The notes under the pieces: generated by a model
What the model was told of the DNA's origin: nothing
The model's database searches: none
Seen by the model: the letters and a program-made list of their open reading frames with translations, nothing else
From: Patescibacteria group bacterium
GTDB lineage: Bacteria; Patescibacteriota; Minisyncoccia; UBA6257; 2-01-FULL-56-20
Assembly: GCA_018971305.1 (NCBI GenBank)
Contig: JAGXBC010000001.1
Span: 173,956 to 237,955, forward strand
Reading direction: 5' to 3'
Length of the DNA stretch: 64,000 nucleotides
Position numbers and translations under genes: made by a program
Shown here: positions 1-64,000 of the stretch, piece after piece
Numbering within the stretch: the first letter of the stretch is position 1
How the letters are laid out: every line of letters starts with the position of its first letter

Positions 1-1977
1 ATGGGCGTCGGGAACGTTCTCATCCAGTTCCAGGGCGTATTTCAAAAGAGCCAAAGCTTGAGACGTGTCCCCCTCCAGATATTTTGTCTTGGAAAGAGAA
101 AAATAAACCTCCTGCCGGTTGGGGCTGAGCGAGAGGGCGATGGCTGCTTCTTTTTCGGCTCCGGGCAAATATAGTTTTGGGTCAATCGCCGAGCTTTGGT
201 TATAAACGTCAACGAGCAGATAATGGTTGAAGGCATCCAGGGGATGGGCGTCTCTTACCTTTTCCATCTGTTCGATAGACCACTTAACCTCATCCTCGGG
301 CACGCCGCCGTTATTATTATAAAAATAGGCCTGCGACATATCCGTCGCATAATCGCGGACAAAATTATAGTTATAGGGCGACCATACGCCTATGGCATCA
401 TGGAAATAATTTATACCCTGCTCTACCTTCCCATTGGCTAGATATTGATAGGCCCAATATTCATCGTAAGCCGCCTGGACCGTTAGAATATTGACGAAAT
501 AAACGACTATAGCGGCGGAGACAATTGCCGCATAGATTGCATATCCGGCAATAATTCCTCGTGGTTTTCCTGCGCCACCGTTGTTCTTAAAGTTATAACC
601 ACCAACTTCACCGCTGTCAGAGCTTTCTCGCCAATAAATTCCGTTAAGCAAGCCGAAAAGCATATAGAGCATCAACGCCGGCCCCAAAGTGTCAAATAGA
701 AAAAGATTCTGGACCGCGTAGGCCACGAAGGTGGCGACGGCTATTTGCCCGAAGATATTACGCGAACGCCAAGCCTCCCAAATAAAAGCCACGACTAGCC
801 CTAGAAAAGCCAGGGTAAGAGCAATCCCCCCCGCATTCAAAAGTTCCATAAGGAAATTGTGGGGCTTGTCGAATCTAGTTTCCTGATAATTGAGTTCCAG
901 GGAATGCGGGTCGTAATACTTATTGAAAACTATATTAAAGTTTTCCCAGCCCCAGCCCAGAACCGGCTTATCCAGAAAACCCTTCCAAGCGGCACGGATA
1001 GCGGAAAGACGCGGCTGGAGTTCTTCGCTGGAAAGAGAGACGGAAACATCTTTAAAGCGATTCAGACCGGGAATCCGCGACCAGAAAGAATTGCTCCTCG
1101 TAAACCAAAACCCAGCCCCTCCAACAATAATAAGAACCAGGACTATTCCATACAGCGAACGCTTATTGAGCCACTTGTTAGTAAGGGCAGGTGGTCGGAG
1201 AGTAAAGAGAATTAGTAGAATGAAAAGCCCCATACCCCAGCCGAGAATCGCCCCGCGCGTCTGAGTGAAGAACAGCGCAATAATGGAGGACGCCATGGAC
1301 AAAAACAAAAAAATGATCAGACCAAGATTCTTCTCTGATTTTTTTGCATTATTATTGATTACCCCGCCGATTTTATTCCTGAATTCGTCGAATAACAGAT
1401 ATAAAGCGAAGAAAAAATTGAAAATAAGATAGCCGGCCAAAAAAGAAGGGTTATCGAAAGTAGACCCTGGACGGTAATAACTAGCGGCCGAAGTGTCCAG
1501 CAGTTTTATCCAAGGCATGATCTCCGGAAACTTAACCTGAGAAATGGCGGTGATCGCCACCACGAAAGATGATATAAGTGTGGCATAGAGCAATCTTCGG
1601 TTATCCTTTTTTGTAAAAATAGAAGAGATTATAAGCATAAACGCCACCATATGAATTATAGTTACAACGCCGAAATCCCGCTCGTAACCGGACCAAAAAC
1701 TGTGCGAGGGATCAACTCCAAAAATTGAAGTTATAATAAGAGCGCCCAGAAAAACCGTTATCCCCCAAACAATCGGGGTCAATTTCGGTCTGTAATCTTT
1801 ATTAAATATAACGAGCGCAAGCCATAGAAAAAAAGCTGCTTCCGTTAGCGACTGGAAAAGGGCGGTTTTAGGAATAATCGCCGGATAAACCGTATCGGAT
1901 ATAAAAAACAGCGGCGTTACCGCAACTATGGCAAAGACAAAGAACTTTATTGTGTTTAAAAGATTACGTTCACTCAT
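1..1977 (-). CDS. Polytopic membrane protein, O-antigen ligase/Wzy_C-like N-terminal half with TPR-like C-terminal region. Start at 1977; C-terminus runs off the window edge.
   Basis: Hand translation of the minus strand from ATG (complement of 1975-1977) gives MSERNLLNTIKFFVFAIVAV... with more than 10 hydrophobic helices. The later part is Tyr/Trp-rich and repeat-like. The ORF stays open to position 1, so it is absent from the ORF track. In-frame stop upstream at 1993-1995. Confidence 0.55.
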   Translation of the reverse strand, partial: MSERNLLNTIKFFVFAIVAVTPLFFISDTVYPAIIPKTALFQSLTEAAFFLWLALVIFNKDYRPKLTPIVWGITVFLGALIITSIFGVDPSHSFWSGYERDFGVVTIIHMVAFMLIISSIFTKKDNRRLLYATLISSFVVAITAISQVKFPEIMPWIKLLDTSAASYYRPGSTFDNPSFLAGYLIFNFFFALYLLFDEFRNKIGGVINNNAKKSEKNLGLIIFLFLSMASSIIALFFTQTRGAILGWGMGLFILLILFTLRPPALTNKWLNKRSLYGIVLVLIIVGGAGFWFTRSNSFWSRIPGLNRFKDVSVSLSSEELQPRLSAIRAAWKGFLDKPVLGWGWENFNIVFNKYYDPHSLELNYQETRFDKPHNFLMELLNAGGIALTLAFLGLVVAFIWEAWRSRNIFGQIAVATFVAYAVQNLFLFDTLGPALMLYMLFGLLNGIYWRESSDSGEVGGYNFKNNGGAGKPRGIIAGYAIYAAIVSAAIVVYFVNILTVQAAYDEYWAYQYLANGKVEQGINYFHDAIGVWSPYNYNFVRDYATDMSQAYFYNNNGGVPEDEVKWSIEQMEKVRDAHPLDAFNHYLLVDVYNQSSAIDPKLYLPGAEKEAAIALSLSPNRQEVYFSLSKTKYLEGDTSQALALLKYALELDENVPDAH

Positions 1978-2124
1978 TTTAGATGTACCGTTTTAATCAA
2001 TATAACAAATGTCGCCGCATATCGGCAATATTTTGTTTTCTCTACCGCAACCAAAAAGACCCCCGAAGGGGCCTTTTTGGTTCATACGATCTGGCAGTCT
2101 CAAGCCGCCGAACCGTAAGGCAAA

Positions 2125-5100
2125 CTACGTACCCTGAGCGAAGCTCGCCGAATTCAACTGAATCGGGAATAGCTGGCTCGAAGGCAGCGTAATGTTGCTG
2201 TTCGCGGCGCTATCAAGACCATCGGTGTAGAGAACATCCGTGGACCGAGTAGAGACGGTCGCAGCGAGAGACGTCACGTTCTGACCTGTAGAGGCCTGGG
2301 TCTTGGAATCGTTGACCTGCAGTGTCCAGTTCCTCGTCGAGCCGGCAGAAATCTGCTGGCCGTTAGACGTAGAACCGAAGTTGAAGGTAACCGAGCAAGA
2401 ACCCGAGCCGCCAGCGGCAACTGTCTGACATGTCGCAGCCGAGGATGTAGATTGAACCGTTCCAATGGATTGGTTGTTTTCATCCAAGATCTTGATGCCA
2501 TCCAAGAAACCAGTGCCGGAAACTGCGTTACCAGTGAAACTCACAACCATCGTGTTCAGAGCAACCGCACCCGCGCTGTCAGCCGAGAAGCTAAGAGTCG
2601 CGAAGTTGTCGGAAGTGCTCTTGGACCGTCCGGTTGTGGAACCCAAGGCCGTCGCGGCAAACGAAAGTTTGCTCCTCAAGACGGTCTGAGTGTTGCCGGC
2701 AGCAGAAGTGGTTGATACCGAAGACGTGCTGTTGGACGTAGCACCTAAGGCCGTAACAGCCGAACCATTCGCAATGTTGAACTGGTGGTTGGCATTATCC
2801 GTGGCTCCCGAAGAAGCGTAGGAAGAAGCGTCACCTTTCAAAGTAAGCGAGATGGAGTTCGCCTGCGGAACAACGAACGGAGTGGCAAAGTGGAATGTCC
2901 ATGCCCACAAGGCCGTTCCCGAAGTGACAGCCGAGCCGGCCGTGCCAACAGCCGTTGAGCCGTTGTACAAGGTCAGATTGCTGAATGTCGATTTAACGGT
3001 GGAAGTAGAAGAGACCGTGTCGGCGACCGTAAGGTCGGTGACCTTAACGTTTTCCGCGTTCGTGGTTTCCGTAAAGCGGAAGGTAGCCAAAGGATTCTGG
3101 GATGAACCCATCACAATCTGGCCAGCCGGGGCCTGCGAGGAATCGGCAGTTACCGAAACCGTCGCCTGTCCGGCAATCGTAATTCCCTGTCCAGCCGTCG
3201 AGGAACAGGTCAAGGCGTTGTAAGACGTCTGGCCCGTACCAGAGCAGGAAGAAAGGGTTGAGGCCGGGCTTACGGACGCAGCGCCGGACAGAATGTCGGC
3301 GTAGACGTCAACGTAAGTCGTACCGCCCTTCGCAACCGTGAACGGTGTTCCCGAGAACGAGTAGGAACCGCCCGAGGAAACTAACCCTTGGGTAGAACCG
3401 AACTGCGAGCCGTTAATCATAACGTGCAAGTTGCTGAGGAATGCCGTAGCGCCAGCCTTTACCGTCAAGTTGGAAACGGTCACGCCGTCAGCCGATGAGG
3501 CCGTCAAAGCGTAAGAGCCAATCTTAACGTTGGACGAAGGCGAGGCAACGGTCTGGTTGCCCAAAGCCGTGTTCTGCGCCGTCGTGAGCTGTGTGGACTG
3601 GAGCGTCAAAGACGAACCAGTTGCTCCGCCCGAAGAGTTGCTTGCGGACGAAGTCAAACCCTGCAGGTTACTGGTATTGCCAGTCAGAGAGGCAACTACC
3701 GTACCGAAGTCAGCACCAGACTGAATGTCTGCCTTTATAGACAAGACACGGGTCGTGTTCGCCGGAACTATATAGTTGATCGGCGAGGTGCCTGTACCAA
3801 AACAGTCGGTGTAGACACCACCCGTGTAAGAGGTGTTGCTACCACCGCCAACCGTAATATCACAAGTGTTCGTCGTGGCGGAAGGAGGCGTGTTGATGGT
3901 TGTACCCACCTGACCACCCGCGTCATCCGTCAAGGCGACATTTTTGACCTCGTTAGACAAGGTTGTCGTCGAATTGCCGAACGTCATCTTAAAGGTTAAG
4001 AATTTAACCTTAACCGCTTCACCCGCCGCGTAAATTGTGTACTTGGCGAGCGTCACGTTGGACTGTCCAGGAGCCAAGTTTCCAGTCGGCGTATCGGCCG
4101 CCTGAGAAACGGTTATTTGACCCTGCTGGATTGAAACCTGCGTGCCAGTGTTGGACGAGCCGGCGATCGGCACGTTGTACTGGGAGTCCACAGCGTAGAG
4201 ATCGTAAGAGTTCAAGATCTCAAACTGGAAGTTCTTGTTCGGAGAACCCATAACATCGGAGTAAACCTGAATGTTATTGGAGCCCGTGTTCAGAGTCCCT
4301 GGGTTGGACGACATATCAAAGTAGGCAGTTCCATCAGCCCCAACTGAGGCCAAGGTAGTGCCAGCCTGCGTGCCGTTAACCATTATTTTCACGTTGCGGA
4401 GGTCGGCGTTATTGGCCGAACCGATAACCGTGAACTTCAATCCTTTCAGCCAAACTTTGCTGTTGGAGACGCTGAAGTTCCAGGAACCGACAATGTTGTT
4501 CTGAGTACCGGCAGTGTCAGTCGTCGCAATGGAACTGGACGTAATTGTCAAGCTCGCAATGGAAGGATTGGTGACTGTCGTTACCGTGAACGTATTGCCG
4601 CTAAGAGGGAAGGCTCCGGAGGCCGAAACCGCCGCGCCGCCGCTCGTCGCGGAAACATTGCTTGCCGCTGCAATCGCGAATCCGACCGTGTTACCAGCCG
4701 TAAGACCCGTTGAAGGGTCTATGGCAAGCCACAAGGTGCGGGTGGCCCCGGCGTTTACGTTCAAATTCAATCCGGCGAAGTCAATGACTCCGTTGGAGAT
4801 GGAATTGTACTGATAAAGCACCTGGCCGTTTTCAACCAAGTAAGCTCCGGAAATGGAGCTATCGGAGATGACTCCGGTCTTGTTGAATTTCAATTCGGAA
4901 ACCGTAACTGCGCCAGAATTGCCTGCGGTCAAGTTCACGGCCATAACCGGAACGCGAGCCGCGGCAGTTGAAGCACTCGAAATGAGCGCGCCGGCTGATG
5001 GGTTCTGTGAAGACAGAGACACAACTAAACCGGAAGCTGGAGCAGGAACACTCGGAGTACTACTAGTAGAAGGAGTACTGGCCGACAAAGACGCGACGTA

Positions 5101-5520
5101 AGCGCGTGACTTTGCCCCGAAGTAACCGGCAGCCGGGCTAATGCCGTGAGCCGCCTGATACTTCGCAACAGCCGCCTTTGTTAAGGCACCGAAGTATGTT
5201 GATTCATGTCCCGGAGAACCCGCGCCGGACGCCGCAATCTGCGCGCCATTCGCATTCAAGAACTGCTGCAAGGCCTTAACATCGGCTCCGGAACTGCCCA
5301 CGGTGAGGTCGCGGGTATAGTTGTAAGAAGACGACATTGAAGAACCGCTGGCAGAGTTGAGCTGCGATTGGAGTTGCTGAATTTGCGTGAGCAACGCTGC
5401 GATCTGCGCCTGCAAGTCCGTAACGGACTGAGCAGAAGCAACCGGGAGAAGAGCGCCGGAGAACGTTATTAATGTCGTTCCCGCGAGCGCCAAAGAAACT
5501 AATTTCTTTGAGATATTCAT
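2125..5520 (-). CDS. Large secreted Ser/Thr/Ala/Gly-rich surface protein with signal peptide, coiled-coil and a putative peptidoglycan-binding domain near the N-terminus
   Basis: 1131-aa ORF with an N-terminal signal peptide MNISKKLVSLALAGTTLITFSGALLPVASAQ. A PG_binding_1-like segment (GADVKALQQFLNANG...AAVAKYQAAHGI) is followed by about 900 aa of low-complexity S/T/G/A-rich beta-rich sequence. GC is higher than in neighbouring genes. Confidence 0.7.
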   Translation of the reverse strand: MNISKKLVSLALAGTTLITFSGALLPVASAQSVTDLQAQIAALLTQIQQLQSQLNSASGSSMSSSYNYTRDLTVGSSGADVKALQQFLNANGAQIAASGAGSPGHESTYFGALTKAAVAKYQAAHGISPAAGYFGAKSRAYVASLSASTPSTSSTPSVPAPASGLVVSLSSQNPSAGALISSASTAAARVPVMAVNLTAGNSGAVTVSELKFNKTGVISDSSISGAYLVENGQVLYQYNSISNGVIDFAGLNLNVNAGATRTLWLAIDPSTGLTAGNTVGFAIAAASNVSATSGGAAVSASGAFPLSGNTFTVTTVTNPSIASLTITSSSIATTDTAGTQNNIVGSWNFSVSNSKVWLKGLKFTVIGSANNADLRNVKIMVNGTQAGTTLASVGADGTAYFDMSSNPGTLNTGSNNIQVYSDVMGSPNKNFQFEILNSYDLYAVDSQYNVPIAGSSNTGTQVSIQQGQITVSQAADTPTGNLAPGQSNVTLAKYTIYAAGEAVKVKFLTFKMTFGNSTTTLSNEVKNVALTDDAGGQVGTTINTPPSATTNTCDITVGGGSNTSYTGGVYTDCFGTGTSPINYIVPANTTRVLSIKADIQSGADFGTVVASLTGNTSNLQGLTSSASNSSGGATGSSLTLQSTQLTTAQNTALGNQTVASPSSNVKIGSYALTASSADGVTVSNLTVKAGATAFLSNLHVMINGSQFGSTQGLVSSGGSYSFSGTPFTVAKGGTTYVDVYADILSGAASVSPASTLSSCSGTGQTSYNALTCSSTAGQGITIAGQATVSVTADSSQAPAGQIVMGSSQNPLATFRFTETTNAENVKVTDLTVADTVSSTSTVKSTFSNLTLYNGSTAVGTAGSAVTSGTALWAWTFHFATPFVVPQANSISLTLKGDASSYASSGATDNANHQFNIANGSAVTALGATSNSTSSVSTTSAAGNTQTVLRSKLSFAATALGSTTGRSKSTSDNFATLSFSADSAGAVALNTMVVSFTGNAVSGTGFLDGIKILDENNQSIGTVQSTSSAATCQTVAAGGSGSCSVTFNFGSTSNGQQISAGSTRNWTLQVNDSKTQASTGQNVTSLAATVSTRSTDVLYTDGLDSAANSNITLPSSQLFPIQLNSASFAQGT

Positions 5521-5934
5521 TTAGTAAGTTTAATTTATTTTCGATTTAATTTATTTTATCGACCTGTTTTTGATTGGGTCGTCGACCTTTTTAATTTAAT
5601 TTGGAATCCACTGGCCTTCGTTTCGACCCCCATATCATCGGTGAGGACAATGTGCGGGGAACAAATAGCCGCGGAGTTGGTTTCTAATTATTAAAAAACT
5701 CGCTGTTCAAGGCGAGGCTGTCTAAGTTTAAAGATAAACCATACAACTATGACCAAAAAATATCATAGCCGCTAGCTTTTATCTTCGTGTCCGTTTTCAC
5801 GAACTGGTCCAGCCTCACACTGAACCTCTATTAAATTCTAGCAGAACCAAGAGCTAAAAGATGTGCATAAACCGACAGAATCAAGCTTTTGGTTAGCAAT
5901 ATATATAACGATGCTAAGGGCGAAAGGTTACCAA

Positions 5935-6615
5935 CTATTGTTGCCTACTTATCGTCCTATAGTAAGTAGACGGCCCACCATTTCCGGCCCTTTCTATGAG
6001 CCCCCGGGAAAGCAAATTTTGCATATCGTAACGCAACGTTCTTTCGCTAACACCAGGCAATATACCCTGTATTTCCTTCAATCGGCAATTGCCGTTTTGC
6101 CGTATTCTTTCCAATATTGCCGATTGCCGCATTTCCGATTTAATATAGTTGCCGCTTCCATTATCTAATTGACCATAATCAGAGTTATCCCGATTAACAG
6201 TGTTTTCAACGGTTAAATCTTTTGCCGTATTATCTTCAGTTGAATTAGTAATAGATGATTTATCGTATCCGGAAAATATATCATCCAATTTTATCTCATC
6301 TATTTTTGCCGGATTATCATATTCGGCAATTGCCGAATTTAGACCATATAATTCAGATATCACCTTATCAGAATTTGCCGGATGGAAAACCCCGACATCA
6401 GCTCCAAATCTTAGCAATCTTTCTAGGTTATCAGATGCCGAAAACATCGCAACCCGATCTTCGGAGGAAAATGCCCCCAAGACGATAAGCGCCGCGTCTT
6501 CCGCTTTATCCCTAAAACTTCCACTATTGACAGAGGACGCCATTCTCCAGACGGCATAGGCAACTTCATATGCTTTCTTTGTTAAAAACTTATCCTGATT
6601 ATTTATCCTGGACAT
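5935..6615 (-). CDS. Hypothetical protein with C-terminal winged-helix (DeoR-like) HTH
   Basis: 226-aa ORF. The C-terminus RQSAILERIRQNGNCRLKEIQGILPGVSERTLRYDMQNLLSRGLIER resembles a DeoR/HTH_11-type DNA-binding domain. The middle is a D/N/S-rich linker. Confidence 0.5.
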   Translation of the reverse strand: MSRINNQDKFLTKKAYEVAYAVWRMASSVNSGSFRDKAEDAALIVLGAFSSEDRVAMFSASDNLERLLRFGADVGVFHPANSDKVISELYGLNSAIAEYDNPAKIDEIKLDDIFSGYDKSSITNSTEDNTAKDLTVENTVNRDNSDYGQLDNGSGNYIKSEMRQSAILERIRQNGNCRLKEIQGILPGVSERTLRYDMQNLLSRGLIERAGNGGPSTYYRTISRQQ

Positions 6616-6739
6616 TGAGAATCAGTATATTGCCGCAAGGCAAAATATGTCAACAGGCAAAAAATTAATATACCGATGCGGTAACTATTAAAAAATCCCG
6701 CTTGGTATGGGATTTTTATTATATCTCTTTTATTCACCG

Positions 6740-7552
6740 CTATCTGTTGGCGATTTTGAGGATCTCTTCCGCCTTCTTAAGTTTTTCCAGCGTTCCGCAA
6801 TCAAGTCGTCTGCCCGGAAATTCCCAGCCATAAACCCTTCCCTTTATTATAAGCTCTATTTGCAAAGCAACTGCCAGAGGCAAGGCGTCGTCAGCAACCA
6901 TGGGCAACGTATCGGAAACACTTTTTAGATTTCTTAATATTGAAGGGGTTATGATATATCCGCCGACAATAGTGAGATTAGAAGGGGCTTCTTTGGCAAG
7001 GGGTTTTTCCACTATCTCCGTAACCTCGTAGATATTCCCTCCCCATCTATTATTTTTTGCCGCATATGTTTTTACCTTCTTGATCCCCACGACACCAAAA
7101 CGGGAAACTATTTTTTTAGGGACCCTTTCTAAAAGCAACACCGGAGAACGTTGCGATTCGTAGATTCTAATAAGAGATTGTAAAACAGGGGGTTTTTCGA
7201 TAATAATATCGTCACAAAATCTAACGGCGAAGGCCTCGCCACGGAGCAGATCGTAGGCCTGAATAATTGCGTGTCCATTGCCACCCGGAGTAGCCTGTTC
7301 ACGAACGTGAAAGCCCAATTCCGGGAATTTCTTTCCATGGACACGTAAATATTCCTGGAATTTGCCGCGGCCGGAGGGATTAACAATTAAGATAACTTCT
7401 TTTATGCCGCTCAGTACGGCCTCTTCTAAAACGTATTCAATAAGGGGCCTGCCGTTAACTTTTATGAGGTTTTTAGGGATGTGGCGGGTTAAGGGCAACA
7501 GCCGCTTTCCCCTGCCGGCCACAGGCAGAACAAGCTTTGTTATTCTCTTCAT
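6740..7552 (-). CDS. galU: UTP--glucose-1-phosphate uridylyltransferase-like sugar nucleotidyltransferase
   Basis: N-terminal LVLPVAGRGKRLLPLTRHIPKNL and GGNGHAI motifs are typical of GalU/RmlA-family nucleotidyltransferases. A terminator-like hairpin follows at 6697-6722. Confidence 0.7.
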   Translation of the reverse strand: MKRITKLVLPVAGRGKRLLPLTRHIPKNLIKVNGRPLIEYVLEEAVLSGIKEVILIVNPSGRGKFQEYLRVHGKKFPELGFHVREQATPGGNGHAIIQAYDLLRGEAFAVRFCDDIIIEKPPVLQSLIRIYESQRSPVLLLERVPKKIVSRFGVVGIKKVKTYAAKNNRWGGNIYEVTEIVEKPLAKEAPSNLTIVGGYIITPSILRNLKSVSDTLPMVADDALPLAVALQIELIIKGRVYGWEFPGRRLDCGTLEKLKKAEEILKIANR

Positions 7553-7591
7553 GTTTTAAATTCTATAATCTAAATTATATATTCTCAAATC

Positions 7592-8404
7592 TCACAAACC
7601 CCACTGCGCCAACCCTAAAATCACCACCAGGAATGAGAAAAATATGGAAAAAGAAATCAATACCTTATCTTTTATTAATATCCCAGCCGAATAATCGGCA
7701 GCCAGCTCCATAAGCATCGTAGCTGTTAAAAATACCAGGGCCGACTGATAAAAAAAGTTTATAGGCAGAAGGAGGGCGACAAGAGATATCTGCCAGATGA
7801 TAATTGCTGAAATGCCAGCTATTATAGACGGGGGTATTCGAGCGCCGCCCGATGAATCAGGACGGTCAGCAAACCGCAGGAATTCATTGATGAGGAAGAA
7901 AAAAACAGCGGCAATTACAATCATCCAAACAAATCCAGCCACCGTCCCCCAGTTGTCAAATTTTGCAAAGAACTTAATAAAAGTCAAAAACATAATTGCC
8001 AGAACCAAAATCTCGTGAGCGGATTTCCTTCCGATAAAAATCAGGTCTTTGATGCCAAGAATGAGATAGAAAACCAACGACAACAGCACTGCAAACGGCA
8101 ATCCCGCCGGTTCCGCAATAGAGAAAAAAATAAGCACTGCGAAAGGCAGGAGTAACTTGATCGGCCGGAAAAACGGGACAAAATACATATATAAAGCTAT
8201 GAGGAAGAAAATCCAGAATGGCAGAAAAAACCAAGCTGCGCCGAAAATTACAGCCTTCACAACGTGGGCACGCAAGGGAATGGCCTTTTTAATTGTCGTT
8301 ATAAATTTATCCATCCCGTTAAAAAATGAACTCCTTGGCTCTCGACAAGGGACTGCATATGGCAATTGCAACGTGCCGATAGTTAAATGCCAGCCGACGA
8401 GCAA
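7592..8404 (-). CDS. Hypothetical integral membrane protein
   Basis: 270-aa ORF, strongly hydrophobic with multiple predicted TM helices. No recognisable catalytic motif. Confidence 0.5.
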   Translation of the reverse strand: MLVGWHLTIGTLQLPYAVPCREPRSSFFNGMDKFITTIKKAIPLRAHVVKAVIFGAAWFFLPFWIFFLIALYMYFVPFFRPIKLLLPFAVLIFFSIAEPAGLPFAVLLSLVFYLILGIKDLIFIGRKSAHEILVLAIMFLTFIKFFAKFDNWGTVAGFVWMIVIAAVFFFLINEFLRFADRPDSSGGARIPPSIIAGISAIIIWQISLVALLLPINFFYQSALVFLTATMLMELAADYSAGILIKDKVLISFSIFFSFLVVILGLAQWGL

Positions 8405-8494
8405 TATTTACAACCGGATTCATCTATATAAAAATACCCCTCTATTGAAGAGTTGTAAAATTAACGGTCCACCCGTGCACGATATGAATAAGAT

Positions 8495-11143
8495 CTAATT
8501 GAATACCAAAGAGTCAAGGCGGAAATTTACCTTTACCTTGCTGCCATCTTTCAGTTCCCCGCGGATAATCTTGTCTGCCAATTTATCCAAAATAACCTTC
8601 TGCATTAAGCGCTTAAGGGGGCGCGCTCCATATTCAGCGCTAAAACCTTCTTTAATAAGATATTCGCGGGCAGTTTCGTTCACATCAATTTTAATTTTAT
8701 GGGCATCAAGACGCTTCTGGATCATATCAATCTGGATATCAACTATTTTGCCCAAGTCCTCTTTATTTAGGGGGTTGAAAATCACGATCTCATCTATCCG
8801 GTTCAAAAATTCCGGCCGGAAGCTCTCCCGCAGTGATTCCATAACTTTTTCTTTATAGCCGCCATCCTCGCTATCGCGGCTTATTTCATTATTTGCTGCG
8901 CTGAATCCGAAACGAGACATACCCTTCAAATATTGGCTGCCGACATTTGAGGTCATAATGATTATGGCGTTCTTGAAGTTGACAACCTTGCCTTTGCCGT
9001 CGGTGATGCGCCCGTTATCTAAGATCTGTAGTAACAAATTGAAGACCTCCGGGTGGGCTTTTTCTATTTCATCAAAAAGTATCAAGCTGTATGGCCTGTG
9101 GCGCACTACTTCCGTAAGCTGCCCGCCTTCGTCATAACCGACATAACCCGGTGGCGCTCCAATCAAGCGGCTGGTGGCATGTCTCTCCATATATTCGGAC
9201 ATATCTATGCGCACAAGAGCTTTTTCATCGTTGAACATAAACTCGGCCAGTGCCTTAGCGAGCTCTGTCTTACCGACCCCGGTAGGACCAAGAAACATGA
9301 ATGAACCCAATGGACGATTCTCGTCAGAAAGGCCGGCTCGAGCCCGGCGTAAAGCGTTAGCCACGGCTTTTATGCCGTCCCCTTGGCCGACAACTCGGTT
9401 ATCCAATACATCTTCTATCCTCACGAGCTTGTCGCTTTCTGATTCCAGCATGCGCCGAAGAGGAATACCGGTCCAAACGGAAACCACGGCGGCGACATCC
9501 TCTTTATCCACCGATTCCTTAAGGAACGATTCGTCGGTTGATTTTTTACCCTTCTTGGCGCGAATAGCGCTGAAGTGTTTCTTTTCAAAAGCGGTGAAGT
9601 CTTTTTCGGATTGCGGCAGTTCTCCGTACATTATCTGCGCCGTACGCTCAAGGTTCCCTTCGCGCTCCGCAATTTCGGCTTCACGCTTAAGATTGTCAAC
9701 TTTTTGGCGGAGCTGATGCAGTGTTTCAAACTTGATTTTCTCGGAATGCCAACGCGCGGAAAGCTCGTCATTTGTTTCTTTAAGACCTTTAAGGCCTTTA
9801 TCAATTTCCTTAAGACGCCCGCTGTTGTTTTTTTCTCCCTCTTTACTAAGGGCTTGGCGTTCTACTTCCAAGCGCGTGATATCGCGGCGGATGCCGTCTA
9901 TCTCTTTCGGCAAGCTTTCCGTCTCCAACCTGCGGGCAGCAGCCGCTTCGTCTATCAAATCAACCGCTTTGTCCGGCAAAAATCTATCTGTAATATAGCG
10001 GGATGACAGATTTACCGCCTCAATTATAGCTTCATCCGATATCCGCAAACCGTGATGAATTTCGTATTTTTCCTTTAGGCCTCGCAAAATGGCGATGGAA
10101 TCTTCAATAGACGGCTCTTCAACTATAATCGGCTGAAACCTGCGCTCCAGTGCCGGATCTTTTTCTATATAGCGCTGATATTCGCGGATAGTCGTAGCTC
10201 CGATTGTGTGAAGCTCGCCGCGCGCCAAAGCCGGCTTTAAAAGATTAGAGGCATCTACCGCGCCTTCAGCGGCTCCCGCACCAACGATCGTGTGGATCTC
10301 GTCTATAAAAAGAATTATCTGTCCCGAAGCGTTTTTTATTTCATTAACGAAAGCCTTAAGGCGGTCTTCAAATTCTCCGCGGAATTTAGTACCGGCGATG
10401 AGCGACCCCAGATCTAACATCAAAATTTTCTTATCTTTAAGCGGCTCCGGTACGTCGCCGGAGACTATTCTTTGAGCAAGCCCCTCAACAATGGCGGTCT
10501 TCCCGACTCCGGGTTCTCCGATAAGCGCCGGGTTGTTCTTCGTGCGGCGAGAGAGAACCTGCATCACGCGTCGTAACTCTTCTTCGCGGCCGATGACCGG
10601 ATCAAGTTTTCCGGCCTTAGCTTTTTCGGTTATATCTATAGAATATTTTTCCAGAACCTGGAACTTGCTCTCTGGAGTTTCGTCGGTAATCCGCACGGAG
10701 CCCCTAAGCTGGGCCAATGTCCGCCAAACAGCTTCGCGGCGAACGGCAAACTGGTCTAAAACATTTTTTGCCGCCGAGGGAACCTCTAGAATGGCAAGAA
10801 GCATATGCTCGCAGGAAACAAATTCGTCTTTCTGTTGAGCGGCAACTTTTGCAGCCTGATCCAAAACCTTCATTAACTCCTGGGAAAGATAAAGCTGGCC
10901 TACCGTAGAATTGGCCACAAGCCGCGGCAAGCGGCTCAGTTCCAAATCAACGTTTTCTGCCAATTTTTCTACATTTATTCCTATCCTATTCAGGACAGGA
11001 ATAATTAGAGACGATGGGTCTTCTAATAGTGACGCCAAAAGGTGAAGCGCCTTAAGCTCCCCATGACTTTTCTTGGCCGCAAGTTCCTGGGCGTTCTGCA
11101 AGGCTTCCTGGGCTTTGATTGTGAAACGATGGAAGTTGGGCAT
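8495..11143 (-). CDS. clpB: Chaperone ClpB (two AAA+ domains plus long coiled-coil M-domain)
   Basis: 882 aa. D1 Walker A GEPGVGKT and Walker [10 protein letters not shown]2 Walker A GPTGVGKT. Long coiled-coil middle region. N-terminal Clp_N repeats. Confidence 0.92.
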
Positions 11144-11156
11144 TGATAAAAATTTT

Positions 11157-11195
11157 CAATTTCCAATTAATCAATTTTAAAAAGTTTGGAAATTG
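11157..11195. promoter_or_regulatory. 10-bp perfect inverted repeat (caatttccaa / ttggaaattg) with 19-nt spacer in the clpB 5' leader. Candidate heat-shock repressor operator.
   Basis: The arms at 11157-11166 and 11186-11195 are exact reverse complements. The element lies between a TATAAT-like -10 on the minus strand and the clpB start codon at 11143. Confidence 0.35.
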
Positions 11196-11299
11196 GAACT
11201 TAATTATATTATAGCAATTCTAGCGCAAAACTATCCCATTGTCAATCTAGGTGTTAGATTGCCAATGACACGCCGTCTTCCCTACTCTACGGATATAAT

Positions 11300-12619
11300 C
11301 TATTGCACCGGCCGCTTCTCAAGTTTCACCGACAATACCATTTCCTTTCCATTACGATTTATTTTGATGGTTATCGCATCGCCGACAGAAAACTGAGAAA
11401 TGACGGCGCCAAGAGAATGGTCGCTGTCAATCTTCTGGTTATTAACCTGCAATATTATATCCTCGGCTTCAATGCCGGCTTTGTCTGCCGGAGAACCGAT
11501 AATAACTCCCGGACCGTCGCTTGAACCGCGGACCAGGGCACCATAATCAACGGCTAATTTCTGTGCTTTCGCTATGTCGGGGGTAACGACAATATACCTT
11601 ACGCCCAAATATGGCACAGAAATTTCTCCGCTCACTTTCACGGAACTTATATCCCGCTTCGCTCTGTTTATCGGAATAGCGAAACCGATGCTCTGAGCTC
11701 CCTGAGCTATGGCGGTATTTATGCCGATAACTTGTCCGCTCAAATTCAAAAGCGGTCCGCCGGAATTTCCCGGATTGATAGCGGCATCGGTCTGGATAAC
11801 ATTATCAATAGTTTCAGACCCCAAATCAGGACCGGAAGCCGTAACAGTACGCGCAAGGCCGGATATCACGCCAACGGAAACGGTGTTTCGGAATTCTCCG
11901 AGGGCGTTGCCGATAGCGATGGAAGTCTGGCCCAATTCAACCGCGTCGGAATCTCCGAGTTCAACGGTCGGCAAGCCATGCGCATCTATCTTGAGAACCG
12001 CCAAATCCTGGCTCGGGTCAACAGCCGAAATCTTCGCATTATATTTTTTCCCGTCATTCGTGAAAACCGTGTAAGATGCGGTCTTATCACCGGCAACATG
12101 CTTATTAGTCAGGATCAGGCCGTCGGAAGAAATGATAAATCCAGAACCTCCTCCGACTTCCTGGAGTTGAGTCTTGCCCGTATCGCAAGGCACGCTGAAC
12201 TGAGGGAGATCGTTTCCAAAAAACTGCTGGAATTCCGGCGGCAGATTGCCGAAAGAATTTTGCGGACAATTTTCTATTATCGGGACATTCTTGGAAATTG
12301 TAATGGAGACCACAGCCGGGGACGCTTTCTTAACAGCATCCACGACAGCTTTTTCGTAGTCAACGACCGGCTTATAGGGCGACACACTGTTGTTGTCCGT
12401 AGGCGGAACAGTGCCGGTAGCGTTACCTCCTCCGAACATCTGGGTGCTTGTGGATATTCCGCCCAAGAAGGGAGAAATAAGATTATTGAAAAAATCGTTA
12501 AAAAAATTGGCTTTGGCCGGCTGGGCATTGATAAATCCGCCGAAAAATAAGCCCGTGGCCAGCCCTAATGCCAAAAAACCGAGAAATTTTTTATTTTCCT
12601 TGAAAATTCCCATCTTCAA
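11300..12619 (-). CDS. HtrA/DegP-family periplasmic serine protease with C-terminal PDZ domain
   Basis: Trypsin-like catalytic motifs GSGFIISSDGLILTNKHV and GNSGGPLLNLSGQVIGINTA. N-terminal signal/anchor. C-terminal PDZ-like region. Confidence 0.9.
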   Translation of the reverse strand: MKMGIFKENKKFLGFLALGLATGLFFGGFINAQPAKANFFNDFFNNLISPFLGGISTSTQMFGGGNATGTVPPTDNNSVSPYKPVVDYEKAVVDAVKKASPAVVSITISKNVPIIENCPQNSFGNLPPEFQQFFGNDLPQFSVPCDTGKTQLQEVGGGSGFIISSDGLILTNKHVAGDKTASYTVFTNDGKKYNAKISAVDPSQDLAVLKIDAHGLPTVELGDSDAVELGQTSIAIGNALGEFRNTVSVGVISGLARTVTASGPDLGSETIDNVIQTDAAINPGNSGGPLLNLSGQVIGINTAIAQGAQSIGFAIPINRAKRDISSVKVSGEISVPYLGVRYIVVTPDIAKAQKLAVDYGALVRGSSDGPGVIIGSPADKAGIEAEDIILQVNNQKIDSDHSLGAVISQFSVGDAITIKINRNGKEMVLSVKLEKRPVQ

Positions 12620-12742
12620 TAATTTATTACGTTAATAAAATTAAAAAAGTTACATTCTTTATTATACTCGGCAACAAAGATGAAATAAACAATATTTTCC
12701 CGCTTATTCCCCGGGAACGAACCGATCTCTTGGACTAAGCGA

Positions 12743-13930
12743 TTATAAACAATTTTTAATAACAGTTAGCGCATTATCAACCTCTACCTTCGTCGTCGGC
12801 CCGCCTAAACTGAAGCGGATACTCTGCCTCGCGCGTTCCTTTGGATATCCAAGAGCTTCAATCACATAAGAACTATCCACTGCACGGCTGCGGCAGGCGG
12901 AACCGGCGGAAACCGCGAGGCCGGCCAAATCAAATTCAGCAAGCAAGTCCTCGGCTTTGCGACCCGGGAAATAAACATTAATAATATTCGGCAATTTATC
13001 GGCAGAATTTTCCGGACCGTTGATTTCCGCCTGCGAACAAATTTTCTTGAGCTCATCCCAAAAATAATCGCGTAGTTCTAAGATTCTCTTACTTTCTAAT
13101 TCCCGCCTGCCGACAGGCAGGCGCGCGCCTACGCCTATGAGCTCCACTGCTTTAGAAAAACCGACGATTGCCGGCACGTTCTCCGTGCCGCTACGCCAGC
13201 CAAATTCCTGCCCGCCGCCGGTCAGAATCGGAGCGAGGACAGAACCGTTTCTTATGTATAGTGCACCAACTCCTTTTGGTCCGTAAATCTTATGCGCGGA
13301 TAGAGTCATCAAGTCAATTCCAAGTTTTTCGACGCCGCAATCCAAAAACTGCAGCGCCTGCGCCGCGTCCGTATGAAGTAACGGATAAAACTTATCGTTC
13401 CTGAAATCCGAAACGGTCCTAGACAATCGTTCAATATTGTTAACGGCACCAATCTCGTTGTTCGCGTACATAATCGAAACCAAAGCCGTCCGCTCGTTTA
13501 GCTCTCTCGCCAAATCAGCCGGGTCAACAATTCCTCTTTTATCTACCGGCAAACGAACGACTTCAGCTCCGTCTTTTTCTAAATCCTGAGCCGTCTCCAA
13601 AACGGATTCGTGCTCTATACAAGAAATGATGATCTTGGGATTTTTTATATTGTTTCTAACAACCCTTATCGCACCGCGCAAAGCCAAATTATTTGCCTCC
13701 GTAGCGGAACCGGTGAAAATAATCTCTCTAAACTCGGCGCCGATTGCTTTGGCGATAGTCTCCCGCGAGGCATCAACGGCAGACAATGCCTCCTGCCCAA
13801 AAGAATGCAATGACCCGGGATTGCCGAATATATCCCTAAAATACGGCTGCATCGCCTCAAGCACGCGCGGATCCACGGGCGTAGAGGCGGCGTAATCAAA
13901 ATAAAGTCGCATATTCCTTAGAGAATTCAA
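12743..13930 (-). CDS. Cysteine desulfurase (class V aminotransferase, NifS/IscS-like)
   Basis: PLP-lysine motif SAHKIYGPKGVGALYIR and conserved Cys in the GSACRSR loop. 395 aa. Confidence 0.88.
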   Translation of the reverse strand: MNSLRNMRLYFDYAASTPVDPRVLEAMQPYFRDIFGNPGSLHSFGQEALSAVDASRETIAKAIGAEFREIIFTGSATEANNLALRGAIRVVRNNIKNPKIIISCIEHESVLETAQDLEKDGAEVVRLPVDKRGIVDPADLARELNERTALVSIMYANNEIGAVNNIERLSRTVSDFRNDKFYPLLHTDAAQALQFLDCGVEKLGIDLMTLSAHKIYGPKGVGALYIRNGSVLAPILTGGGQEFGWRSGTENVPAIVGFSKAVELIGVGARLPVGRRELESKRILELRDYFWDELKKICSQAEINGPENSADKLPNIINVYFPGRKAEDLLAEFDLAGLAVSAGSACRSRAVDSSYVIEALGYPKERARQSIRFSLGGPTTKVEVDNALTVIKNCL

Positions 13931-14468
13931 CTTTAATCACCTTCCCGGTCTTCTTGTCGGGAATCATAAAAAATCTCTGCTTGATGTATAGATCATAAAG
14001 CTTTTTCGTAAGTTCAACATCTTTAAGACAATAGGATTTAAGTTCCTCAATCTTGCCTTCTTTATATAAACTGATTGCCTCTGAACCATGGCGGTCTTTT
14101 TTTACACCCAAATTAGCTTCCGACAACCTGGATAAACTTATCCTCTGTCCCGCAGCCATTTCAATCTCCTGGAGCAAATCCACCCGTTCTTTCTCCCAAA
14201 TGTTCTGCATCGGAATACCAAACCTCTGGAAATAAAGATTCAAGACGGGGATATCATAACTATTCATGCTGAAACCGACGATGCGGCTCGCATCGGCAAA
14301 AAGTTCGGCGAGCTGAGACATCTCCGACTCTTCAAAGCAAAAATATTTGTCGCGCATATAGGAATAAACGCCGACTACGGATATTTTGAGAGCCTCAAAA
14401 TTATCCCGGCCAACCCCGGGGTCTGTGAAAAAATTAGATGTTTCTATGTCAAAGACAATCGTGTCCAT
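13896..14468 (-). CDS. Predicted RNase H-like 3'-5' exonuclease (PolB-exonuclease-related, YprB/COG3359-like)
   Basis: MDTIVFDIETSNFF... Exo I-like motif, then FSMNSYDIPVL. The start is chosen at the internal Met, which removes the overlap with the upstream desulfurase gene. The longer ORF extends to 14531. Confidence 0.55.
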   Translation of the reverse strand: MDTIVFDIETSNFFTDPGVGRDNFEALKISVVGVYSYMRDKYFCFEESEMSQLAELFADASRIVGFSMNSYDIPVLNLYFQRFGIPMQNIWEKERVDLLQEIEMAAGQRISLSRLSEANLGVKKDRHGSEAISLYKEGKIEELKSYCLKDVELTKKLYDLYIKQRFFMIPDKKTGKVIKVEFSKEYATLF

Positions 14469-14469
14469 T

Positions 14470-14949
14470 TTATACGTGCCTATCGGCAACGTTGGTCGCC
14501 GCGTAACTTTCCGGCTTGGTTTTAGCTTCAAAATTATTGGCGCGGATCATACCTACGACCTCCTGGATCATAGGGCTCGTAGGGCCGTTCGCGCCGACAT
14601 CGGCATGGATCTCAAACTCAAACTGCACCTCTGGGAATTTTTTCAGCTCCTCAAGCAGATCTTTTGCTATATCTATCGATATCAGGACTTCCTTGATTAT
14701 TCTGTCGCGCAAAGTATGGAGTTTGTCCATCTCGAACCGCCTCCAGAAATATCTGCCGCCGTTCCCCATGCGATGGACAACGATAGCCGTAACAAAATCG
14801 GCCTTATTGTGCGGCAAACGCTCGGAATCGGTTCCGATCGTAACCTTATAGTGATAGCGGTCGTCTTCTTTAATAAAACGGATTAATTCCTGAACAACCT
14901 GTTTAACGGTGAGCTTTAAGCCAAGGGATGAGTTTAAAAATTCTGGCAT
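14470..14949 (-). CDS. YkuK/DUF458-like RNase H-fold protein
   Basis: KVTIGTDSERLPHNKADFVTAIVVHRMGNGGRYFWRR resembles the DUF458 (YkuK) family as I recall it. Family assignment is from memory of the motif. Confidence 0.45.
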   Translation of the reverse strand: MPEFLNSSLGLKLTVKQVVQELIRFIKEDDRYHYKVTIGTDSERLPHNKADFVTAIVVHRMGNGGRYFWRRFEMDKLHTLRDRIIKEVLISIDIAKDLLEELKKFPEVQFEFEIHADVGANGPTSPMIQEVVGMIRANNFEAKTKPESYAATNVADRHV

Positions 14950-15024
14950 ACTCTGGACTATAAGCCGCGATCATCGATTTTGTCAATAAAAACAGCGCAA
15001 AAACTCATAGGCAGGATTATTAAA

Positions 15025-16309
15025 TCACTTTATCAACCCCGACAATTTTTTAAATTCGACACTTACAATCTTTGGCGTTTTGGCTTCAATATTCAGGCGT
15101 AAAAGAGGCTCGGTATTGGACTCTCGAATATTGAACCACCAATCTTGAAATTCCATCGTAAGACCGTCTAGGTGGGAAACCCTGTTTGTCCGACGCCGAT
15201 AAATATTTTCAATAGTTTTAACCGTACCTCTTTTATTTTTGACGACAAAGTTAGTTTCTTTAATACGATAATATGCCGGCAAAGAATCAAGCCAAGAAGA
15301 AAGTTTTTGCCCGGCCAGATTTAACTCACCCACGGCATTAGCAAAATGGACCATCGCCCTGATACCAGAATCAAAATAACTTTTATTCCGACCGAACTTA
15401 TTTTCAAAATAAATATGCCCGGAGAATTCCACTCCGAGTTTTATATTCTTGGCCTTCATTGTTCTCTTAATAAAATAGTGGCCGACGCGAGATTCAATAA
15501 ATTTAAGCGGAGATTTTTTAACCAGCCAACCCATACGCAGATCAATAAGATACGGAGAAGGAAAATCTCTCGCCAAGAGCAAGGCAACGGCCTCCTGCGG
15601 CACCAGGCGCCCGCGATCGTCCACGAAAAATACCCTGTCTCCGTCGGCATCGAAAATCGCACCGAAGTCCGCTTTTATTTTTTTGACGCGGCTTATTATG
15701 TCGGTCATGGCGCCGCCTGCCCAAGGGTCCGGCCCGTGCGCGGGGAATTTACCGTCCGGACTAGAGTTTATCAAATCTATAAATAATTTATTGCTCTTTA
15801 GCCGGCGCAAAACCGAACCGACCGTACCATTCGATGAGTCGCAAACACAACGCAAATTCGCTTCCAGCTTCAAAAATTTTTTCAGATAATCGGCGTAAAT
15901 CTTGGCGCATTCCATTCTATTGGCCGATAACTGATTTTTTAATATCCTCGCCGCTTATCGGCACCGCAGCTGCGCCGACTACCTTCAAACCGTTATATTC
16001 TCCGGGATTATGCGAAGCGGTTATCATTATTCCTCCCGAAGCCCTGAAATAATTGACGAAGAAATAAAGCATCGGCGTAGTAGAGACACCGATGGATATT
16101 ATTTTTATTCCCTTGAATTTTTTGAGACCGGCGATGGCGGCAGCGTAAAGCCGCGGCGAGCTCAAACGCGCGTCGCGCGCCACAACCACTTTTCCTTTTT
16201 TGAAAAATTTCTGTAGGCCACCGACTATCTTTTTAACGTTTTCTTCATTAATGGCATCCGGATATTTACCACGAATATCATAGGCCTTAAAAATTGATTG
16301 CGGAATCAT
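15025..16309 (-). pseudogene. Phosphomannomutase/phosphoglucomutase split into two adjacent ORFs by a 1-nt frameshift near 15913-15930
   Basis: ORF 15917-16309 encodes PGM/PMM domain I with the active-site TASHNP. ORF 15025-15915 encodes domains II-IV with FDADGDR. The junction is offset by +1 and sits next to an A6 run on the coding strand. The cause could be a sequencing error, true decay or programmed frameshift. Confidence 0.6.
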
Positions 16310-16391
16310 TGTCTAATTATAGCTCATAATGTCAGGGATGAAATTCTGCCGCTCTTTTTTATTGTGAGAATATAGTAGAATTTACATATAA

Positions 16392-18503
16392 ATGGCAAAA
16401 CGCAACGGTAAGAAAAATAACGACGAAGGCGATAGATATTATTCGCCGAGATCGCCCCGCCTCCACCCCGATGCCAAAAAAAGCGTCTGGGCGATAGCCT
16501 TCGCGGGCTTGGCGATAATTCTCGCACTCGCCGCATTTGATAAGGCAGGACCAGCAGGCGAGCTGGCGTATAAGGCGCTTGTAACCCTCTTGGGCTGGGG
16601 ATATTTTATTTTGCCCGCGGCACTGCTCTTCGCCGCAGGTATGCTGATATTCTCGGAAAGAGAAAAGGTTGTGAGTATGACGCTTTTGGGCTCGGGGCTG
16701 TTCGTTCTCGCGGTTTTAGGGCTTATCGAACTGTTCTCTCCGGGCAACGGCGGCTGGCTCGGATTTATTCTCGGTGCGCTGAAGATTCCCTTCGGCGAAA
16801 CCGCGGCAATAATCATAAACATCATTATCCTTATCATATCCGGGGTCATCGCTTCCAACGTCCCATTGAAATTCAAATGGCCCGAAAAGGAGGCTTCTCC
16901 TCTTATAACCGGCTCGGAAATAAAAACAAAAATTAAAAATCCTGCCGTAGACGAAGAAGCAGGTCAGGAAGCAAGTCCAGAAGAAAGAGAAGAAGAAATT
17001 ATCCCTGCCGTTGAGGCCTATGCCGCCCCGTCTTTAAAAAATAAAAGGGCGGCCGTAACGGCAAAAAAATTCGCGGACTATGTTCCCCCGCCGCTATCGC
17101 TCCTCAAATCTGCGAGCGATAAACCGACTACCGGAGATCTCCTTGCTAACGCCAACGTCATCAAAAGAACTTTGGACAGCTTTGGTATCCCCGTAGAAAT
17201 GGGGGAAATAAATGTTGGACCGGCTGTCACGCGCTATACTCTTAAGCCAGCGGAGGGCGTAAAACTTTCTCGTATTGAGGCGCTGCATAATGACCTGGCA
17301 CTCGCTCTCGCCGCGCACCCCATAAGGATAGAGGCACCGATTCCAGGAAAGTCACTTGTGGGAATTGAGGTCCCTAATAAAGCAGCGGCCTTGGTGCGCC
17401 TCGGAAGCCTGATGGCCTATCCTGAATTCCAAAAATCCGGGCCGCTGGGATTTGTGCTTGGGAGAGATGTTTCCGGGGAACCGGTTTTTGCCGATATAGA
17501 AAAAATGCCGCACATGCTTGTTGCCGGAGCGACAGGAGCCGGGAAATCAATTCTCATCCACTCTCTTTTAGCCTCACTTCTATACAAAAATTCACCGGCG
17601 ACATTGAAGATGATACTCATAGACCCAAAGAGAGTGGAGTTGTCCATATATAACGGCCTGCCGCATCTTGTAAACCCAGTGATAACGGAAAATAAGAAAG
17701 CCGCCGGCGTATTCAAGTGGGCGATAAACGAGATGGAGCGGCGCTACGACTTACTCCTTCACGCCGGCAGCCGGGATATAAAAAGCTACAACGCTAACGG
17801 CGGCAAGGACGACCCGCTCCCCTATCTTCTTATAGTCATAGATGAACTCGCAGACCTTATGGCCTCATATGGCCGCGAAGTTGAGGGCTCAATCGTCCGG
17901 CTCGCACAGATGGCGAGGGCGACAGGATTGCATCTCGTCCTTTCCACACAGCGGCCATCCGTGGAAGTTATAACTGGCCTGATTAAGGCAAATATTACGG
18001 CGCGCATCGCGCTTCAGGTCGCAAGCCAGATAGATTCGCGGACGATCTTGGACACATCCGGAGCCGAAAAACTTTTGGGCCGTGGCGACTTATTATTTAT
18101 TTCCTCGGATCTTTCTAAACCCAAGAGGATCCAGAGTTCATATATAACAGAGGAAGAAGTAAATAAGGTCACGGATTTTATTCGGGAAAATAATCGCAGC
18201 TCTCCCGCAGGAACAGAAGAAGTAAATTTCGAAGTTAAGAACTCCGAAAACGGCGGCGTTCCGGCTAATGGCGAAAATATGTTTGATGAATTTCTTGAGG
18301 ATGATGACGACGAAATGTACGATGAAGCTGTAAACGTTGTCCGCGAAGCTAAAAAGGCTTCAGCCTCTCTTCTGCAGCGCCGCCTTAAACTGGGCTATGC
18401 CCGCGCAGCCCGCCTGCTTGATCTTATGGAAGCGAAGGGTCTTATCGGCCCCGGAGATGGCGCCAAACCTCGGGAAGTATTTATAGACGATCTACCTGAA
18501 TAG
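16392..18503 (+). CDS. ftsK: DNA translocase FtsK/SpoIIIE
   Basis: N-terminal TM helices, linker, Walker A VAGATGAGKS and a C-terminal winged-helix gamma-like domain (LLQRRLKLGYARAARLLDLME). Confidence 0.9.
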   Translation: MAKRNGKKNNDEGDRYYSPRSPRLHPDAKKSVWAIAFAGLAIILALAAFDKAGPAGELAYKALVTLLGWGYFILPAALLFAAGMLIFSEREKVVSMTLLGSGLFVLAVLGLIELFSPGNGGWLGFILGALKIPFGETAAIIINIIILIISGVIASNVPLKFKWPEKEASPLITGSEIKTKIKNPAVDEEAGQEASPEEREEEIIPAVEAYAAPSLKNKRAAVTAKKFADYVPPPLSLLKSASDKPTTGDLLANANVIKRTLDSFGIPVEMGEINVGPAVTRYTLKPAEGVKLSRIEALHNDLALALAAHPIRIEAPIPGKSLVGIEVPNKAAALVRLGSLMAYPEFQKSGPLGFVLGRDVSGEPVFADIEKMPHMLVAGATGAGKSILIHSLLASLLYKNSPATLKMILIDPKRVELSIYNGLPHLVNPVITENKKAAGVFKWAINEMERRYDLLLHAGSRDIKSYNANGGKDDPLPYLLIVIDELADLMASYGREVEGSIVRLAQMARATGLHLVLSTQRPSVEVITGLIKANITARIALQVASQIDSRTILDTSGAEKLLGRGDLLFISSDLSKPKRIQSSYITEEEVNKVTDFIRENNRSSPAGTEEVNFEVKNSENGGVPANGENMFDEFLEDDDDEMYDEAVNVVREAKKASASLLQRRLKLGYARAARLLDLMEAKGLIGPGDGAKPREVFIDDLPE

Positions 18504-18524
18504 AGAAGCATTAGGCTAGAAGCT

Positions 18525-18550
18525 CTCCACCCTCAGTGGAGGCTTTTTTA
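18525..18550 (+). terminator. Rho-independent terminator after ftsK
   Basis: Stem ctccac/gtggag with loop cctca, followed by a T6 run. Confidence 0.6.
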
Positions 18551-18683
18551 TTATCTGCCCGCTGATACCCAGCCGCTTGCGGCGGGGATGAAGCGGTGCG
18601 CAGATAATAAACCCCGCCGACGGCGGGGTGAATAACCGCCTTGCTGTAAGCAGATACCGCGCTGCTTGCAGCGCGGTTATTCA

Positions 18684-18710
18684 TTTACAAAAATTTAAAT
18701 ATGGCGGTAT
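18684..18710 (+). promoter_or_regulatory. Sigma70-like promoter (TTACAA, 17-nt spacer, TATAAT) upstream of 18745 gene
   Basis: ttacaa at 18684-18689 and tataat at 18705-18710. Confidence 0.4.
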
Positions 18711-18744
18711 AATCCTTTAGTCAACCAGTTAATAATATTTCCAA

Positions 18745-19416
18745 ATGGAAAACGAAGAATTGAATTTCGCGGAGTTTCTCAGGGAGAGGATAAAAGACAC
18801 GGGAATAAATATTAAAAAACTATCCGATGCCTCGGGGATCGCTGTTAAGCACCTCGAAGGGATGTTAAGCGGCAACCTGGAAAATCTTCCGTCCGCGCCA
18901 TACTTCCGGGGATATTTAATAAGGCTCGGAGAAATTTTGAATTTTGATTTTGAACCTTGGTGGAGCTCCCTAAAAAACAGCGGAGCAATAAAGGGAGCCC
19001 ATGCACCCCTGCCGAAGAATAGGTTCGTCAGGAAGTCCATCCCAAAGATTGCCTGGGTCGGAACATTTGTCGCAATTATTATAATTTATTTTCTATTTCA
19101 GTACTCGCATATTCTGGGCAAGCCGGAAATAACCCTAATTTCTCCATCCGGAAATCCCGCTTTATCCTTAGTCAACCAAGTAGACATAAGCGGTTCCCTG
19201 AATAATGGCGGAACGCTTTATATAAATGGTGAGCAGATAAGCATTAATAAGGATGGTACCTGGTCCAAAATGGTGCTCCTCCAAACGGGCATCAACTCTC
19301 TGAAAATAACCGCCAAAAAATTCTTAGGAGGGGAAACTAGCATCATGGAACAGATAATTTATCAGCCGCAAACAACCTCATCAGCTCCCGCACAGGCATT
19401 TAATCAATACAATTGA
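18745..19416 (+). CDS. RodZ-like protein: N-terminal XRE-type HTH, single TM helix, C-terminal extracytoplasmic domain
   Basis: The HTH region with [18 protein letters not shown] parallels RodZ (FLRGYIRSYARLV). A hydrophobic helix [16 protein letters not shown] sits mid-protein. Confidence 0.5.
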
Positions 19417-19448
19417 CAACTTTATCCGTGCGCGTAAAATTAATTCCA

Positions 19449-20495
19449 ATGACACAGGCTCCAAAAAAATCCAAAGAGGAAAACACAAAAGAACTTGACG
19501 GCCTTATCTCCTCCCTTCGGGAAAAATTCGGCGAGGGAGCGATAATGAAGCTCGGCGAAGCGAAACACGTTGACGTATCGGTTGTTCCCACCGGTTCATT
19601 CTCTTTAGACCTTGCACTCGGCGTCGGCGGCCTGCCTCGGGGAAGAATCATTGAGATTTACGGACCGGAATCCAGCGGCAAAACAACTTTGGCTTTGAAT
19701 GTTGTGGCTCAAGCACAACGCCAGGGAGGAAAAACTGCTTTTATTGACGCTGAGCACGCCATGGACCCCGAATACGCAGCGCGCCTGGGAGTTAAGATCA
19801 ATGAACTCTTGATATCCCAGCCCGACAGTGGTGAAGAGGCCCTCAATATTCTAGAAAGCTTAGTGCGTTCGGAAATGATTTCCGTTGTAGTTGTTGACTC
19901 CGTGGCGGCACTCACTCCTAAGGCAGAAATTGAGGGAGAAATGGGAGCTCAACACGTCGGCCGCCAGGCAAGAATGATGGCCCAGGCCCTGCGGAAACTC
20001 ACAGCTCTTGCCGCGAAAACGCAGACGATGGTAATTTTTATAAATCAATTGCGGATGAAAATAGGCGTAATGTTCGGCAACCCGGAAACGACACCTGGAG
20101 GAATGGCCTTAAAATTCGCGGCATCGGTGCGCATTGACGTCCGCCGAATCGCCCAAGTGAAAAAGGGTGAAGAGGTTATGGGAAACCGTGTAAGGGCAAA
20201 GGTTGTAAAAAATAAAGTGGCCCCGCCGTTCCGCCTCGCGGAATTCGACATAATGTTCAACGAAGGAATCTCCTATGAGGCAGACGTACTTAATGCCGGG
20301 ATAAAATACGATGTGGTCAAGAAATCCGGCGCAAGTTATTCTTTCGGCGGAGAAAAACTGGGGACTGGCTTTGATAATGTCCGCGAAAAGCTTAAAGAAG
20401 ATAAAAAAATCGTCAACGAGATAAAGAAGAAAGTGGTGGAGGCTATAAAAACTGGCCCAGCGAAAGAAAAGGAAGAGGATAAGAAAACTTCCTGA
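19449..20495 (+). CDS. recA: Recombinase RecA
   Basis: [12 protein letters not shown] Walker A plus L1/L2 loop regions and an acidic C-terminal tail. The ORF-track start at 19413 is TTG, so the ATG at 19449 is preferred. Confidence 0.93.
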
Positions 20496-20517
20496 TAATA
20501 GATGTGTAAATAAAAAT

Positions 20518-20535
20518 GAGGCGCGCTTGCGCCTC
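20518..20535. terminator. Bidirectional terminator hairpin (gaggcgc-gctt-gcgcctc) between recA and the convergent downstream gene
   Basis: 7-bp GC stem with a 4-nt loop, flanked by an A-run upstream and T-rich sequence downstream. Confidence 0.5.
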
Positions 20536-20550
20536 TTTAAATATCCAATC

Positions 20551-21204
20551 TTATTCAAGATAATCTACAACGACAGGCTCTGGCCTTAATTCATTATTTC
20601 CCTTGGCGCCACCGAAAATCCTAAGAGTGCTAAATCCCCTCACAAGCGAATGACCAATCCACCTCCTGTCTACCGGAGAAAATTTGTTCTGATCATCGCC
20701 GTCTTCAAAAAGAAGGCTTAAACCTAAAAATTCAAGCCATTCTTCGTGCCGCATGGCATTCAATCCCAGGTAATGGTAAGACCTCCCCGACGCTATAATA
20801 TATCCGGGGAGAACCAGGTCGCTTTTCGATCTGCTCATAACCGTTCCGAATTCTTGTCGTAATATGCCAATAGCATCGTCTGAAATCGGAATGGAAAAAT
20901 CTAATTGAGGTAAATACATAGCTTCACCGTTCTTATGTCGGGCAACAGAGCATAAGCCGACAACGGTTGACACGCTTAACGCACAATTATCACGTAATAA
21001 AAGCAGCTCTTCCTTAACCGTATCTTTTTTAGAAACGTCTAGCAAAGAATACTTGCGCTCCGATTCGCTTTGCGTCATACCATTCGACTTATAAATAAAA
21101 CAAACTGTTCGTAGGTTGACTAACTCTTTATTCCTTTCGGCAATTTCCAAGACAACGTCGATAGAATGCGCCGTCCCGTTCAGAGGAAGCATATAGACCT
21201 CCAT
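20551..21204 (-). CDS. Hypothetical protein
   Basis: 217-aa ORF with no recognisable motifs. Operon partner of the 21271-22290 gene. Confidence 0.4.
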   Translation of the reverse strand: MEVYMLPLNGTAHSIDVVLEIAERNKELVNLRTVCFIYKSNGMTQSESERKYSLLDVSKKDTVKEELLLLRDNCALSVSTVVGLCSVARHKNGEAMYLPQLDFSIPISDDAIGILRQEFGTVMSRSKSDLVLPGYIIASGRSYHYLGLNAMRHEEWLEFLGLSLLFEDGDDQNKFSPVDRRWIGHSLVRGFSTLRIFGGAKGNNELRPEPVVVDYLE

Positions 21205-21270
21205 GATTCAAGGATGTAAATTCGAGCTGTTTAGAATATAACCAATCTGAACCTATGGCGCAATAGTTTT

Positions 21271-22290
21271 CTACAACCTCGATATTGCTTCGTTAAATCC
21301 GCTCTCTGAAGCGCTCATAATTAGATAACCGTTATACCAGCCGTAAACGAAAGCGGCGCCCGGCGAAGAAAATGTCAGTTCGCGCGCTGGCTGACCGCTT
21401 AAAGTTATATCCTTGAATCCATTCGTGTCGGCATTGCCCGGGGAAGTTAAAAAGAATCCGGGAACTTGCGACGATTGTTCGATTTTTGCAACGTCGTCTT
21501 TCAGGAACAACCAATTCTCGGTCGGCTTCAGTTGCAGAATATATCCGGGCCAGGAACCATTTTTATCTTTGTAAACAAACATCGTCGCGTCCGTATTGAA
21601 ATGGGCGAAGAGATAAGCCGGATCCAAAAGCGCCACATCGGCATAATTTAAAAGCTGGATTGCTTCATAGTTATTGCCTTTCTCATCCTCGGCGTTCACT
21701 TCAAAGAAACCTCCGGTACTCGTTGACGGCAAAATTCCTAAAAGTTTTTGGCTGTACGTTTGCAAATCAAAAGAACTTTGGGCCGTGGAACGGATAACAA
21801 GCACAAGCGTTTTATCCGCAGATTTCTTAAAGAACGATTGATGAATAGTACTCCCTGCCGCAGTCACCGATTGATTTGCGCCAGTTTGTTGCTGTGCCGG
21901 CTGTCCTGCCTGATCCTGTTTCTGAATGGTAGCGGGGGCTCCGGTACTGCCACCAGGAGGAGGCAAGATATTATAGAACAAAAATGCTCCGGCACCGATA
22001 GCGCCAATGGCAATGAGTGTGATGAGGGGAATTAAAAAACTATTTTTTTTTATGCCTCCAGCCGGTCCGTTGGTTTCTTCCGTTTGCACCGGACGCACGG
22101 TTGCGACTTTCACGCTTTTGAATCTCGGGCCAGAACCTCCGCTTGCCACCATCGATTCAATATCCGATTGCATCGTACGAATCCTTACCTCGTGCGGCGG
22201 CTCGGGAATGCTCGGGCTTGAATCTTCGGTGTTTGGCGATTGCCCGACACTGCCAGCTGCCCAAAAATTTTCTTGATTGTTTTCTGCCAT
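21271..22290 (-). CDS. Hypothetical membrane-anchored protein with large extracytoplasmic domain
   Basis: One TM helix (FLIPLITLIAIGAIGAGAFLF), preceded by a cytoplasmic S/P-rich segment and followed by a roughly 220-aa domain. Confidence 0.45.
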   Translation of the reverse strand: MAENNQENFWAAGSVGQSPNTEDSSPSIPEPPHEVRIRTMQSDIESMVASGGSGPRFKSVKVATVRPVQTEETNGPAGGIKKNSFLIPLITLIAIGAIGAGAFLFYNILPPPGGSTGAPATIQKQDQAGQPAQQQTGANQSVTAAGSTIHQSFFKKSADKTLVLVIRSTAQSSFDLQTYSQKLLGILPSTSTGGFFEVNAEDEKGNNYEAIQLLNYADVALLDPAYLFAHFNTDATMFVYKDKNGSWPGYILQLKPTENWLFLKDDVAKIEQSSQVPGFFLTSPGNADTNGFKDITLSGQPARELTFSSPGAAFVYGWYNGYLIMSASESGFNEAISRL

Positions 22291-22374
22291 TTGTTTTTAT
22301 TTTAACATCCGGAAACCGATTATCGCCAACGGCACCGATTACTAAAATCCCAGGGATGGTTTAGAATTAAAGTT

Positions 22375-23907
22375 ATGCAGAAACGTTCGGTAATGCTTAT
22401 AATTTTGGACGGTTGGGGAATTGGCAAAGAAGACGATACCAATCCGGTTAACATCGCGAAGCCGGAGACATTTTCCTGGCTACGAAAAAATTTTCCCTTA
22501 ACTAGCCTGCGGGCATCGGGTATTGCAGTAGGTCTCCCCTGGGGAGAAACAGGCAACAGCGAGGTCGGACATTTAACGCTCGGTGCCGGCAAGGTTATAT
22601 ATCAATACTACCCGAAAATCACTATGGCTATTCAAGACGGCAGCTTCTTTGAAAATCCGGTCTTAAAAGATGCCTTCGCCCATGCAAGAAAAAATAGCTC
22701 GGCAGTCAACTTCGCCGGGCTTTTGAGCCGCGGCAACGTCCATGCGGCGCTCGATCATCTGCTAGCTCTTATTGAAATGGGCGAGAAAGAAAACGTGCCG
22801 GTGAAACTTCATCTTTTCGCCGACGGCAAGGACACCCCTCCCAAGAGCGTGCTAAAATTCCTCAAAGAAATTCCCGCGGAAAAAATTGCCACGCTCACCG
22901 GCCGCTATTACGCGATGGACCGCAGCGGAAAATGGCAACTAACTGAACAGGCTTATAACAACCTTGTCGGTAAATCAGGAATAATCGTCGTGAGTCCCGA
23001 CGAAGAGTTGGAAAAGGTTTTCTCCCGCGATCTTTCGGAAGAATATCTACCGCCCTTAAGATTCGGCGCCGGAAGTGAGATAAAAGACGGCGAGTCGCTT
23101 GTCTTCTTCAACTACCGCGAAGACAGCATCCGTCAGACAGCCGAGGCCTTCATTTTAAAAGATTTCAACGAATTCCCGCGTGAAAATTTCCAAGACCTGT
23201 ATATCGCCACATTCACCCATTATGAAGACAAACTTACTGCTCCGGTTGTTTTTGACGGCGACAAAGTAATGGAACCTCTCGGCAAAGTCATAAGTGATGC
23301 CGGGAAAAATCAACTGCGTCTCGCCGAGAGCTATAAATATGCCCACGTAACATTTTTTTTCAACGGCTATAGAGAATCACCTTTCAAAAACGAGTATAGA
23401 ATTTTAATTCCTTCTCTCTCAACCGCCAAACCAGAAGAGCATCCCGAACTCCAAGCCCAGGCCATAACCGACCGCCTGCTGGAAACAATACAAAATCCGG
23501 CATTTGATTTTATTCTTGTCAATTATTCCAACCCGGATACGATGGGACACACTGCCAACTTTGAGGCCGGCGTGGAAGCCGTTCGCACCATAGATAAAGA
23601 ACTCGGCCGCCTTTTAAAATCGGCGATAAACCCGGACATGGCGATTATCATAACTTCCGATCACGGCAATATAGAAGAAATGCTTGATCCAACCACTGGT
23701 TTACCCGAAAGTCAGCACGATCCGAACCCGGTCCCCTTATATCTCATCGCTCCGGAATTCAAGGGGAAAAAATTCTTGAACTGGCAGAATATTGAGAACG
23801 AAACGATGGGCGGACTAGCGGATGTCGCCCCTACCATTTTGGAACTTTTAGGCATCAAACAGCCGCCCGAAATGACGGGTAGAAGCCTATTGGAGGGGTT
23901 AATATAA
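22375..23907 (+). CDS. gpmI: 2,3-bisphosphoglycerate-independent phosphoglycerate mutase
   Basis: N-terminus MLIILDGWG...SEVGHLTLGAG is typical of iPGM. 510 aa. C-terminal metal-binding SDHGN. Confidence 0.9.
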   Translation: MQKRSVMLIILDGWGIGKEDDTNPVNIAKPETFSWLRKNFPLTSLRASGIAVGLPWGETGNSEVGHLTLGAGKVIYQYYPKITMAIQDGSFFENPVLKDAFAHARKNSSAVNFAGLLSRGNVHAALDHLLALIEMGEKENVPVKLHLFADGKDTPPKSVLKFLKEIPAEKIATLTGRYYAMDRSGKWQLTEQAYNNLVGKSGIIVVSPDEELEKVFSRDLSEEYLPPLRFGAGSEIKDGESLVFFNYREDSIRQTAEAFILKDFNEFPRENFQDLYIATFTHYEDKLTAPVVFDGDKVMEPLGKVISDAGKNQLRLAESYKYAHVTFFFNGYRESPFKNEYRILIPSLSTAKPEEHPELQAQAITDRLLETIQNPAFDFILVNYSNPDTMGHTANFEAGVEAVRTIDKELGRLLKSAINPDMAIIITSDHGNIEEMLDPTTGLPESQHDPNPVPLYLIAPEFKGKKFLNWQNIENETMGGLADVAPTILELLGIKQPPEMTGRSLLEGLI

Positions 23908-23967
23908 TCCGCTCCATTAAAGAAAATATACATCCGCTTTGCCCGTTTTTTGCTATAATTATATAAA

Positions 23968-24315
23968 GTGAAATTTCTAGCTAAAATCTTTCTCGTCATA
24001 GCCGCTAACGCCGGAGCAATCTGGGCGGCAGCGACTTATGTTCCCGGATTCCATTTCTCCGGGAGCACGATAGAACTCCTTGAGCTCGCCCTTATATTAA
24101 TGGCTCTCAATCTTATATTAAAGCCAATCGTTAAATTACTTCTCGGTCCGATAATTGTCCTCACGCTCGGCATCGGCCTTATAGTAGTAAATGCTTTAAT
24201 GCTTTATATTCTTGACATTTTTTCCAAAAGCATTACGATTGAAACCATTCCTGCGCTAGTTTACGGAACGCTCATCGTCAGCGTTATAAATTTTATTGTT
24301 CACCTTGCGACGTAG
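23968..24315 (+). CDS. Small 4-TM membrane protein (phage-holin-4-like / PF04020-like)
   Basis: 115 aa with four hydrophobic helices. Pattern is similar to the so-called phage holin family proteins common in small genomes. Confidence 0.45.
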   Translation: MKFLAKIFLVIAANAGAIWAAATYVPGFHFSGSTIELLELALILMALNLILKPIVKLLLGPIIVLTLGIGLIVVNALMLYILDIFSKSITIETIPALVYGTLIVSVINFIVHLAT

Positions 24316-24324
24316 GAATCTTTA

Positions 24325-24546
24325 TTGGACATGTTAATCCCAATTCTCCAAATAATTATCGCTCTGGTCTTGGTCGTACTTATATTACTGCAGGAACGTT
24401 CTGCCGGGCTTTCCGGTATTTTTGGCGGCGAAGGCGGCGGGTTCTATCAAACTCGCCGAGGCCTGGAAAAGGTTATTTTTTATTCCACGATAGTGCTTAC
24501 GATTATTTTCGTAGCTCTTGCGATATATCAGCTTATTTACGGTTAA
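24325..24546 (+). CDS. secG: Preprotein translocase subunit SecG
   Basis: 73 aa, two TM helices flanking the Gly-rich loop SGIFGGEGGGFYQ. LILLQE motif. Confidence 0.75.
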   Translation: MDMLIPILQIIIALVLVVLILLQERSAGLSGIFGGEGGGFYQTRRGLEKVIFYSTIVLTIIFVALAIYQLIYG

Positions 24547-24621
24547 AACCGGCGGCGGATAACGAATTTCATCGCGTACGAACGAATTCGTAAAATTTGC
24601 GCCGGATCAGAAATTCGTTTT

Positions 24622-26271
24622 ATGTATACGCTTAAAAAAATATTCCTTGCGCTCACTGTTAAAGAAAAAGTCGTCTTTGTCGGAGCCGCTATACTCTTTA
24701 TTATCAGCGGTCTTACTCTTTTCGGCCTCGGGCTAGCCAAATCCACGGAGGCCGTACCGGCGGCAGGCGGAAGATATGCTGAGGGAGTTGTGGGCCAGCC
24801 CATCTATATAAATCCCGTAATAGCTTCAAACGAAATAGACAGGGGTTTGGTCAAACTTGTTTTCAGCAACATCCAGGATATTGCGGACAAAATTGACGTT
24901 TCACCGGACGGCAGGATATGGAAAATACGCCTCAAAACCGATCTCCATTGGCAGGACGGAGAGAAGCTCACTAGCGACGACGTTATTTTCACAATCCAAA
25001 AAATACAAGACCAAGAAACCAATTCTCCATTTTTCGGTGAATGGCAGGGGGTGGCGGCTCAACGCTTAAGCGAATTAGAATTGCAACTAAGCCTTGTAAA
25101 CCCCTACGCCTTTTTCTCCGACACCCTCAAGAATCTTTACATTTTACCAAAACACCTTTTCGCAGACGTACCGCCTGCCAACTGGCGACTCTCCGATTAT
25201 AATTTAAAACCCATCGGCAGCGGGCCTTATAAATTCCTCTCTTACGATAAAAGAACCGATGGTTTTATTTATATGTACAGACTTGCCGCCTGGGATAAAT
25301 ACTTCGGAGACAAATCGCTTATCCAAAATTTTGACTTTCAACTATTTTCCAACGCAGACGACCTTATCAATAATTTCAACTCTGGGGCCATTGATGGCAT
25401 TGCCGGAATTGAACCGGCTGAAATCGCGCAGATAAAACGCCCCTACGAAAACATCTCTTTCCGCTTGCCTAACTACTATGCCGTATTCCTCAATCAGTCA
25501 AAAAGCGTTCCGCTTAAGGATGTAGCCGTACGCCAGGCACTGACATTAGCGACTGACAAAGAAAATATCATAAATAGCGTTTTGGGTGGACGTGGCAGTA
25601 TTGATGCCGGTCCGATTCCCGAAGGCGCACCCTACTACAATCCGGGAATAGAAACTGCCACCAACTCCCTCGAACTTGCCTCCGCGACCCTGGATGCCGC
25701 CGGTTGGAAAATTGACGCTTCCGGCACGCGCGAAAAGACCATCGGTAAAACCAAGGTGCCGCTGGAGCTGAACCTCTCGGTACCGCAAATAGATTTTCTG
25801 ACACAGACCGCGGATATTCTGCGGCAAGAATGGCAGCGTGTCGGATTTAAAATCAACATCGTCTCGCAGCCTATTAACGATATAACTGATAACACGATAA
25901 AAAATAGGGACTACGAAATGCTCTTGTTCGGCAATGTTCTCGGCCGGAGTTCAGACCTTTTTTCTTTCTGGCATTCATCGGAAAGATTCTACCCTGGGTT
26001 AAATCTGGCAATTTACAATAATAAAACGGCCGATCCGCTCATTGAGTCAATCAGGCAAAATCTGGATAATACCAATCGAACCGATCAGTTCAACAAACTA
26101 TTAAGTATTATAATGAACGACTATCCCGCGGTTTTTCTCTACTCTCCGGACTACCTATACCTCGCGAGCAAGAATCTTCACGGAGTTGAGAGCGGATTCC
26201 TATCTGATCCATCCGATATCTTCACCACTGCCAATAAATGGTATCTAAAAACAGCAAGGGTGCTAAAATAG
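24622..26271 (+). CDS. ABC transporter substrate-binding protein, family 5 (oligopeptide/nickel type), N-terminally membrane anchored
   Basis: 549 aa. N-terminal TM anchor, then family-5 SBP-like sequence (NPVIASNEIDRGLVKLVF... lobed architecture). Confidence 0.65.
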   Translation: MYTLKKIFLALTVKEKVVFVGAAILFIISGLTLFGLGLAKSTEAVPAAGGRYAEGVVGQPIYINPVIASNEIDRGLVKLVFSNIQDIADKIDVSPDGRIWKIRLKTDLHWQDGEKLTSDDVIFTIQKIQDQETNSPFFGEWQGVAAQRLSELELQLSLVNPYAFFSDTLKNLYILPKHLFADVPPANWRLSDYNLKPIGSGPYKFLSYDKRTDGFIYMYRLAAWDKYFGDKSLIQNFDFQLFSNADDLINNFNSGAIDGIAGIEPAEIAQIKRPYENISFRLPNYYAVFLNQSKSVPLKDVAVRQALTLATDKENIINSVLGGRGSIDAGPIPEGAPYYNPGIETATNSLELASATLDAAGWKIDASGTREKTIGKTKVPLELNLSVPQIDFLTQTADILRQEWQRVGFKINIVSQPINDITDNTIKNRDYEMLLFGNVLGRSSDLFSFWHSSERFYPGLNLAIYNNKTADPLIESIRQNLDNTNRTDQFNKLLSIIMNDYPAVFLYSPDYLYLASKNLHGVESGFLSDPSDIFTTANKWYLKTARVLK

Positions 26272-26296
26272 GCAATCATCAAAGGCGCGGCTTGAC

Positions 26297-26330
26297 TTTA
26301 CTGCCCTATCTGCTATAATGATAATAATCT
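26297..26330 (+). promoter_or_regulatory. Near-consensus sigma70 promoter (TTGACT, 16-nt spacer, TATAAT) about 100 nt upstream of tRNA-Leu
   Basis: ttgact ... tataat is read directly from the sequence. Confidence 0.5.
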
Positions 26331-26438
26331 CAATTAATACCTCCTTTTGCTAATTGACTTCGATGATGGCTTTTAACCAGGCGACATATCTGCTGTTTTA
26401 AGAGAATTCTGCGTGCTTTTTGTTATTAAATTTTCCTT

Positions 26439-26522
26439 GCCCTCCTGGTGGAATTGGCAGACACGTACGCTTCAGGTGCGTATGTCCGCAAGGACGTAGA
26501 GGTTCAAATCCTCTGGAGGGCA
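26439..26522 (+). tRNA. tRNA-Leu (anticodon CAG), class II with long variable arm
   Basis: Acceptor GCCCTCC/GGAGGGC, T8, D-arm GTGGAATTGGCAGACAC, anticodon loop TTCAGGT, long variable arm, T-arm AGAGGTTCAAATCCTCT, discriminator A. CCA is not encoded. Confidence 0.88.
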
Positions 26523-26614
26523 CAAGCGCATCCCGCCGAAACGGGACGATCACAAAATTATAGGGGTTCCAACACCGCTCCCCTAACACAAAATAAAATC
26601 TAAATAAAAAAATT

Positions 26615-28504
26615 ATGCTAAAAAAATCAACGGAACGTCCGCGGATAAAACCTCCGGCCGTGCCGCGTCGTAATCCTCCGGATGCAGGCGGGGCAATTCC
26701 AAAGCGAACCGCTCGTCCGGCACAAACCGGATCACGAGGCGGAAATGGCAACGCCTTTCAACACGCGCGTCATTTTTCGCGCACACGCGAAACTAATCCA
26801 TCTCCGAAACCGGAATACGAAAAAACGGGCGGCGATGAAAATAGCGACAAACTCCGCTTCGTACCCCTTGGCGGACTGGAAGAAGTCGGGAGAAATTCTA
26901 TGTTCTATGAATACAAGAACGAGATCGTCGTGGTAGATCTCGGCCTGCAATTTCCGGAAGAAGAAACTCCGGGAATAGATTATATAATTCCCAACGTCAC
27001 TTATCTTGAAAAGAAAAAAACCAATGTCCAGGCCGTAATTTTGACTCACGCTCACTACGACCACATCGGCGCCGTTCCGCACGTCATAGAAAAACTCGGC
27101 AATCCTCCGATATACACGACATCCATCACGAAAGCGATAATAGAAAAACGCCAATCGGATTTCCCGAACAGTCCGAAACTGAACATTGAGGTCATCAAGA
27201 ATGGAGATAAAATCAAACTCTCTAATTATTTTGAAGCGGAGTTCTTCGGCGTACCGCATACTGTCCCAGAAACTGTCGGAGTTGTTTTAAAAACTCCCAT
27301 AGGAAATATGGTTCACTTCGCCGACTTCAGAATTGAATATGACGAGAAGGGAACCGCTCACGGCCTTGAAGAATTCGAGCGCATCGGCAAACTCGGTATC
27401 CACACATTTACCATAGACAGCACCAATGCCGAAAAAGAAGGAAAAACAATTTCGGAAAAAACCGTTGAGAAAAACCTGGAAGAGATCTTCCGCAAATCAG
27501 ACGGCAGGATAATCGTCGCCACCTTCGCTTCGCTTTTAACCCGCATCGCGGAAATAATAAAAATAGCCGAGAAAATCGGGCGGCGCGTGGCTTTATCCGG
27601 CTATTCAATGAAAACCAACGTACAGATCGCGCAAAACCTCGGCTTTATCAAAGCCAAACAGGGAACGATAATCTCTCTTGATGAAATAAACAAGCATAGG
27701 GACGAGAAACTTCTTATCCTCTCCACCGGCGCCCAAGGCGAAGCGAATGCCAGCTTGATGAAAATAATCAACGGCGAACACCGGCAGGTTAAACTCAAAC
27801 ACGGCGACACGGTTGTGCTTTCGTCTTCCGTAATCCCGGGAAACGAGCGAAGCGTCCAAGTCGTGAAAGATAATCTGGCAAGACAGGGTGCGATAGTCCA
27901 CACTTCGGCATTGATAGACATCCACTCTTCCGGACACGCCCCCAAAGATGACCTGCAACTCGTAATGAAACTTATTAAGCCGAAATTCCTGCTCCCCGTT
28001 CATGGCTACTATTTCATGCGCTCGGCAAACGCCCAGTCGGCGCGGGAAGTTGGCATACCGAAAGAAAACGTCATCTTGATGGACAACGGCCAAGTCGCCG
28101 AACTTGATAAAGACAGTTTCAAAATAACCAAAGAAACCGTTCCGGCGTTTTACGTTATGGTTGACGGCCTTGGCGTCGGCGACGTGGAAGAAGTGGTTCT
28201 CCGCGACAGGCGCGCGCTTGCCGCCGAAGGAATGGTTGTGATTATCACAACCATAGATAAAGACAAAGGTAAATTACTTAAGAGCCCGGACATCATTTCG
28301 CGCGGATTTATTTATCTCAAAGAAAATCAGGAGGTCTTAGATCAGGTGAGAAAAAAGATCCGCGACCTGATGCAGCGCCTGCCGAGCTACCAGCCGATTG
28401 AAGCCGACTATCTGAAAACCCTTATCCGCGATCAAGTAGGACAGTTCCTCTATACTAAAACCAAGAGACGTCCCATGATATTGCCGGTAATAATAGAAAT
28501 CTAG
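26615..28504 (+). CDS. rnj: Ribonuclease J (beta-CASP metallo-beta-lactamase) with an Arg/Pro-rich N-terminal extension of about 75 aa
   Basis: KLRFVPLGGLEEVGRNSMFYEY, HAHYDHIGAVPHV and the C-terminal beta-CASP and dimerisation regions. Confidence 0.85.
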   Translation: MLKKSTERPRIKPPAVPRRNPPDAGGAIPKRTARPAQTGSRGGNGNAFQHARHFSRTRETNPSPKPEYEKTGGDENSDKLRFVPLGGLEEVGRNSMFYEYKNEIVVVDLGLQFPEEETPGIDYIIPNVTYLEKKKTNVQAVILTHAHYDHIGAVPHVIEKLGNPPIYTTSITKAIIEKRQSDFPNSPKLNIEVIKNGDKIKLSNYFEAEFFGVPHTVPETVGVVLKTPIGNMVHFADFRIEYDEKGTAHGLEEFERIGKLGIHTFTIDSTNAEKEGKTISEKTVEKNLEEIFRKSDGRIIVATFASLLTRIAEIIKIAEKIGRRVALSGYSMKTNVQIAQNLGFIKAKQGTIISLDEINKHRDEKLLILSTGAQGEANASLMKIINGEHRQVKLKHGDTVVLSSSVIPGNERSVQVVKDNLARQGAIVHTSALIDIHSSGHAPKDDLQLVMKLIKPKFLLPVHGYYFMRSANAQSAREVGIPKENVILMDNGQVAELDKDSFKITKETVPAFYVMVDGLGVGDVEEVVLRDRRALAAEGMVVIITTIDKDKGKLLKSPDIISRGFIYLKENQEVLDQVRKKIRDLMQRLPSYQPIEADYLKTLIRDQVGQFLYTKTKRRPMILPVIIEI

Positions 28505-28518
28505 TTAACCATAAAAAA

Positions 28519-28540
28519 ACCGCACAAAATGCGGTTTTTA
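28519..28540 (+). terminator. Rho-independent terminator after rnj
   Basis: accgca-caaaa-tgcggt followed by T5. Confidence 0.6.
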
Positions 28541-28556
28541 TGTTAGAATTTTAATT

Positions 28557-29549
28557 ATGAAACCAATTCTTGTTTCCGGCATCCAGACTTCAGGCCGATT
28601 GCACCTTGGCAATTATTTGGGCGCCTTAAAAAATTTTGTTGACCTGCAAAATTCGGGAAAGTACGATTGTTATTTTTTCTTAGCCGACTTACATTCATTA
28701 ACCGAGGCGTTCAATCCAGAAGATAAACATAAACAAGTCATTGAACTGGCCGCGGATTTTCTGGCTGCCGGCCTGGACCCCAAGAAATCCGTTATCTTCC
28801 AGCAATCGCAGGTCCCGGCGCATACGGAACTCGGATGGATTTTCAATACGATTACGCCATTCGGAGAATTAAACAGGATGACACAGTTTAAAGAGAAATC
28901 CGACGCGCAAAAAGAAAATGCGAATGTCGGGCTTTTAACTTATCCCACTCTGATGGCCGCCGACATTCTTTTATATGACGCCAAATTTGTGCCGGTTGGC
29001 GACGACCAAAAACAGCATTTGGAACTCACGAGAACTATCGCCCGTAAATTCAACGCCAAATTCGGCGAAACTTTCACGGAGCCACAACCACTATTTACAG
29101 CAGCCACTCGGGTGATGAACCTTGGCGAACCGGAGCGAAAAATGTCCAAGTCGCGCTCGCATCCACAAAACGTGATTTTCGTTGACGACTCGCCGGAAGA
29201 AATTTCCGCCAAAATAAAATCCGCCGTAACAGACTCCGGCTCGGAGGTTAAGTACGACATCAAAAACAAACCCGCAATAAGCAACTTGCTTACTATCTAT
29301 TCCGCCCTAAGCGGAGAAGCCATCCCTAAACTGGAGAAATATTTCACAGGGAAAAAGTATTCAGAGTTCAAAGTTAAGCTTGCAGAGCTGATATCCGATT
29401 ACTTCGCGGATTACCGCAAGAAGAAAAAGTTATTACTCGCCAAACCGCAGACACTTATAACAACGCTCAAATCCGGTTCAGCCAAAGCGGCAAAAGTTGC
29501 CGACAAAAAGATACACGAAGTTAAAAAAATAATAGGATTGGCGATTTAA
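28557..29549 (+). CDS. trpS: Tryptophanyl-tRNA synthetase
   Basis: SGIQTSGRLHLGNYLGA (HIGH region) and KMSKS at ERKMSKSRS. 330 aa. Confidence 0.9.
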   Translation: MKPILVSGIQTSGRLHLGNYLGALKNFVDLQNSGKYDCYFFLADLHSLTEAFNPEDKHKQVIELAADFLAAGLDPKKSVIFQQSQVPAHTELGWIFNTITPFGELNRMTQFKEKSDAQKENANVGLLTYPTLMAADILLYDAKFVPVGDDQKQHLELTRTIARKFNAKFGETFTEPQPLFTAATRVMNLGEPERKMSKSRSHPQNVIFVDDSPEEISAKIKSAVTDSGSEVKYDIKNKPAISNLLTIYSALSGEAIPKLEKYFTGKKYSEFKVKLAELISDYFADYRKKKKLLLAKPQTLITTLKSGSAKAAKVADKKIHEVKKIIGLAI

Positions 29550-32500
29550 ATCTTCCTTACAGCCAACCAGGAATCCGCGCCGTTAACCTTCGTTTCCGCC
29601 TCCGCTTCAAATTTTTCCGATTTTTTATATTCTATCGCTTCGGCTCCGACCTCAACTTTCAAAACTTTTTCGTACTTGTAGATTGCGAGACGCACTTCCG
29701 CCGGCAACTGGGCCATCAATATCATTTTATCCTTCGGCTTAAGCCCGGATTTTTGCCGCAGCTCCTGAACGGCCCTTATTATCTCCCGCAATATACCCTC
29801 TTCGCGCAGTTCCGGCGTGACAACGGTATCCAGTTCAATTTCTTCCTTAAATCTGGCACTGAAAACAACTTTCTTAATATTCACCTCTTCTGCTAAAATA
29901 CCAAGCAATTCTTTGGGAATCTTCAGCTTTCCGGTTTTAACCCTGAGTTCACCGAGAGGCTGACGGACTTTTATTCCCGCCTCCGCCCGCTTGGCCAATC
30001 CCAAACTAGCCAAACGCCTCACTTCGGCCATTCCTTCCAGTAATTTAGAATTTTGAGTTTTTAATTTTGGTTTTGTCTCCGGCCAATCTTCCAAATGAAC
30101 TGATTCCTGCGTTCCGTTAAGTTCTCCGTAAAGTAATTCCGAAAAGAATGGTGCGAAGGGAGCTGTTAGTTTCGCCGTTTCACGCAGAACCAAGCCGAGT
30201 GTGGCGCAAGCCGAATCAAAATCCTTGGCGCTCTCCGGTTTTTGCAAGCGCCGGCGCGAACGGCGGATATACCAGCGCGACAGATCGTCAACCAACTTCT
30301 CTATAACAAGCGCGGCTTCTCTTATTTCGTATTTATCCAGGTGCTTTGTGGTATCGGCAACAGTTTCTCCGAGCCGAGACAGAATCCATTTGTCCAGAAC
30401 ATTGGTCGAGGATGGAATTTTATCTCCCGAACTTTTCTCGCTCGCATATGTTTTATAAAATACCAAACTGTTCCAAAGAAGCATGTGCATCCTGCGGTAT
30501 GTTTTCGAAATCTCGTTCTCGTCAAAATTTTTTGTCTCGCCCGGAGGATTCACGGTATAGAAATACCAGCGGACGGCATCAACTCCGTATTTATTGATAA
30601 CCTCCCAGGGGTCAACTATATTCCCTTTGGACTTGGACATTTTCTGCCCGTGCTTATCGTTTATCAGCCCCAAAGAAACAACGTTCTTATATGGCGCCGG
30701 GTATCCCAAAGATGTAGCAACTGCAAGCAGGGTGTAAAACCATCCTCGCGTCTGATCCATTGCCTCCGAAATATAATCTGCCGGATAAGCGCGGCTTTTG
30801 TCTATAGCATCCTCATTCTCAAAAGGATAATGCTGCTGAGCGAAAGGCATTGAGCCGGAATCAAACCAGACGTCAGCTACTTCTTTGACCCGTCCTGTTC
30901 TCGCGCCGCATTGCGGGCAGGCAATATGGATACCATCGGCATATGGCTTGTGCAGGTCTATAACTCCAGTACCATCACGGGGCACTATCTTTAGAGTTAA
31001 CTCTCTTGTTTCAGCTACGCCGATAAAATCCTGGCCACGGCTTATTTTTTCCCGTATAGCGCGTTTTTCATCCCATGCTTCCGCCGCGTGCGTAAGCATC
31101 CAGATCGGATACTCATGGCTCACGAGCAGGATATTCTTGCCGCGGTATTTTTTTTCCAATTCCTGCAAAATTTCCCAAACCCGACTGCGCAAATCGCGCA
31201 GGGACTCGCCTCCTTCCGGCTTGCCCTCAAACTTTGATTCGTATGTGGGAAAAAGCTTATGGTAGCGGCTATCACGGCCCCCCTGAAGCATTGAACCCAA
31301 ATCTACCTCGCGCAGACGTTTGTCGAAAACTACTTTTTTGACGCCCAATGCCTCCGCCGCAATCTCGGCTGTTTCTTTTGTCCGGATTATGTCCGAAGAA
31401 ACGATGACGTCTATTTTTTTTCTGCTGCTTTTTAGTTTCTGCAAAAAATTTTTCGCCGACTTTTCCGCGAGCGAGCGGCCGATAACGGTCAAAGTGTTGT
31501 CTTTAGACCAACCGGAATCAATAAAGTGTTCGGCGTTGCTTTTCGCCTCTCCGTGCCGCATAACCCAATAATTATTCCTGGAACCTCCGGCAAGCTTACT
31601 GAGCTCGTCAATGCCTCCCGCCACTTCGCAGTGATTGCATTTTTTGCATTCCCAGATCGGTAACGGCGTTCCCCAGAACCGTTCACGGGAAAAATTCCAA
31701 TCTTTAACCTCACGCAGCCATTCGCCGAAACGCCCCTGTTTTACGTATTCCGGCGTCCAATTGATTTTATTGTTATTGGCTATAAGCTGCTTCCTTAAAC
31801 CGCTCATGGCTACGAACCAGGAATTTCTTGCGTAATATAGAATTGGCGTGCCGCACCGCCAGCAGTAGGGATAATCATGCTTGTAGGGAAGAACTTTCAG
31901 GAGCGAACCGCGCTGTTTTAAATGTTCAACGATGCCAGCCTCGGTTTCCTTGGACTTCGCGAACAGGCCGGAGAAACCAGAAACGTCCTTAGTGAACTTC
32001 CCAACTTCATCAACCGTGTGATACCTCGGTAAGCCGACTTTAAGTCCCAGCTGATAGTCATCTTCGCCGTACATAACCGCAGTGTGGACTACCCCGGTTC
32101 CCTCTGTCGTATTAACAAAATCGGCGTCGTAAACCTTGTACGAACTTGGCGAACGCAATGCCGGAATTTCAAAAAGCGGCTCGTAGCTCAGGCCGATAAG
32201 TTCGTTCCCCTCAAAAATCTCCCTCAGGTCGGGGGCGGAACCAAAAATAGCGGGATTATTCTTAACGGCTTCCTCAGCTACAATCCAACGCTCTATTTTC
32301 CCGTCAATCATCTTCTTCAGTACGGCGTATTTGATGTTTTTACCAACGGCCAAAGCCACATTTCCTGGGAGCGTCCACGGCGTAGTCGTCCAGGATAAAA
32401 CATACGTATCATCTCCCGCCGAGAAATATCCGCCGATTTTCTGCCCCCTCTTCAATTTGAATTTTATATAAACGGAGTCATCAGTAGTTTCTTTGTAACC

Positions 32501-33076
32501 CAAAGCAAGCTCGTGCGAAGAAAGCGACGTGCCGCAGCGCACGCACCAGGGAACTACCTTATGTCCCTTATAAAGAAGTTTTTTTGTCCAAAAGCGCTTT
32601 ATTATCCACCAAAGAGTTTCTATGTAGGAGCTTTCGTAAGTTATGTAAGGGTCTTTCAGGTCCAGCCAAAAGCCCATCCGTTTTGTGAGGCGCTCCCATT
32701 CGTCTTTGTATTCCCAGACGGACTCGCGGCATTTTTTATTGAAGGCCTCAACGCCGTAGTTTTCAATGTCCTTTTTCGTTTTCAGGCCCAATTGTTTTTC
32801 CACCCCTATCTCCACGGGCAATCCGTGCGTGTCCCAGCCGCCTTTTCTCGGAACCAAATAGCCCCGCATCGCCTTGTAGCGTGGGATTATGTCTTTGAAG
32901 GCACGAGCCAGAATATGGTGCACGCCCGGCCTGCCGTTAGCAGTTGGCGGACCCTCGTAAAATATGAACTTTTTAGCGCCTTTCCGCTTAGCGAGAGTTT
33001 TTGCAAAAATGTCGCTTTCGTTCCAAAATTTCAAAACTTTTTCCTCCTCCTTGGGAAGATTGAATTCTTCGGGCAT
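29546..33076 (-). CDS. ileS: Isoleucyl-tRNA synthetase (type 2) carrying an internal histidine-phosphatase-family domain insertion of about 200 aa (residues about 502-705)
   Basis: The HIGH-region PPTANGRPGVHH, CP1 editing domain and DVWFDSGSMPFAQ / KMSKS region are present. RHGE...RTKET...SHE phosphatase motifs sit between CKKCNHC and IACPQCG. Confidence 0.9.
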   Translation of the reverse strand: MPEEFNLPKEEEKVLKFWNESDIFAKTLAKRKGAKKFIFYEGPPTANGRPGVHHILARAFKDIIPRYKAMRGYLVPRKGGWDTHGLPVEIGVEKQLGLKTKKDIENYGVEAFNKKCRESVWEYKDEWERLTKRMGFWLDLKDPYITYESSYIETLWWIIKRFWTKKLLYKGHKVVPWCVRCGTSLSSHELALGYKETTDDSVYIKFKLKRGQKIGGYFSAGDDTYVLSWTTTPWTLPGNVALAVGKNIKYAVLKKMIDGKIERWIVAEEAVKNNPAIFGSAPDLREIFEGNELIGLSYEPLFEIPALRSPSSYKVYDADFVNTTEGTGVVHTAVMYGEDDYQLGLKVGLPRYHTVDEVGKFTKDVSGFSGLFAKSKETEAGIVEHLKQRGSLLKVLPYKHDYPYCWRCGTPILYYARNSWFVAMSGLRKQLIANNNKINWTPEYVKQGRFGEWLREVKDWNFSRERFWGTPLPIWECKKCNHCEVAGGIDELSKLAGGSRNNYWVMRHGEAKSNAEHFIDSGWSKDNTLTVIGRSLAEKSAKNFLQKLKSSRKKIDVIVSSDIIRTKETAEIAAEALGVKKVVFDKRLREVDLGSMLQGGRDSRYHKLFPTYESKFEGKPEGGESLRDLRSRVWEILQELEKKYRGKNILLVSHEYPIWMLTHAAEAWDEKRAIREKISRGQDFIGVAETRELTLKIVPRDGTGVIDLHKPYADGIHIACPQCGARTGRVKEVADVWFDSGSMPFAQQHYPFENEDAIDKSRAYPADYISEAMDQTRGWFYTLLAVATSLGYPAPYKNVVSLGLINDKHGQKMSKSKGNIVDPWEVINKYGVDAVRWYFYTVNPPGETKNFDENEISKTYRRMHMLLWNSLVFYKTYASEKSSGDKIPSSTNVLDKWILSRLGETVADTTKHLDKYEIREAALVIEKLVDDLSRWYIRRSRRRLQKPESAKDFDSACATLGLVLRETAKLTAPFAPFFSELLYGELNGTQESVHLEDWPETKPKLKTQNSKLLEGMAEVRRLASLGLAKRAEAGIKVRQPLGELRVKTGKLKIPKELLGILAEEVNIKKVVFSARFKEEIELDTVVTPELREEGILREIIRAVQELRQKSGLKPKDKMILMAQLPAEVRLAIYKYEKVLKVEVGAEAIEYKKSEKFEAEAETKVNGADSWLAVRKI

Positions 33077-33103
33077 AGATTAAAAATATCACGTTATTCG
33101 TAT

Positions 33104-34072
33104 CTATTCAAAAAATCTGCTGCGTATTTTATGGGTATTGCCATGGCTCAAAAGTCCAAGATAAGCGTTAATCGTCGCTGGCGCTGGGTTGGCTATTACC
33201 ATCTTTAACATTCTTCTTCTCGTCGTTGTCCGAAAAACACGGTGATCAGGAAAATTTATCCACCCCAAAAAATCAACTCCGGACGCAATGGTATTTATGA
33301 AAATTTTATTTGGATGAAGCGTAAGTCGCAATTTATTTTCCAAAAATTCTTTTATTTTTGGAACTAGAGATTCCAGCAATCCGCGGTTCTCCGAGAAAAT
33401 AACGAAGTCGTCCGCATAACGTATATAGTGCCTTGTTTTCAGTTTGTGCTTCACAAACTGGTCAAACTCGTTCATATAAACATTTACAAAGAGTTGTGAA
33501 GTGAGGTTGCCGAGCGGTAAACCTTGTCCAGGCGCGCTTGATGAAAAACTCTCGATAACTCTTTCCAGGAGCCGCAGCGTATCAGCGTCTGGGATATATG
33601 AACGTAGAATATCAAGGAGGACGGCGTGGTCGATGTTGGCAAAAAACTTTTGAATGTCACACCTGAGAACCCAGGAGGTACGCGTATTGTTCTTACTAAT
33701 AATGCGGGCGAACGCGCGAAAACGATTCATTGCGGCATGCGTTCCTTTTCCGACTCGGCATGAGAACGAATCAGCTATGAAAGTTTTATCGAAGAACGGA
33801 TAGAGCACCCGGTAGATGGCGTGATGGAGTAAGCGGTCGCGGACGGTTGCCTTGTGGATATTCCGCGGTTTCGGGTCGCAGATGTTGAATGCTTGATACC
33901 CACCGTGTCGGTACGCACCGTTCAAAATATCCGCGCGAAGTGATAGAATGTTATCCATAAGGCGCGATTGGAACTCCTGCACATCACGTTTCCCGCTCTT
34001 GCCGCGCAAAAATTCCCTCCAGGCCTCAAGCAGGTTTTCCACGCTTATGATTTCCTCAAATTTATGAACCAT
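33104..34072 (-). CDS. DGR-type reverse transcriptase
   Basis: The RT domain carries YADD (YIRYADDFVIF). Motif 4 reads LPLGNLTSQLF, the [I/L]GxxxSQ signature of DGR RTs, rather than the QGxxxSP of group II introns. It is about 322 aa from Met 34072, with no maturase or endonuclease domains. The ORF-track extension to 34264 is antisense to avd. Confidence 0.8.
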   Translation of the reverse strand: MVHKFEEIISVENLLEAWREFLRGKSGKRDVQEFQSRLMDNILSLRADILNGAYRHGGYQAFNICDPKPRNIHKATVRDRLLHHAIYRVLYPFFDKTFIADSFSCRVGKGTHAAMNRFRAFARIISKNNTRTSWVLRCDIQKFFANIDHAVLLDILRSYIPDADTLRLLERVIESFSSSAPGQGLPLGNLTSQLFVNVYMNEFDQFVKHKLKTRHYIRYADDFVIFSENRGLLESLVPKIKEFLENKLRLTLHPNKIFINTIASGVDFLGWINFPDHRVFRTTTRRRMLKMVIANPAPATINAYLGLLSHGNTHKIRSRFFE

Positions 34073-34460
34073 CTTAATTTTCACAATAAAAATTTTCAAG
34101 TAACTCCCCCCCCCCCGACACATCACGCTTCCTATCATCCAACACCTGGTAGCGGCGTACAAAACCTGGCATGAATTTCTGCCGCATGTACCCAAGGATG
34201 CGAGATACTCGTTAGGAACTAAGGTCGACGCTTCGTTTATAGAAACGATTGAAGCGGTATTCACCGCAAGCTATCTCAGTAGAGAGAGTAAACTTCCTTA
34301 TCTCGAAAAAGCTGCCGCGAAACTGGACATGGTTAAATTCTTTCTCCAGATAATCTGGGAAGTCAAGGCGCTCGACAATAAAAAATATATTACACTCTCG
34401 GAAAAGCTGGATGAAATAGGCAGAATGCTCGGCGGATGGCTTAGGAAAATGTCTACTTAA
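34064..34460 (+). CDS. avd: Avd-like accessory variability determinant (four-helix-bundle / 23S-rRNA-IVS family). Frame is interrupted at a C11 tract (34106-34116).
   Basis: The downstream frame encodes HITLPIIQHLVAAYKTWHEFLPHVPKDARYSLGTKV...LDEIGRMLGGWLRKMST*, whose C-terminal EIGRMLGGWL matches the Avd EVGRILGSWI motif. The only upstream ATG (34064) is in a different frame. C10 or C13 would fuse them into a 132-aa protein. Confidence 0.6.
34106..34116. repeat. Poly(C)11 homopolymer tract at the 5' end of avd
   Basis: Eleven consecutive C residues counted directly. The tract lies between the ATG at 34064 and the conserved Avd coding frame. Confidence 0.9.
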
Positions 34461-34505
34461 ACCATTCCGCCGGACATCGCCCGTTGTTTTCATTTGCTGC
34501 CAATT

Positions 34506-34624
34506 ACTCGCGACGCGACCGTTGCGATTGAAGTCGTTGTCAAGCCAGTTCCAGTTCAGGTACCAGCGCTCGCCGTTCTGATTGAGGTAGGGAACGTTCC
34601 GGTTGCCGTTCGCGTTCAGCACGA
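34506..34624 (-). repeat. DGR template repeat (TR), about 119 bp
   Basis: Near-identical copy of 34966-35084. It is Asn-codon (AAC) rich on the minus strand (...NANGNRNVPYLNQNGERWYLNWNWLDNDFNRNGRVAS). Confidence 0.8.
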
Positions 34625-34886
34625 ATGTGCGCAAGGCCGTCCGGGCCACCATCCTTCGAGTCACAAACAAAAACCATACTCTCGGGATTGTATCGTATTC
34701 GGAATTTTGAATTCCTTAGCCTCGCACACCAAGTAGCAACAATTATGAAGCGATTAACGAATGCACGCTAGGAGAAAACCCGTCCTCCCCCATTCCGGCA
34801 GACGCCATCGCGGAATTCGATGCGCACAACCTTAGCCGTGCGCATAATATCTACTATCCATAAGGATTATATCAAAAAAATTTAAT

Positions 34887-34908
34887 GGGCCCTAACGAAT
34901 TAGGGCCC
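34887..34908 (-). terminator. Perfect 9-bp GC hairpin (gggccctaa-cgaa-ttagggccc) about 55 nt 3' of the VR. Candidate DGR homing cruciform and/or terminator of the target gene.
   Basis: Exact inverted repeat with a 4-nt loop. On the minus strand it is followed by attaaattttttt. Confidence 0.55.
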
Positions 34909-34959
34909 AAGGGTTGAGGGTTCAAGCGACACAAAGGATCTGAGTCACAAGAACCAATG

Positions 34960-35580
34960 CTACTTGCTCGCGACGCGACCGTTGCGATTGAAGCCGCAGT
35001 CAAGCCAGCTCCGGCCCAGGTACCAGCGCTCGCCGTTCCGACTGAGGTAGGGAACGTTCCGGTAGCCGTTCGCGTACAGCACGACCAAACCCGGAAAATC
35101 GATGTAAACTTTTCCGAGAAGGGACATGAATACGGGGAATTCATCCTGGTGCTCAACAAGCCAAACGGCCTGCTGGTAACCCAGGACAAGATTCCGGCGG
35201 GACACGAGCCTGCGCTCGTATTCGCTGCCAACGATAGACTTCTCGTCAGAACGCAACAATGTGCCAAGACGGAGAATAACTTCATCGGTTGGCGAAGAGT
35301 CGGACTCGATTTTTTCGATCTGAGAGAACGCCCTGCGGAGTTCCTCGAGTGTCGGCTGCTTCAGGGCTGGAATCCGAACGGCGACATCTTCCATCGTCTT
35401 CCAGAATTCCAACATCTTGATCTCGGCGTTGCCGAGATAGATGTCACGGACGCCTGAAAGGTTGGTGCCGGTTGAAAGCCATTTTACAAAATCGGGCGTG
35501 CAACCATTCCGCTCAAGCGCATGATCGAATTCTGCGGCTTGGCGAGCAAACATGACGGGTTGAGACTTGTCATTAGGCAT
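34960..35580 (-). CDS. DGR target (variable) protein, 206 aa, with the C-terminal 40 aa encoded by the VR
   Basis: Strong RBS (AAAGGAGGA) upstream. C-terminus ...LYANGYRNVPYLSRNGERWYLGRSWLDCGFNRNGRVASK* aligns with the TR-encoded peptide. No obvious signal peptide. Confidence 0.75.
   Translation of the reverse strand: MPNDKSQPVMFARQAAEFDHALERNGCTPDFVKWLSTGTNLSGVRDIYLGNAEIKMLEFWKTMEDVAVRIPALKQPTLEELRRAFSQIEKIESDSSPTDEVILRLGTLLRSDEKSIVGSEYERRLVSRRNLVLGYQQAVWLVEHQDEFPVFMSLLGKVYIDFPGLVVLYANGYRNVPYLSRNGERWYLGRSWLDCGFNRNGRVASK
34966..35084 (-). repeat. DGR variable repeat (VR) at the 3' end of the target gene
   Basis: 12 mismatches to the TR over 119 bp. Eleven are at plus-strand T positions, which are adenines on the coding (minus) strand. 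Confidence 0.8.
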
Positions 35581-35653
35581 GACATGTCCTCCTTTTCTAT
35601 GCGACGTGTTCCAGATTAGGAACGTGTCGCGATGCCACTGGCTCCCCCGATCA

Positions 35654-35717
35654 AACTGGGTTTTGCCATAGCAGAAAACTATCCGATTGCCTAGAGCTTA
35701 TCGAAAGGCTTTCTGCT
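35654..35717. repeat. 16-bp perfect inverted repeat (tttgccatagcagaaa / tttctgctatggcaaa) with 32-nt spacer in the argS-to-DGR-target intergenic region
   Basis: The arms at 35654-35669 and 35702-35717 are exact reverse complements. The element is located 75-140 nt upstream of the target-gene start and just downstream of the argS stop. Confidence 0.6.
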
Positions 35718-35774
35718 ATGGCAAATGTAAATAAATCAGGTTTTCAAAGTACGCTACAATTATACACCATATTA

Positions 35775-37502
35775 CTATATTCTGTCAATAGCAGTGATTC
35801 CCAATAAATTCAGCCCTTTTTCTATGATTTTCGCCGTTATATTAATAAGCCCAAGAAGCGCGCTCCGCCGACTGGCGGATTCTTCTTTGAGTACCGGCGT
35901 GGTTTCGTATAAACGGTTAGCCAACACGGCCAGCTTATAAAGATAGTTAGCTAGGTTGCTCGTCTGCAGTGTTTCCCCACTTCGCGCCACTTCGTCGGGA
36001 AATTCAAAAATTTTCCGAGCGAGCGCAAGTTCAACATCAGAATTTAATAATGTAAAGTTCTTGCTTTTAGGTTTTAGAGCTTGGGACTTTCTTAAAATAC
36101 TCTTAAGGCGGGCATACGTGTACTGCAAATACGGCCCGCTGTCTCCGGAAAAATCCAGCATTCTTTTCCAGTCAAAAACGATGTCGGTTGTGCGTCCCTC
36201 CCGCAAATCATTGTATTTCAAGGCTCCAACGGCAACCGCCTCAGCGATTTTATCTTTTTCTTTAGCCGATAATTCTTTATTTTTTTCTTCAACAATCTCC
36301 CTCGCCAGCTTGATAGCCTTACCTAAAACCTCTTTAAGTAATATGGTCCTCCCTTCGCGTGTAGCGAGCTTTTGGCCGCTCTCCCCTAGAACCAAACCGT
36401 ATTTAACGTGCTTGAGTTCAACCCCATCGGCCAATCCAAGAATATTAGTTATGGCGAAAAGCTGTTCAAAGTGCAGAGATTGTTCGTTGCCCACAACATA
36501 TAAAATTTTCTCCGGCTTATATTTTTTGACACGGTATTCAATATTCGCAATATCGCGCGTAAGGTAAAGGGATGCTCCATCCGCTTTTTCTATTAACGCC
36601 GGAGGCAGATTGAACTTATCTAGTTTTATAACTATCGCGCCCTCGCTTTTTACGGCGACGCCGTCTTGCACAAGGCGCGAAACAAGCGGCTTCATATCTT
36701 TCTCAAAAAAGCTTTCGCCTTTCCATTCGTCGAACTCTACACCGAGCTCTTTATATGTTCTCTCGAATTCTTTAAGCGATTCTTTTTTAAACCATTGCCA
36801 AAGCTTGCGGTTTTCCTTATCGCCTTCTTCTAATTTTTTGAATTCTTCCTGGCCCTCCAGCTCCAATCCCGGGCGGGACTTCATCTCGTCGTGAAAGCGG
36901 ACGTAGAGCTTCTGCAATTCCTCTATTGGTTTTTCTTCTATCTTTTTCTTATCGCCCCACATTTTATAGGCGGCGATAAGTTTGCCGAACTGCGTCCCCC
37001 AGTCGCCCAAATAATTCCAGCGGATAACTTTATATCCCAGTGATTCAAAAACATTGGCAAGCGCCGCGCCGATTATCGTTGTCCGCAAATGGCCCACGTG
37101 CATCATCTTCGCGATATTCGGCTGAGAATATTCAACGATAACGGTTTTGCTTTTTCCAATACTTCTCTCGCCATATTTTTTTATATTCTTGGTAACCATG
37201 GCCAATTCGTTTTGCAGCGCTTCAGGTGAAAACCAAAAGTTTATAAATCCCGGCGCAGCGGCTTCAACTTTTTGGAAAAACCCAGCCGGCGCAGCGGCAC
37301 TAATTTTCTGCACCAATTCCCTGGCCAGTTCAAGAGGATTTTTCTTTTCCCGCTTAGCCAAAACCATAGCCAAGTTCGTGGAATAATGGCCGAAGTTTTC
37401 TTGTTCCGGAACTGTAACGCTAAAATCTCTGCCATCGGAAAACTCGGATAAAATTTTTATTATCTTATCTTTCATTACCATTAAGAATAATATAAAAAGC
37501 AA
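35775..37502 (-). CDS. argS: Arginyl-tRNA synthetase
   Basis: HVGHLRTTIIG (HIGH) plus the N-terminal Arg_tRNA_synt_N-like domain and the C-terminal DALR anticodon-binding region. The true start may be an internal Met (MKDKII at about 37475). Confidence 0.88.
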   Translation of the reverse strand: MLFILFLMVMKDKIIKILSEFSDGRDFSVTVPEQENFGHYSTNLAMVLAKREKKNPLELARELVQKISAAAPAGFFQKVEAAAPGFINFWFSPEALQNELAMVTKNIKKYGERSIGKSKTVIVEYSQPNIAKMMHVGHLRTTIIGAALANVFESLGYKVIRWNYLGDWGTQFGKLIAAYKMWGDKKKIEEKPIEELQKLYVRFHDEMKSRPGLELEGQEEFKKLEEGDKENRKLWQWFKKESLKEFERTYKELGVEFDEWKGESFFEKDMKPLVSRLVQDGVAVKSEGAIVIKLDKFNLPPALIEKADGASLYLTRDIANIEYRVKKYKPEKILYVVGNEQSLHFEQLFAITNILGLADGVELKHVKYGLVLGESGQKLATREGRTILLKEVLGKAIKLAREIVEEKNKELSAKEKDKIAEAVAVGALKYNDLREGRTTDIVFDWKRMLDFSGDSGPYLQYTYARLKSILRKSQALKPKSKNFTLLNSDVELALARKIFEFPDEVARSGETLQTSNLANYLYKLAVLANRLYETTPVLKEESASRRSALLGLINITAKIIEKGLNLLGITAIDRI

Positions 37503-37557
37503 TAATTGTCGCAGAAAACAAAAACCGCCGCTTTTATGCGACGGTGGATTCCCAAGG

Positions 37558-37794
37558 TCAGCGAAACTTCAAGCCGTATTTAAAAAGAAAGTCGTGCATA
37601 ACCAATACGCAAATCAGAGCGCTAACTAAACCGGCTGGACCAGATATTCCGACGAAAGCTGCTGAAATCTGGTGTTGAACCTTGCATTCCGTTGCCACTT
37701 GAGAAAATTTCCCCTGTAAATAGGCGAAATATCCTCCGTATACCAAAATCGCGCAAACAATCCATATCACAACAAATAAAACGGTCATATTCAC
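37558..37794 (-). CDS. Small hypothetical membrane protein (2 TM)
   Basis: 78-aa ORF with two hydrophobic helices. Weak support. Confidence 0.3.
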   Translation of the reverse strand: MNMTVLFVVIWIVCAILVYGGYFAYLQGKFSQVATECKVQHQISAAFVGISGPAGLVSALICVLVMHDFLFKYGLKFR

Positions 37795-37866
37795 CTCTCA
37801 AACGTATTTCTGATGATCATACTACATCGCGTGCGACCACGGGTCAAACAGCTTATAATTTAATAA

Positions 37867-38310
37867 ATGAAAACAATCGCGGAAAACCGCCGGGCGCGGT
37901 TTGACTATGAAATATTGGAAACAATGGAAGCGGGCGTGGAGCTGCGCGGTTTTGAAGTTAAAAGCGCCAAAGCAGGAGGTTTTAATCTGGCTGGAAGCTA
38001 CGCTATTCTGAGAAACGGGCAGGCCTGGCTTATTAACTCTCAAATTCCACCATATCAGCCCAAAAACACTCCGGATGGCTATGATCCCTCCCGCTCTCGC
38101 CGCCTGCTCTTACACACATCGGAAATCATCTCCTTGGCAGGAAAACTTAAAGATAAATCGGTTCACCTGATTCCATTACGTACTTATATAAAAAATAATT
38201 TGGTAAAGATTGAACTCGGACTTGCGCGTTCACGAAAAAAATCCGACAAGAGGGAACTTATTAAAAAGCGCTCCGCAGAAAGAGAAATGATGCGGGCTAC
38301 CTCAAGGTAA
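37867..38310 (+). CDS. smpB: SsrA-binding protein SmpB
   Basis: IAENRRARFDYEILETMEAGVELRGFEVKS...GGFNLAGSYA...LLLHTSEI are canonical SmpB motifs. Confidence 0.9.
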   Translation: MKTIAENRRARFDYEILETMEAGVELRGFEVKSAKAGGFNLAGSYAILRNGQAWLINSQIPPYQPKNTPDGYDPSRSRRLLLHTSEIISLAGKLKDKSVHLIPLRTYIKNNLVKIELGLARSRKKSDKRELIKKRSAEREMMRATSR

Positions 38311-38311
38311 A

Positions 38312-38839
38312 ATGATTATCGTCTTTACGGGTAACGGCAAGGGAAAAACCACGGCATCTCTCGGCCAAATGGTTCGGGTTTTGGGGCGTGGTAAAAAAGC
38401 GCTGATGATCCAATTTATCAAAGGCCCTTGGCGTTCTGGCGAGGATGAGTTCGCCGCCAAATTCCAGATTCCAGATTCAATATTCCATATAGAAAAAATG
38501 GGGCTCGGCTTCGTTGGAATCCTAGGGGATAAACTTCCGCGCGAAGAACACGAAAAAGCAGCTGAGAAAGCAATCGCACATTTCGAAGAGGAATCGCGCT
38601 CCGGCAAGTGGCATTTGATTATATTAGATGAAATTAATGTGGCGGTGTCTCTCGGGCTCTTGAGCGCCGCGCGTGTAGTTGAAGCCGTAAAAAATTATCC
38701 CGAAAACAGAATCTTAATGCTGACCGGCCGCAACGCTCCGCAGGAATTCCTCGACCTTGCGGACCTTGCCACGGAAATGCGGGAAATAAAACACCCCTTC
38801 CAAAGCGGCGAACGGGCGAAGTTTACGGTGGAATTTTAA
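38312..38839 (+). CDS. Cob(I)yrinic acid a,c-diamide adenosyltransferase family protein (CobA/CobO/BtuR)
   Basis: FTGNGKGKTTASLGQ P-loop and IQFIKGPWRSGE are typical of PF02572. The gene lies 1 nt after smpB. Confidence 0.75.
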   Translation: MIIVFTGNGKGKTTASLGQMVRVLGRGKKALMIQFIKGPWRSGEDEFAAKFQIPDSIFHIEKMGLGFVGILGDKLPREEHEKAAEKAIAHFEEESRSGKWHLIILDEINVAVSLGLLSAARVVEAVKNYPENRILMLTGRNAPQEFLDLADLATEMREIKHPFQSGERAKFTVEF

Positions 38840-38910
38840 CGGGTGGCGAACCCCATACAAAAGAAAATGCCCGGGTTCTTTTCCGGGCTTTATGATTTTG
38901 CTCATAGAAA

Positions 38911-39057
38911 CTATTTCATCTTGGCCGACGTAGCAGCAGAACCGGCCTCGCGATTGACGACCTTAGCGCAACCATTGCAGAAGATCTTCTCTTGACCCTC
39001 AAGGCATTTACCACATTTGTGGCAAACCTTCTTTTGCGGCGACGCTTTCGTTTCCAT
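38911..39057 (-). CDS. Small (48 aa) four-cysteine zinc-ribbon protein
   Basis: Minus-strand ORF METKASPQKKVCHKCGKCLEGQEKIFCNGCAKVVNREAGSAATSAKMK with a strong SD (GGGAGG) 6 nt upstream. It is below the ORF-track length cutoff. Confidence 0.5.
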   Translation of the reverse strand: METKASPQKKVCHKCGKCLEGQEKIFCNGCAKVVNREAGSAATSAKMK

Positions 39058-39236
39058 CAGAACCTCCCTTCGCACTATGAGTTGGATACATCTTAATATA
39101 TATACGAGAAGAAGTCAATATTAGAAACGGTAGGCCAAAAACAAAGTTGTCATAAGATTAGAACAACGGTTTTGGTAAATACGATTTCTGCGTAAAAAAG
39201 GCTGCATATAGCCGCAGGGAGAAGATAAATAAAACA

Positions 39237-39644
39237 CTAACCACGTTGATGGATCACGTACTTTGCTGTAATCTTCTCACATTTCAGAACCTCTCCTACC
39301 ACGACAACGAATACACGCCTTTCGAAGTCCGTGAATTGTTTGATTCCCAACTCCGTTACGCCCTTGTAGTGGATGTCGAACGTAACTTCCCGACCAGAAC
39401 TGATAAACCTAATATCAGTGAATCTCTCCTCGGGAGATTGGTTATCCAAAACTCTGATCAGCCTTCTAAGCTCTACCGCATCAAGGTTATACGACCTGAA
39501 ACAATTACTGCATCCTTCCTCATGGTAGCGCAATGTTGCCCTTAATGGCTCATCGGGACAAACAGAGAACGTTAACCTACATCCTTCCTTTCGTAAAATA
39601 AATTCTGTGTTTGAATTAATTCCGCCGTTGCGATCAACTATCAT
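39237..39644 (-). CDS. Hypothetical protein
   Basis: 135-aa ORF with no recognisable motif. Confidence 0.35.
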   Translation of the reverse strand: MIVDRNGGINSNTEFILRKEGCRLTFSVCPDEPLRATLRYHEEGCSNCFRSYNLDAVELRRLIRVLDNQSPEERFTDIRFISSGREVTFDIHYKGVTELGIKQFTDFERRVFVVVVGEVLKCEKITAKYVIHQRG

Positions 39645-39769
39645 TTTTCCCTCCGATATTCTTTTATGGCTATAATACTAATGCGAGTATAGTTGATATA
39701 TTTTAGAGCGTCAATTTGGATAACCCTAAGAAATTATCAATGGCGAGAATTTCCAATTATAATAAATGA

Positions 39770-40852
39770 ATGCGCGGAATTAATATTTTTAGCCGAGGTG
39801 AAGATTTCTACAATAGTATTGAGAGCGAAATGGCCCGGGCCGAGAAAGAAATCCTCATTAATGTTTACGCGTTCCAAAACGATTCGGTTGGAAAAAGATT
39901 TATTGAAATAATAAAGAGAAAATTAAGGAGTGGCATAACCGTAAGAGTGATAATTGACGGCTTGGGAACCAGGCGCAATGGAGACGAGATAGCGCGCGCG
40001 CTTGCAGGATACGGAGATGTCGTGCGCATATTCCGTCCGCGAGGCGGATATTTCTGGCACAATCCCAAAATGTCCTTGCGCCGCGACCATGCAAGAATAT
40101 TTTTGGTAGACAAAAAAATTCTCGGCGTAGGCGGCATATGCATCGGCGACATCTATAACGAACGGCAGGACATAGCCGCGCTCGTTTCCGCTGAAGATAC
40201 AAGTAGTGTCATTGATTATTTTGATTATCTCTGGATGCTTGCCGGCAATAAAAATGGCGACCCAGAAGCACTGGTACCAAAACAGCTTTCCTCTCCCTTC
40301 TCTCTCGCCCCCGAAGTTAAAGCGCTTATCTCGGGACCATTGGAAGCAGAACAGGCAATCTATAGATGGGCCCTAGAGCGGATAATTACCGCAGAAAGAC
40401 AAATCGTTATCGTATCGGCATGGTTTCTCCCAACCACAGAGCTCATTAAAGCTCTTTGCGATGCCAAGGAACGAGGGGTGGACATTTCTATTATCACCCC
40501 ATCCCACACAGACAAACGCTGGTACGACGAATTCCGCGGCGCGGCCATACCGAAGCTATTAAAAAAAGGAATACGCTGGTACGGTGCGCACGAATATTTC
40601 CATCAAAAATTCTTTTTCGTTGACGATGACTGGTGCTTGGGAAGCGCAAATTTTGATATGGTAAGCATGAACAGGAATTACGAACTCAACATCTGCGGCC
40701 ATGGCGGAGAGGTGCTCAAAGAACTCCAAAATAATTTCCAGGCGCTCGTTAAAAACAGCAGACCGATAGGATATACCAGAGTGAGCTTATTTGTAAAAAC
40801 AGTTAGAGTGTTTGCCTATCGGTTATTTGAGACGTTGATAGTAACGCGGTGA
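39770..40852 (+). CDS. Phospholipase D-family protein (cardiolipin-synthase/PLD-like, two HKD-type motifs with the first degenerate)
   Basis: Motif 2 is HQKFFFVDDDWCLGSANFD (canonical HxKx4D...GSxN). Motif 1 is RRDHARIFLVD (K to R). Confidence 0.65.
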   Translation: MRGINIFSRGEDFYNSIESEMARAEKEILINVYAFQNDSVGKRFIEIIKRKLRSGITVRVIIDGLGTRRNGDEIARALAGYGDVVRIFRPRGGYFWHNPKMSLRRDHARIFLVDKKILGVGGICIGDIYNERQDIAALVSAEDTSSVIDYFDYLWMLAGNKNGDPEALVPKQLSSPFSLAPEVKALISGPLEAEQAIYRWALERIITAERQIVIVSAWFLPTTELIKALCDAKERGVDISIITPSHTDKRWYDEFRGAAIPKLLKKGIRWYGAHEYFHQKFFFVDDDWCLGSANFDMVSMNRNYELNICGHGGEVLKELQNNFQALVKNSRPIGYTRVSLFVKTVRVFAYRLFETLIVTR

Positions 40853-41051
40853 TGTGGAGCGTATCGGCCTGCCTGCCGGCTGGCAGGGACAACCGACAAA
40901 CTCTGGTACGTGGTATTTATGAGATGTTGATTAATACAGTATAAGTCTTATAAACCCATAGTATAGTAACGTTCATAGCGTGCGTGACGTTAATGAAAAA
41001 AATAAGCCCTGCTCCGATTCGGATAGATACAGGGCCATTGAATAACGATGG

Positions 41052-41588
41052 TTAATTACGAGGACGAAGAAGAACTGTTAGGGCTCGATAGTAATGGTTA
41101 TTACTACGGTCGGCGATGCCTTCGGCCAAAGCAACGTAATACGCCGACTTACCGTAGTAAGTTTCCGCCAAAATAATCATTAATGCTTCATCGAGTAACT
41201 CTGGGAACCCGGAGAAGGAGAAGATATGGTCGTTGGTTAATCTGATCGCTCCGCCCCACTGTCCTGCTTCGGGATTCCTGCTCTCATAGCTCGAACAGTA
41301 GATTAAGGGTCTCGATGCCAGTCGTTGCGCCTTTTCTTTACAAAGTTGCATATACTTCTCGGCCTTCTCGACTGCAACTTCACCGATTTGGGTTGGTTCG
41401 AAGAAGGGCTTACCGTTTCCGTCCGCAAGGCAGAAATATCCACCCCTTCGATTGCCCACTTCTTGGTTGTTTTTGAATAGGAAATTTACATCGCCGACGA
41501 GCGAAACCAAAGTGCCTCGCAGTTTCTCAAATTCATCCCTTAACATCGTTGTCCTCCTCATCGAACTGTGCTGCCGACATTTTACCAC
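41052..41588 (-). CDS. Hypothetical protein immediately 3' of tmRNA
   Basis: 178-aa ORF. A likely start is at the internal MLRDEFEKL. No family recognised. Confidence 0.4.
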   Translation of the reverse strand: MVKCRQHSSMRRTTMLRDEFEKLRGTLVSLVGDVNFLFKNNQEVGNRRGGYFCLADGNGKPFFEPTQIGEVAVEKAEKYMQLCKEKAQRLASRPLIYCSSYESRNPEAGQWGGAIRLTNDHIFSFSGFPELLDEALMIILAETYYGKSAYYVALAEGIADRSNNHYYRALTVLLRPRN

Positions 41589-41700
41589 TTGACTACCAAC
41601 TAGTCAAGGATATGGTTCAATTCCAGTAATCTCTCCCTCTGTTTTTGACCATTTTTGCGATTTTGGGGAAACCGAAAATAAGTTAGGTAAATAAAGAACG

Positions 41701-41720
41701 AACTCCTATTTCTAGGAGTT
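41701..41720 (-). terminator. Terminator hairpin after tmRNA (aactccta-tttc-taggagtt)
   Basis: Perfect 8-bp stem directly 3' of the tmRNA acceptor end. Confidence 0.55.
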
Positions 41721-41732
41721 CAATTCTGTGTC

Positions 41733-42049
41733 GGTGGAGATGGGCGGAATTGAACCGCCGTCTAAGGATTGCGCCGCTGAACCATCTACGAACGTATTTC
41801 AGTTAAGAACTGAACAAAAGCGATTCTAATTTTCGCTCCAATGCAGAATCATCCATCGGAACTACGCCTCCTTATATAAGACCGGTATTAACCTAAGAGG
41901 TCCAGATTAGCCGATCCTCCGGTGTTACGCGTAAGCGAATGCCGGAGCCGCAACTTTTGAGTTGGCAGTTATTGTTTTTTCGCGAGTTTAACGAGTCCGC
42001 CCTCGGTCCGCAAATTCAGAACGCATCCTTATCGAAGCCGATCATCCCC
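41733..42049 (-). ncRNA. ssrA: tmRNA (ssrA), about 317 nt. Predicted tag peptide is (A)ANSKVAAPAFAYA.
   Basis: The 5' end GGGGATGATCGGCTTCGATAAGGATGCG pairs with the 3' CATCTCC-ACC, including G3:U70. The tRNA-like T-arm is GGCGGTTCAATTCCGCC. Resume codon GCC follows ACAATAACT, and the tag ORF ends at TAA. Confidence 0.8.
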
Positions 42050-42165
42050 GTATTCAATTTTCAATTAGATTATATCAATATTGTCAGAGAAAGTCAAGAA
42101 AGTCGGGCTTTGTTATAATGAATAAGACGCAATCGTAAAGGTCGTAATACTAAAAAATCATAGAA

Positions 42166-42384
42166 ATGGACAATTCAAATATGTCTTCCGGGAACGGAAT
42201 GGTTTGCCGCTGTCCGCACCACAAGATGGTTCCTCTTCTTGTGGTCCTCTTTGGACTCGCCTTCCTCCTTGAAGCTCTTGGCACATTGAGTGCGAGCTTC
42301 GTGAACATCGCCTGGCCGGTTCTCGTGATACTGGCTGGAGGTATGAAATTGATGAAAGGGATGTGCAAATGTTGCGCTAATTAA
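42166..42384 (+). CDS. Small Cys-rich membrane protein
   Basis: 72 aa with two hydrophobic helices and Cys clusters (CRCPHH, CKCC). An extended -10 (tgttataat) lies upstream and a terminator downstream. Confidence 0.4.
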   Translation: MDNSNMSSGNGMVCRCPHHKMVPLLVVLFGLAFLLEALGTLSASFVNIAWPVLVILAGGMKLMKGMCKCCAN

Positions 42385-42392
42385 GGAATAAA

Positions 42393-42425
42393 CTCCCCCC
42401 GCCTACGGCGAGGGGGGATTTTTTA
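42393..42425. terminator. Bidirectional GC-rich terminator hairpin between convergent genes
   Basis: ctccccccgcc-tacg-ggcgaggggggat followed by a T-run on the plus strand and an A-run on the minus strand. Confidence 0.55.
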
Positions 42426-42440
42426 TTATTATTCCTAATT

Positions 42441-43010
42441 CTATTTGTCCTCAACTATTTTTTGCACATTCGCCCGCCGCAAAAGCTCTTCTTGTAATTT
42501 TTCGGCGACGTCTTTATCAAGTGCCGGCAGAATTCCTTCTGATTGCCCCGTGCCATCTTTGGCGTCTTCATGCCCGGCAGTAAGAATCACGAGTCGGCTC
42601 AAACCCCACAAGCGATAAGTTATGCTCCGCTCTATGGTTACATCCTGAATCTGGCGATAGGGAATGGCCACTTGCTCCTGGCTAAAAATTCCCCGTTTTA
42701 CCTTAAGCGAATCGACATCCAACATATATTTGTAAGTTACATAAAAAAGCCAGCTTATAAAGAAAGTCATGCCGGCAACCACTGCGAAAAGGCCCAGGCC
42801 GTAAAACCCTATTAACCTCAAATTAACCATATAACCAAAAACGTTTTTTATACCATCGCCGCCGGTTCCGCTTGCGAGAAGAACGAATATGGAGACCAGT
42901 AATATGACGAGCGACACAGTACTCTTCCCTGAAAGAAAAAGCCAAAGAGTTTTTTTGCCCAGATTTCTATATTGTCCTATCCCAAAAGCGACATCATTCT
43001 CGTTATCCAT
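42441..43010 (-). CDS. Bacterial PH-domain (bPH_2 / YdbS/YdbT-like) membrane protein
   Basis: Two N-terminal TM helices are followed by a conserved membrane-flanked PH-like domain (RGIFSQEQVAIPYRQIQDVTIERS). Confidence 0.55.
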   Translation of the reverse strand: MDNENDVAFGIGQYRNLGKKTLWLFLSGKSTVSLVILLVSIFVLLASGTGGDGIKNVFGYMVNLRLIGFYGLGLFAVVAGMTFFISWLFYVTYKYMLDVDSLKVKRGIFSQEQVAIPYRQIQDVTIERSITYRLWGLSRLVILTAGHEDAKDGTGQSEGILPALDKDVAEKLQEELLRRANVQKIVEDK

Positions 43011-43118
43011 AAATTACATTATAACATCCGGCCTTAATCTCGTTTTGACAAAACCGGGGTGTTCGGCTTACAATGATAAGCGCGCAACGAAATAGGAACC
43101 TGTTAAAATAAACCCATA

Positions 43119-43622
43119 ATTAAACCCAAAATCAACAGCCAAATAACCGCCCCGGAATTAAGGGTGGTGGACGAGAAGGGCCAGAACTTAGGCGTTCTAA
43201 AACGCGAGGAGGCGCTTGCGCTCGTAAAACCCGGTAGCGGCGTAGATCTCATAGAAATAGCTCCGAGTGCCAAACCGCCCGTAGCTCGGCTTATGAGCTA
43301 CGACAAATACCGATACGAAAGGGAAAAGCAGGAAAAGAAAGAGCGTATGGCGCAAAAGACAAGTGGTCCGAAGCAGGTACAGATAAGCGCCCGGGCGGCT
43401 CAAAACGACCTATTAATAAAATCCCGCCAGGCAGATAAATTCCTAGGTGAAGAGCATCCAGTGGAAATTCAAATGCGTTTGCGGGGCCGGGAGAAATATA
43501 ACAAGGATTGGGCTCGACAAAAATTAAACGAATTTATGAAAATGATCACTGTGGAATATAGGGTGATAGGCGAACCAAAATTCGGAGGCCGAGGCATGAT
43601 GGCACAGATAACTAAAAAATAA
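43119..43622 (+). CDS. infC: Translation initiation factor IF-3, probably initiating at ATT (43119)
   Basis: INSQITAPELRVVDEKGQNLGVL aligns with the E. coli IF3 N-terminus (INGEIRAQEVRL...). The in-frame upstream codons reach ATT 43119 before a stop. The ORF-track start at 43164 is GTG. Confidence 0.8.
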   Translation: MKPKINSQITAPELRVVDEKGQNLGVLKREEALALVKPGSGVDLIEIAPSAKPPVARLMSYDKYRYEREKQEKKERMAQKTSGPKQVQISARAAQNDLLIKSRQADKFLGEEHPVEIQMRLRGREKYNKDWARQKLNEFMKMITVEYRVIGEPKFGGRGMMAQITKK

Positions 43623-43630
43623 TTACGATA

Positions 43631-43798
43631 ATGAAAAAAAGCGTATCCAAAAGATTCAAGCTGACCAAAAACGGAAAACTCGTCAGACGGTCAATGTCCG
43701 TTAACCATTTTCGCACCAGAAAAAGCACGAAGAATGTCCGCCAAAAACGGCAAACACGGGGAATCGATTACCCTAATAAAAAAATAATGAACTACTAA
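43631..43798 (+). CDS. rpmI: 50S ribosomal protein L35
   Basis: Hand-translated MKKSVSKRFKLTKNGKLVRRSMSVNHFRTRKSTK..., 55 aa. It sits between infC and rplT in the classic operon order. Confidence 0.8.
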   Translation: MKKSVSKRFKLTKNGKLVRRSMSVNHFRTRKSTKNVRQKRQTRGIDYPNKKIMNY

Positions 43799-43802
43799 AT
43801 CC

Positions 43803-44147
43803 ATGCCAAGAGTTAAACGCGGAATAATAGCCCATAAAAGACGGGAGAAAGTTCTTAAATACACAAAAGGGTTCCGTTGGGGACGGAAATCAAAAGAGCG
43901 CGCCGCCAAGGAAGCCCTGCTTCACGCCTGGACACACTCCTTCCAGGGACGCAAAGAAAAAAAGCGTGTCTATCGCCAGCTTTGGAACGTCCAGATAAGC
44001 GCATCTTCCCGCGCCGAAGGCCTTAGTTACAGCAAGTTGATTGCCGCGCTAAAGAAAAAGAATGTCCGCCTAGACCGAAAGATTCTGGCCGAACTAGCCA
44101 AAAACGAACCTATTGTTTTTAAGAAAGTGGTTGAATTCGTAAAATAA
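43803..44147 (+). CDS. rplT: 50S ribosomal protein L20
   Basis: MPRVKRGIIAHKRREKVLKYTKGFRWGRKS... canonical L20. Confidence 0.9.
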   Translation: MPRVKRGIIAHKRREKVLKYTKGFRWGRKSKERAAKEALLHAWTHSFQGRKEKKRVYRQLWNVQISASSRAEGLSYSKLIAALKKKNVRLDRKILAELAKNEPIVFKKVVEFVK

Positions 44148-44205
44148 TTATCGGTTTTCAGATAAAATAAATAAAAATCGCGCCGGGCAATAAGCTCTGC
44201 GCGTT

Positions 44206-44793
44206 TTATTTTGGCTTGGCGGATGGATCGTAAATCCCCACAGGCACAAACTTAGGCAGGATCTTCTTTATAACGAAAATAAATTTCTTCTGTTTTCTGA
44301 TTACGCTCCGCAATTCCCGAAGAGCTTCGTGTTCTTCCCGCGTTTTAGTTTTTTCTATTCCCTCAATGTTCGGGGTAACGATCACGAAGCATCCATACTT
44401 TGATTCGCATAAAAGGTCGCCGCCGCCGATACTAACAAAATTCTCCAGCCAATTATTCGGCGGAAGAACCGGATTGTCAGCTGTTCTTTGAAGCATCCTC
44501 ATTGTCGTTCCACATGATTCTCCTCTGAAGATATCCGAGTCCGTCAACTTGCGGAATATACGCAGTGCATTCCGATGTATTAAAAGGTTCCTTTGGGCAC
44601 AAAGATAGAAAATCAATTTATGAAAAGTTTCGTCGTCATCCACCAAAAAGGCGGCGGACTCTTCCTTAAATCGTTTTTCAAAATATATCTTAATGGAAAC
44701 CCAGTATATTAACGCTAAGATCGGTGCGCCAGCATATAAATAGATAAAACAGACAAGGGCAACGAAAACAAGGATCCAAATCCACCACGTCAT
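44206..44793 (-). CDS. Hypothetical N-terminally membrane-anchored protein
   Basis: 195 aa. An N-terminal TM pair is followed by a soluble domain with no recognised motif. Confidence 0.4.
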   Translation of the reverse strand: MTWWIWILVFVALVCFIYLYAGAPILALIYWVSIKIYFEKRFKEESAAFLVDDDETFHKLIFYLCAQRNLLIHRNALRIFRKLTDSDIFRGESCGTTMRMLQRTADNPVLPPNNWLENFVSIGGGDLLCESKYGCFVIVTPNIEGIEKTKTREEHEALRELRSVIRKQKKFIFVIKKILPKFVPVGIYDPSAKPK

Positions 44794-44877
44794 CTTCCTA
44801 CCCCCCCAATCAAAATTGCTATATTAAGGCTAACAATCCTTACAGTTTATGCAATTTTCGCCGATTAACTATCTTTC

Positions 44878-45342
44878 TCAGGCACGACGGCCATATCTCG
44901 CGGAAGGACCACGCATTCTGGCTCGCAAAAAGTCGTAGGCCTGCCTTAAGACCTTTTGGCTGTCTTTATACTTACCTAAAATTCTTTGGGCGTCCCTGAA
45001 TAAAAACCAGCCGTATCCTTGATGCTCAAAAGAAATTCTTACGTCTTTTTTGGAAGATTCCGCCAGATAAAAAATTACCACTTTAAATATGCTCTGCCCG
45101 GATTTTTTGAAGTAAAACCTCTCATAAGCCTGGAATCCCGGTATTAGGCGCAGGTCGTGCCCGGAAAGTCCGGCCTCCTCCCTCGTCTCGCGAAGCGCGG
45201 CCGCTAAACTCTCTTCTTCCGATTCAATATGCCCCTTGGGAAAATTCCAATAACTGCCACCGTGATATAGAATCAAAAACTTGGGACCTTCCTTGGTCCT
45301 CCTATAGGCGATTATTCCTGCCGATATCTCTTGTTTTGTCAT
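44878..45342 (-). CDS. NUDIX hydrolase
   Basis: Nudix box GHIESEEESLAAALRETREEAGL. Confidence 0.85.
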   Translation of the reverse strand: MTKQEISAGIIAYRRTKEGPKFLILYHGGSYWNFPKGHIESEEESLAAALRETREEAGLSGHDLRLIPGFQAYERFYFKKSGQSIFKVVIFYLAESSKKDVRISFEHQGYGWFLFRDAQRILGKYKDSQKVLRQAYDFLRARMRGPSARYGRRA

Positions 45343-47069
45343 TTTAGAAATTCTAACATTTTTGCCACGGGCCAGGCATTAATAATGTCTTTTCTCTCGG
45401 CCCAACCGCGACGCGCCTGCGCAATGCCATATTCCAGATAAGGAAAGTGCGCGGGCGAATGAGCATCGGAGTCGATGGACATTTTCACCCCCATCTCCAC
45501 GCACTTTCTAATATGGTCGTCTTTCAAATCTAAGCGGTCGGGGTAGGCATCTATTTCCATTATTGTTCCGGTTTTTTTAGCCGCCTTTATTAATTCATCC
45601 ATATCAACTTCATAAGCTTCGCGGCGATTAATAATGCGTCCTGTTGGATGGAAAATAATATCAACATTTTTATTTTCCATCGCCCGCTTAATACGCGCGG
45701 TCTGCTCAGCGCGCGGCAAGTTAAAATAGGAGTGGACCGAGGCACCAACGACATCCAGCTTTGCCAAAATATTGTCCGGCAGATCAAGTGATCCGTCCTT
45801 TAAAATATCGCACTCGCTACCCTTCAGAATTTTGATTTTTCCGGCAAACTTCTTGTTTAGACGATCTATCTCGGCCATCTGCTTTAGAATCCTTTTTTCG
45901 TCCAGACCGTGCGTCATAGCCAGGCGCTTTGTGTGATCGGTTATAACTATATATTCAAGTCCATTTTTTCTAGCCGCAAGCGCCATATTCTCTATAGAAG
46001 CAGAACCGTCCGTCCATTCCGTCTGCACCTGCAAATCGCCACGGAGATCGTTATAGCCGACAAGCACCGGCAGGGCGTGTTTCCTAGCCAGCTCTATCTC
46101 GCCAGTGTTCTCGCGCATCTCCGGCTCAATATAATCCATACCGAGAGCTTTATATAGCTCTTCTTCGTTTTTGCCGGCAACCTGTTTTTTCCTTTTAAAC
46201 AATCCGTATTCGTTCAATTTATAACCCTTAGAGATGGCGATTTTGCGCAGAGCTACGTTATGGTCTTTGGAGCCGGTAAAATAATTAAGCGCCGCGCCAT
46301 ACGAGTTCGCCCTAACTACACGCAGATCAATATCCATTCCTGATTTTATTTTAATGGAAGATTTGGTCGCTCCATGCGCATGAACTTGTGCCACCTCCGG
46401 CATCTCAACAAAATAATCCATTATCGGCGCCGGTTTTTTTGAAACTACGAGAATGTCCGCATCTCCTATTGTTTCCTTGCTACGCCGAGTTGATCCGGCG
46501 ACTATTGTTTTTTCCACGCCCGGTAAAGAACGCAGACGCTCTTCAATCGTTTCTATAGTGGGCATAACAGAACCCAACACGAACCGCCCGCCCGATTTCT
46601 TTACGAATTCAATTCCCTTTAGGATATTCTCTTCGCTTTTCTTTCCAAAACCATCAAGGCGAGAAATTTTTCCCGCACGCGCCGCTTTTTCCAAATCAGC
46701 AATACCCTTAATTCCTAACTTTTGATAAAGCTTTTTTATGGACTTCGGCCCAAGACCCTCTATCCCCCCGAACTCTTCTAGCCTAACGGGTGTTTTCTTT
46801 TTTATATCTTCGTAATATTTACAACGCCCGGTTTTGATTATCTCCTCTATTTTTTCTGCGATAGACACGCCAACTCCAGGAATTTCTTCAAGCGCCTTTA
46901 GTCCGCCTTTTTCATAAATATCCCTCGCTTCTTCTTCCAGCCCGCCTATAATCTCCGCGACTTTTTCGTAAGCGCGCGGCTTAAAGGGCACGTCCTGCAT
47001 TTCCAGGTAAATAGATATCTCCGAGAGTATTTCCGCGATAATTCTATTAGTAATCTGATCTCTGGACAT
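45339..47069 (-). CDS. polX: DNA polymerase X family protein with C-terminal PHP phosphoesterase domain
   Basis: N-terminal Pol-beta-like HhH region (GIGVSIAEKIEEI), a GDADILVV nucleotidyltransferase core, and a C-terminal PHP domain (HTHTKRLAMTHGL). Start is chosen at MSRDQ to avoid overlap with the upstream gene. The longer ORF runs to 47102. Confidence 0.8.
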   Translation of the reverse strand: MSRDQITNRIIAEILSEISIYLEMQDVPFKPRAYEKVAEIIGGLEEEARDIYEKGGLKALEEIPGVGVSIAEKIEEIIKTGRCKYYEDIKKKTPVRLEEFGGIEGLGPKSIKKLYQKLGIKGIADLEKAARAGKISRLDGFGKKSEENILKGIEFVKKSGGRFVLGSVMPTIETIEERLRSLPGVEKTIVAGSTRRSKETIGDADILVVSKKPAPIMDYFVEMPEVAQVHAHGATKSSIKIKSGMDIDLRVVRANSYGAALNYFTGSKDHNVALRKIAISKGYKLNEYGLFKRKKQVAGKNEEELYKALGMDYIEPEMRENTGEIELARKHALPVLVGYNDLRGDLQVQTEWTDGSASIENMALAARKNGLEYIVITDHTKRLAMTHGLDEKRILKQMAEIDRLNKKFAGKIKILKGSECDILKDGSLDLPDNILAKLDVVGASVHSYFNLPRAEQTARIKRAMENKNVDIIFHPTGRIINRREAYEVDMDELIKAAKKTGTIMEIDAYPDRLDLKDDHIRKCVEMGVKMSIDSDAHSPAHFPYLEYGIAQARRGWAERKDIINAWPVAKMLEFLK

Positions 47070-47076
47070 TGTCGGT

Positions 47077-47757
47077 TTAACGATTTTTGTCCAAAGGCAC
47101 ACTTAGTTTCGCGGAAGGACCATCCTTAGGGATAACAGTGGCTAGGGGGGTTGTTTGTTTCGGCAAAATAAGGTCTGGGGCCATTATCAGCAAAACCGCC
47201 GATAACGCAGAAAATATTCCGGCGAAGATGAAAACCGCCGGGAACCCCCAGGAGTTAGCGATAATTCCCCCGACAAATCCGCTTACACCGGCCGAAACTC
47301 CGGCCGCCGTACTATCCAATGCCCAATCAAAAGAAATCCTGTCTTTATCCAAGTGCCGCGAGAAAATAGCCGGCCAGGAGGCGGCGTAGAGAGCGAAACC
47401 AATAGCGTGAATAATCTGAACCAAATATAATTGCCAGATCTCTTTTACGAGAGCGAAAGAAATTGCCGAAAAGGCGGCAAGCAATAAGCCAAATATCAGA
47501 GCGTAGAAATCATCTTTCTCTCCCGGTGTCTTATCTAAATAATTGGCGAGTGGAAGTTGTAGCAACGATTTGAGAAGCCAATAAATAGCGGCCGAGGCCC
47601 CAACGGTTATCAGAGTGGCTCCGGCTATATTCTGAATTATAAATATGGAAAATACGGGTTCGATCAAACCCCAGCCGGCCAAAAGGGTTAAATCAGACAA
47701 AATAAAATACTTTACGAGGCGGCCAACTTTTATGTCCAGGCTTATTCTTATTTTCAT
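47077..47757 (-). CDS. Hypothetical 6-TM membrane protein (MFS-half-like)
   Basis: 226 aa with about 6 hydrophobic helices. Weak resemblance to an MFS half. Confidence 0.4.
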   Translation of the reverse strand: MKIRISLDIKVGRLVKYFILSDLTLLAGWGLIEPVFSIFIIQNIAGATLITVGASAAIYWLLKSLLQLPLANYLDKTPGEKDDFYALIFGLLLAAFSAISFALVKEIWQLYLVQIIHAIGFALYAASWPAIFSRHLDKDRISFDWALDSTAAGVSAGVSGFVGGIIANSWGFPAVFIFAGIFSALSAVLLIMAPDLILPKQTTPLATVIPKDGPSAKLSVPLDKNR

Positions 47758-47860
47758 CCCGTTAGAAAATTAAAGCCTGCGCCGGTCGACTCCGGGCCCC
47801 CGATTACTTGGTCGGTTGTTTTATCGTTACCTATTAGCATTATTAATTTTCTAACTGGAT

Positions 47861-50413
47861 TCATGCCTTTGTTTCGCCGATCTCATTAAATTGTATTTCT
47901 TCTCCGACAGAAGAAACCTTTATATGGCTGCCGCGATTTACTGTTTTTTTCAATATCTTCTGCGCGAGCGGGGCACGAAGCTTTTCATCTATCACTCGGC
48001 GCAGAGGCCTCGCACCGAATGCAGGATCATAACCAAGCTTAACAAGCTCACTAATCAGAGAGTCGTCGAATTCCATCTTTATACCCTGCTCGGCTACCAT
48101 GGCCGCGACATCCTGCAGATTAATTGAGACTATCTTAGCCAGATCTACCGGAAGAAGATTTTTAAAAATAACGATGCGCGAGAATCTATTGATAAGTTCC
48201 GGCTTAAAAACATCGGTTAATCTTTTCTTTAGATATTCCGATATTTCCGACATGGACTGTCCTTTATTCAGAGCATCGTTGATGATATCCGAATGGGCGT
48301 TGGACGTGGCGATAATAACCGTATTTTGAAAATCAACCACTCTTCCCAAGTTGTCGGTCAGGCGGCCATCATCCAAAACCTGCAGAAAAAGGTTGAGTAT
48401 GTCCGGAAATGCTTTTTCAAACTCATCCAAAAGCACCAAGCTGTATGGTTTCTGTAAAATCGCATCTGTGAGCGTACCGTTCACGCTGCCATCCGGTGAA
48501 CCGATAAATCTGTAGAAACTTTGCTTGTCTTGGTATTCCGTCATATCAAAACGCACCATCGCTTTTTCCGAGCCGAACTGAACGCGCGCCAGAATCTTAG
48601 CGAGCTCGGTTTTGCCGACGCCGGTAGGGCCAACAAAGAGAAAACTGGAAATCGGGCCGCCGGCGCGAGAAAGGCCGCTTCTATATTCTCGTAAAGATTC
48701 GGATACGGCGCGCACGGCTTCTTCCTGATCGATTAGACGTTCGTGAATAATATTCTCCAGGTTCAAAAGTTGTTTAGCTTCGTCACCGGACGCCTCGTGG
48801 ATAGGAATATTCACCTTAGCCTCTGCCACCCTGATAACCTGCTCCGGGCCAAGAACTTTTTCTCCCCTTCTTTTTACGTCTACTACAGCGCTTTTCAATA
48901 GTTCCTCGGCGCTTGCCGGTAAAAATTTATTGCGAAAATATTTTTTAGCGAGAATCACGGATTTCTTTACGGCGCCGAAACTAATGGTAACGCCAAACTG
49001 CTTCTCCAACAGCAACCCATCGTAACTCAAGATTTTTTCGGCTTCGTCTTCCTTTATTTCATTAACTCTGATAATTTCAAATGCGCCGGCGAAATCGCTT
49101 CTCGGCTCAATGAACTGCTTAAACTCTTTGGGATATGTAGCACCAATTATAGGAAAAGAATTATTCATAATTATCGGCATCAGCTCATCGGCGGCGGAAA
49201 GGTATGCCGTACCCGAGGTCCGCACTAAATTATGAATGTCCGCGATATAGATTATAATATTGCCGGCAGTTATGATCTCCTCAATAATTTTCTTCAGCCG
49301 CTGATTCAACTCTTCCGGCGGCGCTCCCGCAACCAAGCTACCAAGCTCCAATCCCACAAGCCTCTTGTCGAAAAGTGCCTGTGGCACTTCGTCTTTGGAT
49401 AATTTATAAGCCAAGTGGGCAACCAATGTTTCCTTGCCTATACCGGATTCACCTATCAGCAAGGCATTAGGGTTTATCGGCCGAGCCAATGTATCTATTA
49501 ATCGTTCCAATTCTTCTTTATGACCGATAAGAAACCCCGCGCGTCCCTGCCTGGCTAAATCGGTGAAATCGGTGGAATATCTATCTAGAGTAGGAGTCGG
49601 TCTTGAAGTCCAATCCCTGTTCATGATTCTGTGCCTTGACCGAACCGGTCCCGACACAAAACCGGCTACGCTGCCGGGCAAACGTCCGAACGAAGAACTC
49701 TTACTTAAGGAGCTGAAAATCAATGCTCTTTCCAGGTCCCCGGCATCAATCCCGAAGATTCCGAATATCCTCTTCAAAGATTCGTTTTCTATTAGGGGGA
49801 GGGAAGAAAATAGGTCGCTTAATTCTATGAATGCGTGTCCCGACTCCAACGCCCGATTCAGAGCGCTAACCGTTAAAAGTTCCACGTTCCCGAGGAGAGA
49901 TTCTTGTGTCGGACCCACTCCTTCGCCCCTGCCGCTGGCGGATAAAAATTCTTCGATTTTCTGCCTGAATTCATCAAAGGGAATATCAAGGCGCCTCAAG
50001 CCGCTTTCTATTTCAGAAAAATTAAGAAGCTGGCGCGCCAGTTCCAAAAAGAAATCGTGCCGAGTGATTAGGCTACTATCGAAAGATTTTTCTATTATCC
50101 CGAATGCCTTCGGCCTAAGAAATAAGGCCAGATTAACCCTTCCCTTTCTGGGGAATTCTGTAAGCGGCTTATCCGCCTGCCTCAGGTGCATTACTCTGTC
50201 TAGTAAGAATAAAATCAGAAATATACCGAAGAAACGCATCCAGGTTAAATCAGACAAAATAAATGTCGCGGTTGCGGCGGCAAGAACCAGGTATCCAATG
50301 TAGCTCAAAATCCTCACCAAAAATCTGCCTGGCCAGCTCATCCGCAGGCGCGGGTCGTTGAAGGAAAGTTTTAATTCCTGAGCTCTTTTTGTTTTAGAAA
50401 TTTCTTGCTGCAT
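47861..50413 (-). CDS. Membrane-anchored Clp/Hsp100-family double-AAA+ ATPase with degenerate D1 nucleotide-binding motifs
   Basis: The N-terminal hydrophobic segment is FLVRILSYIGYLVLAAATATF...FFGIFLILFLL. D1 Walker A reads GESGIGKE and Walker B reads YIADIH (no DE). D2 is intact with GPTGVGKT and LLDEFEKA. The ClpB-like C-terminal domain is present. Confidence 0.7.
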   Translation of the reverse strand: MQQEISKTKRAQELKLSFNDPRLRMSWPGRFLVRILSYIGYLVLAAATATFILSDLTWMRFFGIFLILFLLDRVMHLRQADKPLTEFPRKGRVNLALFLRPKAFGIIEKSFDSSLITRHDFFLELARQLLNFSEIESGLRRLDIPFDEFRQKIEEFLSASGRGEGVGPTQESLLGNVELLTVSALNRALESGHAFIELSDLFSSLPLIENESLKRIFGIFGIDAGDLERALIFSSLSKSSSFGRLPGSVAGFVSGPVRSRHRIMNRDWTSRPTPTLDRYSTDFTDLARQGRAGFLIGHKEELERLIDTLARPINPNALLIGESGIGKETLVAHLAYKLSKDEVPQALFDKRLVGLELGSLVAGAPPEELNQRLKKIIEEIITAGNIIIYIADIHNLVRTSGTAYLSAADELMPIIMNNSFPIIGATYPKEFKQFIEPRSDFAGAFEIIRVNEIKEDEAEKILSYDGLLLEKQFGVTISFGAVKKSVILAKKYFRNKFLPASAEELLKSAVVDVKRRGEKVLGPEQVIRVAEAKVNIPIHEASGDEAKQLLNLENIIHERLIDQEEAVRAVSESLREYRSGLSRAGGPISSFLFVGPTGVGKTELAKILARVQFGSEKAMVRFDMTEYQDKQSFYRFIGSPDGSVNGTLTDAILQKPYSLVLLDEFEKAFPDILNLFLQVLDDGRLTDNLGRVVDFQNTVIIATSNAHSDIINDALNKGQSMSEISEYLKKRLTDVFKPELINRFSRIVIFKNLLPVDLAKIVSINLQDVAAMVAEQGIKMEFDDSLISELVKLGYDPAFGARPLRRVIDEKLRAPLAQKILKKTVNRGSHIKVSSVGEEIQFNEIGETKA

Positions 50414-50741
50414 AGATTAAGATGGCTGCGGGAATCAAAAGCCAGATACCATACATGGCCAAAAATATCGCCGCCACAAACATATAAATAACACCGCCTA
50501 TTAAAATTCTCCCGGAGCGGAATATAAAACCAAGCAGTCTGCCGACGACCGTGTAGTCTTTATATAGCGGTTGAAACAGATAATGGAAGGTTATCCTGAT
50601 GGCAAAGGTTTTATCCAGATTCTCCAGGGTGGAAATGAATTTGTGGGCGAACGAACGCGTGCCGTCAACGTACCAATGATGGAAAAAATCTCCAAGGCGG
50701 TAGAAAAACCTGGCCGTCAGATATGTTAGGGCGAAGTTCAT
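50394..50741 (-). CDS. Small hypothetical membrane protein
   Basis: 115 aa, 2-3 TM helices. Overlaps the 5' end of the Clp-like gene. Confidence 0.35.
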   Translation of the reverse strand: MNFALTYLTARFFYRLGDFFHHWYVDGTRSFAHKFISTLENLDKTFAIRITFHYLFQPLYKDYTVVGRLLGFIFRSGRILIGGVIYMFVAAIFLAMYGIWLLIPAAILIYAARNF

Positions 50742-50791
50742 ATATTTACATTATAGCAACAAAAAGGGACAGATATAATCTGTCCCCGGTA

Positions 50792-51382
50792 TTATTCGGA
50801 TAAGGGCAACCGATATCTTCCGGTCTCCTCATTTAGGCGAAAACCCGAGCGTTTTGCGGTAACATCGTAGTGCATATACATACGCTCCCTAACCCCACCG
50901 GTTTCCAACTTATACCAAGGACTTTGTTCGGAGCTAATAATTTCAATCAGTCGGACACCATAAGATTTTGACCAATCAACAACTATCGCTACCAACATTC
51001 TTTCCCACCTGATTGCACTAAGATAATCCTTCACAAAAGGAGATCCCTGTATCTGTTGTATTGTTAGTGTCTTGGAATTACAATCAAAATCGAAACCAAT
51101 CAAGGCTATCGGAGATGCCATCAATAAATTTTTTCTGACGACAAGTAAAAAGTTATACTCGGCATCAAGATATATAGCCGGAGAAACCAATCCAGAAACG
51201 AAGCTTGCGGAATAATAATTGGATTTGCCTGCAGTGCCCCGCCTCTCGGAAAAGAGACGGTAATGGTATGCCTGCGATTGGCCAGGTTTCAAAAAACGCT
51301 TCAGATAGAAACCAATATCAATATCATCAGCCTCTCTATAGACATCAATGTTATTGAGACCAGCCAAAACATTCTTCACCAA
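50792..51382 (-). CDS. Hypothetical protein
   Basis: 196-aa ORF, unrecognised. Confidence 0.35.
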   Translation of the reverse strand: MVKNVLAGLNNIDVYREADDIDIGFYLKRFLKPGQSQAYHYRLFSERRGTAGKSNYYSASFVSGLVSPAIYLDAEYNFLLVVRKNLLMASPIALIGFDFDCNSKTLTIQQIQGSPFVKDYLSAIRWERMLVAIVVDWSKSYGVRLIEIISSEQSPWYKLETGGVRERMYMHYDVTAKRSGFRLNEETGRYRLPLSE

Positions 51383-51461
51383 GAGTCACCCCCCGTCCGC
51401 AAAAAGATAATTCAATAAACTTTCTATTTTATAAACCTAGTTATGAATAAAGTAAAGACTC

Positions 51462-52163
51462 TTAAAACAATTTCTGCGGCGGTTTTTTTGTTGCGATTTT
51501 TTTGGCTTTAGCCTCCGGCATGGGCGGCATAGCGGTCAGCGCCTCGGCGACTAATTCCCCTGAAACGACTTTCGGCAGCTTCTTCATGTCTTCGCGGAAA
51601 GTTTCCATCATCTGCGTGGAGCGCAATGCCGCGGCCGGATGATAAACCGGGAAAATCAAGCGGTCGTCTATCTTAAAGACACGTCCGTGGTCGCGCGTAA
51701 TCTTCGCAAGCGGCAAGAAATAATTCATTGAGAAGCGGCCGAGGCAAACTATAACTTTCGGATTTATAATGTCTATCTGCCTCGTAAGGTATGGCTTATA
51801 TTTTTCTATTTCTTCTGGCAGAGGGTCGCGGTTGTCTGGCGGTCGGCGCTTAACTATATTTGTAATATAAACGTCTTTCCGCTCCCAGCCAATTTCTTGT
51901 ATGAGTTTATCCAAAAGCTGTCCGCCCCGCCCGACAAACGGGCGGCCCAAACGGTCCTCGTTGAATCCTGGCGCTTCCCCTACAAACATAACTCGGCAAT
52001 CCGGATTGCCTTCGCCAAAAACAAGATTTGATTCGCGTAGCGGCAACGAGACATTGGCGATAATCTCTTTTTCTAAGTCCCTAAGCGCTCCTGATTTTTC
52101 CATATCCATATTATATATCAACAACCCAAATAAACTTATTGCCATCAAAAAACCGCCCCTCAC
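51462..52163 (-). CDS. Uracil-DNA glycosylase, family 4
   Basis: GEGNPDCRVMFVGEAPG family-4 motif and HPAAALR. It lacks the Fe-S Cys cluster of thermophilic UDGa. The start may be an internal Met near 52103-52109. Confidence 0.8.
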   Translation of the reverse strand: MRGGFLMAISLFGLLIYNMDMEKSGALRDLEKEIIANVSLPLRESNLVFGEGNPDCRVMFVGEAPGFNEDRLGRPFVGRGGQLLDKLIQEIGWERKDVYITNIVKRRPPDNRDPLPEEIEKYKPYLTRQIDIINPKVIVCLGRFSMNYFLPLAKITRDHGRVFKIDDRLIFPVYHPAAALRSTQMMETFREDMKKLPKVVSGELVAEALTAMPPMPEAKAKKIATKKPPQKLF

Positions 52164-52178
52164 GAGCGGTTTTTTTCT
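52145..52178 (-). terminator. Terminator hairpin after hup (aaccgc...gcggtt plus T-run)
   Basis: GC stem flanked by an A-run and a T-run. It is adjacent to a 14-bp palindrome ctttgtgcacaaag. Confidence 0.45.
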
Positions 52179-52200
52179 TTGTGCACAAAGAAAAACGGTG

Positions 52201-52485
52201 TTAGTTCAAAATCGCCTCTTTGGCGGCTTTGGCTACACGGAATTTAACAACTGTCTTGGCCTTGATCTGGATCTGCTCTCCAGTCGCCGGATTTCGCCCC
52301 ATGCGAGCCGCACGGTGCTTCTTGACCAACTTGCCGAATCCCGGAAGAGAGAATTCACCGGCGGATTTGACCTGGCCGTAAGCGATACTGGCAAGCGTTT
52401 CCAAAAAAGCTCCTGCCTGCTTTTTGGACACCTCGGATTTCTCAGCGAGCTGGCCCAAAAGCTCTGACTTTGTCATTTTTGCCAT
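52201..52485 (-). CDS. hup: DNA-binding protein HU
   Basis: MTKSELLGQLAE...GFGKL...RMGRNPATGE is the canonical HU/IHF fold sequence. Confidence 0.9.
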   Translation of the reverse strand: MAKMTKSELLGQLAEKSEVSKKQAGAFLETLASIAYGQVKSAGEFSLPGFGKLVKKHRAARMGRNPATGEQIQIKAKTVVKFRVAKAAKEAILN

Positions 52486-52566
52486 GGCTTTATTTTTTAA
52501 TTTTATTATCGACTTTTATGTATTTATTATAGCAAAAACGCCCAAATAGCAAAAACCGCCTTCTTG

Positions 52567-52638
52567 TGCCCCCGCGAGGAATTGAACCTCGATCACCTCC
52601 TTCGGAGGGAGATATTCTATCCGTTGAACTACGAGGGC
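52567..52638 (-). tRNA. tRNA-Arg (anticodon CCG)
   Basis: On the minus strand: acceptor GCCCTCG/CGGGGGC, anticodon stem-loop TCTCC-CTCCGAA-GGAGG, T-arm CGAGGTTCAATTCCTCG, discriminator A. Confidence 0.75.
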
Positions 52639-52646
52639 AATTGGTC

Positions 52647-53768
52647 TTATCCTACGATAAAATAGTAGATTTCGTAAGCCGCCGCCAAAATAAATATCGC
52701 AGATGCCAAATGAAATAATAGCTTCTTAATTCCCGGGGGATCCAAGACTTTTTTACCGACAAGAACTATAAATAAGTACTGCAAGCTAACAAACACCCCG
52801 CCGACAAGCCCGATGACTTTTAAGAAATTATTCAATCCGAGGAGAAAAAGCATTGGTGGCAAAAAGGCGACCAACACCAATCCATATAGCGGCTTCCAAC
52901 TTAAATCTGATTCCAGGGAATTCTTGATTTCCAACCCTATCGGCAAGTAAGAAGTCCAGATGGCAGATAATCCCAGAACGCCGATTATTATAATTTTAAA
53001 GCGTTGCCAACCGACAAGAGCGGAAATCGTATCGGGAGTTATAAAAAGTACCGAGCCCAGAATCCCCATCACGAACATTAAGTAAAGAAGGGCTGTGCCT
53101 GTCGTACCGCAGATCATTGCCAGATAGGGTTGACCAGGAATGGTTAAGTTTTTCTTTGCGTCCTCCTCAATCCCATAAACAGGTTCAATTGCCGTCCAGC
53201 CAGCCAAAGAAAAAAATATTGCGCCGAAGGGCAGAAAAATATTTTTCACGTCAAATATTTTTAATTGAGCAAGAGCACCGGATGGATTAGATGTAAAAAA
53301 AATAAAAACTATGGCGGCGGCCATAAGTGCTATCCCTCCGGTTTCAAGGAGAACACTACGACGCTCCTTGAATAAGAATGGAGTGGTGGCCAAGAGCCAG
53401 AATATCAACGTAGCGGCAACAGGTGAGAGGTTTGGAAATAAAATCTTAATAAATTGGCTGCCAAGGATTAGATAGACAACGAGCGTAAGAACAAGGCCAG
53501 CTAGAACCACAAAAATCCCGAAACCGAAAGCGTAGGAACCCAAATAGGTTCTGATTAAACCCAATAAACGGTTCTTTTCTCTTATTTTCTCCAGAACCCG
53601 GAAATAAATAAAATGGACCAGGATAATAATAATGGAGAAAATGCATAAATAAAAAAGCCCGGTTAGCCAGCCGGACACCGCAAAAACATAGGGTAGCGCA
53701 AAAATCCCCGCCCCAAGTGTTGTCGCCGCAACAATCCCGGATTCTTTAATAAAGCCGCCGAGGCGCAT
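52647..53768 (-). CDS. Amino-acid permease-like transporter (HAAAP/AAAP-type, about 11 TM)
   Basis: The N-terminal ATTLGAGIFALPYVF resembles the GAGMLALP motif of aromatic/hydroxy amino-acid permeases. 373 aa polytopic. Confidence 0.5.
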   Translation of the reverse strand: MRLGGFIKESGIVAATTLGAGIFALPYVFAVSGWLTGLFYLCIFSIIIILVHFIYFRVLEKIREKNRLLGLIRTYLGSYAFGFGIFVVLAGLVLTLVVYLILGSQFIKILFPNLSPVAATLIFWLLATTPFLFKERRSVLLETGGIALMAAAIVFIFFTSNPSGALAQLKIFDVKNIFLPFGAIFFSLAGWTAIEPVYGIEEDAKKNLTIPGQPYLAMICGTTGTALLYLMFVMGILGSVLFITPDTISALVGWQRFKIIIIGVLGLSAIWTSYLPIGLEIKNSLESDLSWKPLYGLVLVAFLPPMLFLLGLNNFLKVIGLVGGVFVSLQYLFIVLVGKKVLDPPGIKKLLFHLASAIFILAAAYEIYYFIVG

Positions 53769-54034
53769 CAGGCAAGTAGATACACCAAATCTCCCTCACG
53801 AACCTTGCCATCGACTTTAATGCCGACTTCTTGCCCCTTCTTCGCAGAGGCAATACCTTTATGGTCGTACTGCATTGATTTTATCGCTTCTTCAAGATCT
53901 GTAGTGGCTCCTTTAAAATGAACCTTTGTGCCAACCTCAACTTTTTTACTGAATTTTACTATAGCCACGCTCAGGTTGCCATAAAAATGGGTAACTGTGC
54001 CGATCGGTTTCTGTTCTTTTTTATTCTTGGGCAT
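53768..54034 (-). CDS. Small conserved beta-barrel protein (EF-Tu domain-2-like)
   Basis: The 88-aa IGTVTHFYGNLSVAIVKF...GDLVY pattern seems to me to match small EF-Tu-domain-2-like proteins. Confidence 0.4.
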   Translation of the reverse strand: MPKNKKEQKPIGTVTHFYGNLSVAIVKFSKKVEVGTKVHFKGATTDLEEAIKSMQYDHKGIASAKKGQEVGIKVDGKVREGDLVYLLA

Positions 54035-54067
54035 AAAAATAAATCATTGATCCGACCTTTTGGGAAT

Positions 54068-54664
54068 TTATTCCTCAAGGCCTTTTTCTTCCTTCTTTAT
54101 CAATTCAATGACTTTTCCCAAAAGCGCTGCCGGGTCGCTCTCAAAAACAACCTTTCCTGTGCCGCGGTGCGCTCCCTCTAAAATATCCTGCAGCATATCG
54201 CTTATTCCTCCGCTGCCCAAAAGTACCCCTTGAGGTTTTTTATCTTCAAAGGCAATCGTGAATTCATTCAGCGTCCCTGTCCTGCCGCAAATAGTTATGA
54301 CTGCGTCGGCGGAACGAGTCAGGAGAAGGTTCCTGCCGGCGTAATCAAATCCGGTATAAACAATAAGATCGTGATAATCCAGTGGCAGGTGGTAGCTTTT
54401 TACGTGAGCTATTTTAGAGGCCGCCGGCGAGAGACCGATTACGATACCGCCGGCTTCCTTAGCCCCTTTAGCAGACCAAAAAGGAATTCCAGTGGTTGCC
54501 CCGGTCACAACTATCATATCCATCTCGGCTATAAGTCTGCCAATCTCCTCGGCCTTCTCGGCCGCCTCTTTTGAACAGATATCGGTTTCTGCCGCCCCGG
54601 AAATACAGATCTTATACTTCGGCTGATAAGTGTTGTCTCCGTGAGAATGATTGTCTTGAGGCAT
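54068..54664 (-). CDS. TIGR00725-family Rossmann-fold protein (LOG/SLOG-like)
   Basis: ICISGAAET...IVVTGATTGIPFWSAKGAKEAGGIVIGLSP...AVITICGRTGTLNEF pattern. Confidence 0.55.
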   Translation of the reverse strand: MPQDNHSHGDNTYQPKYKICISGAAETDICSKEAAEKAEEIGRLIAEMDMIVVTGATTGIPFWSAKGAKEAGGIVIGLSPAASKIAHVKSYHLPLDYHDLIVYTGFDYAGRNLLLTRSADAVITICGRTGTLNEFTIAFEDKKPQGVLLGSGGISDMLQDILEGAHRGTGKVVFESDPAALLGKVIELIKKEEKGLEE

Positions 54665-54696
54665 TTGTTTAATTATAACACCAAATCCGCGACTAT

Positions 54697-56046
54697 TTAT
54701 AAATTGACGCTTTCGCCGAATTTTTCCGGAACGAACGCTTGAACAGCCAGATCATCTACGATTTTCCGGGCCAAGGCGTCGCTTGATTCTTTTTCCCCCT
54801 GCACAACAAAAACTTTTTTTAGGGTTTTCCTCATCGCGGAAATCCATCCCAAAAGATGGGGCTGGTCAGCGTGCGCGGAATAACCAGGAATAACTCTTTT
54901 TTTGCAGCGCACAGCTACTTTTTCTCCAAAAATTTTCACCTCTTCTTTGCCATCTAGAATTTCTCTGCCCAAAGAGCCATGTGCCTGGTAACCGACAAAA
55001 AGAACCATGCTTTTGGGATCGGGGAGATAGCGCATCTCGTGGTGTAAAATACGACCGCCATGAGACATTCCCGAGCCAGCGATAATAACCTTCGGGGACG
55101 GCACGTTATTTATTCCTTTCGATTGCTCGGTGGTCAGGGTTAATCTCAATTCCGGAAAATTTAAAATATCGTCGCCAGATTTTGCCACCGCCAAAGTTTC
55201 TTTATTGAAGCTGCTTTCGTACTTCTTATAAATGGCCGTAAGTTTTATCGCCAGCGGACTGTCAATAAAAACAGGAACGCGCGGAATCCGCCCCTCCGAG
55301 AATAATTGATGCAAATGGAAAAGCAATTCCTGCGTACGCTCCATGGCAAAAGTAGGTATCATAAGCGTGCCTCCGGACTTCACCGTGTCTTCAATCGCAT
55401 CTTCCAACTGTTCCTTTCTTTTGTCGACGCCCTCGTGAATCCTGTCTCCGTAAGTGGATTCCACTAAACAATAATCGGCATCTGTTATCTTCTCCAGGGG
55501 CTGGATGATTGGTGCGGGAGAATTCCCAAGATCTCCGGAAAAAACCACCGACTTGTTCTCGGCCTCAATTTTTATGAATGCGGAACCCAAGATATGCCCG
55601 GCATCATAAAATTCCGCCCGGAACGGCCCTACCTCTACGGCTTCGTGATAGGAGCGTTTCTGCCAAAGTTTCATAACGCTGTTTACATCATCCACATTAT
55701 AAAGCGGCGGTTTTTTCTCGCGCTTCGCTTCGTCGTCCAGAATATGTTCGGAGTCCAAGAGTAGAAGTTCGGCGAAGTCTTTTGTCGCCGGAGTAGAATA
55801 AATCGTTCCGCGAAAACCGTCTTTCCAAAGTTTCGGCAGGCGACCAATGTGGTCTATATGCGAATGGGTTATGAAAACCGCCTTGATTTCTTTGGGATTA
55901 TAGGGAAATGGTTCAAAATTTTGTTTTTCGGCATAATGACTGCCCTGGTGCAAACCACAATCAACAAGGATTCTTTGTCCTCTCGACTCAAGCATGTAAT
56001 TGGAACCGGTCACCTCGCCCACGCCCCCGTAAAAAGTTAGCTTCAT
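54697..56046 (-). CDS. MBL-fold beta-CASP ribonuclease/hydrolase
   Basis: ITHSHIDHIGRLP (HxHxDH), D-G-H motifs and a beta-CASP C-terminus. 449 aa. Confidence 0.75.
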   Translation of the reverse strand: MKLTFYGGVGEVTGSNYMLESRGQRILVDCGLHQGSHYAEKQNFEPFPYNPKEIKAVFITHSHIDHIGRLPKLWKDGFRGTIYSTPATKDFAELLLLDSEHILDDEAKREKKPPLYNVDDVNSVMKLWQKRSYHEAVEVGPFRAEFYDAGHILGSAFIKIEAENKSVVFSGDLGNSPAPIIQPLEKITDADYCLVESTYGDRIHEGVDKRKEQLEDAIEDTVKSGGTLMIPTFAMERTQELLFHLHQLFSEGRIPRVPVFIDSPLAIKLTAIYKKYESSFNKETLAVAKSGDDILNFPELRLTLTTEQSKGINNVPSPKVIIAGSGMSHGGRILHHEMRYLPDPKSMVLFVGYQAHGSLGREILDGKEEVKIFGEKVAVRCKKRVIPGYSAHADQPHLLGWISAMRKTLKKVFVVQGEKESSDALARKIVDDLAVQAFVPEKFGESVNL

Positions 56047-56372
56047 AGATATTATTATTGCATATTATCGACGGTTTGCCGATATCCTTTAGCTCGTGCT
56101 AATATAAACCACAGTAAACAGCCATCGCGGAGGGAAACCTTGCTCCAACAGGAAGATGCGACCACAACGGCAGAATCACGAATAGACGAATCGGAAGAAG
56201 CACCCGAGACACTGGATTACGGCGATAACCAGAAAAAACAAAAGCAGCCACGCGACAGGACCAGAATTCAACCGAAGCCAAATCGCGCCCGCCCGTTTGT
56301 GTTCTGCACACAAAGAAAGTAGCGTTGCGAATTAACCGCCTACTTATTTAACCCCAATCAAGGCCCACCCAC

Positions 56373-57662
56373 TCAGGTGCGGCCATTTTTATTTTCATTC
56401 AAGACCTCTTCAAGGATTGCCCTCTCGTTCCAGGGAATTTTTCTGCCGTTCGCAACATGTATCCAATCCTCACTACCCTTGCCGGTGGCAATAATGGTGT
56501 CACCATTACCAGCCAGACCGACAGCCGCCTTGATTGCCTCGCGCCTGTCGGGAATTTCTCTTGTCACAAGCGACTTGCCGTCCGGAATCCCGGATTTTAT
56601 CTCCGATAGAATCTGCCCGGGGTTCTCGTCGTAAGGGTCTTCGTCCGTCAAAAATATCTCGTCACAGAATTCGGCGGCTACTCTTCCCATCTCCGGACGC
56701 TTCCATTTATCGCGTCCTCCACCGGCAGCACCCAGCACACAAATAAACCTGGAACCCTTAACTGCTTCGACTCGCAATGCTTCATAAATCTTACGCAACG
56801 AATCTGGCGTATGGGCATAATCTACTACGACGGAAAATGGTCTCCTTTGCAGGAACTCCGCTCTTCCCTGAACCCCACGGAAATTCAGCAAAGCTTCTTC
56901 TATTATCTTTTCGGGAATCCCCAGACTATGCGCCACTGCAGCCGCCGCAGCAACGTTATCCCTGTTAAAATCGCTTGGTAAAAACTTGGGGGGCTCGGTT
57001 GCTACAGCTAAGCGGGCCGGGTTGAATTTTGGAAAAACCCTTTCGCTTTCCTCCGTCTCCCGGGAAAAAACGATCGGATTGAACTTTGCGAGTTTCTCTA
57101 AAAAAAATCCGGAATTCTCGTCTTCGCTGTTTATAAAAATTCTTCCCCCACGGACGCCGACGTAATTTAAGAATCCAAGTTTGGCCCTTCGATAATTTTT
57201 AAAAGAACCGTGCGACTCTATGTGTTCCGGTGACAGGTTTGTCAGGACGCCGGCGTTCCAATTTATAAATCTGTGGCGATATAAAACCGCCCCCTGGGAA
57301 GTAACTTCAACCAAGGCATATTTACATCCGGCTCTGACTGCGTCCGATAAAAAGCGCTGGATATAAAACCTCCCGGGCATAGTGTTGCCGAAATTACTTT
57401 TCTTGCTCTGCTCGCCCATCTTCACCCGCAGGGAAGACATCAGCGCCGTCTTTTTACCTGCGGCTTCTAAAATCGCGTTCAGAAGTTCCAGCGTTGTTGT
57501 TTTTCCTTTAGTCCCCGTGACACCGATGACAAAAATTATCTTACCGGGAAAACCGTAGAACAAGGCAGCGCAAACTGCCCAAAGAAAATGGTACAGAGAT
57601 ACTAATCCCGGTACGCGATAGAGAGCCCTAATTAAAGGGAAACGTTTTATTTTGTCCAGCAC
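56373..57662 (-). CDS. Mur ligase family protein (MurE-like UDP-MurNAc-tripeptide synthetase)
   Basis: VIGVTGTKGKTTT P-loop, the SPEHIESHGSFKNYRRAK Mur-ligase central motif and a C-terminal domain. Confidence 0.7.
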   Translation of the reverse strand: MLDKIKRFPLIRALYRVPGLVSLYHFLWAVCAALFYGFPGKIIFVIGVTGTKGKTTTLELLNAILEAAGKKTALMSSLRVKMGEQSKKSNFGNTMPGRFYIQRFLSDAVRAGCKYALVEVTSQGAVLYRHRFINWNAGVLTNLSPEHIESHGSFKNYRRAKLGFLNYVGVRGGRIFINSEDENSGFFLEKLAKFNPIVFSRETEESERVFPKFNPARLAVATEPPKFLPSDFNRDNVAAAAAVAHSLGIPEKIIEEALLNFRGVQGRAEFLQRRPFSVVVDYAHTPDSLRKIYEALRVEAVKGSRFICVLGAAGGGRDKWKRPEMGRVAAEFCDEIFLTDEDPYDENPGQILSEIKSGIPDGKSLVTREIPDRREAIKAAVGLAGNGDTIIATGKGSEDWIHVANGRKIPWNERAILEEVLNENKNGRT

Positions 57663-57686
57663 GTTGATTCTTGCTTTCTCAATTAA

Positions 57687-58265
57687 TTATTTACCGCCCA
57701 AAATACTAAGCGCCTCTTTGAGCCGTGCTTCCAAGCCGACAACCTTTTCGCCAACTTTAGATAAAGCTGCTTTGGCGACGTCCCGCTTGTAACCCAAGCT
57801 TACGAGCGTTTCCACTAAATCCGAATCTGATTCCATTTTTTGAACAACAGCACCGGATTCTTTTGCTTGGACCTTGCTTTTTAAATCCAAAATTATCCGC
57901 TCGGCGGTTTTGCGGCCGATGCCCGATGCACGCGTCAAAAGGTCGGGCCGATTTTCTTTTATGGCCGCTGATAAATTTTTAATTTCTGCTATCTCCAGTA
58001 CGGATAATGCCGACTTCGGTCCAACGCCAGATACTGAAATTAAAAGTTCAAAAAAACCGAGCTCAACTTCATCTAAAAATCCGTATAGCTCCAAACCATC
58101 CTCGCGCATATGGAGATGGCAAAAAAACTTAACTTCGCCTCCGAGGGGGGGAAGTTTCCCTAAATTCCGCGCGTTGGTAAAAATCTTCAATCCCAAACCG
58201 GCAGCGTCAACCACCGCAAACTGTCCGCTCTTTGCCGTTAATTTTCCCGACAAGCTGTAAATCAT
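57687..58265 (-). CDS. ruvA: Holliday junction DNA helicase RuvA
   Basis: MIYSLSGKL..., HhH motifs VSGVGPKSALSVL and ASGIGRKTAERI, and C-terminal domain III. Confidence 0.88.
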   Translation of the reverse strand: MIYSLSGKLTAKSGQFAVVDAAGLGLKIFTNARNLGKLPPLGGEVKFFCHLHMREDGLELYGFLDEVELGFFELLISVSGVGPKSALSVLEIAEIKNLSAAIKENRPDLLTRASGIGRKTAERIILDLKSKVQAKESGAVVQKMESDSDLVETLVSLGYKRDVAKAALSKVGEKVVGLEARLKEALSILGGK

Positions 58266-58394
58266 CCTTATAATTATAAGTTAACGAGGCCGAAAGTTCA
58301 TCTGCGGTATTTTTCTTAAAACCCTTGACACCGATAGGAAATCTGAGCCATTCTTTAACCAGGATTAATATTTAAATACCGTACGGAGGCATGC

Positions 58395-59045
58395 ATGAAA
58401 GACGGACAGATAGGCGAATTCCTAAAACAACGGTGCCGGGAGGAACAATTGCGGCGTGCATTTGCAGATACTTATAGGCAAATCGGCATTGATCTGCTGG
58501 ATAAGTATATGAGCGCCAATATGGACGACCCAACGAAAGAATTGCTCAAAAACACCAATGATGCTTTAGGCAGAATGATTTTATTTTCTGGGAATAATAG
58601 TGGCAGGATAATGCAGGTAGACAAGAGAACGCTACTCGACCTTCTCTTTATCTACAAAACGTACAAAGAAGTGTATCAATATTTTTTTGATACGTACGAA
58701 ACCCTGCCGAACAACGTCATCAGGAAAAAGTGGGGCAGAGCGAGCATGGAACAAGTGGCTAAGTTCGCAGAATCTCGCCTTGAAACATTACAGGCAGATC
58801 TGAAAGATATGGAATCAATAATTTCCGCGACTATTTATATTGATGGGGAAACGATGGAAGAAATGCAGGCATCTTTAACCTGGTTATACTACACAGTATT
58901 CGGAGAAAACGACGAAAATGCCTTCATTAGTACATTCCGTCGGCAAATGATTATTTTGAACAGCGAGGTGGTTCAAGTCGCTGCCAAACAAAGAATTTTA
59001 ACTGCCGAACTTCTCGGCGGTGGTCCCAAGATAGGCAACGCCTAG
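58395..59045 (+). CDS. Hypothetical protein
   Basis: 216-aa ORF, unrecognised. Confidence 0.4.
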   Translation: MKDGQIGEFLKQRCREEQLRRAFADTYRQIGIDLLDKYMSANMDDPTKELLKNTNDALGRMILFSGNNSGRIMQVDKRTLLDLLFIYKTYKEVYQYFFDTYETLPNNVIRKKWGRASMEQVAKFAESRLETLQADLKDMESIISATIYIDGETMEEMQASLTWLYYTVFGENDENAFISTFRRQMIILNSEVVQVAAKQRILTAELLGGGPKIGNA

Positions 59046-59154
59046 ATTATTAAGTGTGTGACCGTTAAAAAACGGTCACATTTATTTTGGGCTTGCAATT
59101 TTCCATTATATCCATATACTATATTCTGTATTCTAAATTATATATTTTAAACCA

Positions 59155-59409
59155 ATGCCAATTACAGCCTCAGCGAAAAAGGCCTGGCGCCAGTCAAAAA
59201 CCAGGCGCGTCAAAAATCTCGTAAAGAAAGAGGTTTATAAAAAACTCGTAAGCCGATATAGAAAGTTTGTAACGGGCAAAAACATTGAGGAGGCGAAAAA
59301 AATCCTGCCCGCAACTTATAAAGCCCTTGATAAGGCGGCGAAGGCTAATATTATTTCTAAGAACAAGGCCAATAGATTGAAATCGCGTCTTACAAAACTA
59401 GCTAAATAA
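59155..59409 (+). CDS. rpsT: 30S ribosomal protein S20
   Basis: MPITASAKKAWRQSKTRRVKN... is a typical S20. A promoter-like TTGCAA...TATACT lies upstream. Confidence 0.85.
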   Translation: MPITASAKKAWRQSKTRRVKNLVKKEVYKKLVSRYRKFVTGKNIEEAKKILPATYKALDKAAKANIISKNKANRLKSRLTKLAK

Positions 59410-59490
59410 AATAATGAACGGCTGCCGTAGTGGACGGCCGTTTTTTATATAGGATTTATTATCGCGCTTACGGCAAAACAAAGCCAAGAC

Positions 59491-60282
59491 TCAACCGATT
59501 ACCAAATCAACCAGAGCTTCTTCATAATCCATTTTTCCGGACTTAACTTTCAAATCGTATTCCGCCATTCTTGGAATTTTTTCATGCCATTGCGAAGCAA
59601 GAATGTTAAAAATCTTCGCCGGTGGATCTCCTATTGCCAAAATCTTCTCCAGAGCAGCAAGCCTGTTTGCCACGCTGGCGCCCTTGAGGCCGCTTATAAT
59701 AAACCAGTAGTTCGGAGCTACTTCTAGGTCAAGATTTTTAAAATCTTTCACGTCCACTTCCCCCTTCTGCATATTACTGATTTTCTGGAGTTCTGTTATG
59801 AGTCCCCAGGTATTTTCCCGATAAGCATCAGCTAAAAATTGAGCAGCGGGACCAGTAAGCGATAAACCGATATTTTGGGCCTCTTTTTTCACATAAGTTT
59901 CCCATTCATATCCAGTTAAATGGACGAATTCTTCAACTTTTGCCTGCTGTTCTAAAAGAAAGGCGAATGCCCGGCGCGGTGCCTTGCGTTCAGAAAATAA
60001 AAACGCTGTGGTTCTCTCTAAAACAAGCGGCGGAAATTCCTTAATGAAATACTTTTCGTTTTTCTCGTTTAATTCGCTTAGGTTTTCAACTATAATCAGC
60101 TTCTTGGGCTCAAAAAGCGACTCGCTCCGCGCGAATGATTTCAGTTCCTCTGGTGCAGCGGAATCTTCCAAATCAAAAATACCCAGGCTCAGGTTAGAGT
60201 ATTTTTTTTTGAATTCATTTACATACCATCTCTTCCTTTCTCCCCGGCGATAATCGTCCGGACCGTATAAGAAAATAATCAT
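59491..60282 (-). CDS. DNA polymerase III delta subunit-like (HolA-like)
   Basis: MIIFLYGPDDYRR... N-terminus and overall helical composition resemble HolA. It is shorter than canonical. Confidence 0.45.
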   Translation of the reverse strand: MIIFLYGPDDYRRGERKRWYVNEFKKKYSNLSLGIFDLEDSAAPEELKSFARSESLFEPKKLIIVENLSELNEKNEKYFIKEFPPLVLERTTAFLFSERKAPRRAFAFLLEQQAKVEEFVHLTGYEWETYVKKEAQNIGLSLTGPAAQFLADAYRENTWGLITELQKISNMQKGEVDVKDFKNLDLEVAPNYWFIISGLKGASVANRLAALEKILAIGDPPAKIFNILASQWHEKIPRMAEYDLKVKSGKMDYEEALVDLVIG

Positions 60283-60287
60283 TATTG

Positions 60288-61949
60288 TTATATTCTCGGC
60301 TTCGTTTTATATTTTGCGGCAGCCTTGATAAATTCCACAAATAAGGGGTGAGGAGATAATGGGCGCGATTTAAGCTCCGGATGGAACTGCGTTCCCAAAA
60401 AAAACGGGTGTTGTTCGCGCGACAATTCTGCTATTTCCATCAGACGGCCGTCGGGAGAATGGCCGGAAAATTCCAGGCCACTTTTTTCCAGTTTAACTAT
60501 ATAATCTGGATTTACTTCGTAGCGGTGCCGATGGCGCTCTGAAATCTTATTTGTACCGTAGGCGCCGATCGCAATTGTTTTCTTATCCAGAATGGCCGGA
60601 TAAGCCCCAAGACGCATTGTCCCACCATAATTTTTTTCGGCCATCAGCTTTTTCTGCTCCGGAAGAATATCAATAATTGGGTGTTTTGTTTTAGGGTCGA
60701 TCTCGGTCGTATTAGCATCTTTTAATTTCAGGACATTGCGCGCGAACTCCACGACTGCCAATTGCATTCCATAGCAGAGACCAAAGTACGGGATTTTGTG
60801 CTCGCGGCAATACTCTATTACTTTTAGCTTTCCTTTGATGCCACGGCTGCCAAAACCTCCGGGCACAATAATTCCATTATAATCACCCAACTTTTTAAGT
60901 TCGCCGGCGCCTTTTTCAAACTTTCCTGCGTCCAACCACTCTATTTCCGGATTACATTTTAAAGCTGCGGAGGCGTGTTTAACGGCCTCAATCACAGAAA
61001 TATAAGAATCGGTTAAGACAAAATTCCCGGATTCAAAATACTTTCCCACAATACCGATTTTCAAAGTTCTTTTGGCATTCCGCATAGCCGAAACAAGCCG
61101 CCTCCATTGCTTCAAATCCCTGTGTCCGAATCTTAACGAAAGTTTGCCCAATATTCTGTCCCCCAAGTTATCTTTTTCAAAGTTGATTGGCACTTCATAA
61201 ATATTTTTAACATCCGGAGCGGAAATAACATTTCCATGGTCAAGACTGCACATGAATTCTATTTTGTCTTTTCTTTTTTTATCCAGAGGAACTGGCGCCC
61301 TGGCTAAAATAACATCCGGATGTAAACCCACCGAATTCAAACTTCTCACGGCGTGCTGAGTCGGTTTGGTTTTTAGTTCCGTGCCCCCGGCCCCGAGTGC
61401 CGGCAAAAAACTCACAAGAACCAAGGCCACGTTGTGAGGATATTTTAGTTTAAGCATCCTGATCGCTTCCAAAAAAAGTATGTTCTCGTATTCACCGACC
61501 GTTCCCCCCACTTCCGTAATCACGATTTCGGCATTATTTTGAGAAGCAGCTGTGTTTATTCTATCTATAACCTCTAACGGTATGCGCGGGACGACTTCCA
61601 CCTGCTTGCCGCCGTATCCCAAGTTGCGCTCACGGGTGATAACAGACAAATAAATACTGCCGGTTGTCATATAATTGGCACGCGTAAGATCCCGATTTAA
61701 AAATCTTTCGTAATTACCCATATCCTGATCGCACTCCGTACCATCATCCAAAACAAAAACCTCGCCGTGCTCTGTCGGATTCATCGTTCCGGCATCAACG
61801 TTCACGTAGGGGTCTATCTTTATGGCAGTAACTTTAAAACCCCGCGACTGCAAAATTTTTCCGATAGAAGCCGACGCCACGCCCTTGCCTACTCCGGACA
61901 TCACTCCGCCGACAACGAAAACATATTTAGGATTTTTTATTTTTGGCAT
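60288..61949 (-). CDS. pyrG: CTP synthase
   Basis: N-terminal KYVFVVGGVMSGVGKGVASASIG and a C-terminal glutamine amidotransferase domain (GLCYGMQ, HPE). Confidence 0.93.
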   Translation of the reverse strand: MPKIKNPKYVFVVGGVMSGVGKGVASASIGKILQSRGFKVTAIKIDPYVNVDAGTMNPTEHGEVFVLDDGTECDQDMGNYERFLNRDLTRANYMTTGSIYLSVITRERNLGYGGKQVEVVPRIPLEVIDRINTAASQNNAEIVITEVGGTVGEYENILFLEAIRMLKLKYPHNVALVLVSFLPALGAGGTELKTKPTQHAVRSLNSVGLHPDVILARAPVPLDKKRKDKIEFMCSLDHGNVISAPDVKNIYEVPINFEKDNLGDRILGKLSLRFGHRDLKQWRRLVSAMRNAKRTLKIGIVGKYFESGNFVLTDSYISVIEAVKHASAALKCNPEIEWLDAGKFEKGAGELKKLGDYNGIIVPGGFGSRGIKGKLKVIEYCREHKIPYFGLCYGMQLAVVEFARNVLKLKDANTTEIDPKTKHPIIDILPEQKKLMAEKNYGGTMRLGAYPAILDKKTIAIGAYGTNKISERHRHRYEVNPDYIVKLEKSGLEFSGHSPDGRLMEIAELSREQHPFFLGTQFHPELKSRPLSPHPLFVEFIKAAAKYKTKPRI

Positions 61950-62743
61950 TTGCTACAGAAAAAAGACGAGCGCCCGCCCACCTTTATTCTCTTTATTTTA
62001 ACACCACAACGAAAACATTTCTCGCCCTCCCGGCCATAGACAGTATGTGATTCCTGATAACCGCCGGATGAGCCGTCTACCCTCTTATAATCACGGAGGG
62101 TGGAACCGCCTTGTTTGATAGCCTCCCGCAAAATCTTCTTTATCGCAGCCACAAGCCGGGCCGCCTCCGTTTTATTTAAGCTACCAGCCTTTCTCAACGG
62201 CTTTATTTTGGCTAGCCATAACGATTCATCCGCATAAATATTGCCTATACCAGCAACCAAGTGCTGATCCAAAAGTGCCAATTTTATAGCACGGGAAGAA
62301 TTTTTGAACGCCGCCATCAGGAAGGCAACGTTAAAACCGGAGGACAACGGCTCAATCCCGAGTCGCGGCAACAATTCCTTGTTCTTTAGCCAATTGATAG
62401 TTCCGAAACGTCGTACGTCCACGAAGCGCAGAATTGAGCCATCGTGAAAATGAAAACGGGCCCGTTCGTGTTTGCCGATATCCTTACCATTGTTGTTCGA
62501 AGCCTGATCGTCAAAAAGTAATTCCCCCGTCATACGAAGATGCACAATACAGCGCATCCCCTTGTCTGTTTCGCAGACGATATATTTTCCCCGCCTGCCA
62601 ACCGATACAAAACTCAAGGGCAGAGAAAGGCGCGGTTTTGAAATTCTTTTCTTATCCGAAATAGAAAAGCGGCGCAGTTTTTTTCCTAAAACCCTGCGCC
62701 GTAAACCGCGAACAATTGTTTCTACCTCAGGAAGTTCTGGCAT
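61937..62743 (-). CDS. mutM: Formamidopyrimidine-DNA glycosylase (Fpg/MutM)
   Basis: MPELPEVET N-terminal catalytic Pro, H2TH domain and C-terminal zinc finger CFRCGVKI...CSKCQ. Confidence 0.9.
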   Translation of the reverse strand: MPELPEVETIVRGLRRRVLGKKLRRFSISDKKRISKPRLSLPLSFVSVGRRGKYIVCETDKGMRCIVHLRMTGELLFDDQASNNNGKDIGKHERARFHFHDGSILRFVDVRRFGTINWLKNKELLPRLGIEPLSSGFNVAFLMAAFKNSSRAIKLALLDQHLVAGIGNIYADESLWLAKIKPLRKAGSLNKTEAARLVAAIKKILREAIKQGGSTLRDYKRVDGSSGGYQESHTVYGREGEKCFRCGVKIKRIKVGGRSSFFCSKCQK

Positions 62744-62761
62744 TATGAAAATTTAACAAAA

Positions 62762-63994
62762 TCATTCTTCCAGCGCCATCTCGTGCTGCGGCACAGAATT
62801 AATATCTGTAGCGATAGTAAAATGGAAAACGCTGCCGCGTCCCGGCTCGGAATCCACCCAGATTTTGCCGCCATGAGCCTGCACGATATTTTTCACAATA
62901 TACAAACCCAAGCCGGTACCCTCCGTTTGCGTCTTAACGGCGTTACTTGCCCTGTAAAACTTTTTGAAAAGATTGTCTATGTCAGCAGGAGCGATGCCGA
63001 TACCAGTATCTTTAACGCTAATTTCGAGGAACGGCCCGTCGGAAACCTTTTCCACCCTGACAATAACTTCTCCGTTCTCCGTATTGTAGCGAACTGAGTT
63101 CTCAATAAGATTATCCAGGGCACGAGATAATTTCGTCCGATCGATAAATGGCTGAGGTAGATCGTTTTTAGGTTTTTCGAAATATATCTTTATTCCCGCG
63201 CGCTCGGACATCGGCATAACGGTTCCGAGAACTTCATTAATGAACTGCACAATATCTACTTGTTCAAACTTATAGCCAAAATGTCCCTCTTCTATCTTCG
63301 CTACATCCAATAAATCCTCCACAACTTGGAAAAGGTTGCGCCCCGCCGTTAGTGCGGTTTCCACTATAGTTTTGGCGTTTTCGTTCAAACTCTCGTCACT
63401 AGCCAATGATTGTAAGGCCCAATTAATATCGGTTACCGGCGTACGTAACTGATGAGACGCAACGGTCAAAAATTCCCCCTTGGATTTTATAAGTGATATT
63501 TCCCTGGTGCGATCGCGGATTATTTTCATAAAACCGAGAAGTTCGTTCAGTTCTCCGCGGACAGGAATCGTCGAAACCCTCAGCTCCAGTTCGGGGTCGG
63601 TAAAGGATATATCAACAATTTGCGGGTACTCACCCACGCGCGAACGGCTGATAACCGTAGGCGCGAGCGACGAGAAAATAACCTGAGCCAAAAGTTTTTT
63701 GGATTCATTGCCCACATCCTGGGGCTGGAACTTCTGCCCAACGATATCCTCCGACTTCGTTTTAAATAAATTCTCAGCCGCCGGATTAAAAAATAAAATA
63801 TTGAAGTCGTGGTCGTAAACAACAAGGGCGTCGTCCAGGCCAAGCAATATATTCGCGAGTTCGCTTTTTTCCAGGCGGCCGGCGCGCTCACTTTTCGCGG
63901 CTCTATATATAAGGGCAAATGAAATCCCTCCGGTAACCATAAGCAGTCCGCCCTCGATAAACGCCACAAGTGCCGGCAAGAATATAAAACCCAA
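62762..63994 (-). CDS. Sensor histidine kinase (TM, PAS-like, HisKA, HATPase_c)
   Basis: H-box VASHQLRTPVTDI, N-box and G-boxes (DTGIGIAP, GTGLGL). N-terminal TM. Confidence 0.8.
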   Translation of the reverse strand: MGFIFLPALVAFIEGGLLMVTGGISFALIYRAAKSERAGRLEKSELANILLGLDDALVVYDHDFNILFFNPAAENLFKTKSEDIVGQKFQPQDVGNESKKLLAQVIFSSLAPTVISRSRVGEYPQIVDISFTDPELELRVSTIPVRGELNELLGFMKIIRDRTREISLIKSKGEFLTVASHQLRTPVTDINWALQSLASDESLNENAKTIVETALTAGRNLFQVVEDLLDVAKIEEGHFGYKFEQVDIVQFINEVLGTVMPMSERAGIKIYFEKPKNDLPQPFIDRTKLSRALDNLIENSVRYNTENGEVIVRVEKVSDGPFLEISVKDTGIGIAPADIDNLFKKFYRASNAVKTQTEGTGLGLYIVKNIVQAHGGKIWVDSEPGRGSVFHFTIATDINSVPQHEMALEE

Positions 63995-64000
63995 TATGAA

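Follow-up and report, generated by a model that had tools for sequence, protein, structure and literature searches.

The nearest solved relatives of the isoleucyl-tRNA synthetase (IleRS) described here are the type-2 enzymes of T. thermophilus (1ILE) and Priestia megaterium (IleRS2, 8C8U-W), with which it has in common a zinc-binding CP3, a CP1 editing domain and the type-2 C-terminal domains. The CP3 of the T. thermophilus enzyme binds zinc, and a comparison of three solved IleRS gives a different CP3 topology for each (PMC7191050). No enzymatic domain is present in the CP3 of any solved IleRS, and the type-2 structures have about 9 residues where the present protein has 211. The CP1 editing domain of the class Ia synthetases IleRS, ValRS and LeuRS likewise is a hydrolytic domain that lies within the Rossmann fold and acts on species made at the synthetic site, but it is universal and ancient, has an unrelated fold, and hydrolyses aminoacyl esters rather than phosphate esters. 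A curated precedent for an IleRS with a second enzymatic domain is the NCBIfam family NF040702 (ileS_w_GNAT), whose accessory enzyme, a GNAT N-acetyltransferase, belongs to a different family from the insert described below. The small-molecule phosphatases PspA (4IJ5), GpgP (6S2Q), PhoE (1H2E), CobC (6E4B) and the riboflavin-pathway HFP (9MMH) are the closest folds and sequences to that insert, but they are only 18-26% identical to it and are stand-alone enzymes, whereas the insert is nested in a synthetase. Fusions of His_Phos domains include MutT1 (Nudix plus His_Phos; 3FJY, 9CXX), which is among the structural matches to the insert and whose His_Phos domain acts on nucleotides, and the bifunctional RNase H/acid phosphatase (NF005567); these are end-to-end fusions with other partner enzymes and are not nested.

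No description of a phosphatase nested in IleRS was found in the literature searched, including recent papers on IleRS and on aminoacyl-tRNA synthetases, and the function of the nested domain appears to be undescribed. The original prediction that the architecture is not a described one thus holds for this literature but not for public databases, where such proteins are abundant, annotated automatically with PF00133 and PF00300, and named just "class I tRNA ligase family protein" or "isoleucyl-tRNA synthetase".

The host synthetase and the insertion site

The window, a stretch of 64,000 nucleotides from a metagenome-assembled patescibacterial genome, encodes a type-2 IleRS (ileS, 29546..33076, minus strand) as one uninterrupted ORF of 1176 residues, in agreement with the earlier reading of a continuous frame carrying an extra segment. 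The NCBIfam profile TIGR00392 identifies the product as IleRS (855.5 bits, cut-off 621.4), and Pfam assigns PF00133, PF08264 (Anticodon_1) and PF19302 (DUF5915, residues 1048-1175). The whole IleRS body aligns with 1ILE and 8C8U-W (790 and 783 bits), and Foldseek with the full-length AF2 model (pLDDT 92, pTM 0.87) recovered IleRS only, with TM scores to the target of 0.79-0.89 for these type-2 structures. Residues 51-54 (32915..32926, minus strand) read GVHH, a swapped variant of the class I HIGH motif; this GXHH signature is also described for IleRS2, in which it is linked with mupirocin hyper-resistance (PMC10485003). The KMSKS motif (residues 812-816; 30629..30643, minus strand) is kept in 118 of 120 homologues, and the editing motifs WTTTPWT, which is Thr-rich, and GTGVVH are invariant in the alignment of its relatives; GXHH or HYGH and the zinc cysteines are conserved in homologues as well. 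Judged by this motif conservation, the host is a functional, editing-competent type-2 enzyme that is predicted to aminoacylate tRNA(Ile), and no second ileS is present within the window. The protein falls below the NCBIfam exception-model cut-offs both for the acquired mupirocin-resistance enzymes MupA and MupB (768 and 766 bits, cut-off 1900) and for NF040702 (332.7 bits, cut-off 1999).

The alignment to 1ILE is broken between T. thermophilus residues 478 and 488, where the insert replaces a linker of 9 residues between the two CXXC halves of a zinc knuckle, in agreement with the short linker expected at this point in type-2 enzymes. The inserted segment comprises residues 495-705 (30962..31594, minus strand), that is, a complete histidine phosphatase followed by the short C-terminal linker LKIVPRDGTGV; the end of the phosphatase is marked by its free-standing relatives, which stop at ...E[IL]R[EV]LN, aligned with AETRELT of the insert. 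An insert had been placed at 30962-31573 (residues 502-705), which is correct as to location but too narrow in extent. The junctions read from the sequence are LAGG/SRNNYW and DGTGV/IDLHKP, and GC content has no break at the insert borders. Upstream lies the first CXXC of the CP3 zinc knuckle (CKKC, residues 477-480; 31637..31648, minus strand) and downstream the second (CPQC, residues 720-723; 30908..30919, minus strand), with C477, C480, C720 and C723 all invariant, and the motifs IDLHKPYADG (residues 706-715) and DVWFDSG (residues 735-741) are found past the insert. The host site is a surface loop of the CP3 subdomain, which binds zinc and is itself inserted into the Rossmann fold at its periphery; it lies outside the catalytic core proper and not inside it as had been supposed. 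Twenty-six residues ahead of the insert the sequence reads DWNFSRERFWG (residues 459-469; 31670..31702, minus strand), the linker between CP2 and CP3; its yeast IleRS homologue, ARDWNVSRNRYWG, lines the pocket for reveromycin A and the tRNA 3' end (PMC7955072).

Family and active site of the nested phosphatase

The Pfam profile His_Phos_1 (PF00300) matches residues 504-675 (31052..31567, minus strand) with 102 bits against a cut-off of 21.7 (E=4.4e-29) and spans profile positions 2-168 of 194, and the insert has the alpha/beta fold of branch 1 of the histidine phosphatase superfamily. We regard it as practically certain that residues 495-705 form a complete branch-1 histidine phosphatase. The four catalytic hallmarks named in the original prediction all lie where they were placed, and their catalytic residues are conserved among homologues. 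The RHG motif (R507-H508-G509; 31550..31558, minus strand) lies in VMRHGEAKSN (residues 505-514) and includes H508, the predicted phospho-accepting nucleophile. The second phosphate-binding arginine, R565 of RTKET (residues 565-569; 31382..31384, minus strand), aligns with the arginine of "KRT" in PspA, E590 of RLRE (residues 587-590; 31307..31309, minus strand) with the family general-acid glutamate (that of "RIIEID" in PspA), and the second catalytic histidine, H654 of LLVSHE (residues 650-655; 31115..31117, minus strand), with "VSH" in PspA.

R507, H508, R565, E590, R632 and H654 are invariant in all 63 full-length proteins (62 GTDB species representatives and the window protein), whose inserts are just 38-61% identical. 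Among 120 database homologues the same arginines and histidines never vary, and the conservation of E590 is at least 90%. The conservation of the insert as a whole is about that of the CP1 and anticodon-binding domains. Going by these active-site residues, the insert is very probably catalytically active.

Assignment to a named subfamily was less successful, as the insert lies under every NCBIfam equivalog cut-off for PspA (49 against 350), CobC (51 against 162.9), GpmB (56.3 against 261) and SixA; its free-standing relatives likewise reach no named phosphatase subfamily cut-off, and the window protein reaches no cut-off of fusion families of the NF005567 type. Cofactor-dependent phosphoglycerate mutase was also considered, and the scores were 61.7 against 225 for dPGM_arch, the best of these models, and 35.8 against 316 for PRK01295. 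As these cut-offs are missed and an iPGM is encoded in the window (22375..23907), the insert is not the glycolytic mutase.

Distribution, free-standing relatives and repeated recruitment

In a locus screen based on tblastn-anchored ORF extension, the insert was found in frame at the same site in 80 of the 80 best GTDB species loci, lying in these 27 residues past WGxPxP and 9 ahead of DLH[RK], and also in 120 of the 120 best database homologues. The survey of orthologues thus gives the same in-frame insertion across related lineages, in at least 80 species. Paceibacteria/Parcubacteria have the nested phosphatase throughout the lineage, and the arrangement is common to hundreds of uncultured Patescibacteria species. 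Some IleRS have two or three phosphatase copies, the extra ones at other loops and all with the catalytic motifs; one embedded copy is broken by a frameshift (P0012). ValRS carries phosphatases as well, with 1-4 copies in 71 of the 120 best ValRS hits (Gracilibacteria/Peregrinibacteria); 72 of 88 ValRS-borne domains are at the CP3-equivalent site, and together these domains form a clade of their own. Among the 150 best representatives of the insert family, the long proteins are all class Ia synthetases, namely IleRS and one ValRS (P0196).

Two lineages of IleRS body, just 45% identical, have one common CP3-phosphatase module. Analyses of p-distance and neighbour-joining (NJ) trees indicate that this module follows the organism and not the IleRS body, and the mobile unit takes in the native CP3 zinc knuckle along with the phosphatase.

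The insert is related to stand-alone phosphatase genes situated between argS and an insert-less ileS in other bacteria. In the small sample of such free-standing genes, 6 of the 8 with informative context adjoin ileS: the phosphatase is directly upstream of ileS on the same strand with a gap of 4-17 nt in four loci (L084, L086, L088 and L096), one gene lies between them in L089, and the two adjoin convergently in L087. The gene context of the other two (P0014 and P0018) has no synthetase link, and the contigs of a further two (P0154 and P0158) are too short for context to be judged. In all six adjoining loci (L084, L086-L089 and L096) argS is upstream of the phosphatase, and in 47 related insert-bearing loci it is directly upstream of ileS. 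The argS gene of the window is located at 35775..37502 (minus strand) and has the Pfam domains tRNA-synt_1d, DALR_1 and Arg_tRNA_synt_N. Net charge, taken as a proxy for RNA binding, scatters widely when embedded and free-standing domains are compared.

Proposed function and its alternatives

The adjacency to ileS, the argS-ileS synteny, the multiple copies in IleRS, the copies in ValRS and the module common to two bodies all argue for coupling to the synthetase, and it is probable that the phosphatase is functionally tied to IleRS/ValRS. The reading that we favor, at a probability of roughly 55%, is that the domain is an active phosphomonoesterase that acts jointly with IleRS and whose substrate may be a nucleotide or the tRNA 3' end. 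The insert would be translated within one polypeptide and stay in the mature IleRS as an extra lobe, cooperating with the synthetase rather than serving as an unrelated metabolic enzyme. In its predicted active site, H508 would accept the phosphoryl group, R507, R565 and H654 would hold it, and E590 would protonate the leaving group. Anchored 26 residues past the CP2-CP3 linker that would line the tRNA 3'-end pocket, the domain could act from CP3 to dephosphorylate either a nucleotide or the 3'-terminal adenosine of tRNA(Ile); a phosphorylated nucleotide or tRNA(Ile) 3' end could otherwise block charging. The nature of the substrate, a nucleotide or a tRNA end, is put forward only tentatively.

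A more specific proposal, which we hold to be rather unlikely, is that class Ia synthetases have in the nested phosphatase an activity dedicated to repair or immunity, which would act right at the charging site and either remove phosphate or pyrophosphate from the 3' end of tRNA(Ile) or tRNA(Val) or dephosphorylate a nucleotide inhibitor. The toxSAS toxins add such groups to tRNA 3' ends, and 3'-end phosphate groups could also stem from nuclease damage. Pyrophosphorylation of the tRNA 3' end is known to prevent aminoacylation (10.1101/2021.04.30.441581; PMC11559606). If the repair or immunity proposal is true, the domain would constitute a second, phosphate-directed form of proofreading beside CP1 editing, and the swapped GXHH motif, the repeated replacement of the body with the module kept, and the expansion in copy number would be the arms-race signature of the same conflict.

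Functional coupling has to be weighed against the view that the insert is an unrelated small-molecule phosphatase, acting for instance on phosphoserine or on a sugar or cofactor phosphate, which was first co-transcribed with ileS and later came to lie in a permissive loop, so that the fusion would serve to express the two together and to save on genes in a tiny genome, and the phosphatase would have no functional tie to aminoacylation. The kinship with PspA, GpgP, PhoE, CobC and the riboflavin HFP is in line with this, as are the two free-standing genes away from ileS and the variable topology of CP3, which may be merely a permissive insertion site (PMC7191050); moreover, a phosphatase indispensable for some unrelated cause would likewise lead to retention of the module through body replacement. 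Such a history nevertheless seems unlikely given the repeated recruitment into class Ia synthetases, with several sites in IleRS, up to four tandem copies and a separate ValRS clade at the homologous site, and given that the long proteins of the family are all such synthetases; read-through from an upstream gene would also fuse its product to the N terminus and not nest it. The domain could instead be a non-catalytic or sensor module, with a phosphorylated metabolite as its ligand or with H508 as a phosphorylation site of its own, and could adjust IleRS activity to metabolic state either as an allosteric switch or by offering tRNA an additional binding surface. This appears improbable, as full conservation of the general-acid glutamate together with both histidines and the arginines at 38-61% identity exceeds the usual need of ligand binding, and multiple tandem copies suit a dosage of activity better than a switch. 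Kinases of the HipA/HipT type target the KMSKS region of class I enzymes such as GltX and TrpS, and a built-in protein phosphatase that reverses phosphorylation of the synthetase itself by such toxins is conceivable, although we give this quite a low probability.

It is very improbable that the insert is a selfish, intein-like or homing element which passes from one ileS or valS allele to another and is then removed by splicing or simply tolerated by the host. Conserved sites of essential genes as insertion points, a module phylogeny decoupled from that of the host gene and the identical site in two diverged IleRS lineages would all fit such an element, but no Hint, intein or endonuclease family match was obtained (for Hint and intein Pfam families, none at E<=0.01) and the junctions are without the Cys/Ser/Thr and His-Asn splice residues, consistent with the absence of intein motifs reported originally. 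The defence-system models of PADLOC give only weak, chance-level matches (E=0.004-0.007). In addition, the catalytic residues of the phosphatase are strictly conserved, the moving unit includes the native zinc knuckle, and a stand-alone cellular phosphatase gene exists beside ileS. An assembly or binning chimera of an ileS gene and a phosphatase gene, raised at the outset as a possible refutation, has negligible probability: apart from the metagenomic origin of the window nothing was found in its support, and it is refuted by recurrence of the same in-frame junctions across independent assemblies from many studies, by the three NCBI accessions of the exact window protein and by the even composition across the borders.

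Few enzymes have been studied as thoroughly as the aminoacyl-tRNA synthetases, and where these carry accessory domains, a genuine biological role (editing, tRNA binding or signalling, for example) is usually behind it. In the present case IleRS and, in another lineage, ValRS contain a second catalytic center of very different chemistry that appears to be active. The phosphatase is tied to the synthetase by three independent kinds of genomic evidence: its gene can adjoin that of the synthetase in an operon, it is nested within the enzyme, and its recruitment was repeated or parallel. The locus is a natural case of a domain going from a neighbouring gene to a nested insert, and of a module retained while the rest of an essential gene was exchanged. 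If the link is functional, it would reveal a phosphorylated molecule important for charging tRNA with branched-chain amino acids, and thereby a need that is unrecognised in model organisms; candidates for this molecule are a tRNA end that is damaged or carries a toxin's modification, a nucleotide by-product and an inhibitor.

A histidine phosphatase within the CP3 subdomain of IleRS

The ileS gene of the window (29546..33076, minus strand) is an uninterrupted reading frame of 1176 codons whose product is identified as an isoleucyl-tRNA synthetase (IleRS) by TIGR00392 (855.5 bits against an NCBIfam cut-off of 621.4) and carries the Pfam domains tRNA-synt_1, Anticodon_1 and the type-2 C-terminal DUF5915. 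Residues 504-675 match the histidine phosphatase family His_Phos_1 (PF00300) with 102 bits (Pfam cut-off 21.7, E=4.4e-29). The best solved relative is the IleRS of Thermus thermophilus (1ILE, 790 bits), and because the alignment falls into two blocks, pairing query residues 4-494 with Thermus 7-478 and 706-1035 with 488-821, residues 495-705 (window 30962-31594) replace nine Thermus residues. The host site is the CP3 subdomain, which binds zinc in Thermus and varies in topology among the three solved IleRS compared (PMC7191050). Both CXXC pairs that border the insert (C477/C480 and C720/C723) are strictly conserved among homologues, and GC content is continuous over its borders. When checked on the sequence, the motifs quoted in the original prediction all lie at the positions it gave; the assembly chimera that it named as a refuting explanation is excluded by in-frame recurrence of the insert at a fixed site in the best 80 GTDB loci. 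An intein is also rejected, as no intein or endonuclease families are matched and splice residues are absent from the junctions.

The residues R507, H508, R565, E590, R632 and H654 are invariant in 63 full-length sequences, comprising 62 species representatives and the window protein, although the inserts are only 38-61% identical to that of the window. Among 120 database homologues E590 is at least 90% conserved and the other five are invariant. Conservation of the insert is about equal to that of the host domains, with an identity to the window of 0.52 versus 0.56 for the CP1 editing domain and 0.57 for the anticodon-binding domain. An AF2 model of the full-length protein has a pLDDT of 92 and a pTM of 0.87, with a pLDDT of approximately 97 inside the insert, and the insert modeled alone reaches 95.9. 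Judged from sequence, the phosphatase domain looks active and the host synthetase looks functional, with KMSKS, its editing motifs and its HIGH-type signature all preserved. The last of these is GVHH (aa 51-54, window 32915-32926), an example of the swapped GXHH variant that confers mupirocin hyper-resistance on IleRS2 (PMC10485003), and G/A-X-H-H occupies this position in 118 of the 120 closest homologues. The cut-offs of the named NCBIfam subfamilies are reached neither by the insert nor by its free-standing relatives; the insert represents an uncharacterised histidine phosphatase subfamily. A role as glycolytic mutase is rejected, since the window already supplies a phosphoglycerate mutase of the cofactor-independent type (iPGM_N + Metalloenzyme, 22375-23907, plus strand) and the insert is thus not needed for this step.

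Distribution, gene neighborhood and further copies

The window protein is identical in sequence to three NCBI accessions and is named there only 'class I tRNA ligase family protein [Patescibacteria group bacterium]'. Its best 120 full-length homologues (56-66% identical, 1155-1271 aa) all contain both PF00133 and PF00300. A GTDB scan with one genome per species yields 407 stretches encoding a relative of the insert, and the best 80 of these loci are all from Patescibacteria, with titles including Lipton-, Jorgensen-, Wolfe-, Campbell-, Sungii- and Tagabacteria, Paceibacterota and Minisyncoccia. In all 80, as far as the contigs extend, the two IleRS halves enclose the phosphatase in frame, with three loci broken by frameshifts, and the position of the phosphatase is constant at 27 residues past WGxPxP and 9 ahead of DLH[RK]. 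Insert-bearing ileS genes are split by frameshifts at loci L024, L033, L063 and L085, probably through sequencing or assembly errors rather than as pseudogenes. At L085 gene calling yields a stand-alone 191-aa phosphatase, and some 'free-standing' database entries are therefore artefacts.

Free-standing metagenomic proteins of approximately 190 aa are 32-44% identical to the insert along its whole length. The contigs of 11 such relatives include two too short to judge, one with a frameshift-broken embedded copy and eight that are informative. Six of these eight encode an insert-less type-2 ileS next to the phosphatase, which is located immediately 5′ of ileS on the same strand with a gap of 4-17 nt in L084, L086, L088 and L096, is separated from it by one gene in L089, and adjoins it convergently in L087. 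In all six, argS precedes the phosphatase: the two genes are immediate neighbors in L084, L086, L087 and L088, and one or two small genes separate them in L089 and L096. The intervening genes in L096 (3915-5004) encode a Nudix hydrolase and an unannotated 205-aa product. One CYTH gene and two Nudix genes occur close to the free-standing relative P0014 (L081, 8207-9727). The first housekeeping gene upstream of ileS in the window is argS (35775..37502), and in 47 related loci argS is immediately 5′ of the insert-bearing ileS. As the free-standing phosphatase lies between argS and ileS, and argS-ileS is kept in insert-bearing loci, the order argS-phosphatase-ileS is likely the older state, with the phosphatase likely relocated approximately 1.5 kb into ileS in the Paceibacteria. 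Simple read-through would yield an N-terminal fusion, so the nested position represents a true insertion.

The space directly upstream of ileS is occupied by a diversity-generating retroelement (33104-35580, minus strand) with a reverse transcriptase reading frame (33104..34264, PF00078), a 127-nt template repeat (34498-34624) and a variable repeat (34958-35084) that is 89% identical to it, the template copy having A at 10 of 14 mismatches; a 206-aa reading frame without Pfam match (34960..35580) has the variable repeat as its 3′ end. The window further contains, all on the minus strand, a tmRNA with tag ANSKVAAPAFAYA (41732-42049), a ClpB-type AAA+ ATPase (8495-11143), a second Clp-type AAA+ ATPase (47861-50413) and a family X DNA polymerase with PHP domain (45339-47102).

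A search of the insert against 1.84 billion cluster representatives gives 5173 matches at E<=0.001, of which 499 reach E<=1e-10. The best 150 include approximately 90 IleRS that carry the insert in CP3 and approximately 55 short proteins; some of the latter are certainly fragments. Extra phosphatase copies occur in other loops of a few IleRS (e.g., P0221, P0226 and P0244), located between WFDSG and DQTRGWF, between DLH[RK] and WFDSG, or approximately 70 residues past KMSKS at the start of the anticodon-binding domain. Such multi-copy IleRS, also found at L093, carry two to three phosphatase domains. The P0226 IleRS (1419 aa) has purA, DAHP synthase, SufBD and an SLH protein as neighbors, a context that appears atypical of Patescibacteria. 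A valyl-tRNA synthetase (ValRS), P0196, has at least four copies, and of its 120 best ValRS matches 71 contain one to four, several being named Gracilibacteria or Peregrinibacteria (ValRS listed as P0296-P0414). Most ValRS phosphatase domains (72 of 88) are flanked by WGHxIP and DTWFSS, a position that corresponds to the CP3 site of IleRS. All four copies of P0196 keep the RHG motif, second Arg and Glu. Three copies are complete and have the second His as well, and the fourth ends with the contig before that position. A rough NJ tree places the ValRS copies in a clade that also takes in one IleRS copy (P0226) and leaves the remaining IleRS copies and the free-standing proteins outside, a pattern indicating that the phosphatase was recruited separately at the homologous site.

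Probable mosaic history of the ileS gene

Insert-bearing IleRS, as sampled in loci L001-L080, have two body types, G (GXHH/AXHH, including the window) and H (HYGH). The G-type body is most like the IleRS2 of Priestia megaterium and Thermus (750-790 bits versus 560-590 to yeast), whereas the H-type body has canonical HYGH and eukaryote-like motifs and matches yeast IleRS best (722 bits). Body identity is approximately 45% between types (maximum 51%) and 57-59% within them, and G-type bodies are 47.5% identical to Thermus IleRS compared to 44.6% to H-type bodies. Insert identity, in contrast, is 0.44 between body types versus 0.45 and 0.48 within, and reaches 71% between types (L023 vs. L021). 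Sliding-window comparison reveals one high-identity block at approximately 481-720, from the first CXXC to just beyond the second, and another at approximately 1020-1110. In NJ trees G and H are reciprocally monophyletic for the body and intermixed for the module and the C-terminal domain. Among related Paceibacteria the argS-ileS-trpS-rnj neighborhood is common to both types, and, measured against the window RNase J, the enzyme encoded in several H-type loci is as close as that of the closest G-type loci. By these comparisons, the CP3-phosphatase module and C-terminal domain appear to follow the organism rather than the IleRS body. The insert-less ileS beside the free-standing phosphatase in L086 and L088 is HYGH and closer to the H type. 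We infer from p-distance and NJ analyses only that the H type was the original host, and that a GXHH-type body was acquired horizontally and, through recombination, retained or regained the resident CP3-phosphatase module. In L001-L080 the argS genes 5′ of ileS likewise form two classes, one 51-70% and the other 25-37% identical to the window ArgRS, a split suggesting that synthetase genes are commonly replaced by xenologs in these bacteria.

Proposed role of the nested phosphatase

Full-text literature searches found no paper describing a histidine phosphatase in any aminoacyl-tRNA synthetase, and the recent IleRS papers checked and the AARS Online paper do not mention a nested one. The sequences were already public with automatic Pfam labels; what is new is the recognition of the architecture and its breadth, the tie to the argS-phosphatase-ileS operon, the ValRS parallel and the mosaic history of the gene. 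The NCBIfam model 'ileS_w_GNAT' provides a curated precedent of an IleRS with a second enzyme domain.

The nested phosphatase might take phosphate off a nucleotide or the tRNA 3′ end, a reading that we prefer tentatively. Nudix-His_Phos fusions of the MutT1 type, in which the His_Phos domain acts on nucleotides, are among the structural matches, and the Nudix and CYTH neighbors of free-standing relatives (L096, L081) hint at a nucleotide-related role. The insert begins 26 residues past DWNFSRERFWG, a linker whose yeast counterpart lines the pocket for reveromycin A and the tRNA 3′ end (PMC7955072). Furthermore, 3′-pyrophosphorylated tRNA is not chargeable, and toxSAS toxins choose particular tRNAs (10.1101/2021.04.30.441581; PMC11559606). 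What speaks against such a role is that the closest folds belong to metabolite phosphatases; the domain could instead be an unrelated metabolic phosphatase. Other alternatives to phosphate removal from a nucleotide or tRNA end are a sensor module, a protein phosphatase countering kinase toxins, and a selfish element.

An intact histidine phosphatase active site is tied, physically or genetically, to IleRS and, in another lineage, to ValRS. The tie takes four forms: a neighboring gene, a domain nested in the synthetase, additional copies, and a domain at the parallel site of a paralogous synthetase. The phosphatase was kept while the remainder of the ileS gene was exchanged. Taken together, we infer that the phosphatase is active and works with the synthetase.

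What the first reader, a model, noticed from the sequence alone, without database searches (positions are those of the whole stretch)
34064..34460. avd reading frame broken by a poly(C)11 tract: candidate phase-variable switch of the DGR (or homopolymer sequencing error)
The conserved Avd frame (HITLPIIQHL...EIGRMLGGWLRKMST*) begins immediately after an 11-C homopolymer at 34106-34116 and has no in-frame start codon. The frame is closed by TAA at 34101. The only upstream ATG (34064) reads through the C-tract in another frame and stops after 68 codons. A tract of C10 or C13 would give an intact 132-aa Avd.

Homopolymeric tracts at gene 5' ends are classic slipped-strand contingency switches. 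Here such a switch would toggle the DGR accessory factor and hence diversification.
Basis: partly seen in the sequence, partly recalled or inferred. Interest (0 to 1): 0.7.

Follow-up and report, generated by a model that had tools for sequence, protein, structure and literature searches.

The report
Slippery poly-C switch in DGR avd
A run of 11 cytosines breaks the reading frame of the helper gene (avd) of a diversity-generating retroelement, and a slippery repeat sits at this same spot in about 85% of related retroelements from Patescibacteria, so it looks like a built-in stochastic gate on targeted hypermutation and not a one-off error.

Summary
C11 at 34106-34116 puts the bAvd frame (Pfam PF22296, E 4e-15) one base out of phase with its only upstream ATG (34064).

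Four other assemblies of the same strain match the window over the 3.2-11 kb compared, except that they carry C10. C10 gives an intact 131-aa Avd whose N-terminus (MNHLNFHNK..TPPPR) matches its homologues.

The main result comes from 147 related Patescibacteria DGR loci.
- 121 have a C8-C14 run (one has C30) about 12 nt before Avd's first helix. A few others have (CA)n or (GA)n at the same place.
- Where the run is C7 or longer, the upstream ATG is in frame in only 27-36 of 125 loci. The two out-of-frame phases are about equally common, and all 88 out-of-frame loci checked keep an intact Avd frame.
- All 18 loci without a repeat are in frame (Fisher p = 3e-9).

Most likely this is a conserved hypermutable repeat that gates Avd synthesis, and so gates diversification. 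The window is an OFF allele, or a one-base miscall of an ON allele. Whether slippage happens in DNA, RNA or at the ribosome cannot be decided without reads.

I found no prior description in the searchable literature. I class it as a new variant of known kinds.

The parts
34106..34116 (+). Poly-C run (C11). It encodes the conserved PPP of the Avd N-terminal tail and is the slippage-prone element. C10 or C13 would be in frame.
   Evidence: C10 in L001, L164 and L165. A homologous C8-C14 run in 120 of 147 related loci, plus one C30.
34064..34105 (+). Start of avd: ATG plus the N-terminal extension MNHLNFHNKNFQVT. In this window it is one base out of phase with the rest of avd.
   Evidence: The extension matches homologues (M.QLNFHNK...PPPR). 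Loci without a repeat always have this ATG in frame.
34117..34460 (+). Avd four-helix-bundle domain frame (RHITLPIIQHL...RKMST, stop TAA 34458-34460), intact.
   Evidence: Pfam PF22296, E 4.1e-15. 1184 homologues.
33104..34084 (-). DGR reverse transcriptase. Likely start is GTG 34084 (MKIKMVHKFEE), with an alternative ATG at 34072. It overlaps the avd ATG head to head by 21 nt. The C run lies upstream of its start, so RT's frame is unaffected.
   Evidence: RVT_1, E 1.6e-23. Homologue N-termini read MKIQLxHKFE. PGAP's 326-aa call is P0243.
34498..34624 (-). Template repeat (TR), read on the minus strand.
   Evidence: 127-nt repeat, 89% identical to VR. In the core, 11 of 12 differences are at TR adenines.
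34958..35084 (-). Variable repeat (VR) at the 3' end of the target gene.
34960..35580 (-). DGR target gene (206-aa ORF; called as 197 aa from 35553 in L001). The VR encodes its C-terminus (...NGYRNVPYLSRNGERWYLGRSWLDCGFNRNGRVASK). No Pfam match.
34886..34909 (-). Terminator-like hairpin plus T-run between the target gene and TR. A consensus match only.

Best explanation
The C run is a conserved, slippage-prone simple-sequence repeat inside the 5' coding part of avd, in a Patescibacteria-type DGR with the layout target/VR - TR - (avd, opposite strand) - RT.

Proposed mechanism:
- Translation starts at ATG 34064, which overlaps the RT start on the other strand.
- It crosses the run (Pro-Pro-Pro) and then enters the Avd four-helix bundle.
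- Gain or loss of one C by slipped-strand mispairing during replication moves the Avd domain in or out of phase. Cells therefore switch stochastically between Avd-ON and Avd-OFF.
- Avd is needed together with RT for cDNA synthesis, so this turns mutagenic retrohoming of the target gene on or off.
- An OFF state freezes a useful VR variant, and ON re-opens diversification.

The window shows the OFF phase (C11, needs -1). The ON phase (C10) exists in other assemblies of the same strain.

Shown here: the anatomy, the C10/C11 difference, the clade-wide conservation of the repeat, the near-random phase, and the intact downstream frame.

Inferred: that slippage occurs in DNA, that it is reversible, and that it has the stated effect on diversification.
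For: 1. Same strain: the window has C11. GCA_028865265.1 (L001) has C10, and that is the only difference over 10,969 nt. The contig lengths are 319,838 and 319,837 nt. Logan assemblies SRR32006849 and SRR32006840 also have C10 and no other difference.

2. With C10 the N-terminus, MNHLNFHNKNFQVTPPPRHITLPIIQ, aligns with its homologues.

3. Run lengths in 147 related loci: C8-C14 in 120, C30 in one, C7 in four. By contrast, 735 kb of flanking DNA holds only one C8 and one G12.

4. CCC makes up only 26% of proline codons elsewhere in Avd. The homopolymer is therefore selected as DNA and is not a by-product of coding for PPP.

5. Phase of the upstream ATG for runs of C7 or longer: 27 in frame, 9 ambiguous, 89 out of frame. 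For C8 or longer the two out-of-frame phases are similar (43 and 37). All 88 out-of-frame loci checked keep at least 100 open Avd codons.

6. All 18 loci without a repeat have the ATG in frame (Fisher p = 3e-9). So this ATG is the real start.

7. Other slippery repeats occupy the same site: (CA)8, (CA)18, (CA)5 and (GA)7. Dinucleotide repeats point to DNA slippage.

8. A second near-identical pair differs only in the run: L021 (C10, out of frame) and L095 (C9, in frame), 99.9% identical over 1010 nt.

9. The run is tied to Avd and not to RT: it lies 12 +/- 2.7 nt from the first-helix codon but 31 +/- 12 nt from the RT start.

10. A bRT-Avd complex was necessary for cDNA synthesis in the Bordetella phage DGR (PMC6182149 abstract).
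Against: - No read-level data, so heterogeneity within a population is not shown.
- In 7 of 9 strain-level comparisons the consensus run length was identical across assemblies. These include OFF consensus states found in many samples: C9 in 3 of 15 contigs read, C8 in 8 of 19 read. That fits equally well with a stable DNA run plus slippage in RNA or at the ribosome.
- For this strain C11 occurs in one record and C10 in four, so a one-base assembly miscall is possible.
- The mismatch-repair status and run mutation rates of these organisms are unknown.
- The VR is identical in all the assemblies of this strain compared (L001, L164, L165), so there is no sign of ongoing diversification at consensus level.
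Confidence: 0.55

Rival explanations
1. The same conserved slippery run, but it acts after replication. RNA polymerase stutters on the C/G run, or ribosomes shift on CCC-C codons. A fraction of the product is therefore always in frame whatever the DNA length. This would give constitutive low-level Avd, not an ON/OFF switch.
For: - The phase is near-random across lineages and the Avd frame is always intact. This is expected if the exact DNA length does not matter.
- The consensus run length, including out-of-frame lengths, is stable in many samples of the same strain.
- The lower bound of 7-8 nt and the mode of 9-10 nt are close to the length of the RNA-DNA hybrid. Slippage is thought to need a run of about that length (background knowledge).
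- CCC-C is a classical +1 shift site for tRNA-Pro (background knowledge).
- DNA, RNA and ribosomal slippage have been reported to combine on one repeat in Mycoplasma (bioRxiv 10.64898/2026.04.01.715767, abstract).
Against: - (CA)n and (GA)n repeats replace the run in some loci. These are not known substrates for RNA polymerase or ribosome slippage.
- Both out-of-frame phases are about equally common, so no single programmed +1 or -1 shift is conserved.
- DNA-level length differences between otherwise identical sequences are seen twice.
- Elongation slippage is best documented on A/T runs, not G/C runs (background knowledge).
Confidence: 0.25
2. The run has no function of its own. It is only three or four CCC proline codons, and C11 in this window is a one-base homopolymer error in one assembly. 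On this reading avd is a normal intact gene.
For: - Four other assemblies of the strain have C10 and an intact 131-aa Avd.
- PPP is conserved at the protein level in homologues.
- One locus encodes PPPP with mixed codons (L096).
Against: - Roughly 70% of 125 related loci with a run are out of frame in consensus assemblies from many studies and platforms. Sequencing error cannot produce that.
- CCC is only 26% of proline codons, yet 82% of loci have at least 8 consecutive C. Lengths are often not multiples of three, and other repeat types occur at the same site.
Confidence: 0.07
3. The run works on the other strand, as a G run in the RT leader, the RT promoter or the TR-containing DGR RNA. Avd is then made from a start codon downstream of the run, as in PGAP's ATC call, so the upstream ATG and the phase are irrelevant.
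For: - On the minus strand the run lies 21 nt upstream of the RT start (GTG 34084), within any TR-RT read-through transcript.
- In the Bordetella phage DGR, a noncoding segment downstream of TR binds Avd (PMC6182149).
- The avd ATG is the complement of a conserved RT His codon, so its presence alone proves little.
Against: - The run is positioned tightly relative to Avd's first helix (sd 2.7 nt) but loosely relative to the RT start (sd 12 nt, range 5-110 nt).
- All 18 loci without a repeat have the upstream ATG in frame, which chance alone would not give.
- 61 of 89 out-of-frame loci, like the window itself, have no ATG/GTG/TTG between the run and the first helix. Start-capable codons there are no commoner than in in-frame loci.
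- (CA)n would not mimic a G run.
- No Rfam match.
Confidence: 0.08
4. avd is a decaying pseudogene and the DGR is inactive.
For: - The frame is broken in the window.
- The VR is identical in all assemblies of the strain compared.
Against: - The Avd frame is fully open and conserved here and in all 88 out-of-frame relatives checked.
- RT, TR and VR are intact, with adenine-specific differences.
- The C10 allele is intact.
Confidence: 0.03

Closest known systems
Simple-sequence-repeat phase variation (contingency loci), such as the poly-G/C runs in coding regions of Campylobacter jejuni, Neisseria and Haemophilus genes
   Same: - A G/C homopolymer of 8-14 nt near the 5' end of a coding region.
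- Length changes of one unit shift the frame.
- Genomes are found in all three phases with the rest of the gene intact.
- The run length differs between otherwise identical sequences.
   Different: - The gated gene is not a surface or restriction-modification gene. It is the accessory factor of a targeted hypermutation machine, so one mutable site controls another.
- The hosts are uncultured Patescibacteria.
- In the flanking DNA examined it is essentially the only such run, not one of dozens per genome.
- Reversible switching has not been measured.
Diversity-generating retroelements with avd, in the architecture TR-(avd)-RT ('B3' of Wu et al. 2018, PMC5758913). These fall among the Patescibacteria-restricted DGR clade 2 of Roux et al. 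2021 (PMC8144416).
   Same: - RVT_1 reverse transcriptase and bAvd.
- TR/VR pair with adenine-specific differences.
- VR at the C-terminus of the target.
- avd on the opposite strand between TR and RT.
   Different: None of the DGR papers I could search or read mention a homopolymer or other repeat in avd, or broken avd frames. The Bordetella phage avd is an ordinary ORF on the same strand as RT (background knowledge).
Rescue of frameshifted genes by transcriptional slippage at long homopolymers (poly-A runs in insect endosymbionts; programmed slippage in Thermus dnaX and in IS elements)
   Same: - Long homopolymer in a coding region.
- Genomic phase is not conserved, yet the ORF is maintained.
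- Lengths are near the RNA-DNA hybrid size.
   Different: The known cases use A/T runs. Here the run is C/G and is sometimes a dinucleotide repeat. This comparison is drawn from memory and was not tested here.
Poly-C tracts in Bordetella fim promoters and the C-run frameshift in bvgS
   Same: A variable-length C run causes stochastic expression changes.
   Different: The fim tracts act through promoter spacing. Here the run lies inside the coding region, and its position follows the Avd domain and not any promoter-like site. This comparison is drawn from memory.

Membership tests
Diversity-generating retroelement (DGR) | Reverse transcriptase of the DGR type next to the repeats | tested here: met
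   RVT_1, E 1.6e-23. 7985 homologues at E <= 1e-60; those sampled are paired with bAvd.
Diversity-generating retroelement (DGR) | TR/VR pair whose differences fall at TR adenines, with the VR inside a target gene | tested here: met
   127-nt repeat, 89% identical. 11 of 12 core mismatches are at TR adenines, with one T-to-C. The VR encodes the target's C-terminus.
Diversity-generating retroelement (DGR) | Accessory variability determinant (Avd) | tested here: met
   PF22296 bAvd, E 4.1e-15. In this window the frame is split by the C11 run. It is intact with C10.
Diversity-generating retroelement (DGR) | Ongoing mutagenic retrohoming (VR turnover) | tested here: inconclusive
   The VR is identical in all assemblies of the strain compared. 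Consensus data cannot show minority variants.
SSR-mediated phase-variable (contingency) locus | Hypermutable simple repeat within or just upstream of the coding region, conserved as DNA | tested here: met
   C11 here. C8-C14 in 120 of 147 relatives, one C30, and (CA)n or (GA)n in four. CCC is only 26% of proline codons.
SSR-mediated phase-variable (contingency) locus | Repeat-number changes toggle the reading frame, and alleles in different phases occur with the gene otherwise intact | tested here: met
   27 in frame, 89 out of frame, 9 ambiguous. All 88 out-of-frame loci checked are intact downstream. C10 is ON and C11 is OFF in this strain.
SSR-mediated phase-variable (contingency) locus | Repeat length differs between otherwise identical genomes | tested here: inconclusive
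   Seen in 2 of 9 strain-level sets. The other 7 were invariant at consensus level. Assembly error cannot be excluded for the two.
SSR-mediated phase-variable (contingency) locus | Reversible, high-frequency switching within a clonal population, with a matching phenotype | not testable with these tools
   Needs read pile-ups, single-cell or culture data.
Programmed ribosomal frameshift or programmed transcriptional slippage | One fixed frame offset (+1 or -1) conserved across orthologues | tested here: not met
   All three phases occur. The two out-of-frame phases number 43 and 37.
Programmed ribosomal frameshift or programmed transcriptional slippage | Slippery sequence at the shift site | tested here: met
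   A homopolymer of at least 8 nt in 82% of loci.
Programmed ribosomal frameshift or programmed transcriptional slippage | Heterogeneous mRNA, or shifted protein, produced from a uniform DNA template | not testable with these tools
   Needs transcriptome or proteome data.

The most novel reading that the evidence does not exclude
Across the Patescibacteria DGR clade, targeted hypermutation is itself under a hypermutable switch. A poly-C (or CA/GA) repeat in avd turns the diversifier on and off stochastically, so each population holds both 'frozen' and 'diversifying' cells. This would be a second-order contingency locus, and a general answer to how DGR hosts keep a good variant once they have found it.
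Probability: 0.5. Interest if true: 0.85.

Novelty: new variant of a known kind. Interest (0 to 1): 0.77.

Why it matters
How DGR activity is restrained is an open question. Continuous mutagenic retrohoming would erase any beneficial variant.

Patescibacteria are described as carrying very many, highly diverse DGRs (Wu et al. 2018). A conserved slippery repeat in the essential accessory gene would give these DGRs a built-in, heritable but reversible gate. It would also link two classic strategies for localized hypermutation in a single element.

There are practical consequences:
- avd in these genomes is routinely mis-annotated. It is truncated, given non-canonical starts, or replaced by spurious antisense ORFs.
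- DGR surveys that require an intact avd will under-count these elements or misjudge their activity.

The hypothesis can be tested directly with existing metagenomic reads and time series.

Tried and rejected
- **Exact-pattern scan of JGI metagenome contigs** for the window's run flanks with a variable gap: no match.
- **Look-up of the PGAP 112-aa Avd in the contig index:** not on record.
- **A start codon downstream of the run that compensates in out-of-frame loci:** rejected. Start-capable codons there occur in 31% of out-of-frame loci, 42% of in-frame loci and 23% of short-run loci.
- **The run as an RT-linked element:** disfavoured by the spacing statistics.
- **Promoter and terminator consensus scan:** only weak matches that decide nothing.
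- **Rfam scan of 33000-35700:** no match at E <= 1.
- **A second VR elsewhere in the window:** none found.
- **Literature:** six full-text searches plus reading of Wu 2018, Roux 2021 and Paul & Eren 2022 found no mention of homopolymers, repeats or frameshifts in avd. Paul et al. 2017 (Nat Microbiol), the main paper on Patescibacteria DGRs, is not held and could not be checked.
- **Illumina poly-G artefact:** rejected. The run is internal, lies at a fixed codon position, and occurs in assemblies from many projects and years.
Full report
**1. Observation**

Window 34106-34116 is a run of 11 C.
- TAA at 34101-34103 closes the frame that continues as LPPPRHITLPIIQHL...GGWLRKMST* up to 34460.
- The first ATG/GTG/TTG in that frame is at 34329.
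- ATG 34064 reads through the run one base out of phase and stops at 34174. That is 36 codons.
- The run is the only homopolymer longer than 9 nt, and the only G/C run longer than 7 nt, in the 64 kb window.
- The frame after the run is a genuine Avd: Pfam PF22296 bAvd, E 4.1e-15, covering profile positions 12-106 of 107. It has 1184 homologues.

**2. Anatomy of the element**

All other parts of the element lie on the minus strand.
- Target gene 35580-34960, whose C-terminus is the VR (35084-34958).
- A terminator-like hairpin at 34909-34886.
- TR at 34624-34498.
- A reverse transcriptase at 34084-33104 (RVT_1, E 1.6e-23).

In the TR/VR core, 11 of 12 differences fall at TR adenines.

avd lies between TR and RT on the plus strand. 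This is the layout Wu et al. 2018 call TR-(avd)-RT, architecture B3 (PMC5758913).

Homologue N-termini (MKIQLxHKFE) and PGAP's own call show that RT most likely starts at GTG 34084. The avd ATG (34064) and the RT start therefore overlap head to head by 21 nt. The C run lies upstream of the RT start, so its length affects only avd.

**3. The same strain in other assemblies**

| Assembly | Run | Notes |
|---|---|---|
| Window's record (319,838-nt contig) | C11 | PGAP annotated a 112-aa protein that needs an ATC start (MBU6500401.1) |
| GCA_028865265.1, JAGWKQ010000001.1 (319,837 nt) | C10 | Identical to the window over 10,969 nt except for this one base; avd called as an intact 131-aa gene (MDE2015099.1, MDE2226527.1) |
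| Logan SRR32006849 | C10 | No other difference over 4.1 kb, VR included |
| Logan SRR32006840 | C10 | No other difference over 3.2 kb, VR included |
| Logan SRR32006850 | not covered | The contig stops 19 nt short of the run |

C10 (ON) is therefore the majority call for this strain and C11 (OFF) is the minority call. Consensus sequences cannot say whether C11 is a real subpopulation or a one-base miscall.

With C10 the N-terminus reads MNHLNFHNKNFQVTPPPRHITLPIIQ. This aligns with homologues such as MAQLNFHNKSSQVSPPPRGVLPVLQ.

**4. The clade-wide pattern**

I fetched 80 loci from species-representative genomes and 80 from metagenomes that encode relatives of this Avd (43-70% identity). All are Patescibacteria or unclassified MAGs.

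*Layout.* In all 142 loci where the RT 5' end is present, avd and RT are divergent and head to head.

*Run length.* Of 147 analysable loci:
- 120 carry a run of C8-C14 at the PPP codons (mode 9-10).
- One carries C30.
- Four carry C7.
- 22 have six C or fewer.

Among those 22, four carry another slippery repeat at the same place: (CA)8, (CA)18, (CA)5 and (GA)7.

*Specificity.* The 735 kb of flanking DNA in these loci contains only one C8 and one G12. The G12 lies at a contig end. Elsewhere in Avd, CCC is only 26% of proline codons. So the homopolymer is maintained as DNA and is not a by-product of encoding PPP.

*Position.* The run sits 12 +/- 2.7 nt before the first-helix codon. Its distance from the RT start is 31 +/- 12 nt, with a range of 5-110 nt. 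It therefore belongs to avd.

**5. Phase statistics**

For runs of C7 or longer, the upstream ATG that reads into the run was classified as follows:

| Phase of upstream ATG | Loci |
|---|---|
| In frame with the Avd domain | 27 |
| Ambiguous | 9 |
| Out of frame | 89 |

- For runs of C8 or longer, the two out-of-frame phases are similar: 43 and 37.
- The in-frame share is 23-29%. That is near, or slightly below, the one-third expected if phase were random.
- All 88 out-of-frame loci whose stop codon lies inside the locus keep at least 100 open Avd codons after the run. They are not decaying pseudogenes.
- All 18 loci with no repeat have the ATG in frame (Fisher p = 3e-9). This shows the upstream ATG is the real start and that the N-terminal tail is translated.
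- Out-of-frame loci show no excess of start-capable codons after the run: 31%, against 42% and 23% in the other classes. 61 of the 89 have none at all.

Sequencing error cannot put about 70% of consensus assemblies, from many projects, out of frame.

**6. How variable is the DNA?**

Nine strain-level comparisons of independent assemblies were possible.

Two differ only in the run:
- The window against its sister assemblies (C11 versus C10).
- L021 against L095 (C10 out of frame versus C9 in frame; 99.9% identical over 1010 nt).

Seven are invariant:

| Set | Run | Phase | Contigs |
|---|---|---|---|
| Giovannonibacteria CP066687 | C10 | ON | 6 read |
| Jorgensenbacteria | C9 | OFF | 3 read of 15 |
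| Minisyncoccia lineage | C8 | OFF | 8 read of 19 |
| Harrisonbacteria | C8 | OFF | 3 read |
| A further lineage (P0228 group) | C8 | ON | 10 read |
| L006 / L088 | C10 | — | 2 |
| L071 / L161 | C10 | — | 2 |

The modal length of a population is therefore usually stable, including OFF lengths. In two Yanofskybacteria scaffolds, runs of N abut the C run.

**7. Mechanism**

The data require a slippage-dependent way of getting from the ATG into the Avd frame.

I favour DNA-level slipped-strand mispairing, i.e. phase variation, at confidence 0.55. The reasons are:
- Length differences are seen in DNA.
- Dinucleotide repeats substitute for the run.
- Both out-of-frame phases occur equally often.
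- The length spectrum resembles the poly-G contingency loci of Campylobacter (background knowledge).

A large environmental population without bottlenecks would keep a stable modal length while still containing minority ON cells. The stable consensus is therefore compatible with this model.

The main rival, at confidence 0.25, is slippage by RNA polymerase or the ribosome on a stable DNA run. This would give constant low-level Avd. It explains the persistent OFF consensus well. It does not explain the (CA)n loci, nor the lack of a conserved shift direction.

Under either model the run gates how much Avd is made. A bRT-Avd complex was necessary for cDNA synthesis in the Bordetella phage DGR (PMC6182149). 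The gate should therefore control diversification of the target gene. That last step is inference.

**8. Comparison with what is known, and novelty**

The element is a member of the DGR family. RT, the TR/VR pair with adenine bias, Avd and the target VR were all tested and met. It is an example of the known B3 layout and the Patescibacteria-restricted DGR clade (PMC5758913 and PMC8144416).

The run behaves like a coding-region simple-repeat contingency locus. Three of that family's defining features are met from sequence. Reversible switching within a population could not be tested.

It fails the test for a classical programmed frameshift, because no fixed offset is conserved.

Six full-text searches and three papers read gave no mention of repeats or broken frames in avd. 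Paul et al. 2017 could not be accessed.

I rate it a new variant of known kinds: a hypermutable repeat gating a hypermutation machine.

**9. Limits**

- Everything rests on consensus assemblies. There are no reads, transcripts or proteins.
- Loci are related by descent, so counts are not fully independent. However, Avd identities of 43-70% and the scatter of phases argue against a few inherited states.
- The ATG assignment is automatic in 9 ambiguous loci.

Noticed in passing
window 29546-33076 (-): The isoleucyl-tRNA synthetase (1176 aa) has a histidine-phosphatase domain (PF00300 His_Phos_1) inserted between two tRNA-synt_1 segments. This is an unusual fusion.
   Followed up: no
window 34064-34084: The avd ATG and the RT GTG start overlap head to head by 21 nt. 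In relatives the motif is ATGnnnCAATTGAATTTTCAT, encoding avd MxQLNFH on one strand and RT MKIQLxH on the other, flanked by the inverted repeat TTATGA...TCATAA. Each gene's promoter must lie inside the other gene, which implies antisense transcription.
   Followed up: partly
L135 (Ga0209542_10000534), about 2440-2470: A 30-nt C run at the avd site, out of frame. This is far longer than the usual 8-14 nt.
   Followed up: partly
L094, L141, L149, L078: Dinucleotide repeats replace the C run in the avd 5' coding region: (CA)8 and (CA)18 in frame, (CA)5 out of frame, and (GA)7.
   Followed up: yes
window 34958-35084 versus L001, L164, L165: The VR is identical in every assembly of this strain compared, including samples where avd is in frame (C10). 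There is no diversification visible at consensus level.
   Followed up: partly
window 34212-34670 (-): A 152-aa ORF spans the TR and runs antisense to avd. Gene callers pick it (146 aa), together with N-terminally extended RT ORFs (355 or 360 aa), instead of avd in the Logan contigs. These are probably spurious calls caused by the head-to-head overlap.
   Followed up: no
window 34547 (TR) / 35007 (VR): There is one non-adenine TR-to-VR difference (T to C) inside the core. Wu et al. 2018 note that non-A substitutions are frequent in CPR DGRs.
   Followed up: no
L037 and L061 (Yanofskybacteria scaffolds): Runs of N abut the C run directly. The cause was not determined: a scaffold gap or the collection's own masking are both possible. 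Similarly, the Logan contig L083 ends 19 nt before the run.
   Followed up: no
L186-L195, downstream of RT: A serine recombinase gene follows the RT. Its called start differs between otherwise near-identical contigs (441 versus 392 aa), and one contig has an indel. The cause was not examined.
   Followed up: no

Follow-up and report, generated by a model that had tools for sequence, protein, structure and literature searches.

DGRs with the order TR-(avd)-RT, in which a reverse-strand avd separates TR from RT, have been described as the 'B3' architecture (Wu et al. 2018, PMC5758913), and a CPR-restricted DGR clade 2 has also been defined (Roux et al. 2021, PMC8144416). In Bordetella phage BPP-1, RNA upstream of TR pairs with a downstream segment, forming the avd:Sp duplex (Handa et al., 10.1101/2023.10.23.563531). 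A GC-rich inverted repeat is located directly downstream of the IMH in about one third of DGRs (Wu et al. 2018, PMC5758913). The way in which DGRs recognize the IMH and distinguish the recipient from the donor was still called unknown in 2026 (PMC12875486).

The locus described here was found in the window, that is, the whole 64-kb stretch of DNA that was analysed. It resembled the CPR B3 / clade 2 DGRs in its lineage, gene order, strands, RT family and unannotated small target. It was a complete CPR-type DGR of the B3 architecture, differing from them in no basic way. We are highly confident that its repeat pair represents the TR and the VR of a chromosomal DGR in a Patescibacteria (CPR) genome, with a number of clade-specific extras.

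A repeat search matched the TR (34498-34624, minus strand; 32 adenines among its 127 nt) to the VR (34958-35084, minus strand; substituted span 34994-35076) over 127 nt without gaps, at 89% identity and an offset of 460. Together with the alignment, it recovered both copies where the initial annotation had located them. Identity dropped to random beyond both repeat edges in the pairwise alignment, so there was no extended homology of the kind that a tandem duplication would leave. The initial annotation had claimed 12 mismatches in 34506-34624, 11 of them at TR adenines, with 34553 as the sole exception. The total was correct and 34553 was a non-A mismatch, but the aligned count placed only 10 of the 12 at a T of the plus strand, corresponding to an A of the coding minus strand, and 34506 was a second exception. 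The alignment showed neither mismatches spread over all four bases nor homology continuing well past the repeat, the two observations that had been named as arguing against a DGR. The hypergeometric probability of at least 10 of 12 mismatches falling on 29 adenines among 119 positions was 8.8e-6. For the core of the repeat (34507-34624), where 10 of the 11 mismatches were at a template A, it was 1.9e-6. When the same alignment was read in reverse, no mismatches were found at adenines of the VR copy. The internal non-A mismatch at 34553 changed TGG to CGG, and the three others (34501, 34503 and 34506) were grouped in the terminal 9 nt. This terminal cluster is the difference between IMH and IMH*.

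The VR made up the 41 C-terminal codons of the target ORF (206 aa; 34960-35580, minus strand), with a Shine-Dalgarno sequence GGAGG 8 nt ahead of the ATG at 35580. All 10 changes at adenines were at codon positions 1-2 of the AAC-rich TR. Namely, AAC was converted to TAC (twice), GGC, AGC and TGC, AAT to AGT, CAG to CGG, and GAC to GGC, and the codon comparison of AAC and AAT thus confirmed the claim that Asn codons of the TR were turned into other residues at the target C-terminus. The corresponding peptides were VLNANGNRNVPYLNQNGERWYLNWNWLDNDFNRNGRVASNW for the TR and VLYANGYRNVPYLSRNGERWYLGRSWLDCGFNRNGRVASK, followed by the stop codon, for the VR. Moreover, variable columns across the target family fell on the AAC codons of the TR. 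The target protein had no sequence match in Pfam, NCBIfam or PDB and no evident signal peptide, and a C-type-lectin fold, as would be expected for the target of a DGR, had weak support. Neither blastn nor tblastn identified further VRs or paralogous targets within the window. A putative sigma-70 promoter, matched by consensus (TTGACA-18-TATAAT, 35759-35788, minus strand), was located upstream of the target gene. Two matches of Rfam miRNA models to a hairpin upstream of the same gene were spurious.

The VR ended in an IMH-like element (34958-34980, minus strand) that consisted of two parts. The first was a GC-rich 14-mer, GGTCGCGTCGCGAG, common to both copies (TR 34507-34520, VR 34967-34980). 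The second was a VR-specific 9-mer, CAAGTAGCA (34966 to 34958), which included the stop codon TAG and which we termed the address. The corresponding IMH*-like end of the TR (34498-34506, minus strand) was UAAUUGGCA. The two copies therefore differed as ...GCAAGTAG in the VR and ...GCAACTGG in the TR, and a difference at this spot was kept in the relatives. A shared 14-mer followed by a short differing stretch fits the IMH / IMH* arrangement, as judged from the sequence. The GC-rich IMH-like element of the initial annotation was indeed present in both copies; its extent had been drawn too short, as it also includes the next 9 nucleotides, in which VR and TR differ. The 64-kb window contained the address only twice, once where the VR ends and once in complementary form within the RNA motif described below.

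The gap between the VR and the terminator of the target gene was filled, after the target stop codon, by a stretch of CTTG(G) repeats (34905-34957, minus strand). Across 52 loci the density of CTTG after the stop codon was 2.7 per 75 nt, compared to a background of 0.35, and the window had three copies. A hairpin past the IMH was located 48 nt downstream (34886-34909, minus strand; 10-bp stem, UUCG loop, z -4.5). It was followed by a T-run and thus resembled a terminator, and we assigned it as the intrinsic terminator of the target gene. Relatives had a hairpin and a T-run at the same position, with differing sequences.

The TR copy adjoined an intact RT ORF of 326 aa (33104-34084, minus strand; RVT_1 E=1.6e-23) with the YADD and LGNLTSQ motifs. 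DGR RTs are characterized by RT motifs 1-7, YxDD, and [I/L/V]GxxxSQ instead of QGxxxSP. LGNLTSQ was invariant in 38 RT homologues. Translation probably starts at the GTG at 34084 (MKIKMVHKF...), since the RTs of the relatives begin with MKI. The RT was about 70% identical to thousands of CPR RTs. The avd gene, the accessory variability determinant (34122-34460), was on the plus strand, opposite to the TR and the VR and divergent from the RT. Its product scored 56.8 bits with Pfam bAvd (cut-off 40) and 77.3 bits over the full NCBIfam profile DivGenRetAVD (cut-off 80). The latter score fell slightly short of its cut-off. A 152-aa ORF across the TR (34212-34670), antisense to avd, was taken as spurious. 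A hairpin just 3' of the TR (34430-34472, strand not assigned, z -3.0) covered the avd stop codon and is possibly the 3' end of the TR RNA, the terminator of avd, or both. In many relatives, reading in the RT sense, the TR was directly followed by a GC hairpin and a T-run.

The resulting order was the target gene with its C-terminal VR, the terminator, the TR, avd on the opposite strand, and the RT. The order target-TR-(avd)-RT was present in nine relatives, and avd was upstream of the RT on the opposite strand in all 83 loci that held both genes. The adenine bias recurred in other DGR TR/VR pairs, ranging from 16/18 to 25/28 in the nine close relatives, and 940 of 1118 mismatches across 52 related loci were at template adenines. 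Accordingly, the proposal of mutagenic homing by a DGR was supported by the RT, Avd, the adenine bias, the IMH/IMH* difference and the same layout in relatives.

By analogy with established DGR biology, the TR would be transcribed on the minus strand. The RT and Avd would then copy the TR RNA into cDNA, misincorporating opposite template adenines, and the cDNA would replace the VR as far as the GC-rich IMH. In this way, rewriting could reach at most about 13 positions, most of them coding for Asn, among the 41 C-terminal residues of a cytoplasmic-looking target. As a trait of this clade, the TR would form the 3' portion of a separate transcript, which would begin at a TGnTAnnnT promoter just after the target terminator and lead with a folded domain of about 235 nt.

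Comparison with about 100 related loci defined the features of the clade that accompany this cassette. The first of them was a structured RNA domain of about 235 nt with nine helices (34625-34860, minus strand), directly 5' of the TR. A putative extended -10 promoter, TGATATAAT, read from the sequence at 34866-34874 (minus strand), would let the TR RNA start near 34860, and its TGnTAnnnT pattern was kept in 8 of 9 aligned relatives. A long-range helix (34718-34729 / 34627-34638) stopped 2 nt short of the TR. RNAalifold predicted 52 pairs in 20 loci, 40 of them with compensatory changes, and 93.3% of the pair cells were paired, compared to 37-49% in slid controls. A covariance model, built on the 3' half of the leader only, matched 75 of 95 sources with one match per locus, including 34620-34742(-) in the window at 101.6 bits. 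In the alignment to this model, 95.9% of the cells were paired and 22 of 24 pairs had compensatory changes. The window sequence can form all helices of the leader. Rfam at E<=1 over 33000-36000 gave no family for the leader and no intron or retron RNA. The leader is a candidate for a new RNA family.

Within the leader RNA we found a single-stranded bipartite motif, AUUGUUGCUACUUG (34730-34743, minus strand). Its 3' part, UGCUACUUG, was complementary to the VR address, perfectly over 9 nt, and its 5' part, AUUGUUGC, could pair with GCAGCAA in the 3' flank of the TR (34494-34500). The longest Watson-Crick run between the motif and the VR end of its own locus was 7.4-7.5 on average, compared to 5.6-5.8 after permutation (reached in 0/2000 and 0/1000 cases). 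With the TR flank of its own locus it was 6.27, compared to 5.00 (0/1000); both permutation tests disregard the shared ancestry of the loci. In many loci the complementarity was just 5-6 nt. A locus with two targets (L013) had the same address in both VRs. When motif-address pairs were counted in the alignment register, 47% were complementary, compared to 17-26% in slid controls. This count was diluted by imperfect anchoring, with about 20 loci wrongly anchored, and we therefore relied on the permutation tests.

We tentatively propose that target choice is RNA-guided through the leader motif across the clade, with possible gating by a slippage-prone repeat at the avd start. The proposal is plausible, though we put it below an even chance. 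In this model, the 5' part of the motif and the RNA 3' of the TR would pair and close the template into a loop, similar to the avd:Sp duplex of BPP-1. The 3' part would tether the intermediate of RNA and cDNA to the VR sense strand, so that the VR rather than the TR would be chosen as the recipient. Pairing of such a guide with both the VR-specific IMH and the 3' flank of the TR would explain why the VR always receives the cDNA and the TR never does. All functions suggested here for the leader, the motif and the repeat are inferred from sequence comparison.

The repeat itself was a homopolymer at 34106-34116, C11 in the avd sense and G11 in the RT sense, and the sole G/C run of at least 8 nt in the window. 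Three other assemblies of the locus had C10 and were otherwise identical over 2.8 kb. In the C10 allele, the avd ORF opened at the ATG at 34064 and encoded 131 aa (MNHLNFHNKNFQVTPPPRHITLPII...), with an N-terminus typical of the family (...LNFH...PPP...). In the C11 allele, there was no ATG, GTG or TTG in frame between the stop at 34101 and codon 34329 of avd. Among 83 related loci, 72 had a run of 6-14 nt (C6-C14) at the same position, and in five of the remaining loci it was replaced by (GT)n, (TC)n or (CTGG)n. It may be that this slippage-prone repeat sets whether the upstream avd start is in frame, with C10 in frame and C11 out. The upstream start was in frame at 28 of 73 loci. This fraction was about one third, the level expected by chance, and thus the frame statistics were uninformative on ON and OFF states.

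Two other readings of these data deserve weight, both of which we consider somewhat unlikely. The first is that the locus is a true DGR that is now silent or decaying, so that the differences between TR and VR are a fossil of past retrohoming. With avd out of frame in the C11 allele, which has no canonical start codon between 34101 and 34329, the cassette would now be off. Consistent with this reading, the window locus had the fewest substituted template adenines among 52 loci (10 of 32) and one non-A change in addition. Its VR was identical in four independent assemblies, although minority VR variants would be invisible in such consensus sequences. Some relatives were clearly degraded, with RT fragments beside the target in two loci (L009 and L012). 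On the other hand, the RT, the TR, the promoter, the structured RNA, the address and the Avd coding sequence of the window locus were all intact, and the C10 of the three sister assemblies restored the 131-aa Avd ORF.

According to the second reading, the tract has no relation to frame switching. It could be a promoter or 5'-UTR element of the RT or avd, or could simply encode an N-terminal Pro-Pro-Pro, and the difference between C10 and C11, which could be an assembly error, would be one. In three other populations, represented by 19 contigs, the tract did not vary in length, the fraction of loci in frame was close to one third, about 40% of loci also had a TTG, ATG or GTG after the repeat, and in many loci the tract preceded the RT start by 17-21 nt. 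However, the flanks of the tract were poorly conserved and its spacing to both genes varied, which argued against a fixed promoter spacer, and a role of the homopolymer as such a spacer was unsupported. The proline codon was invariably CCC, suggesting conservation at the nucleotide rather than the protein level. The repeats that replaced the homopolymer in five loci had di- or tetranucleotide units, and trinucleotide repeats were not seen. Moreover, predicted Avd proteins contained in-frame PPP, LSLSLS or RERERE extensions, 25 of 73 loci encoded a complete Avd domain that lacked a canonical start in its current frame, and contigs often ended at the tract. The poly-G was also unlikely to be part of the TR RNA or to serve in priming, since many relatives had a terminator straight after the TR and unrelated repeats were located at the same spot elsewhere.

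The remaining explanations were far weaker. Tandem or segmental duplication of the ordinary kind, copying the 3' end of the gene, or conversion between paralogous segments, followed by random divergence, would account for two direct copies 460 nt apart. It was refuted by mismatches concentrated on a single base, copy and strand (P about 1e-5), and homology ended sharply on both sides. Moreover, the second copy was outside any real gene, beside the RT and avd, and the same pattern was present at 52 loci. It was equally improbable that the RT belonged to another retroelement (a group II intron, retron or defence RT) with the repeat being unrelated: although its top NCBIfam score was for group_II_RT_mat (142.7 bits), with weaker Drt and retron matches, these scores were far below the cut-offs (300 and above 200), an Rfam search at E<=1 over 33000-36000 found no ribozyme domains of a group II intron around the RT ORF, Avd adjoined the RT, and the closest RT homologues were in TR-(avd)-RT cassettes with A-biased repeats.

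On its own, the TR/VR pair of the window adds one more DGR to a lineage already rich in them. The three clade-wide features, namely the leader RNA, the motif-address complementarity and the avd repeat, were apparently undescribed. They were not mentioned in the DGR literature that we searched, nor did this literature link DGRs to simple-sequence repeats, phase variation or an RNA guide. An earlier description is possible in Paul et al. 2017, reportedly the main paper on CPR DGRs, which lay outside this search. A repeat able to disrupt the frame of avd makes the regulation of DGR activity accessible to simple experiments. In the same way, covarying complementarity between the template RNA and the target makes the question of recipient versus donor experimentally simple. 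The leader RNA and the known spacer of BPP-1 flank the template on opposite sides.

Compared with the prototype DGR of phage BPP-1 (mtd-avd-TR-brt), the window locus was similar in its adenine-specific differences between TR and VR, the C-terminal position of the VR, the presence of Avd and the RT, and a GC-rich IMH common to TR and VR followed by a short IMH/IMH* difference. The pairing of upstream and downstream RNA around the TR was also shared, being predicted in the case of the window. On the other hand, the BPP-1 DGR is phage-borne whereas the window DGR was chromosomal, and avd of the window was on the opposite strand between TR and RT. The large folded RNA was located 5' of the TR, while in BPP-1 it is 3' of the TR (Sp). 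We did not find an Sp of the BPP-1 type 3' of the TR, where there was just the hairpin/terminator and the antisense avd. The hairpin after the VR differed from that of BPP-1 in its distance of 48 nt and its terminator-like form, and the target was small and had no recognizable Mtd-like fold.

The avd repeat resembled the phase-variable contingency loci of Neisseria, Haemophilus and Campylobacter. In both cases a simple-sequence repeat with mono-, di- or tetranucleotide units (6-14 nt or 8-19 units) is located at the 5' end of an ORF, the unit length is not divisible by 3, and in-frame and out-of-frame states occur among natural loci. Two alleles one unit apart in one population (C10/C11) were a further likeness, unless they reflect an assembly error. 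However, contingency loci gate surface structures, whereas the repeat described here would gate a component of a mutagenesis machine and was of fixed length in three populations.

Finally, the leader motif can be compared with the EBS-IBS pairing of group II introns. Unlike these introns, the window locus had no ribozyme, splicing or endonuclease domain, the pairing was 5-12 nt with a role that we infer, and the partner of the motif may be DNA or the target mRNA. Nevertheless, the two systems had related RT families, and in both of them a short single-stranded RNA was complementary to the DNA beside the cDNA site and covaried with its target.

The initial annotation had described a template region (TR) and a variable region (VR) of a diversity-generating retroelement (DGR) on the minus strand, with 12 mismatches in 34506-34624, 11 of them at template A. 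A repeat search recovered the pair as an ungapped direct repeat of 127 nt with 89% identity (34498-34624 and 34958-35084, offset 460), and in the alignment identity dropped at once to random level outside both ends. The 12 mismatches were confirmed by exact pairwise alignment, but counting by template base placed 10/12 at plus-strand T, that is, at minus-strand A. Position 34553 had been named as the sole exception; 34506 was a second one, and since both were plus-strand A, the count was corrected accordingly. With 29 A's in 119 positions, the bias had a hypergeometric P of 8.8e-6. Three non-A mismatches (34501, 34503, 34506) formed a terminal cluster, and in the core (34507-34624) 10/11 mismatches were at template A (P = 1.9e-6). 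Counted in the reverse direction, no mismatches fell on A of the VR copy, and a search across the 64-kb window found no third repeat copy.

The upstream copy, read on the minus strand, made up the final 41 codons of an ORF of 206 aa (34960-35580). Each of the ten A-changes was in codon position 1 or 2, and the encoded peptides were VLNANGNRNVPYLNQNGERWYLNWNWLDNDFNRNGRVASNW for the TR and VLYANGYRNVPYLSRNGERWYLGRSWLDCGFNRNGRVASK, followed by the stop codon, for the VR. The VR had changed 10/32 template A's, the fewest of 52 loci. The sole internal non-A difference (34553/35013, T to C) turned TR TGG into VR CGG (W190R); family members mostly had Trp at this position. The VR was identical across the window and three independent assemblies of the locus, all being consensus sequences in which minority variants are invisible. 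The DGR pair was correctly identified with a count off by one base, and as a TR/VR pair it was ordinary for Patescibacteria.

The target gene (34960-35580, -; 206 aa, VR at its end) was preceded by a perfect consensus promoter TTGACA-18-TATAAT (35788-35759, -), after which came an SD sequence and ATG 35580. Its leader of ~180 nt after the promoter contained a hairpin at 35662-35725 (26-bp arms) and a second one at 35602-35631 (-), and no Rfam family matched these leader hairpins (35602-35788). The AF2 model of the target was confident (pLDDT 88) and combined a helical N-terminal part with an alpha/beta domain, the VR occupying the last strands. A CTTG(G)-rich stretch of ~50 nt (34905-34957, -) separated the VR stop codon from a predicted terminator hairpin (UUCG loop, T-run; 34909-34886, -). 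The 52 related loci had 3-7 CTTG(G) copies in the 50-75 nt downstream of this stop codon, ~8-fold above background; CAAG, the reverse complement of CTTG, occurs at the VR end. The terminator was followed by an extended -10 box TGATATAAT (34874-34866, -), a non-coding, structured RNA of ~235 nt (34625-34860, -) directly 5' of the TR (34624-34498, -), and, 3' of the TR, a hairpin over the stop codon of the accessory gene avd (34472-34430). The avd gene (34122-34460, +) was recognized by Pfam/NCBIfam profiles: it exceeded the Pfam bAvd threshold and scored 77.3 bits over the whole NCBIfam DivGenRetAVD profile (cut-off 80). The reverse transcriptase (RT; 34084-33104, -) matched RVT_1 with E=1.6e-23 and contained the YADD and LGNLTSQ motifs. 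A 152-aa ORF (34212-34670, -) crossed the TR antisense to avd, and gene callers chose it over avd (146 aa in the related loci L001 and L003); it was probably spurious, yet it masks avd in automatic annotation. The cassette was flanked by housekeeping genes for IleRS, ArgRS and SmpB. The IleRS (29546-33076, -; 1176 aa) had a His_Phos_1 histidine-phosphatase domain inserted at residues 504-675, inside its catalytic domain.

Thousands of RT homologues were found at ~70% identity, and those with a source name were mostly from Patescibacteria or CPR lineages. The target had 69 homologues of ~200 aa each, in whose alignment the variable columns were AAC-coded TR positions and the scaffold residues G, R, P, Y, W and GRVA were conserved. 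A Patescibacteria MAG had, on a 320-kb contig, an annotated protein with 100% identity to the target across 96% of its length. In a comparison set of 21 genome loci and 80 metagenome loci, nine close relatives shared the order target-TR-(avd)-RT, their mismatches being at template A in 16/18 to 25/28 cases, and the total for the 52 loci with a detectable VR was 940/1118; the comparison with other TR/VR pairs proposed in the initial annotation returned the same bias. In all 83/83 loci holding both genes, avd was on the opposite strand and upstream of the RT. Six loci (L006, L009, L010, L012, L017 and L023) had a target gene without an intact RT nearby and looked like orphan or degraded cassettes; RT fragments were all that remained in L009 and L012, and the leader RNA described below was matched in all six loci except L012.

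The spacer between VR and TR (300-375 nt) was well alignable among relatives, each of which had a terminator, then TGnTAnnnT, then ~7 nt on a conserved sequence starting with GGAUAGUAG. RNAalifold predicted 9 helices with 52 pairs from 20 loci, 40 of them with compensatory changes. In comparison to controls with slid partners, 93.3% of the pair cells were paired (37-49%), 41 pairs had double changes (17-22), and the covariation score was 0.66 (0.13-0.20). With the 3' half of the leader as a covariance model, 75/95 sources had exactly one match per locus, in every case a short way upstream of the TR, and the resulting alignment had 95.9% of cells paired and compensatory change in 22/24 pairs; the window match was 34620-34742(-) with 101.6 bits. 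The window sequence could form all leader helices, the long-range one (34718-34729 / 34627-34638) stopping two bases short of the TR. A search of the leader against Rfam returned no match. Since a GC hairpin and T-run directly followed the TR in many relatives, the TR RNA appears to be a transcript of its own, in which the TR sits between a folded domain on the 5' side and a hairpin on the 3' side.

A conserved single-stranded motif, AUUGUUGCUACUUG (34743->34730, -), adjoined the long-range helix on its 5' side. Its 3' part was the exact complement of the end of the VR sense strand, CAAGTAGCA (34966->34958), the nine bases where the VR departs from the TR (UAAUUGGCA). This 9-mer had two sites in the 64-kb window, the VR end and the motif. 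In locus L013, where two target genes (6001-6474, 8546-9020) flanked the cassette, it was present in the motif and at the end of each VR; both VRs ended in the address GGCAAGTAGCAAT and then had CTTGG repeats. The match varied by locus, with each RNA matching its own VR end in L040 (CAATTCTCGT), L075 (CAATTCCTG), L072 (CAGGTATCTTC), L091 (CAAGTAACTT), L088 (CAAGTAGTTC), L077 (CAAGTATCTT), L041 (CAAGTAGCTTCA) and L007 (CAAGTAGCAACA). The longest Watson-Crick run between the motif and its own VR end averaged 7.4-7.5, against 5.6-5.8 (sd 0.15) in permutations (0/2000, 0/1000), a test that ignores shared ancestry, yet there were at least eight different compensated variants; in many loci the match was 5-6 nt only. 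The 5' part of the motif similarly matched the RNA just 3' of its own TR (6.27; permuted 5.00; 0/1000), and in the window 34736-34742 was complementary to 34494-34500, including one G.U pair. Where the VR-end element (IMH) and its TR counterpart (IMH*) differed, the motif agreed with the VR base, not the TR base.

These pairings made the motif (34730-34743), together with 34958-34966 and 34494-34500, a candidate guide for target choice. Its 5' half would close the template into a loop, and its 3' half would anchor the RNA, with any cDNA attached or held, on the VR sense strand, immediately 3' of the position where the cDNA would pair. The partner of the 3' half could instead be the target mRNA. 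Anchoring on DNA would fit recent evidence that cDNA pairs with the exposed lagging-strand template (PMC12875486) and, if true, would account for donor/recipient directionality.

Another feature was a C11 run (34106-34116) at the avd/RT junction. With C11, TAA at 34101 closed the Avd frame, which had no ATG, GTG or TTG before codon 34329, and the full Avd domain began ahead of that codon, at 34128. Three other assemblies had C10 and were otherwise identical over 2.8 kb, one contig stopping in the run. With C10 the frame was open to ATG 34064 (product MNHLNFHNKNFQVTPPPRHITLPII...), and the starts of avd (ATG 34064, +) and RT (GTG 34084, -) were in a divergent overlap of 21 nt. The two start codons shared one CATG in L013 and L026, and the N-terminal extension of relatives' Avd often contained LNFH, which is antisense to MKIQ of the RT. 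At the avd 5' end, 72/83 related loci had a C/G run with a length of 6-14 nt (mode 9-10), and 5/11 of the remainder had (GT)n, (TC)n or (CTGG)n, a total of 77/83. The fetched sequence, 628 kb in total, had 69 G/C runs of at least 7 nt at the avd/RT junction and 13 elsewhere; eight of the latter were at least 8 nt long, and five of these eight were the avd/RT site at a broken contig end. Contig breaks were frequent at this repeat among related loci. Its flanks were weakly conserved and its distances to avd and RT variable. Among 150 Avd family representatives, 43 of which were N-truncated gene calls, the N-terminal extension contained PPP in 22, PP in 11 and dipeptide repeats (LSLSLS, RERERE) in 2. 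In the closed genome CP066687.1, a 135-aa Avd ORF passed through C10 from a TTG overlapping the RT start.

This pattern is as expected for a slipped-strand frame switch. Among 73 repeat-bearing loci, an upstream canonical start was in frame in 28 and solely out of frame in 44, while 25 had a conserved Avd N-terminus without any canonical start. However, the in-frame share equaled chance, a start codon was also present after the repeat in ~40% of loci, and no tract-length variation was seen in 19 contigs from three other populations. Given these three points, switching of the avd frame by a slippage-prone repeat is a well-founded hypothesis and not a result.

Three features were clade-wide in the sequence comparison: the structured leader, the complementarity of motif and address, and the avd repeat. 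No description of them was found in the searchable literature, which does not include Paul et al. 2017, a key CPR paper, so an earlier description is possible. The cassette itself was assigned to architecture B3 (Wu et al. 2018, PMC5758913), which made up 90% of the CPR set of that paper, and is consistent with DGR clade 2, which is restricted to CPR (Roux et al. 2021, PMC8144416). Therefore, together with the A-biased relatives, these classes supported the original reading of a mutagenic-homing DGR. In the prototype DGR of Bordetella phage BPP-1, the folded spacer RNA Sp sits 3' of the TR (Handa et al. preprint 10.1101/2023.10.23.563531), whereas the folded RNA was 5' of the TR here; thus, the arrangement was mirrored. 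The putative template loop would likewise resemble that of BPP-1, being closed there by the avd:Sp duplex and here, as we infer, by the 5' half of the motif.
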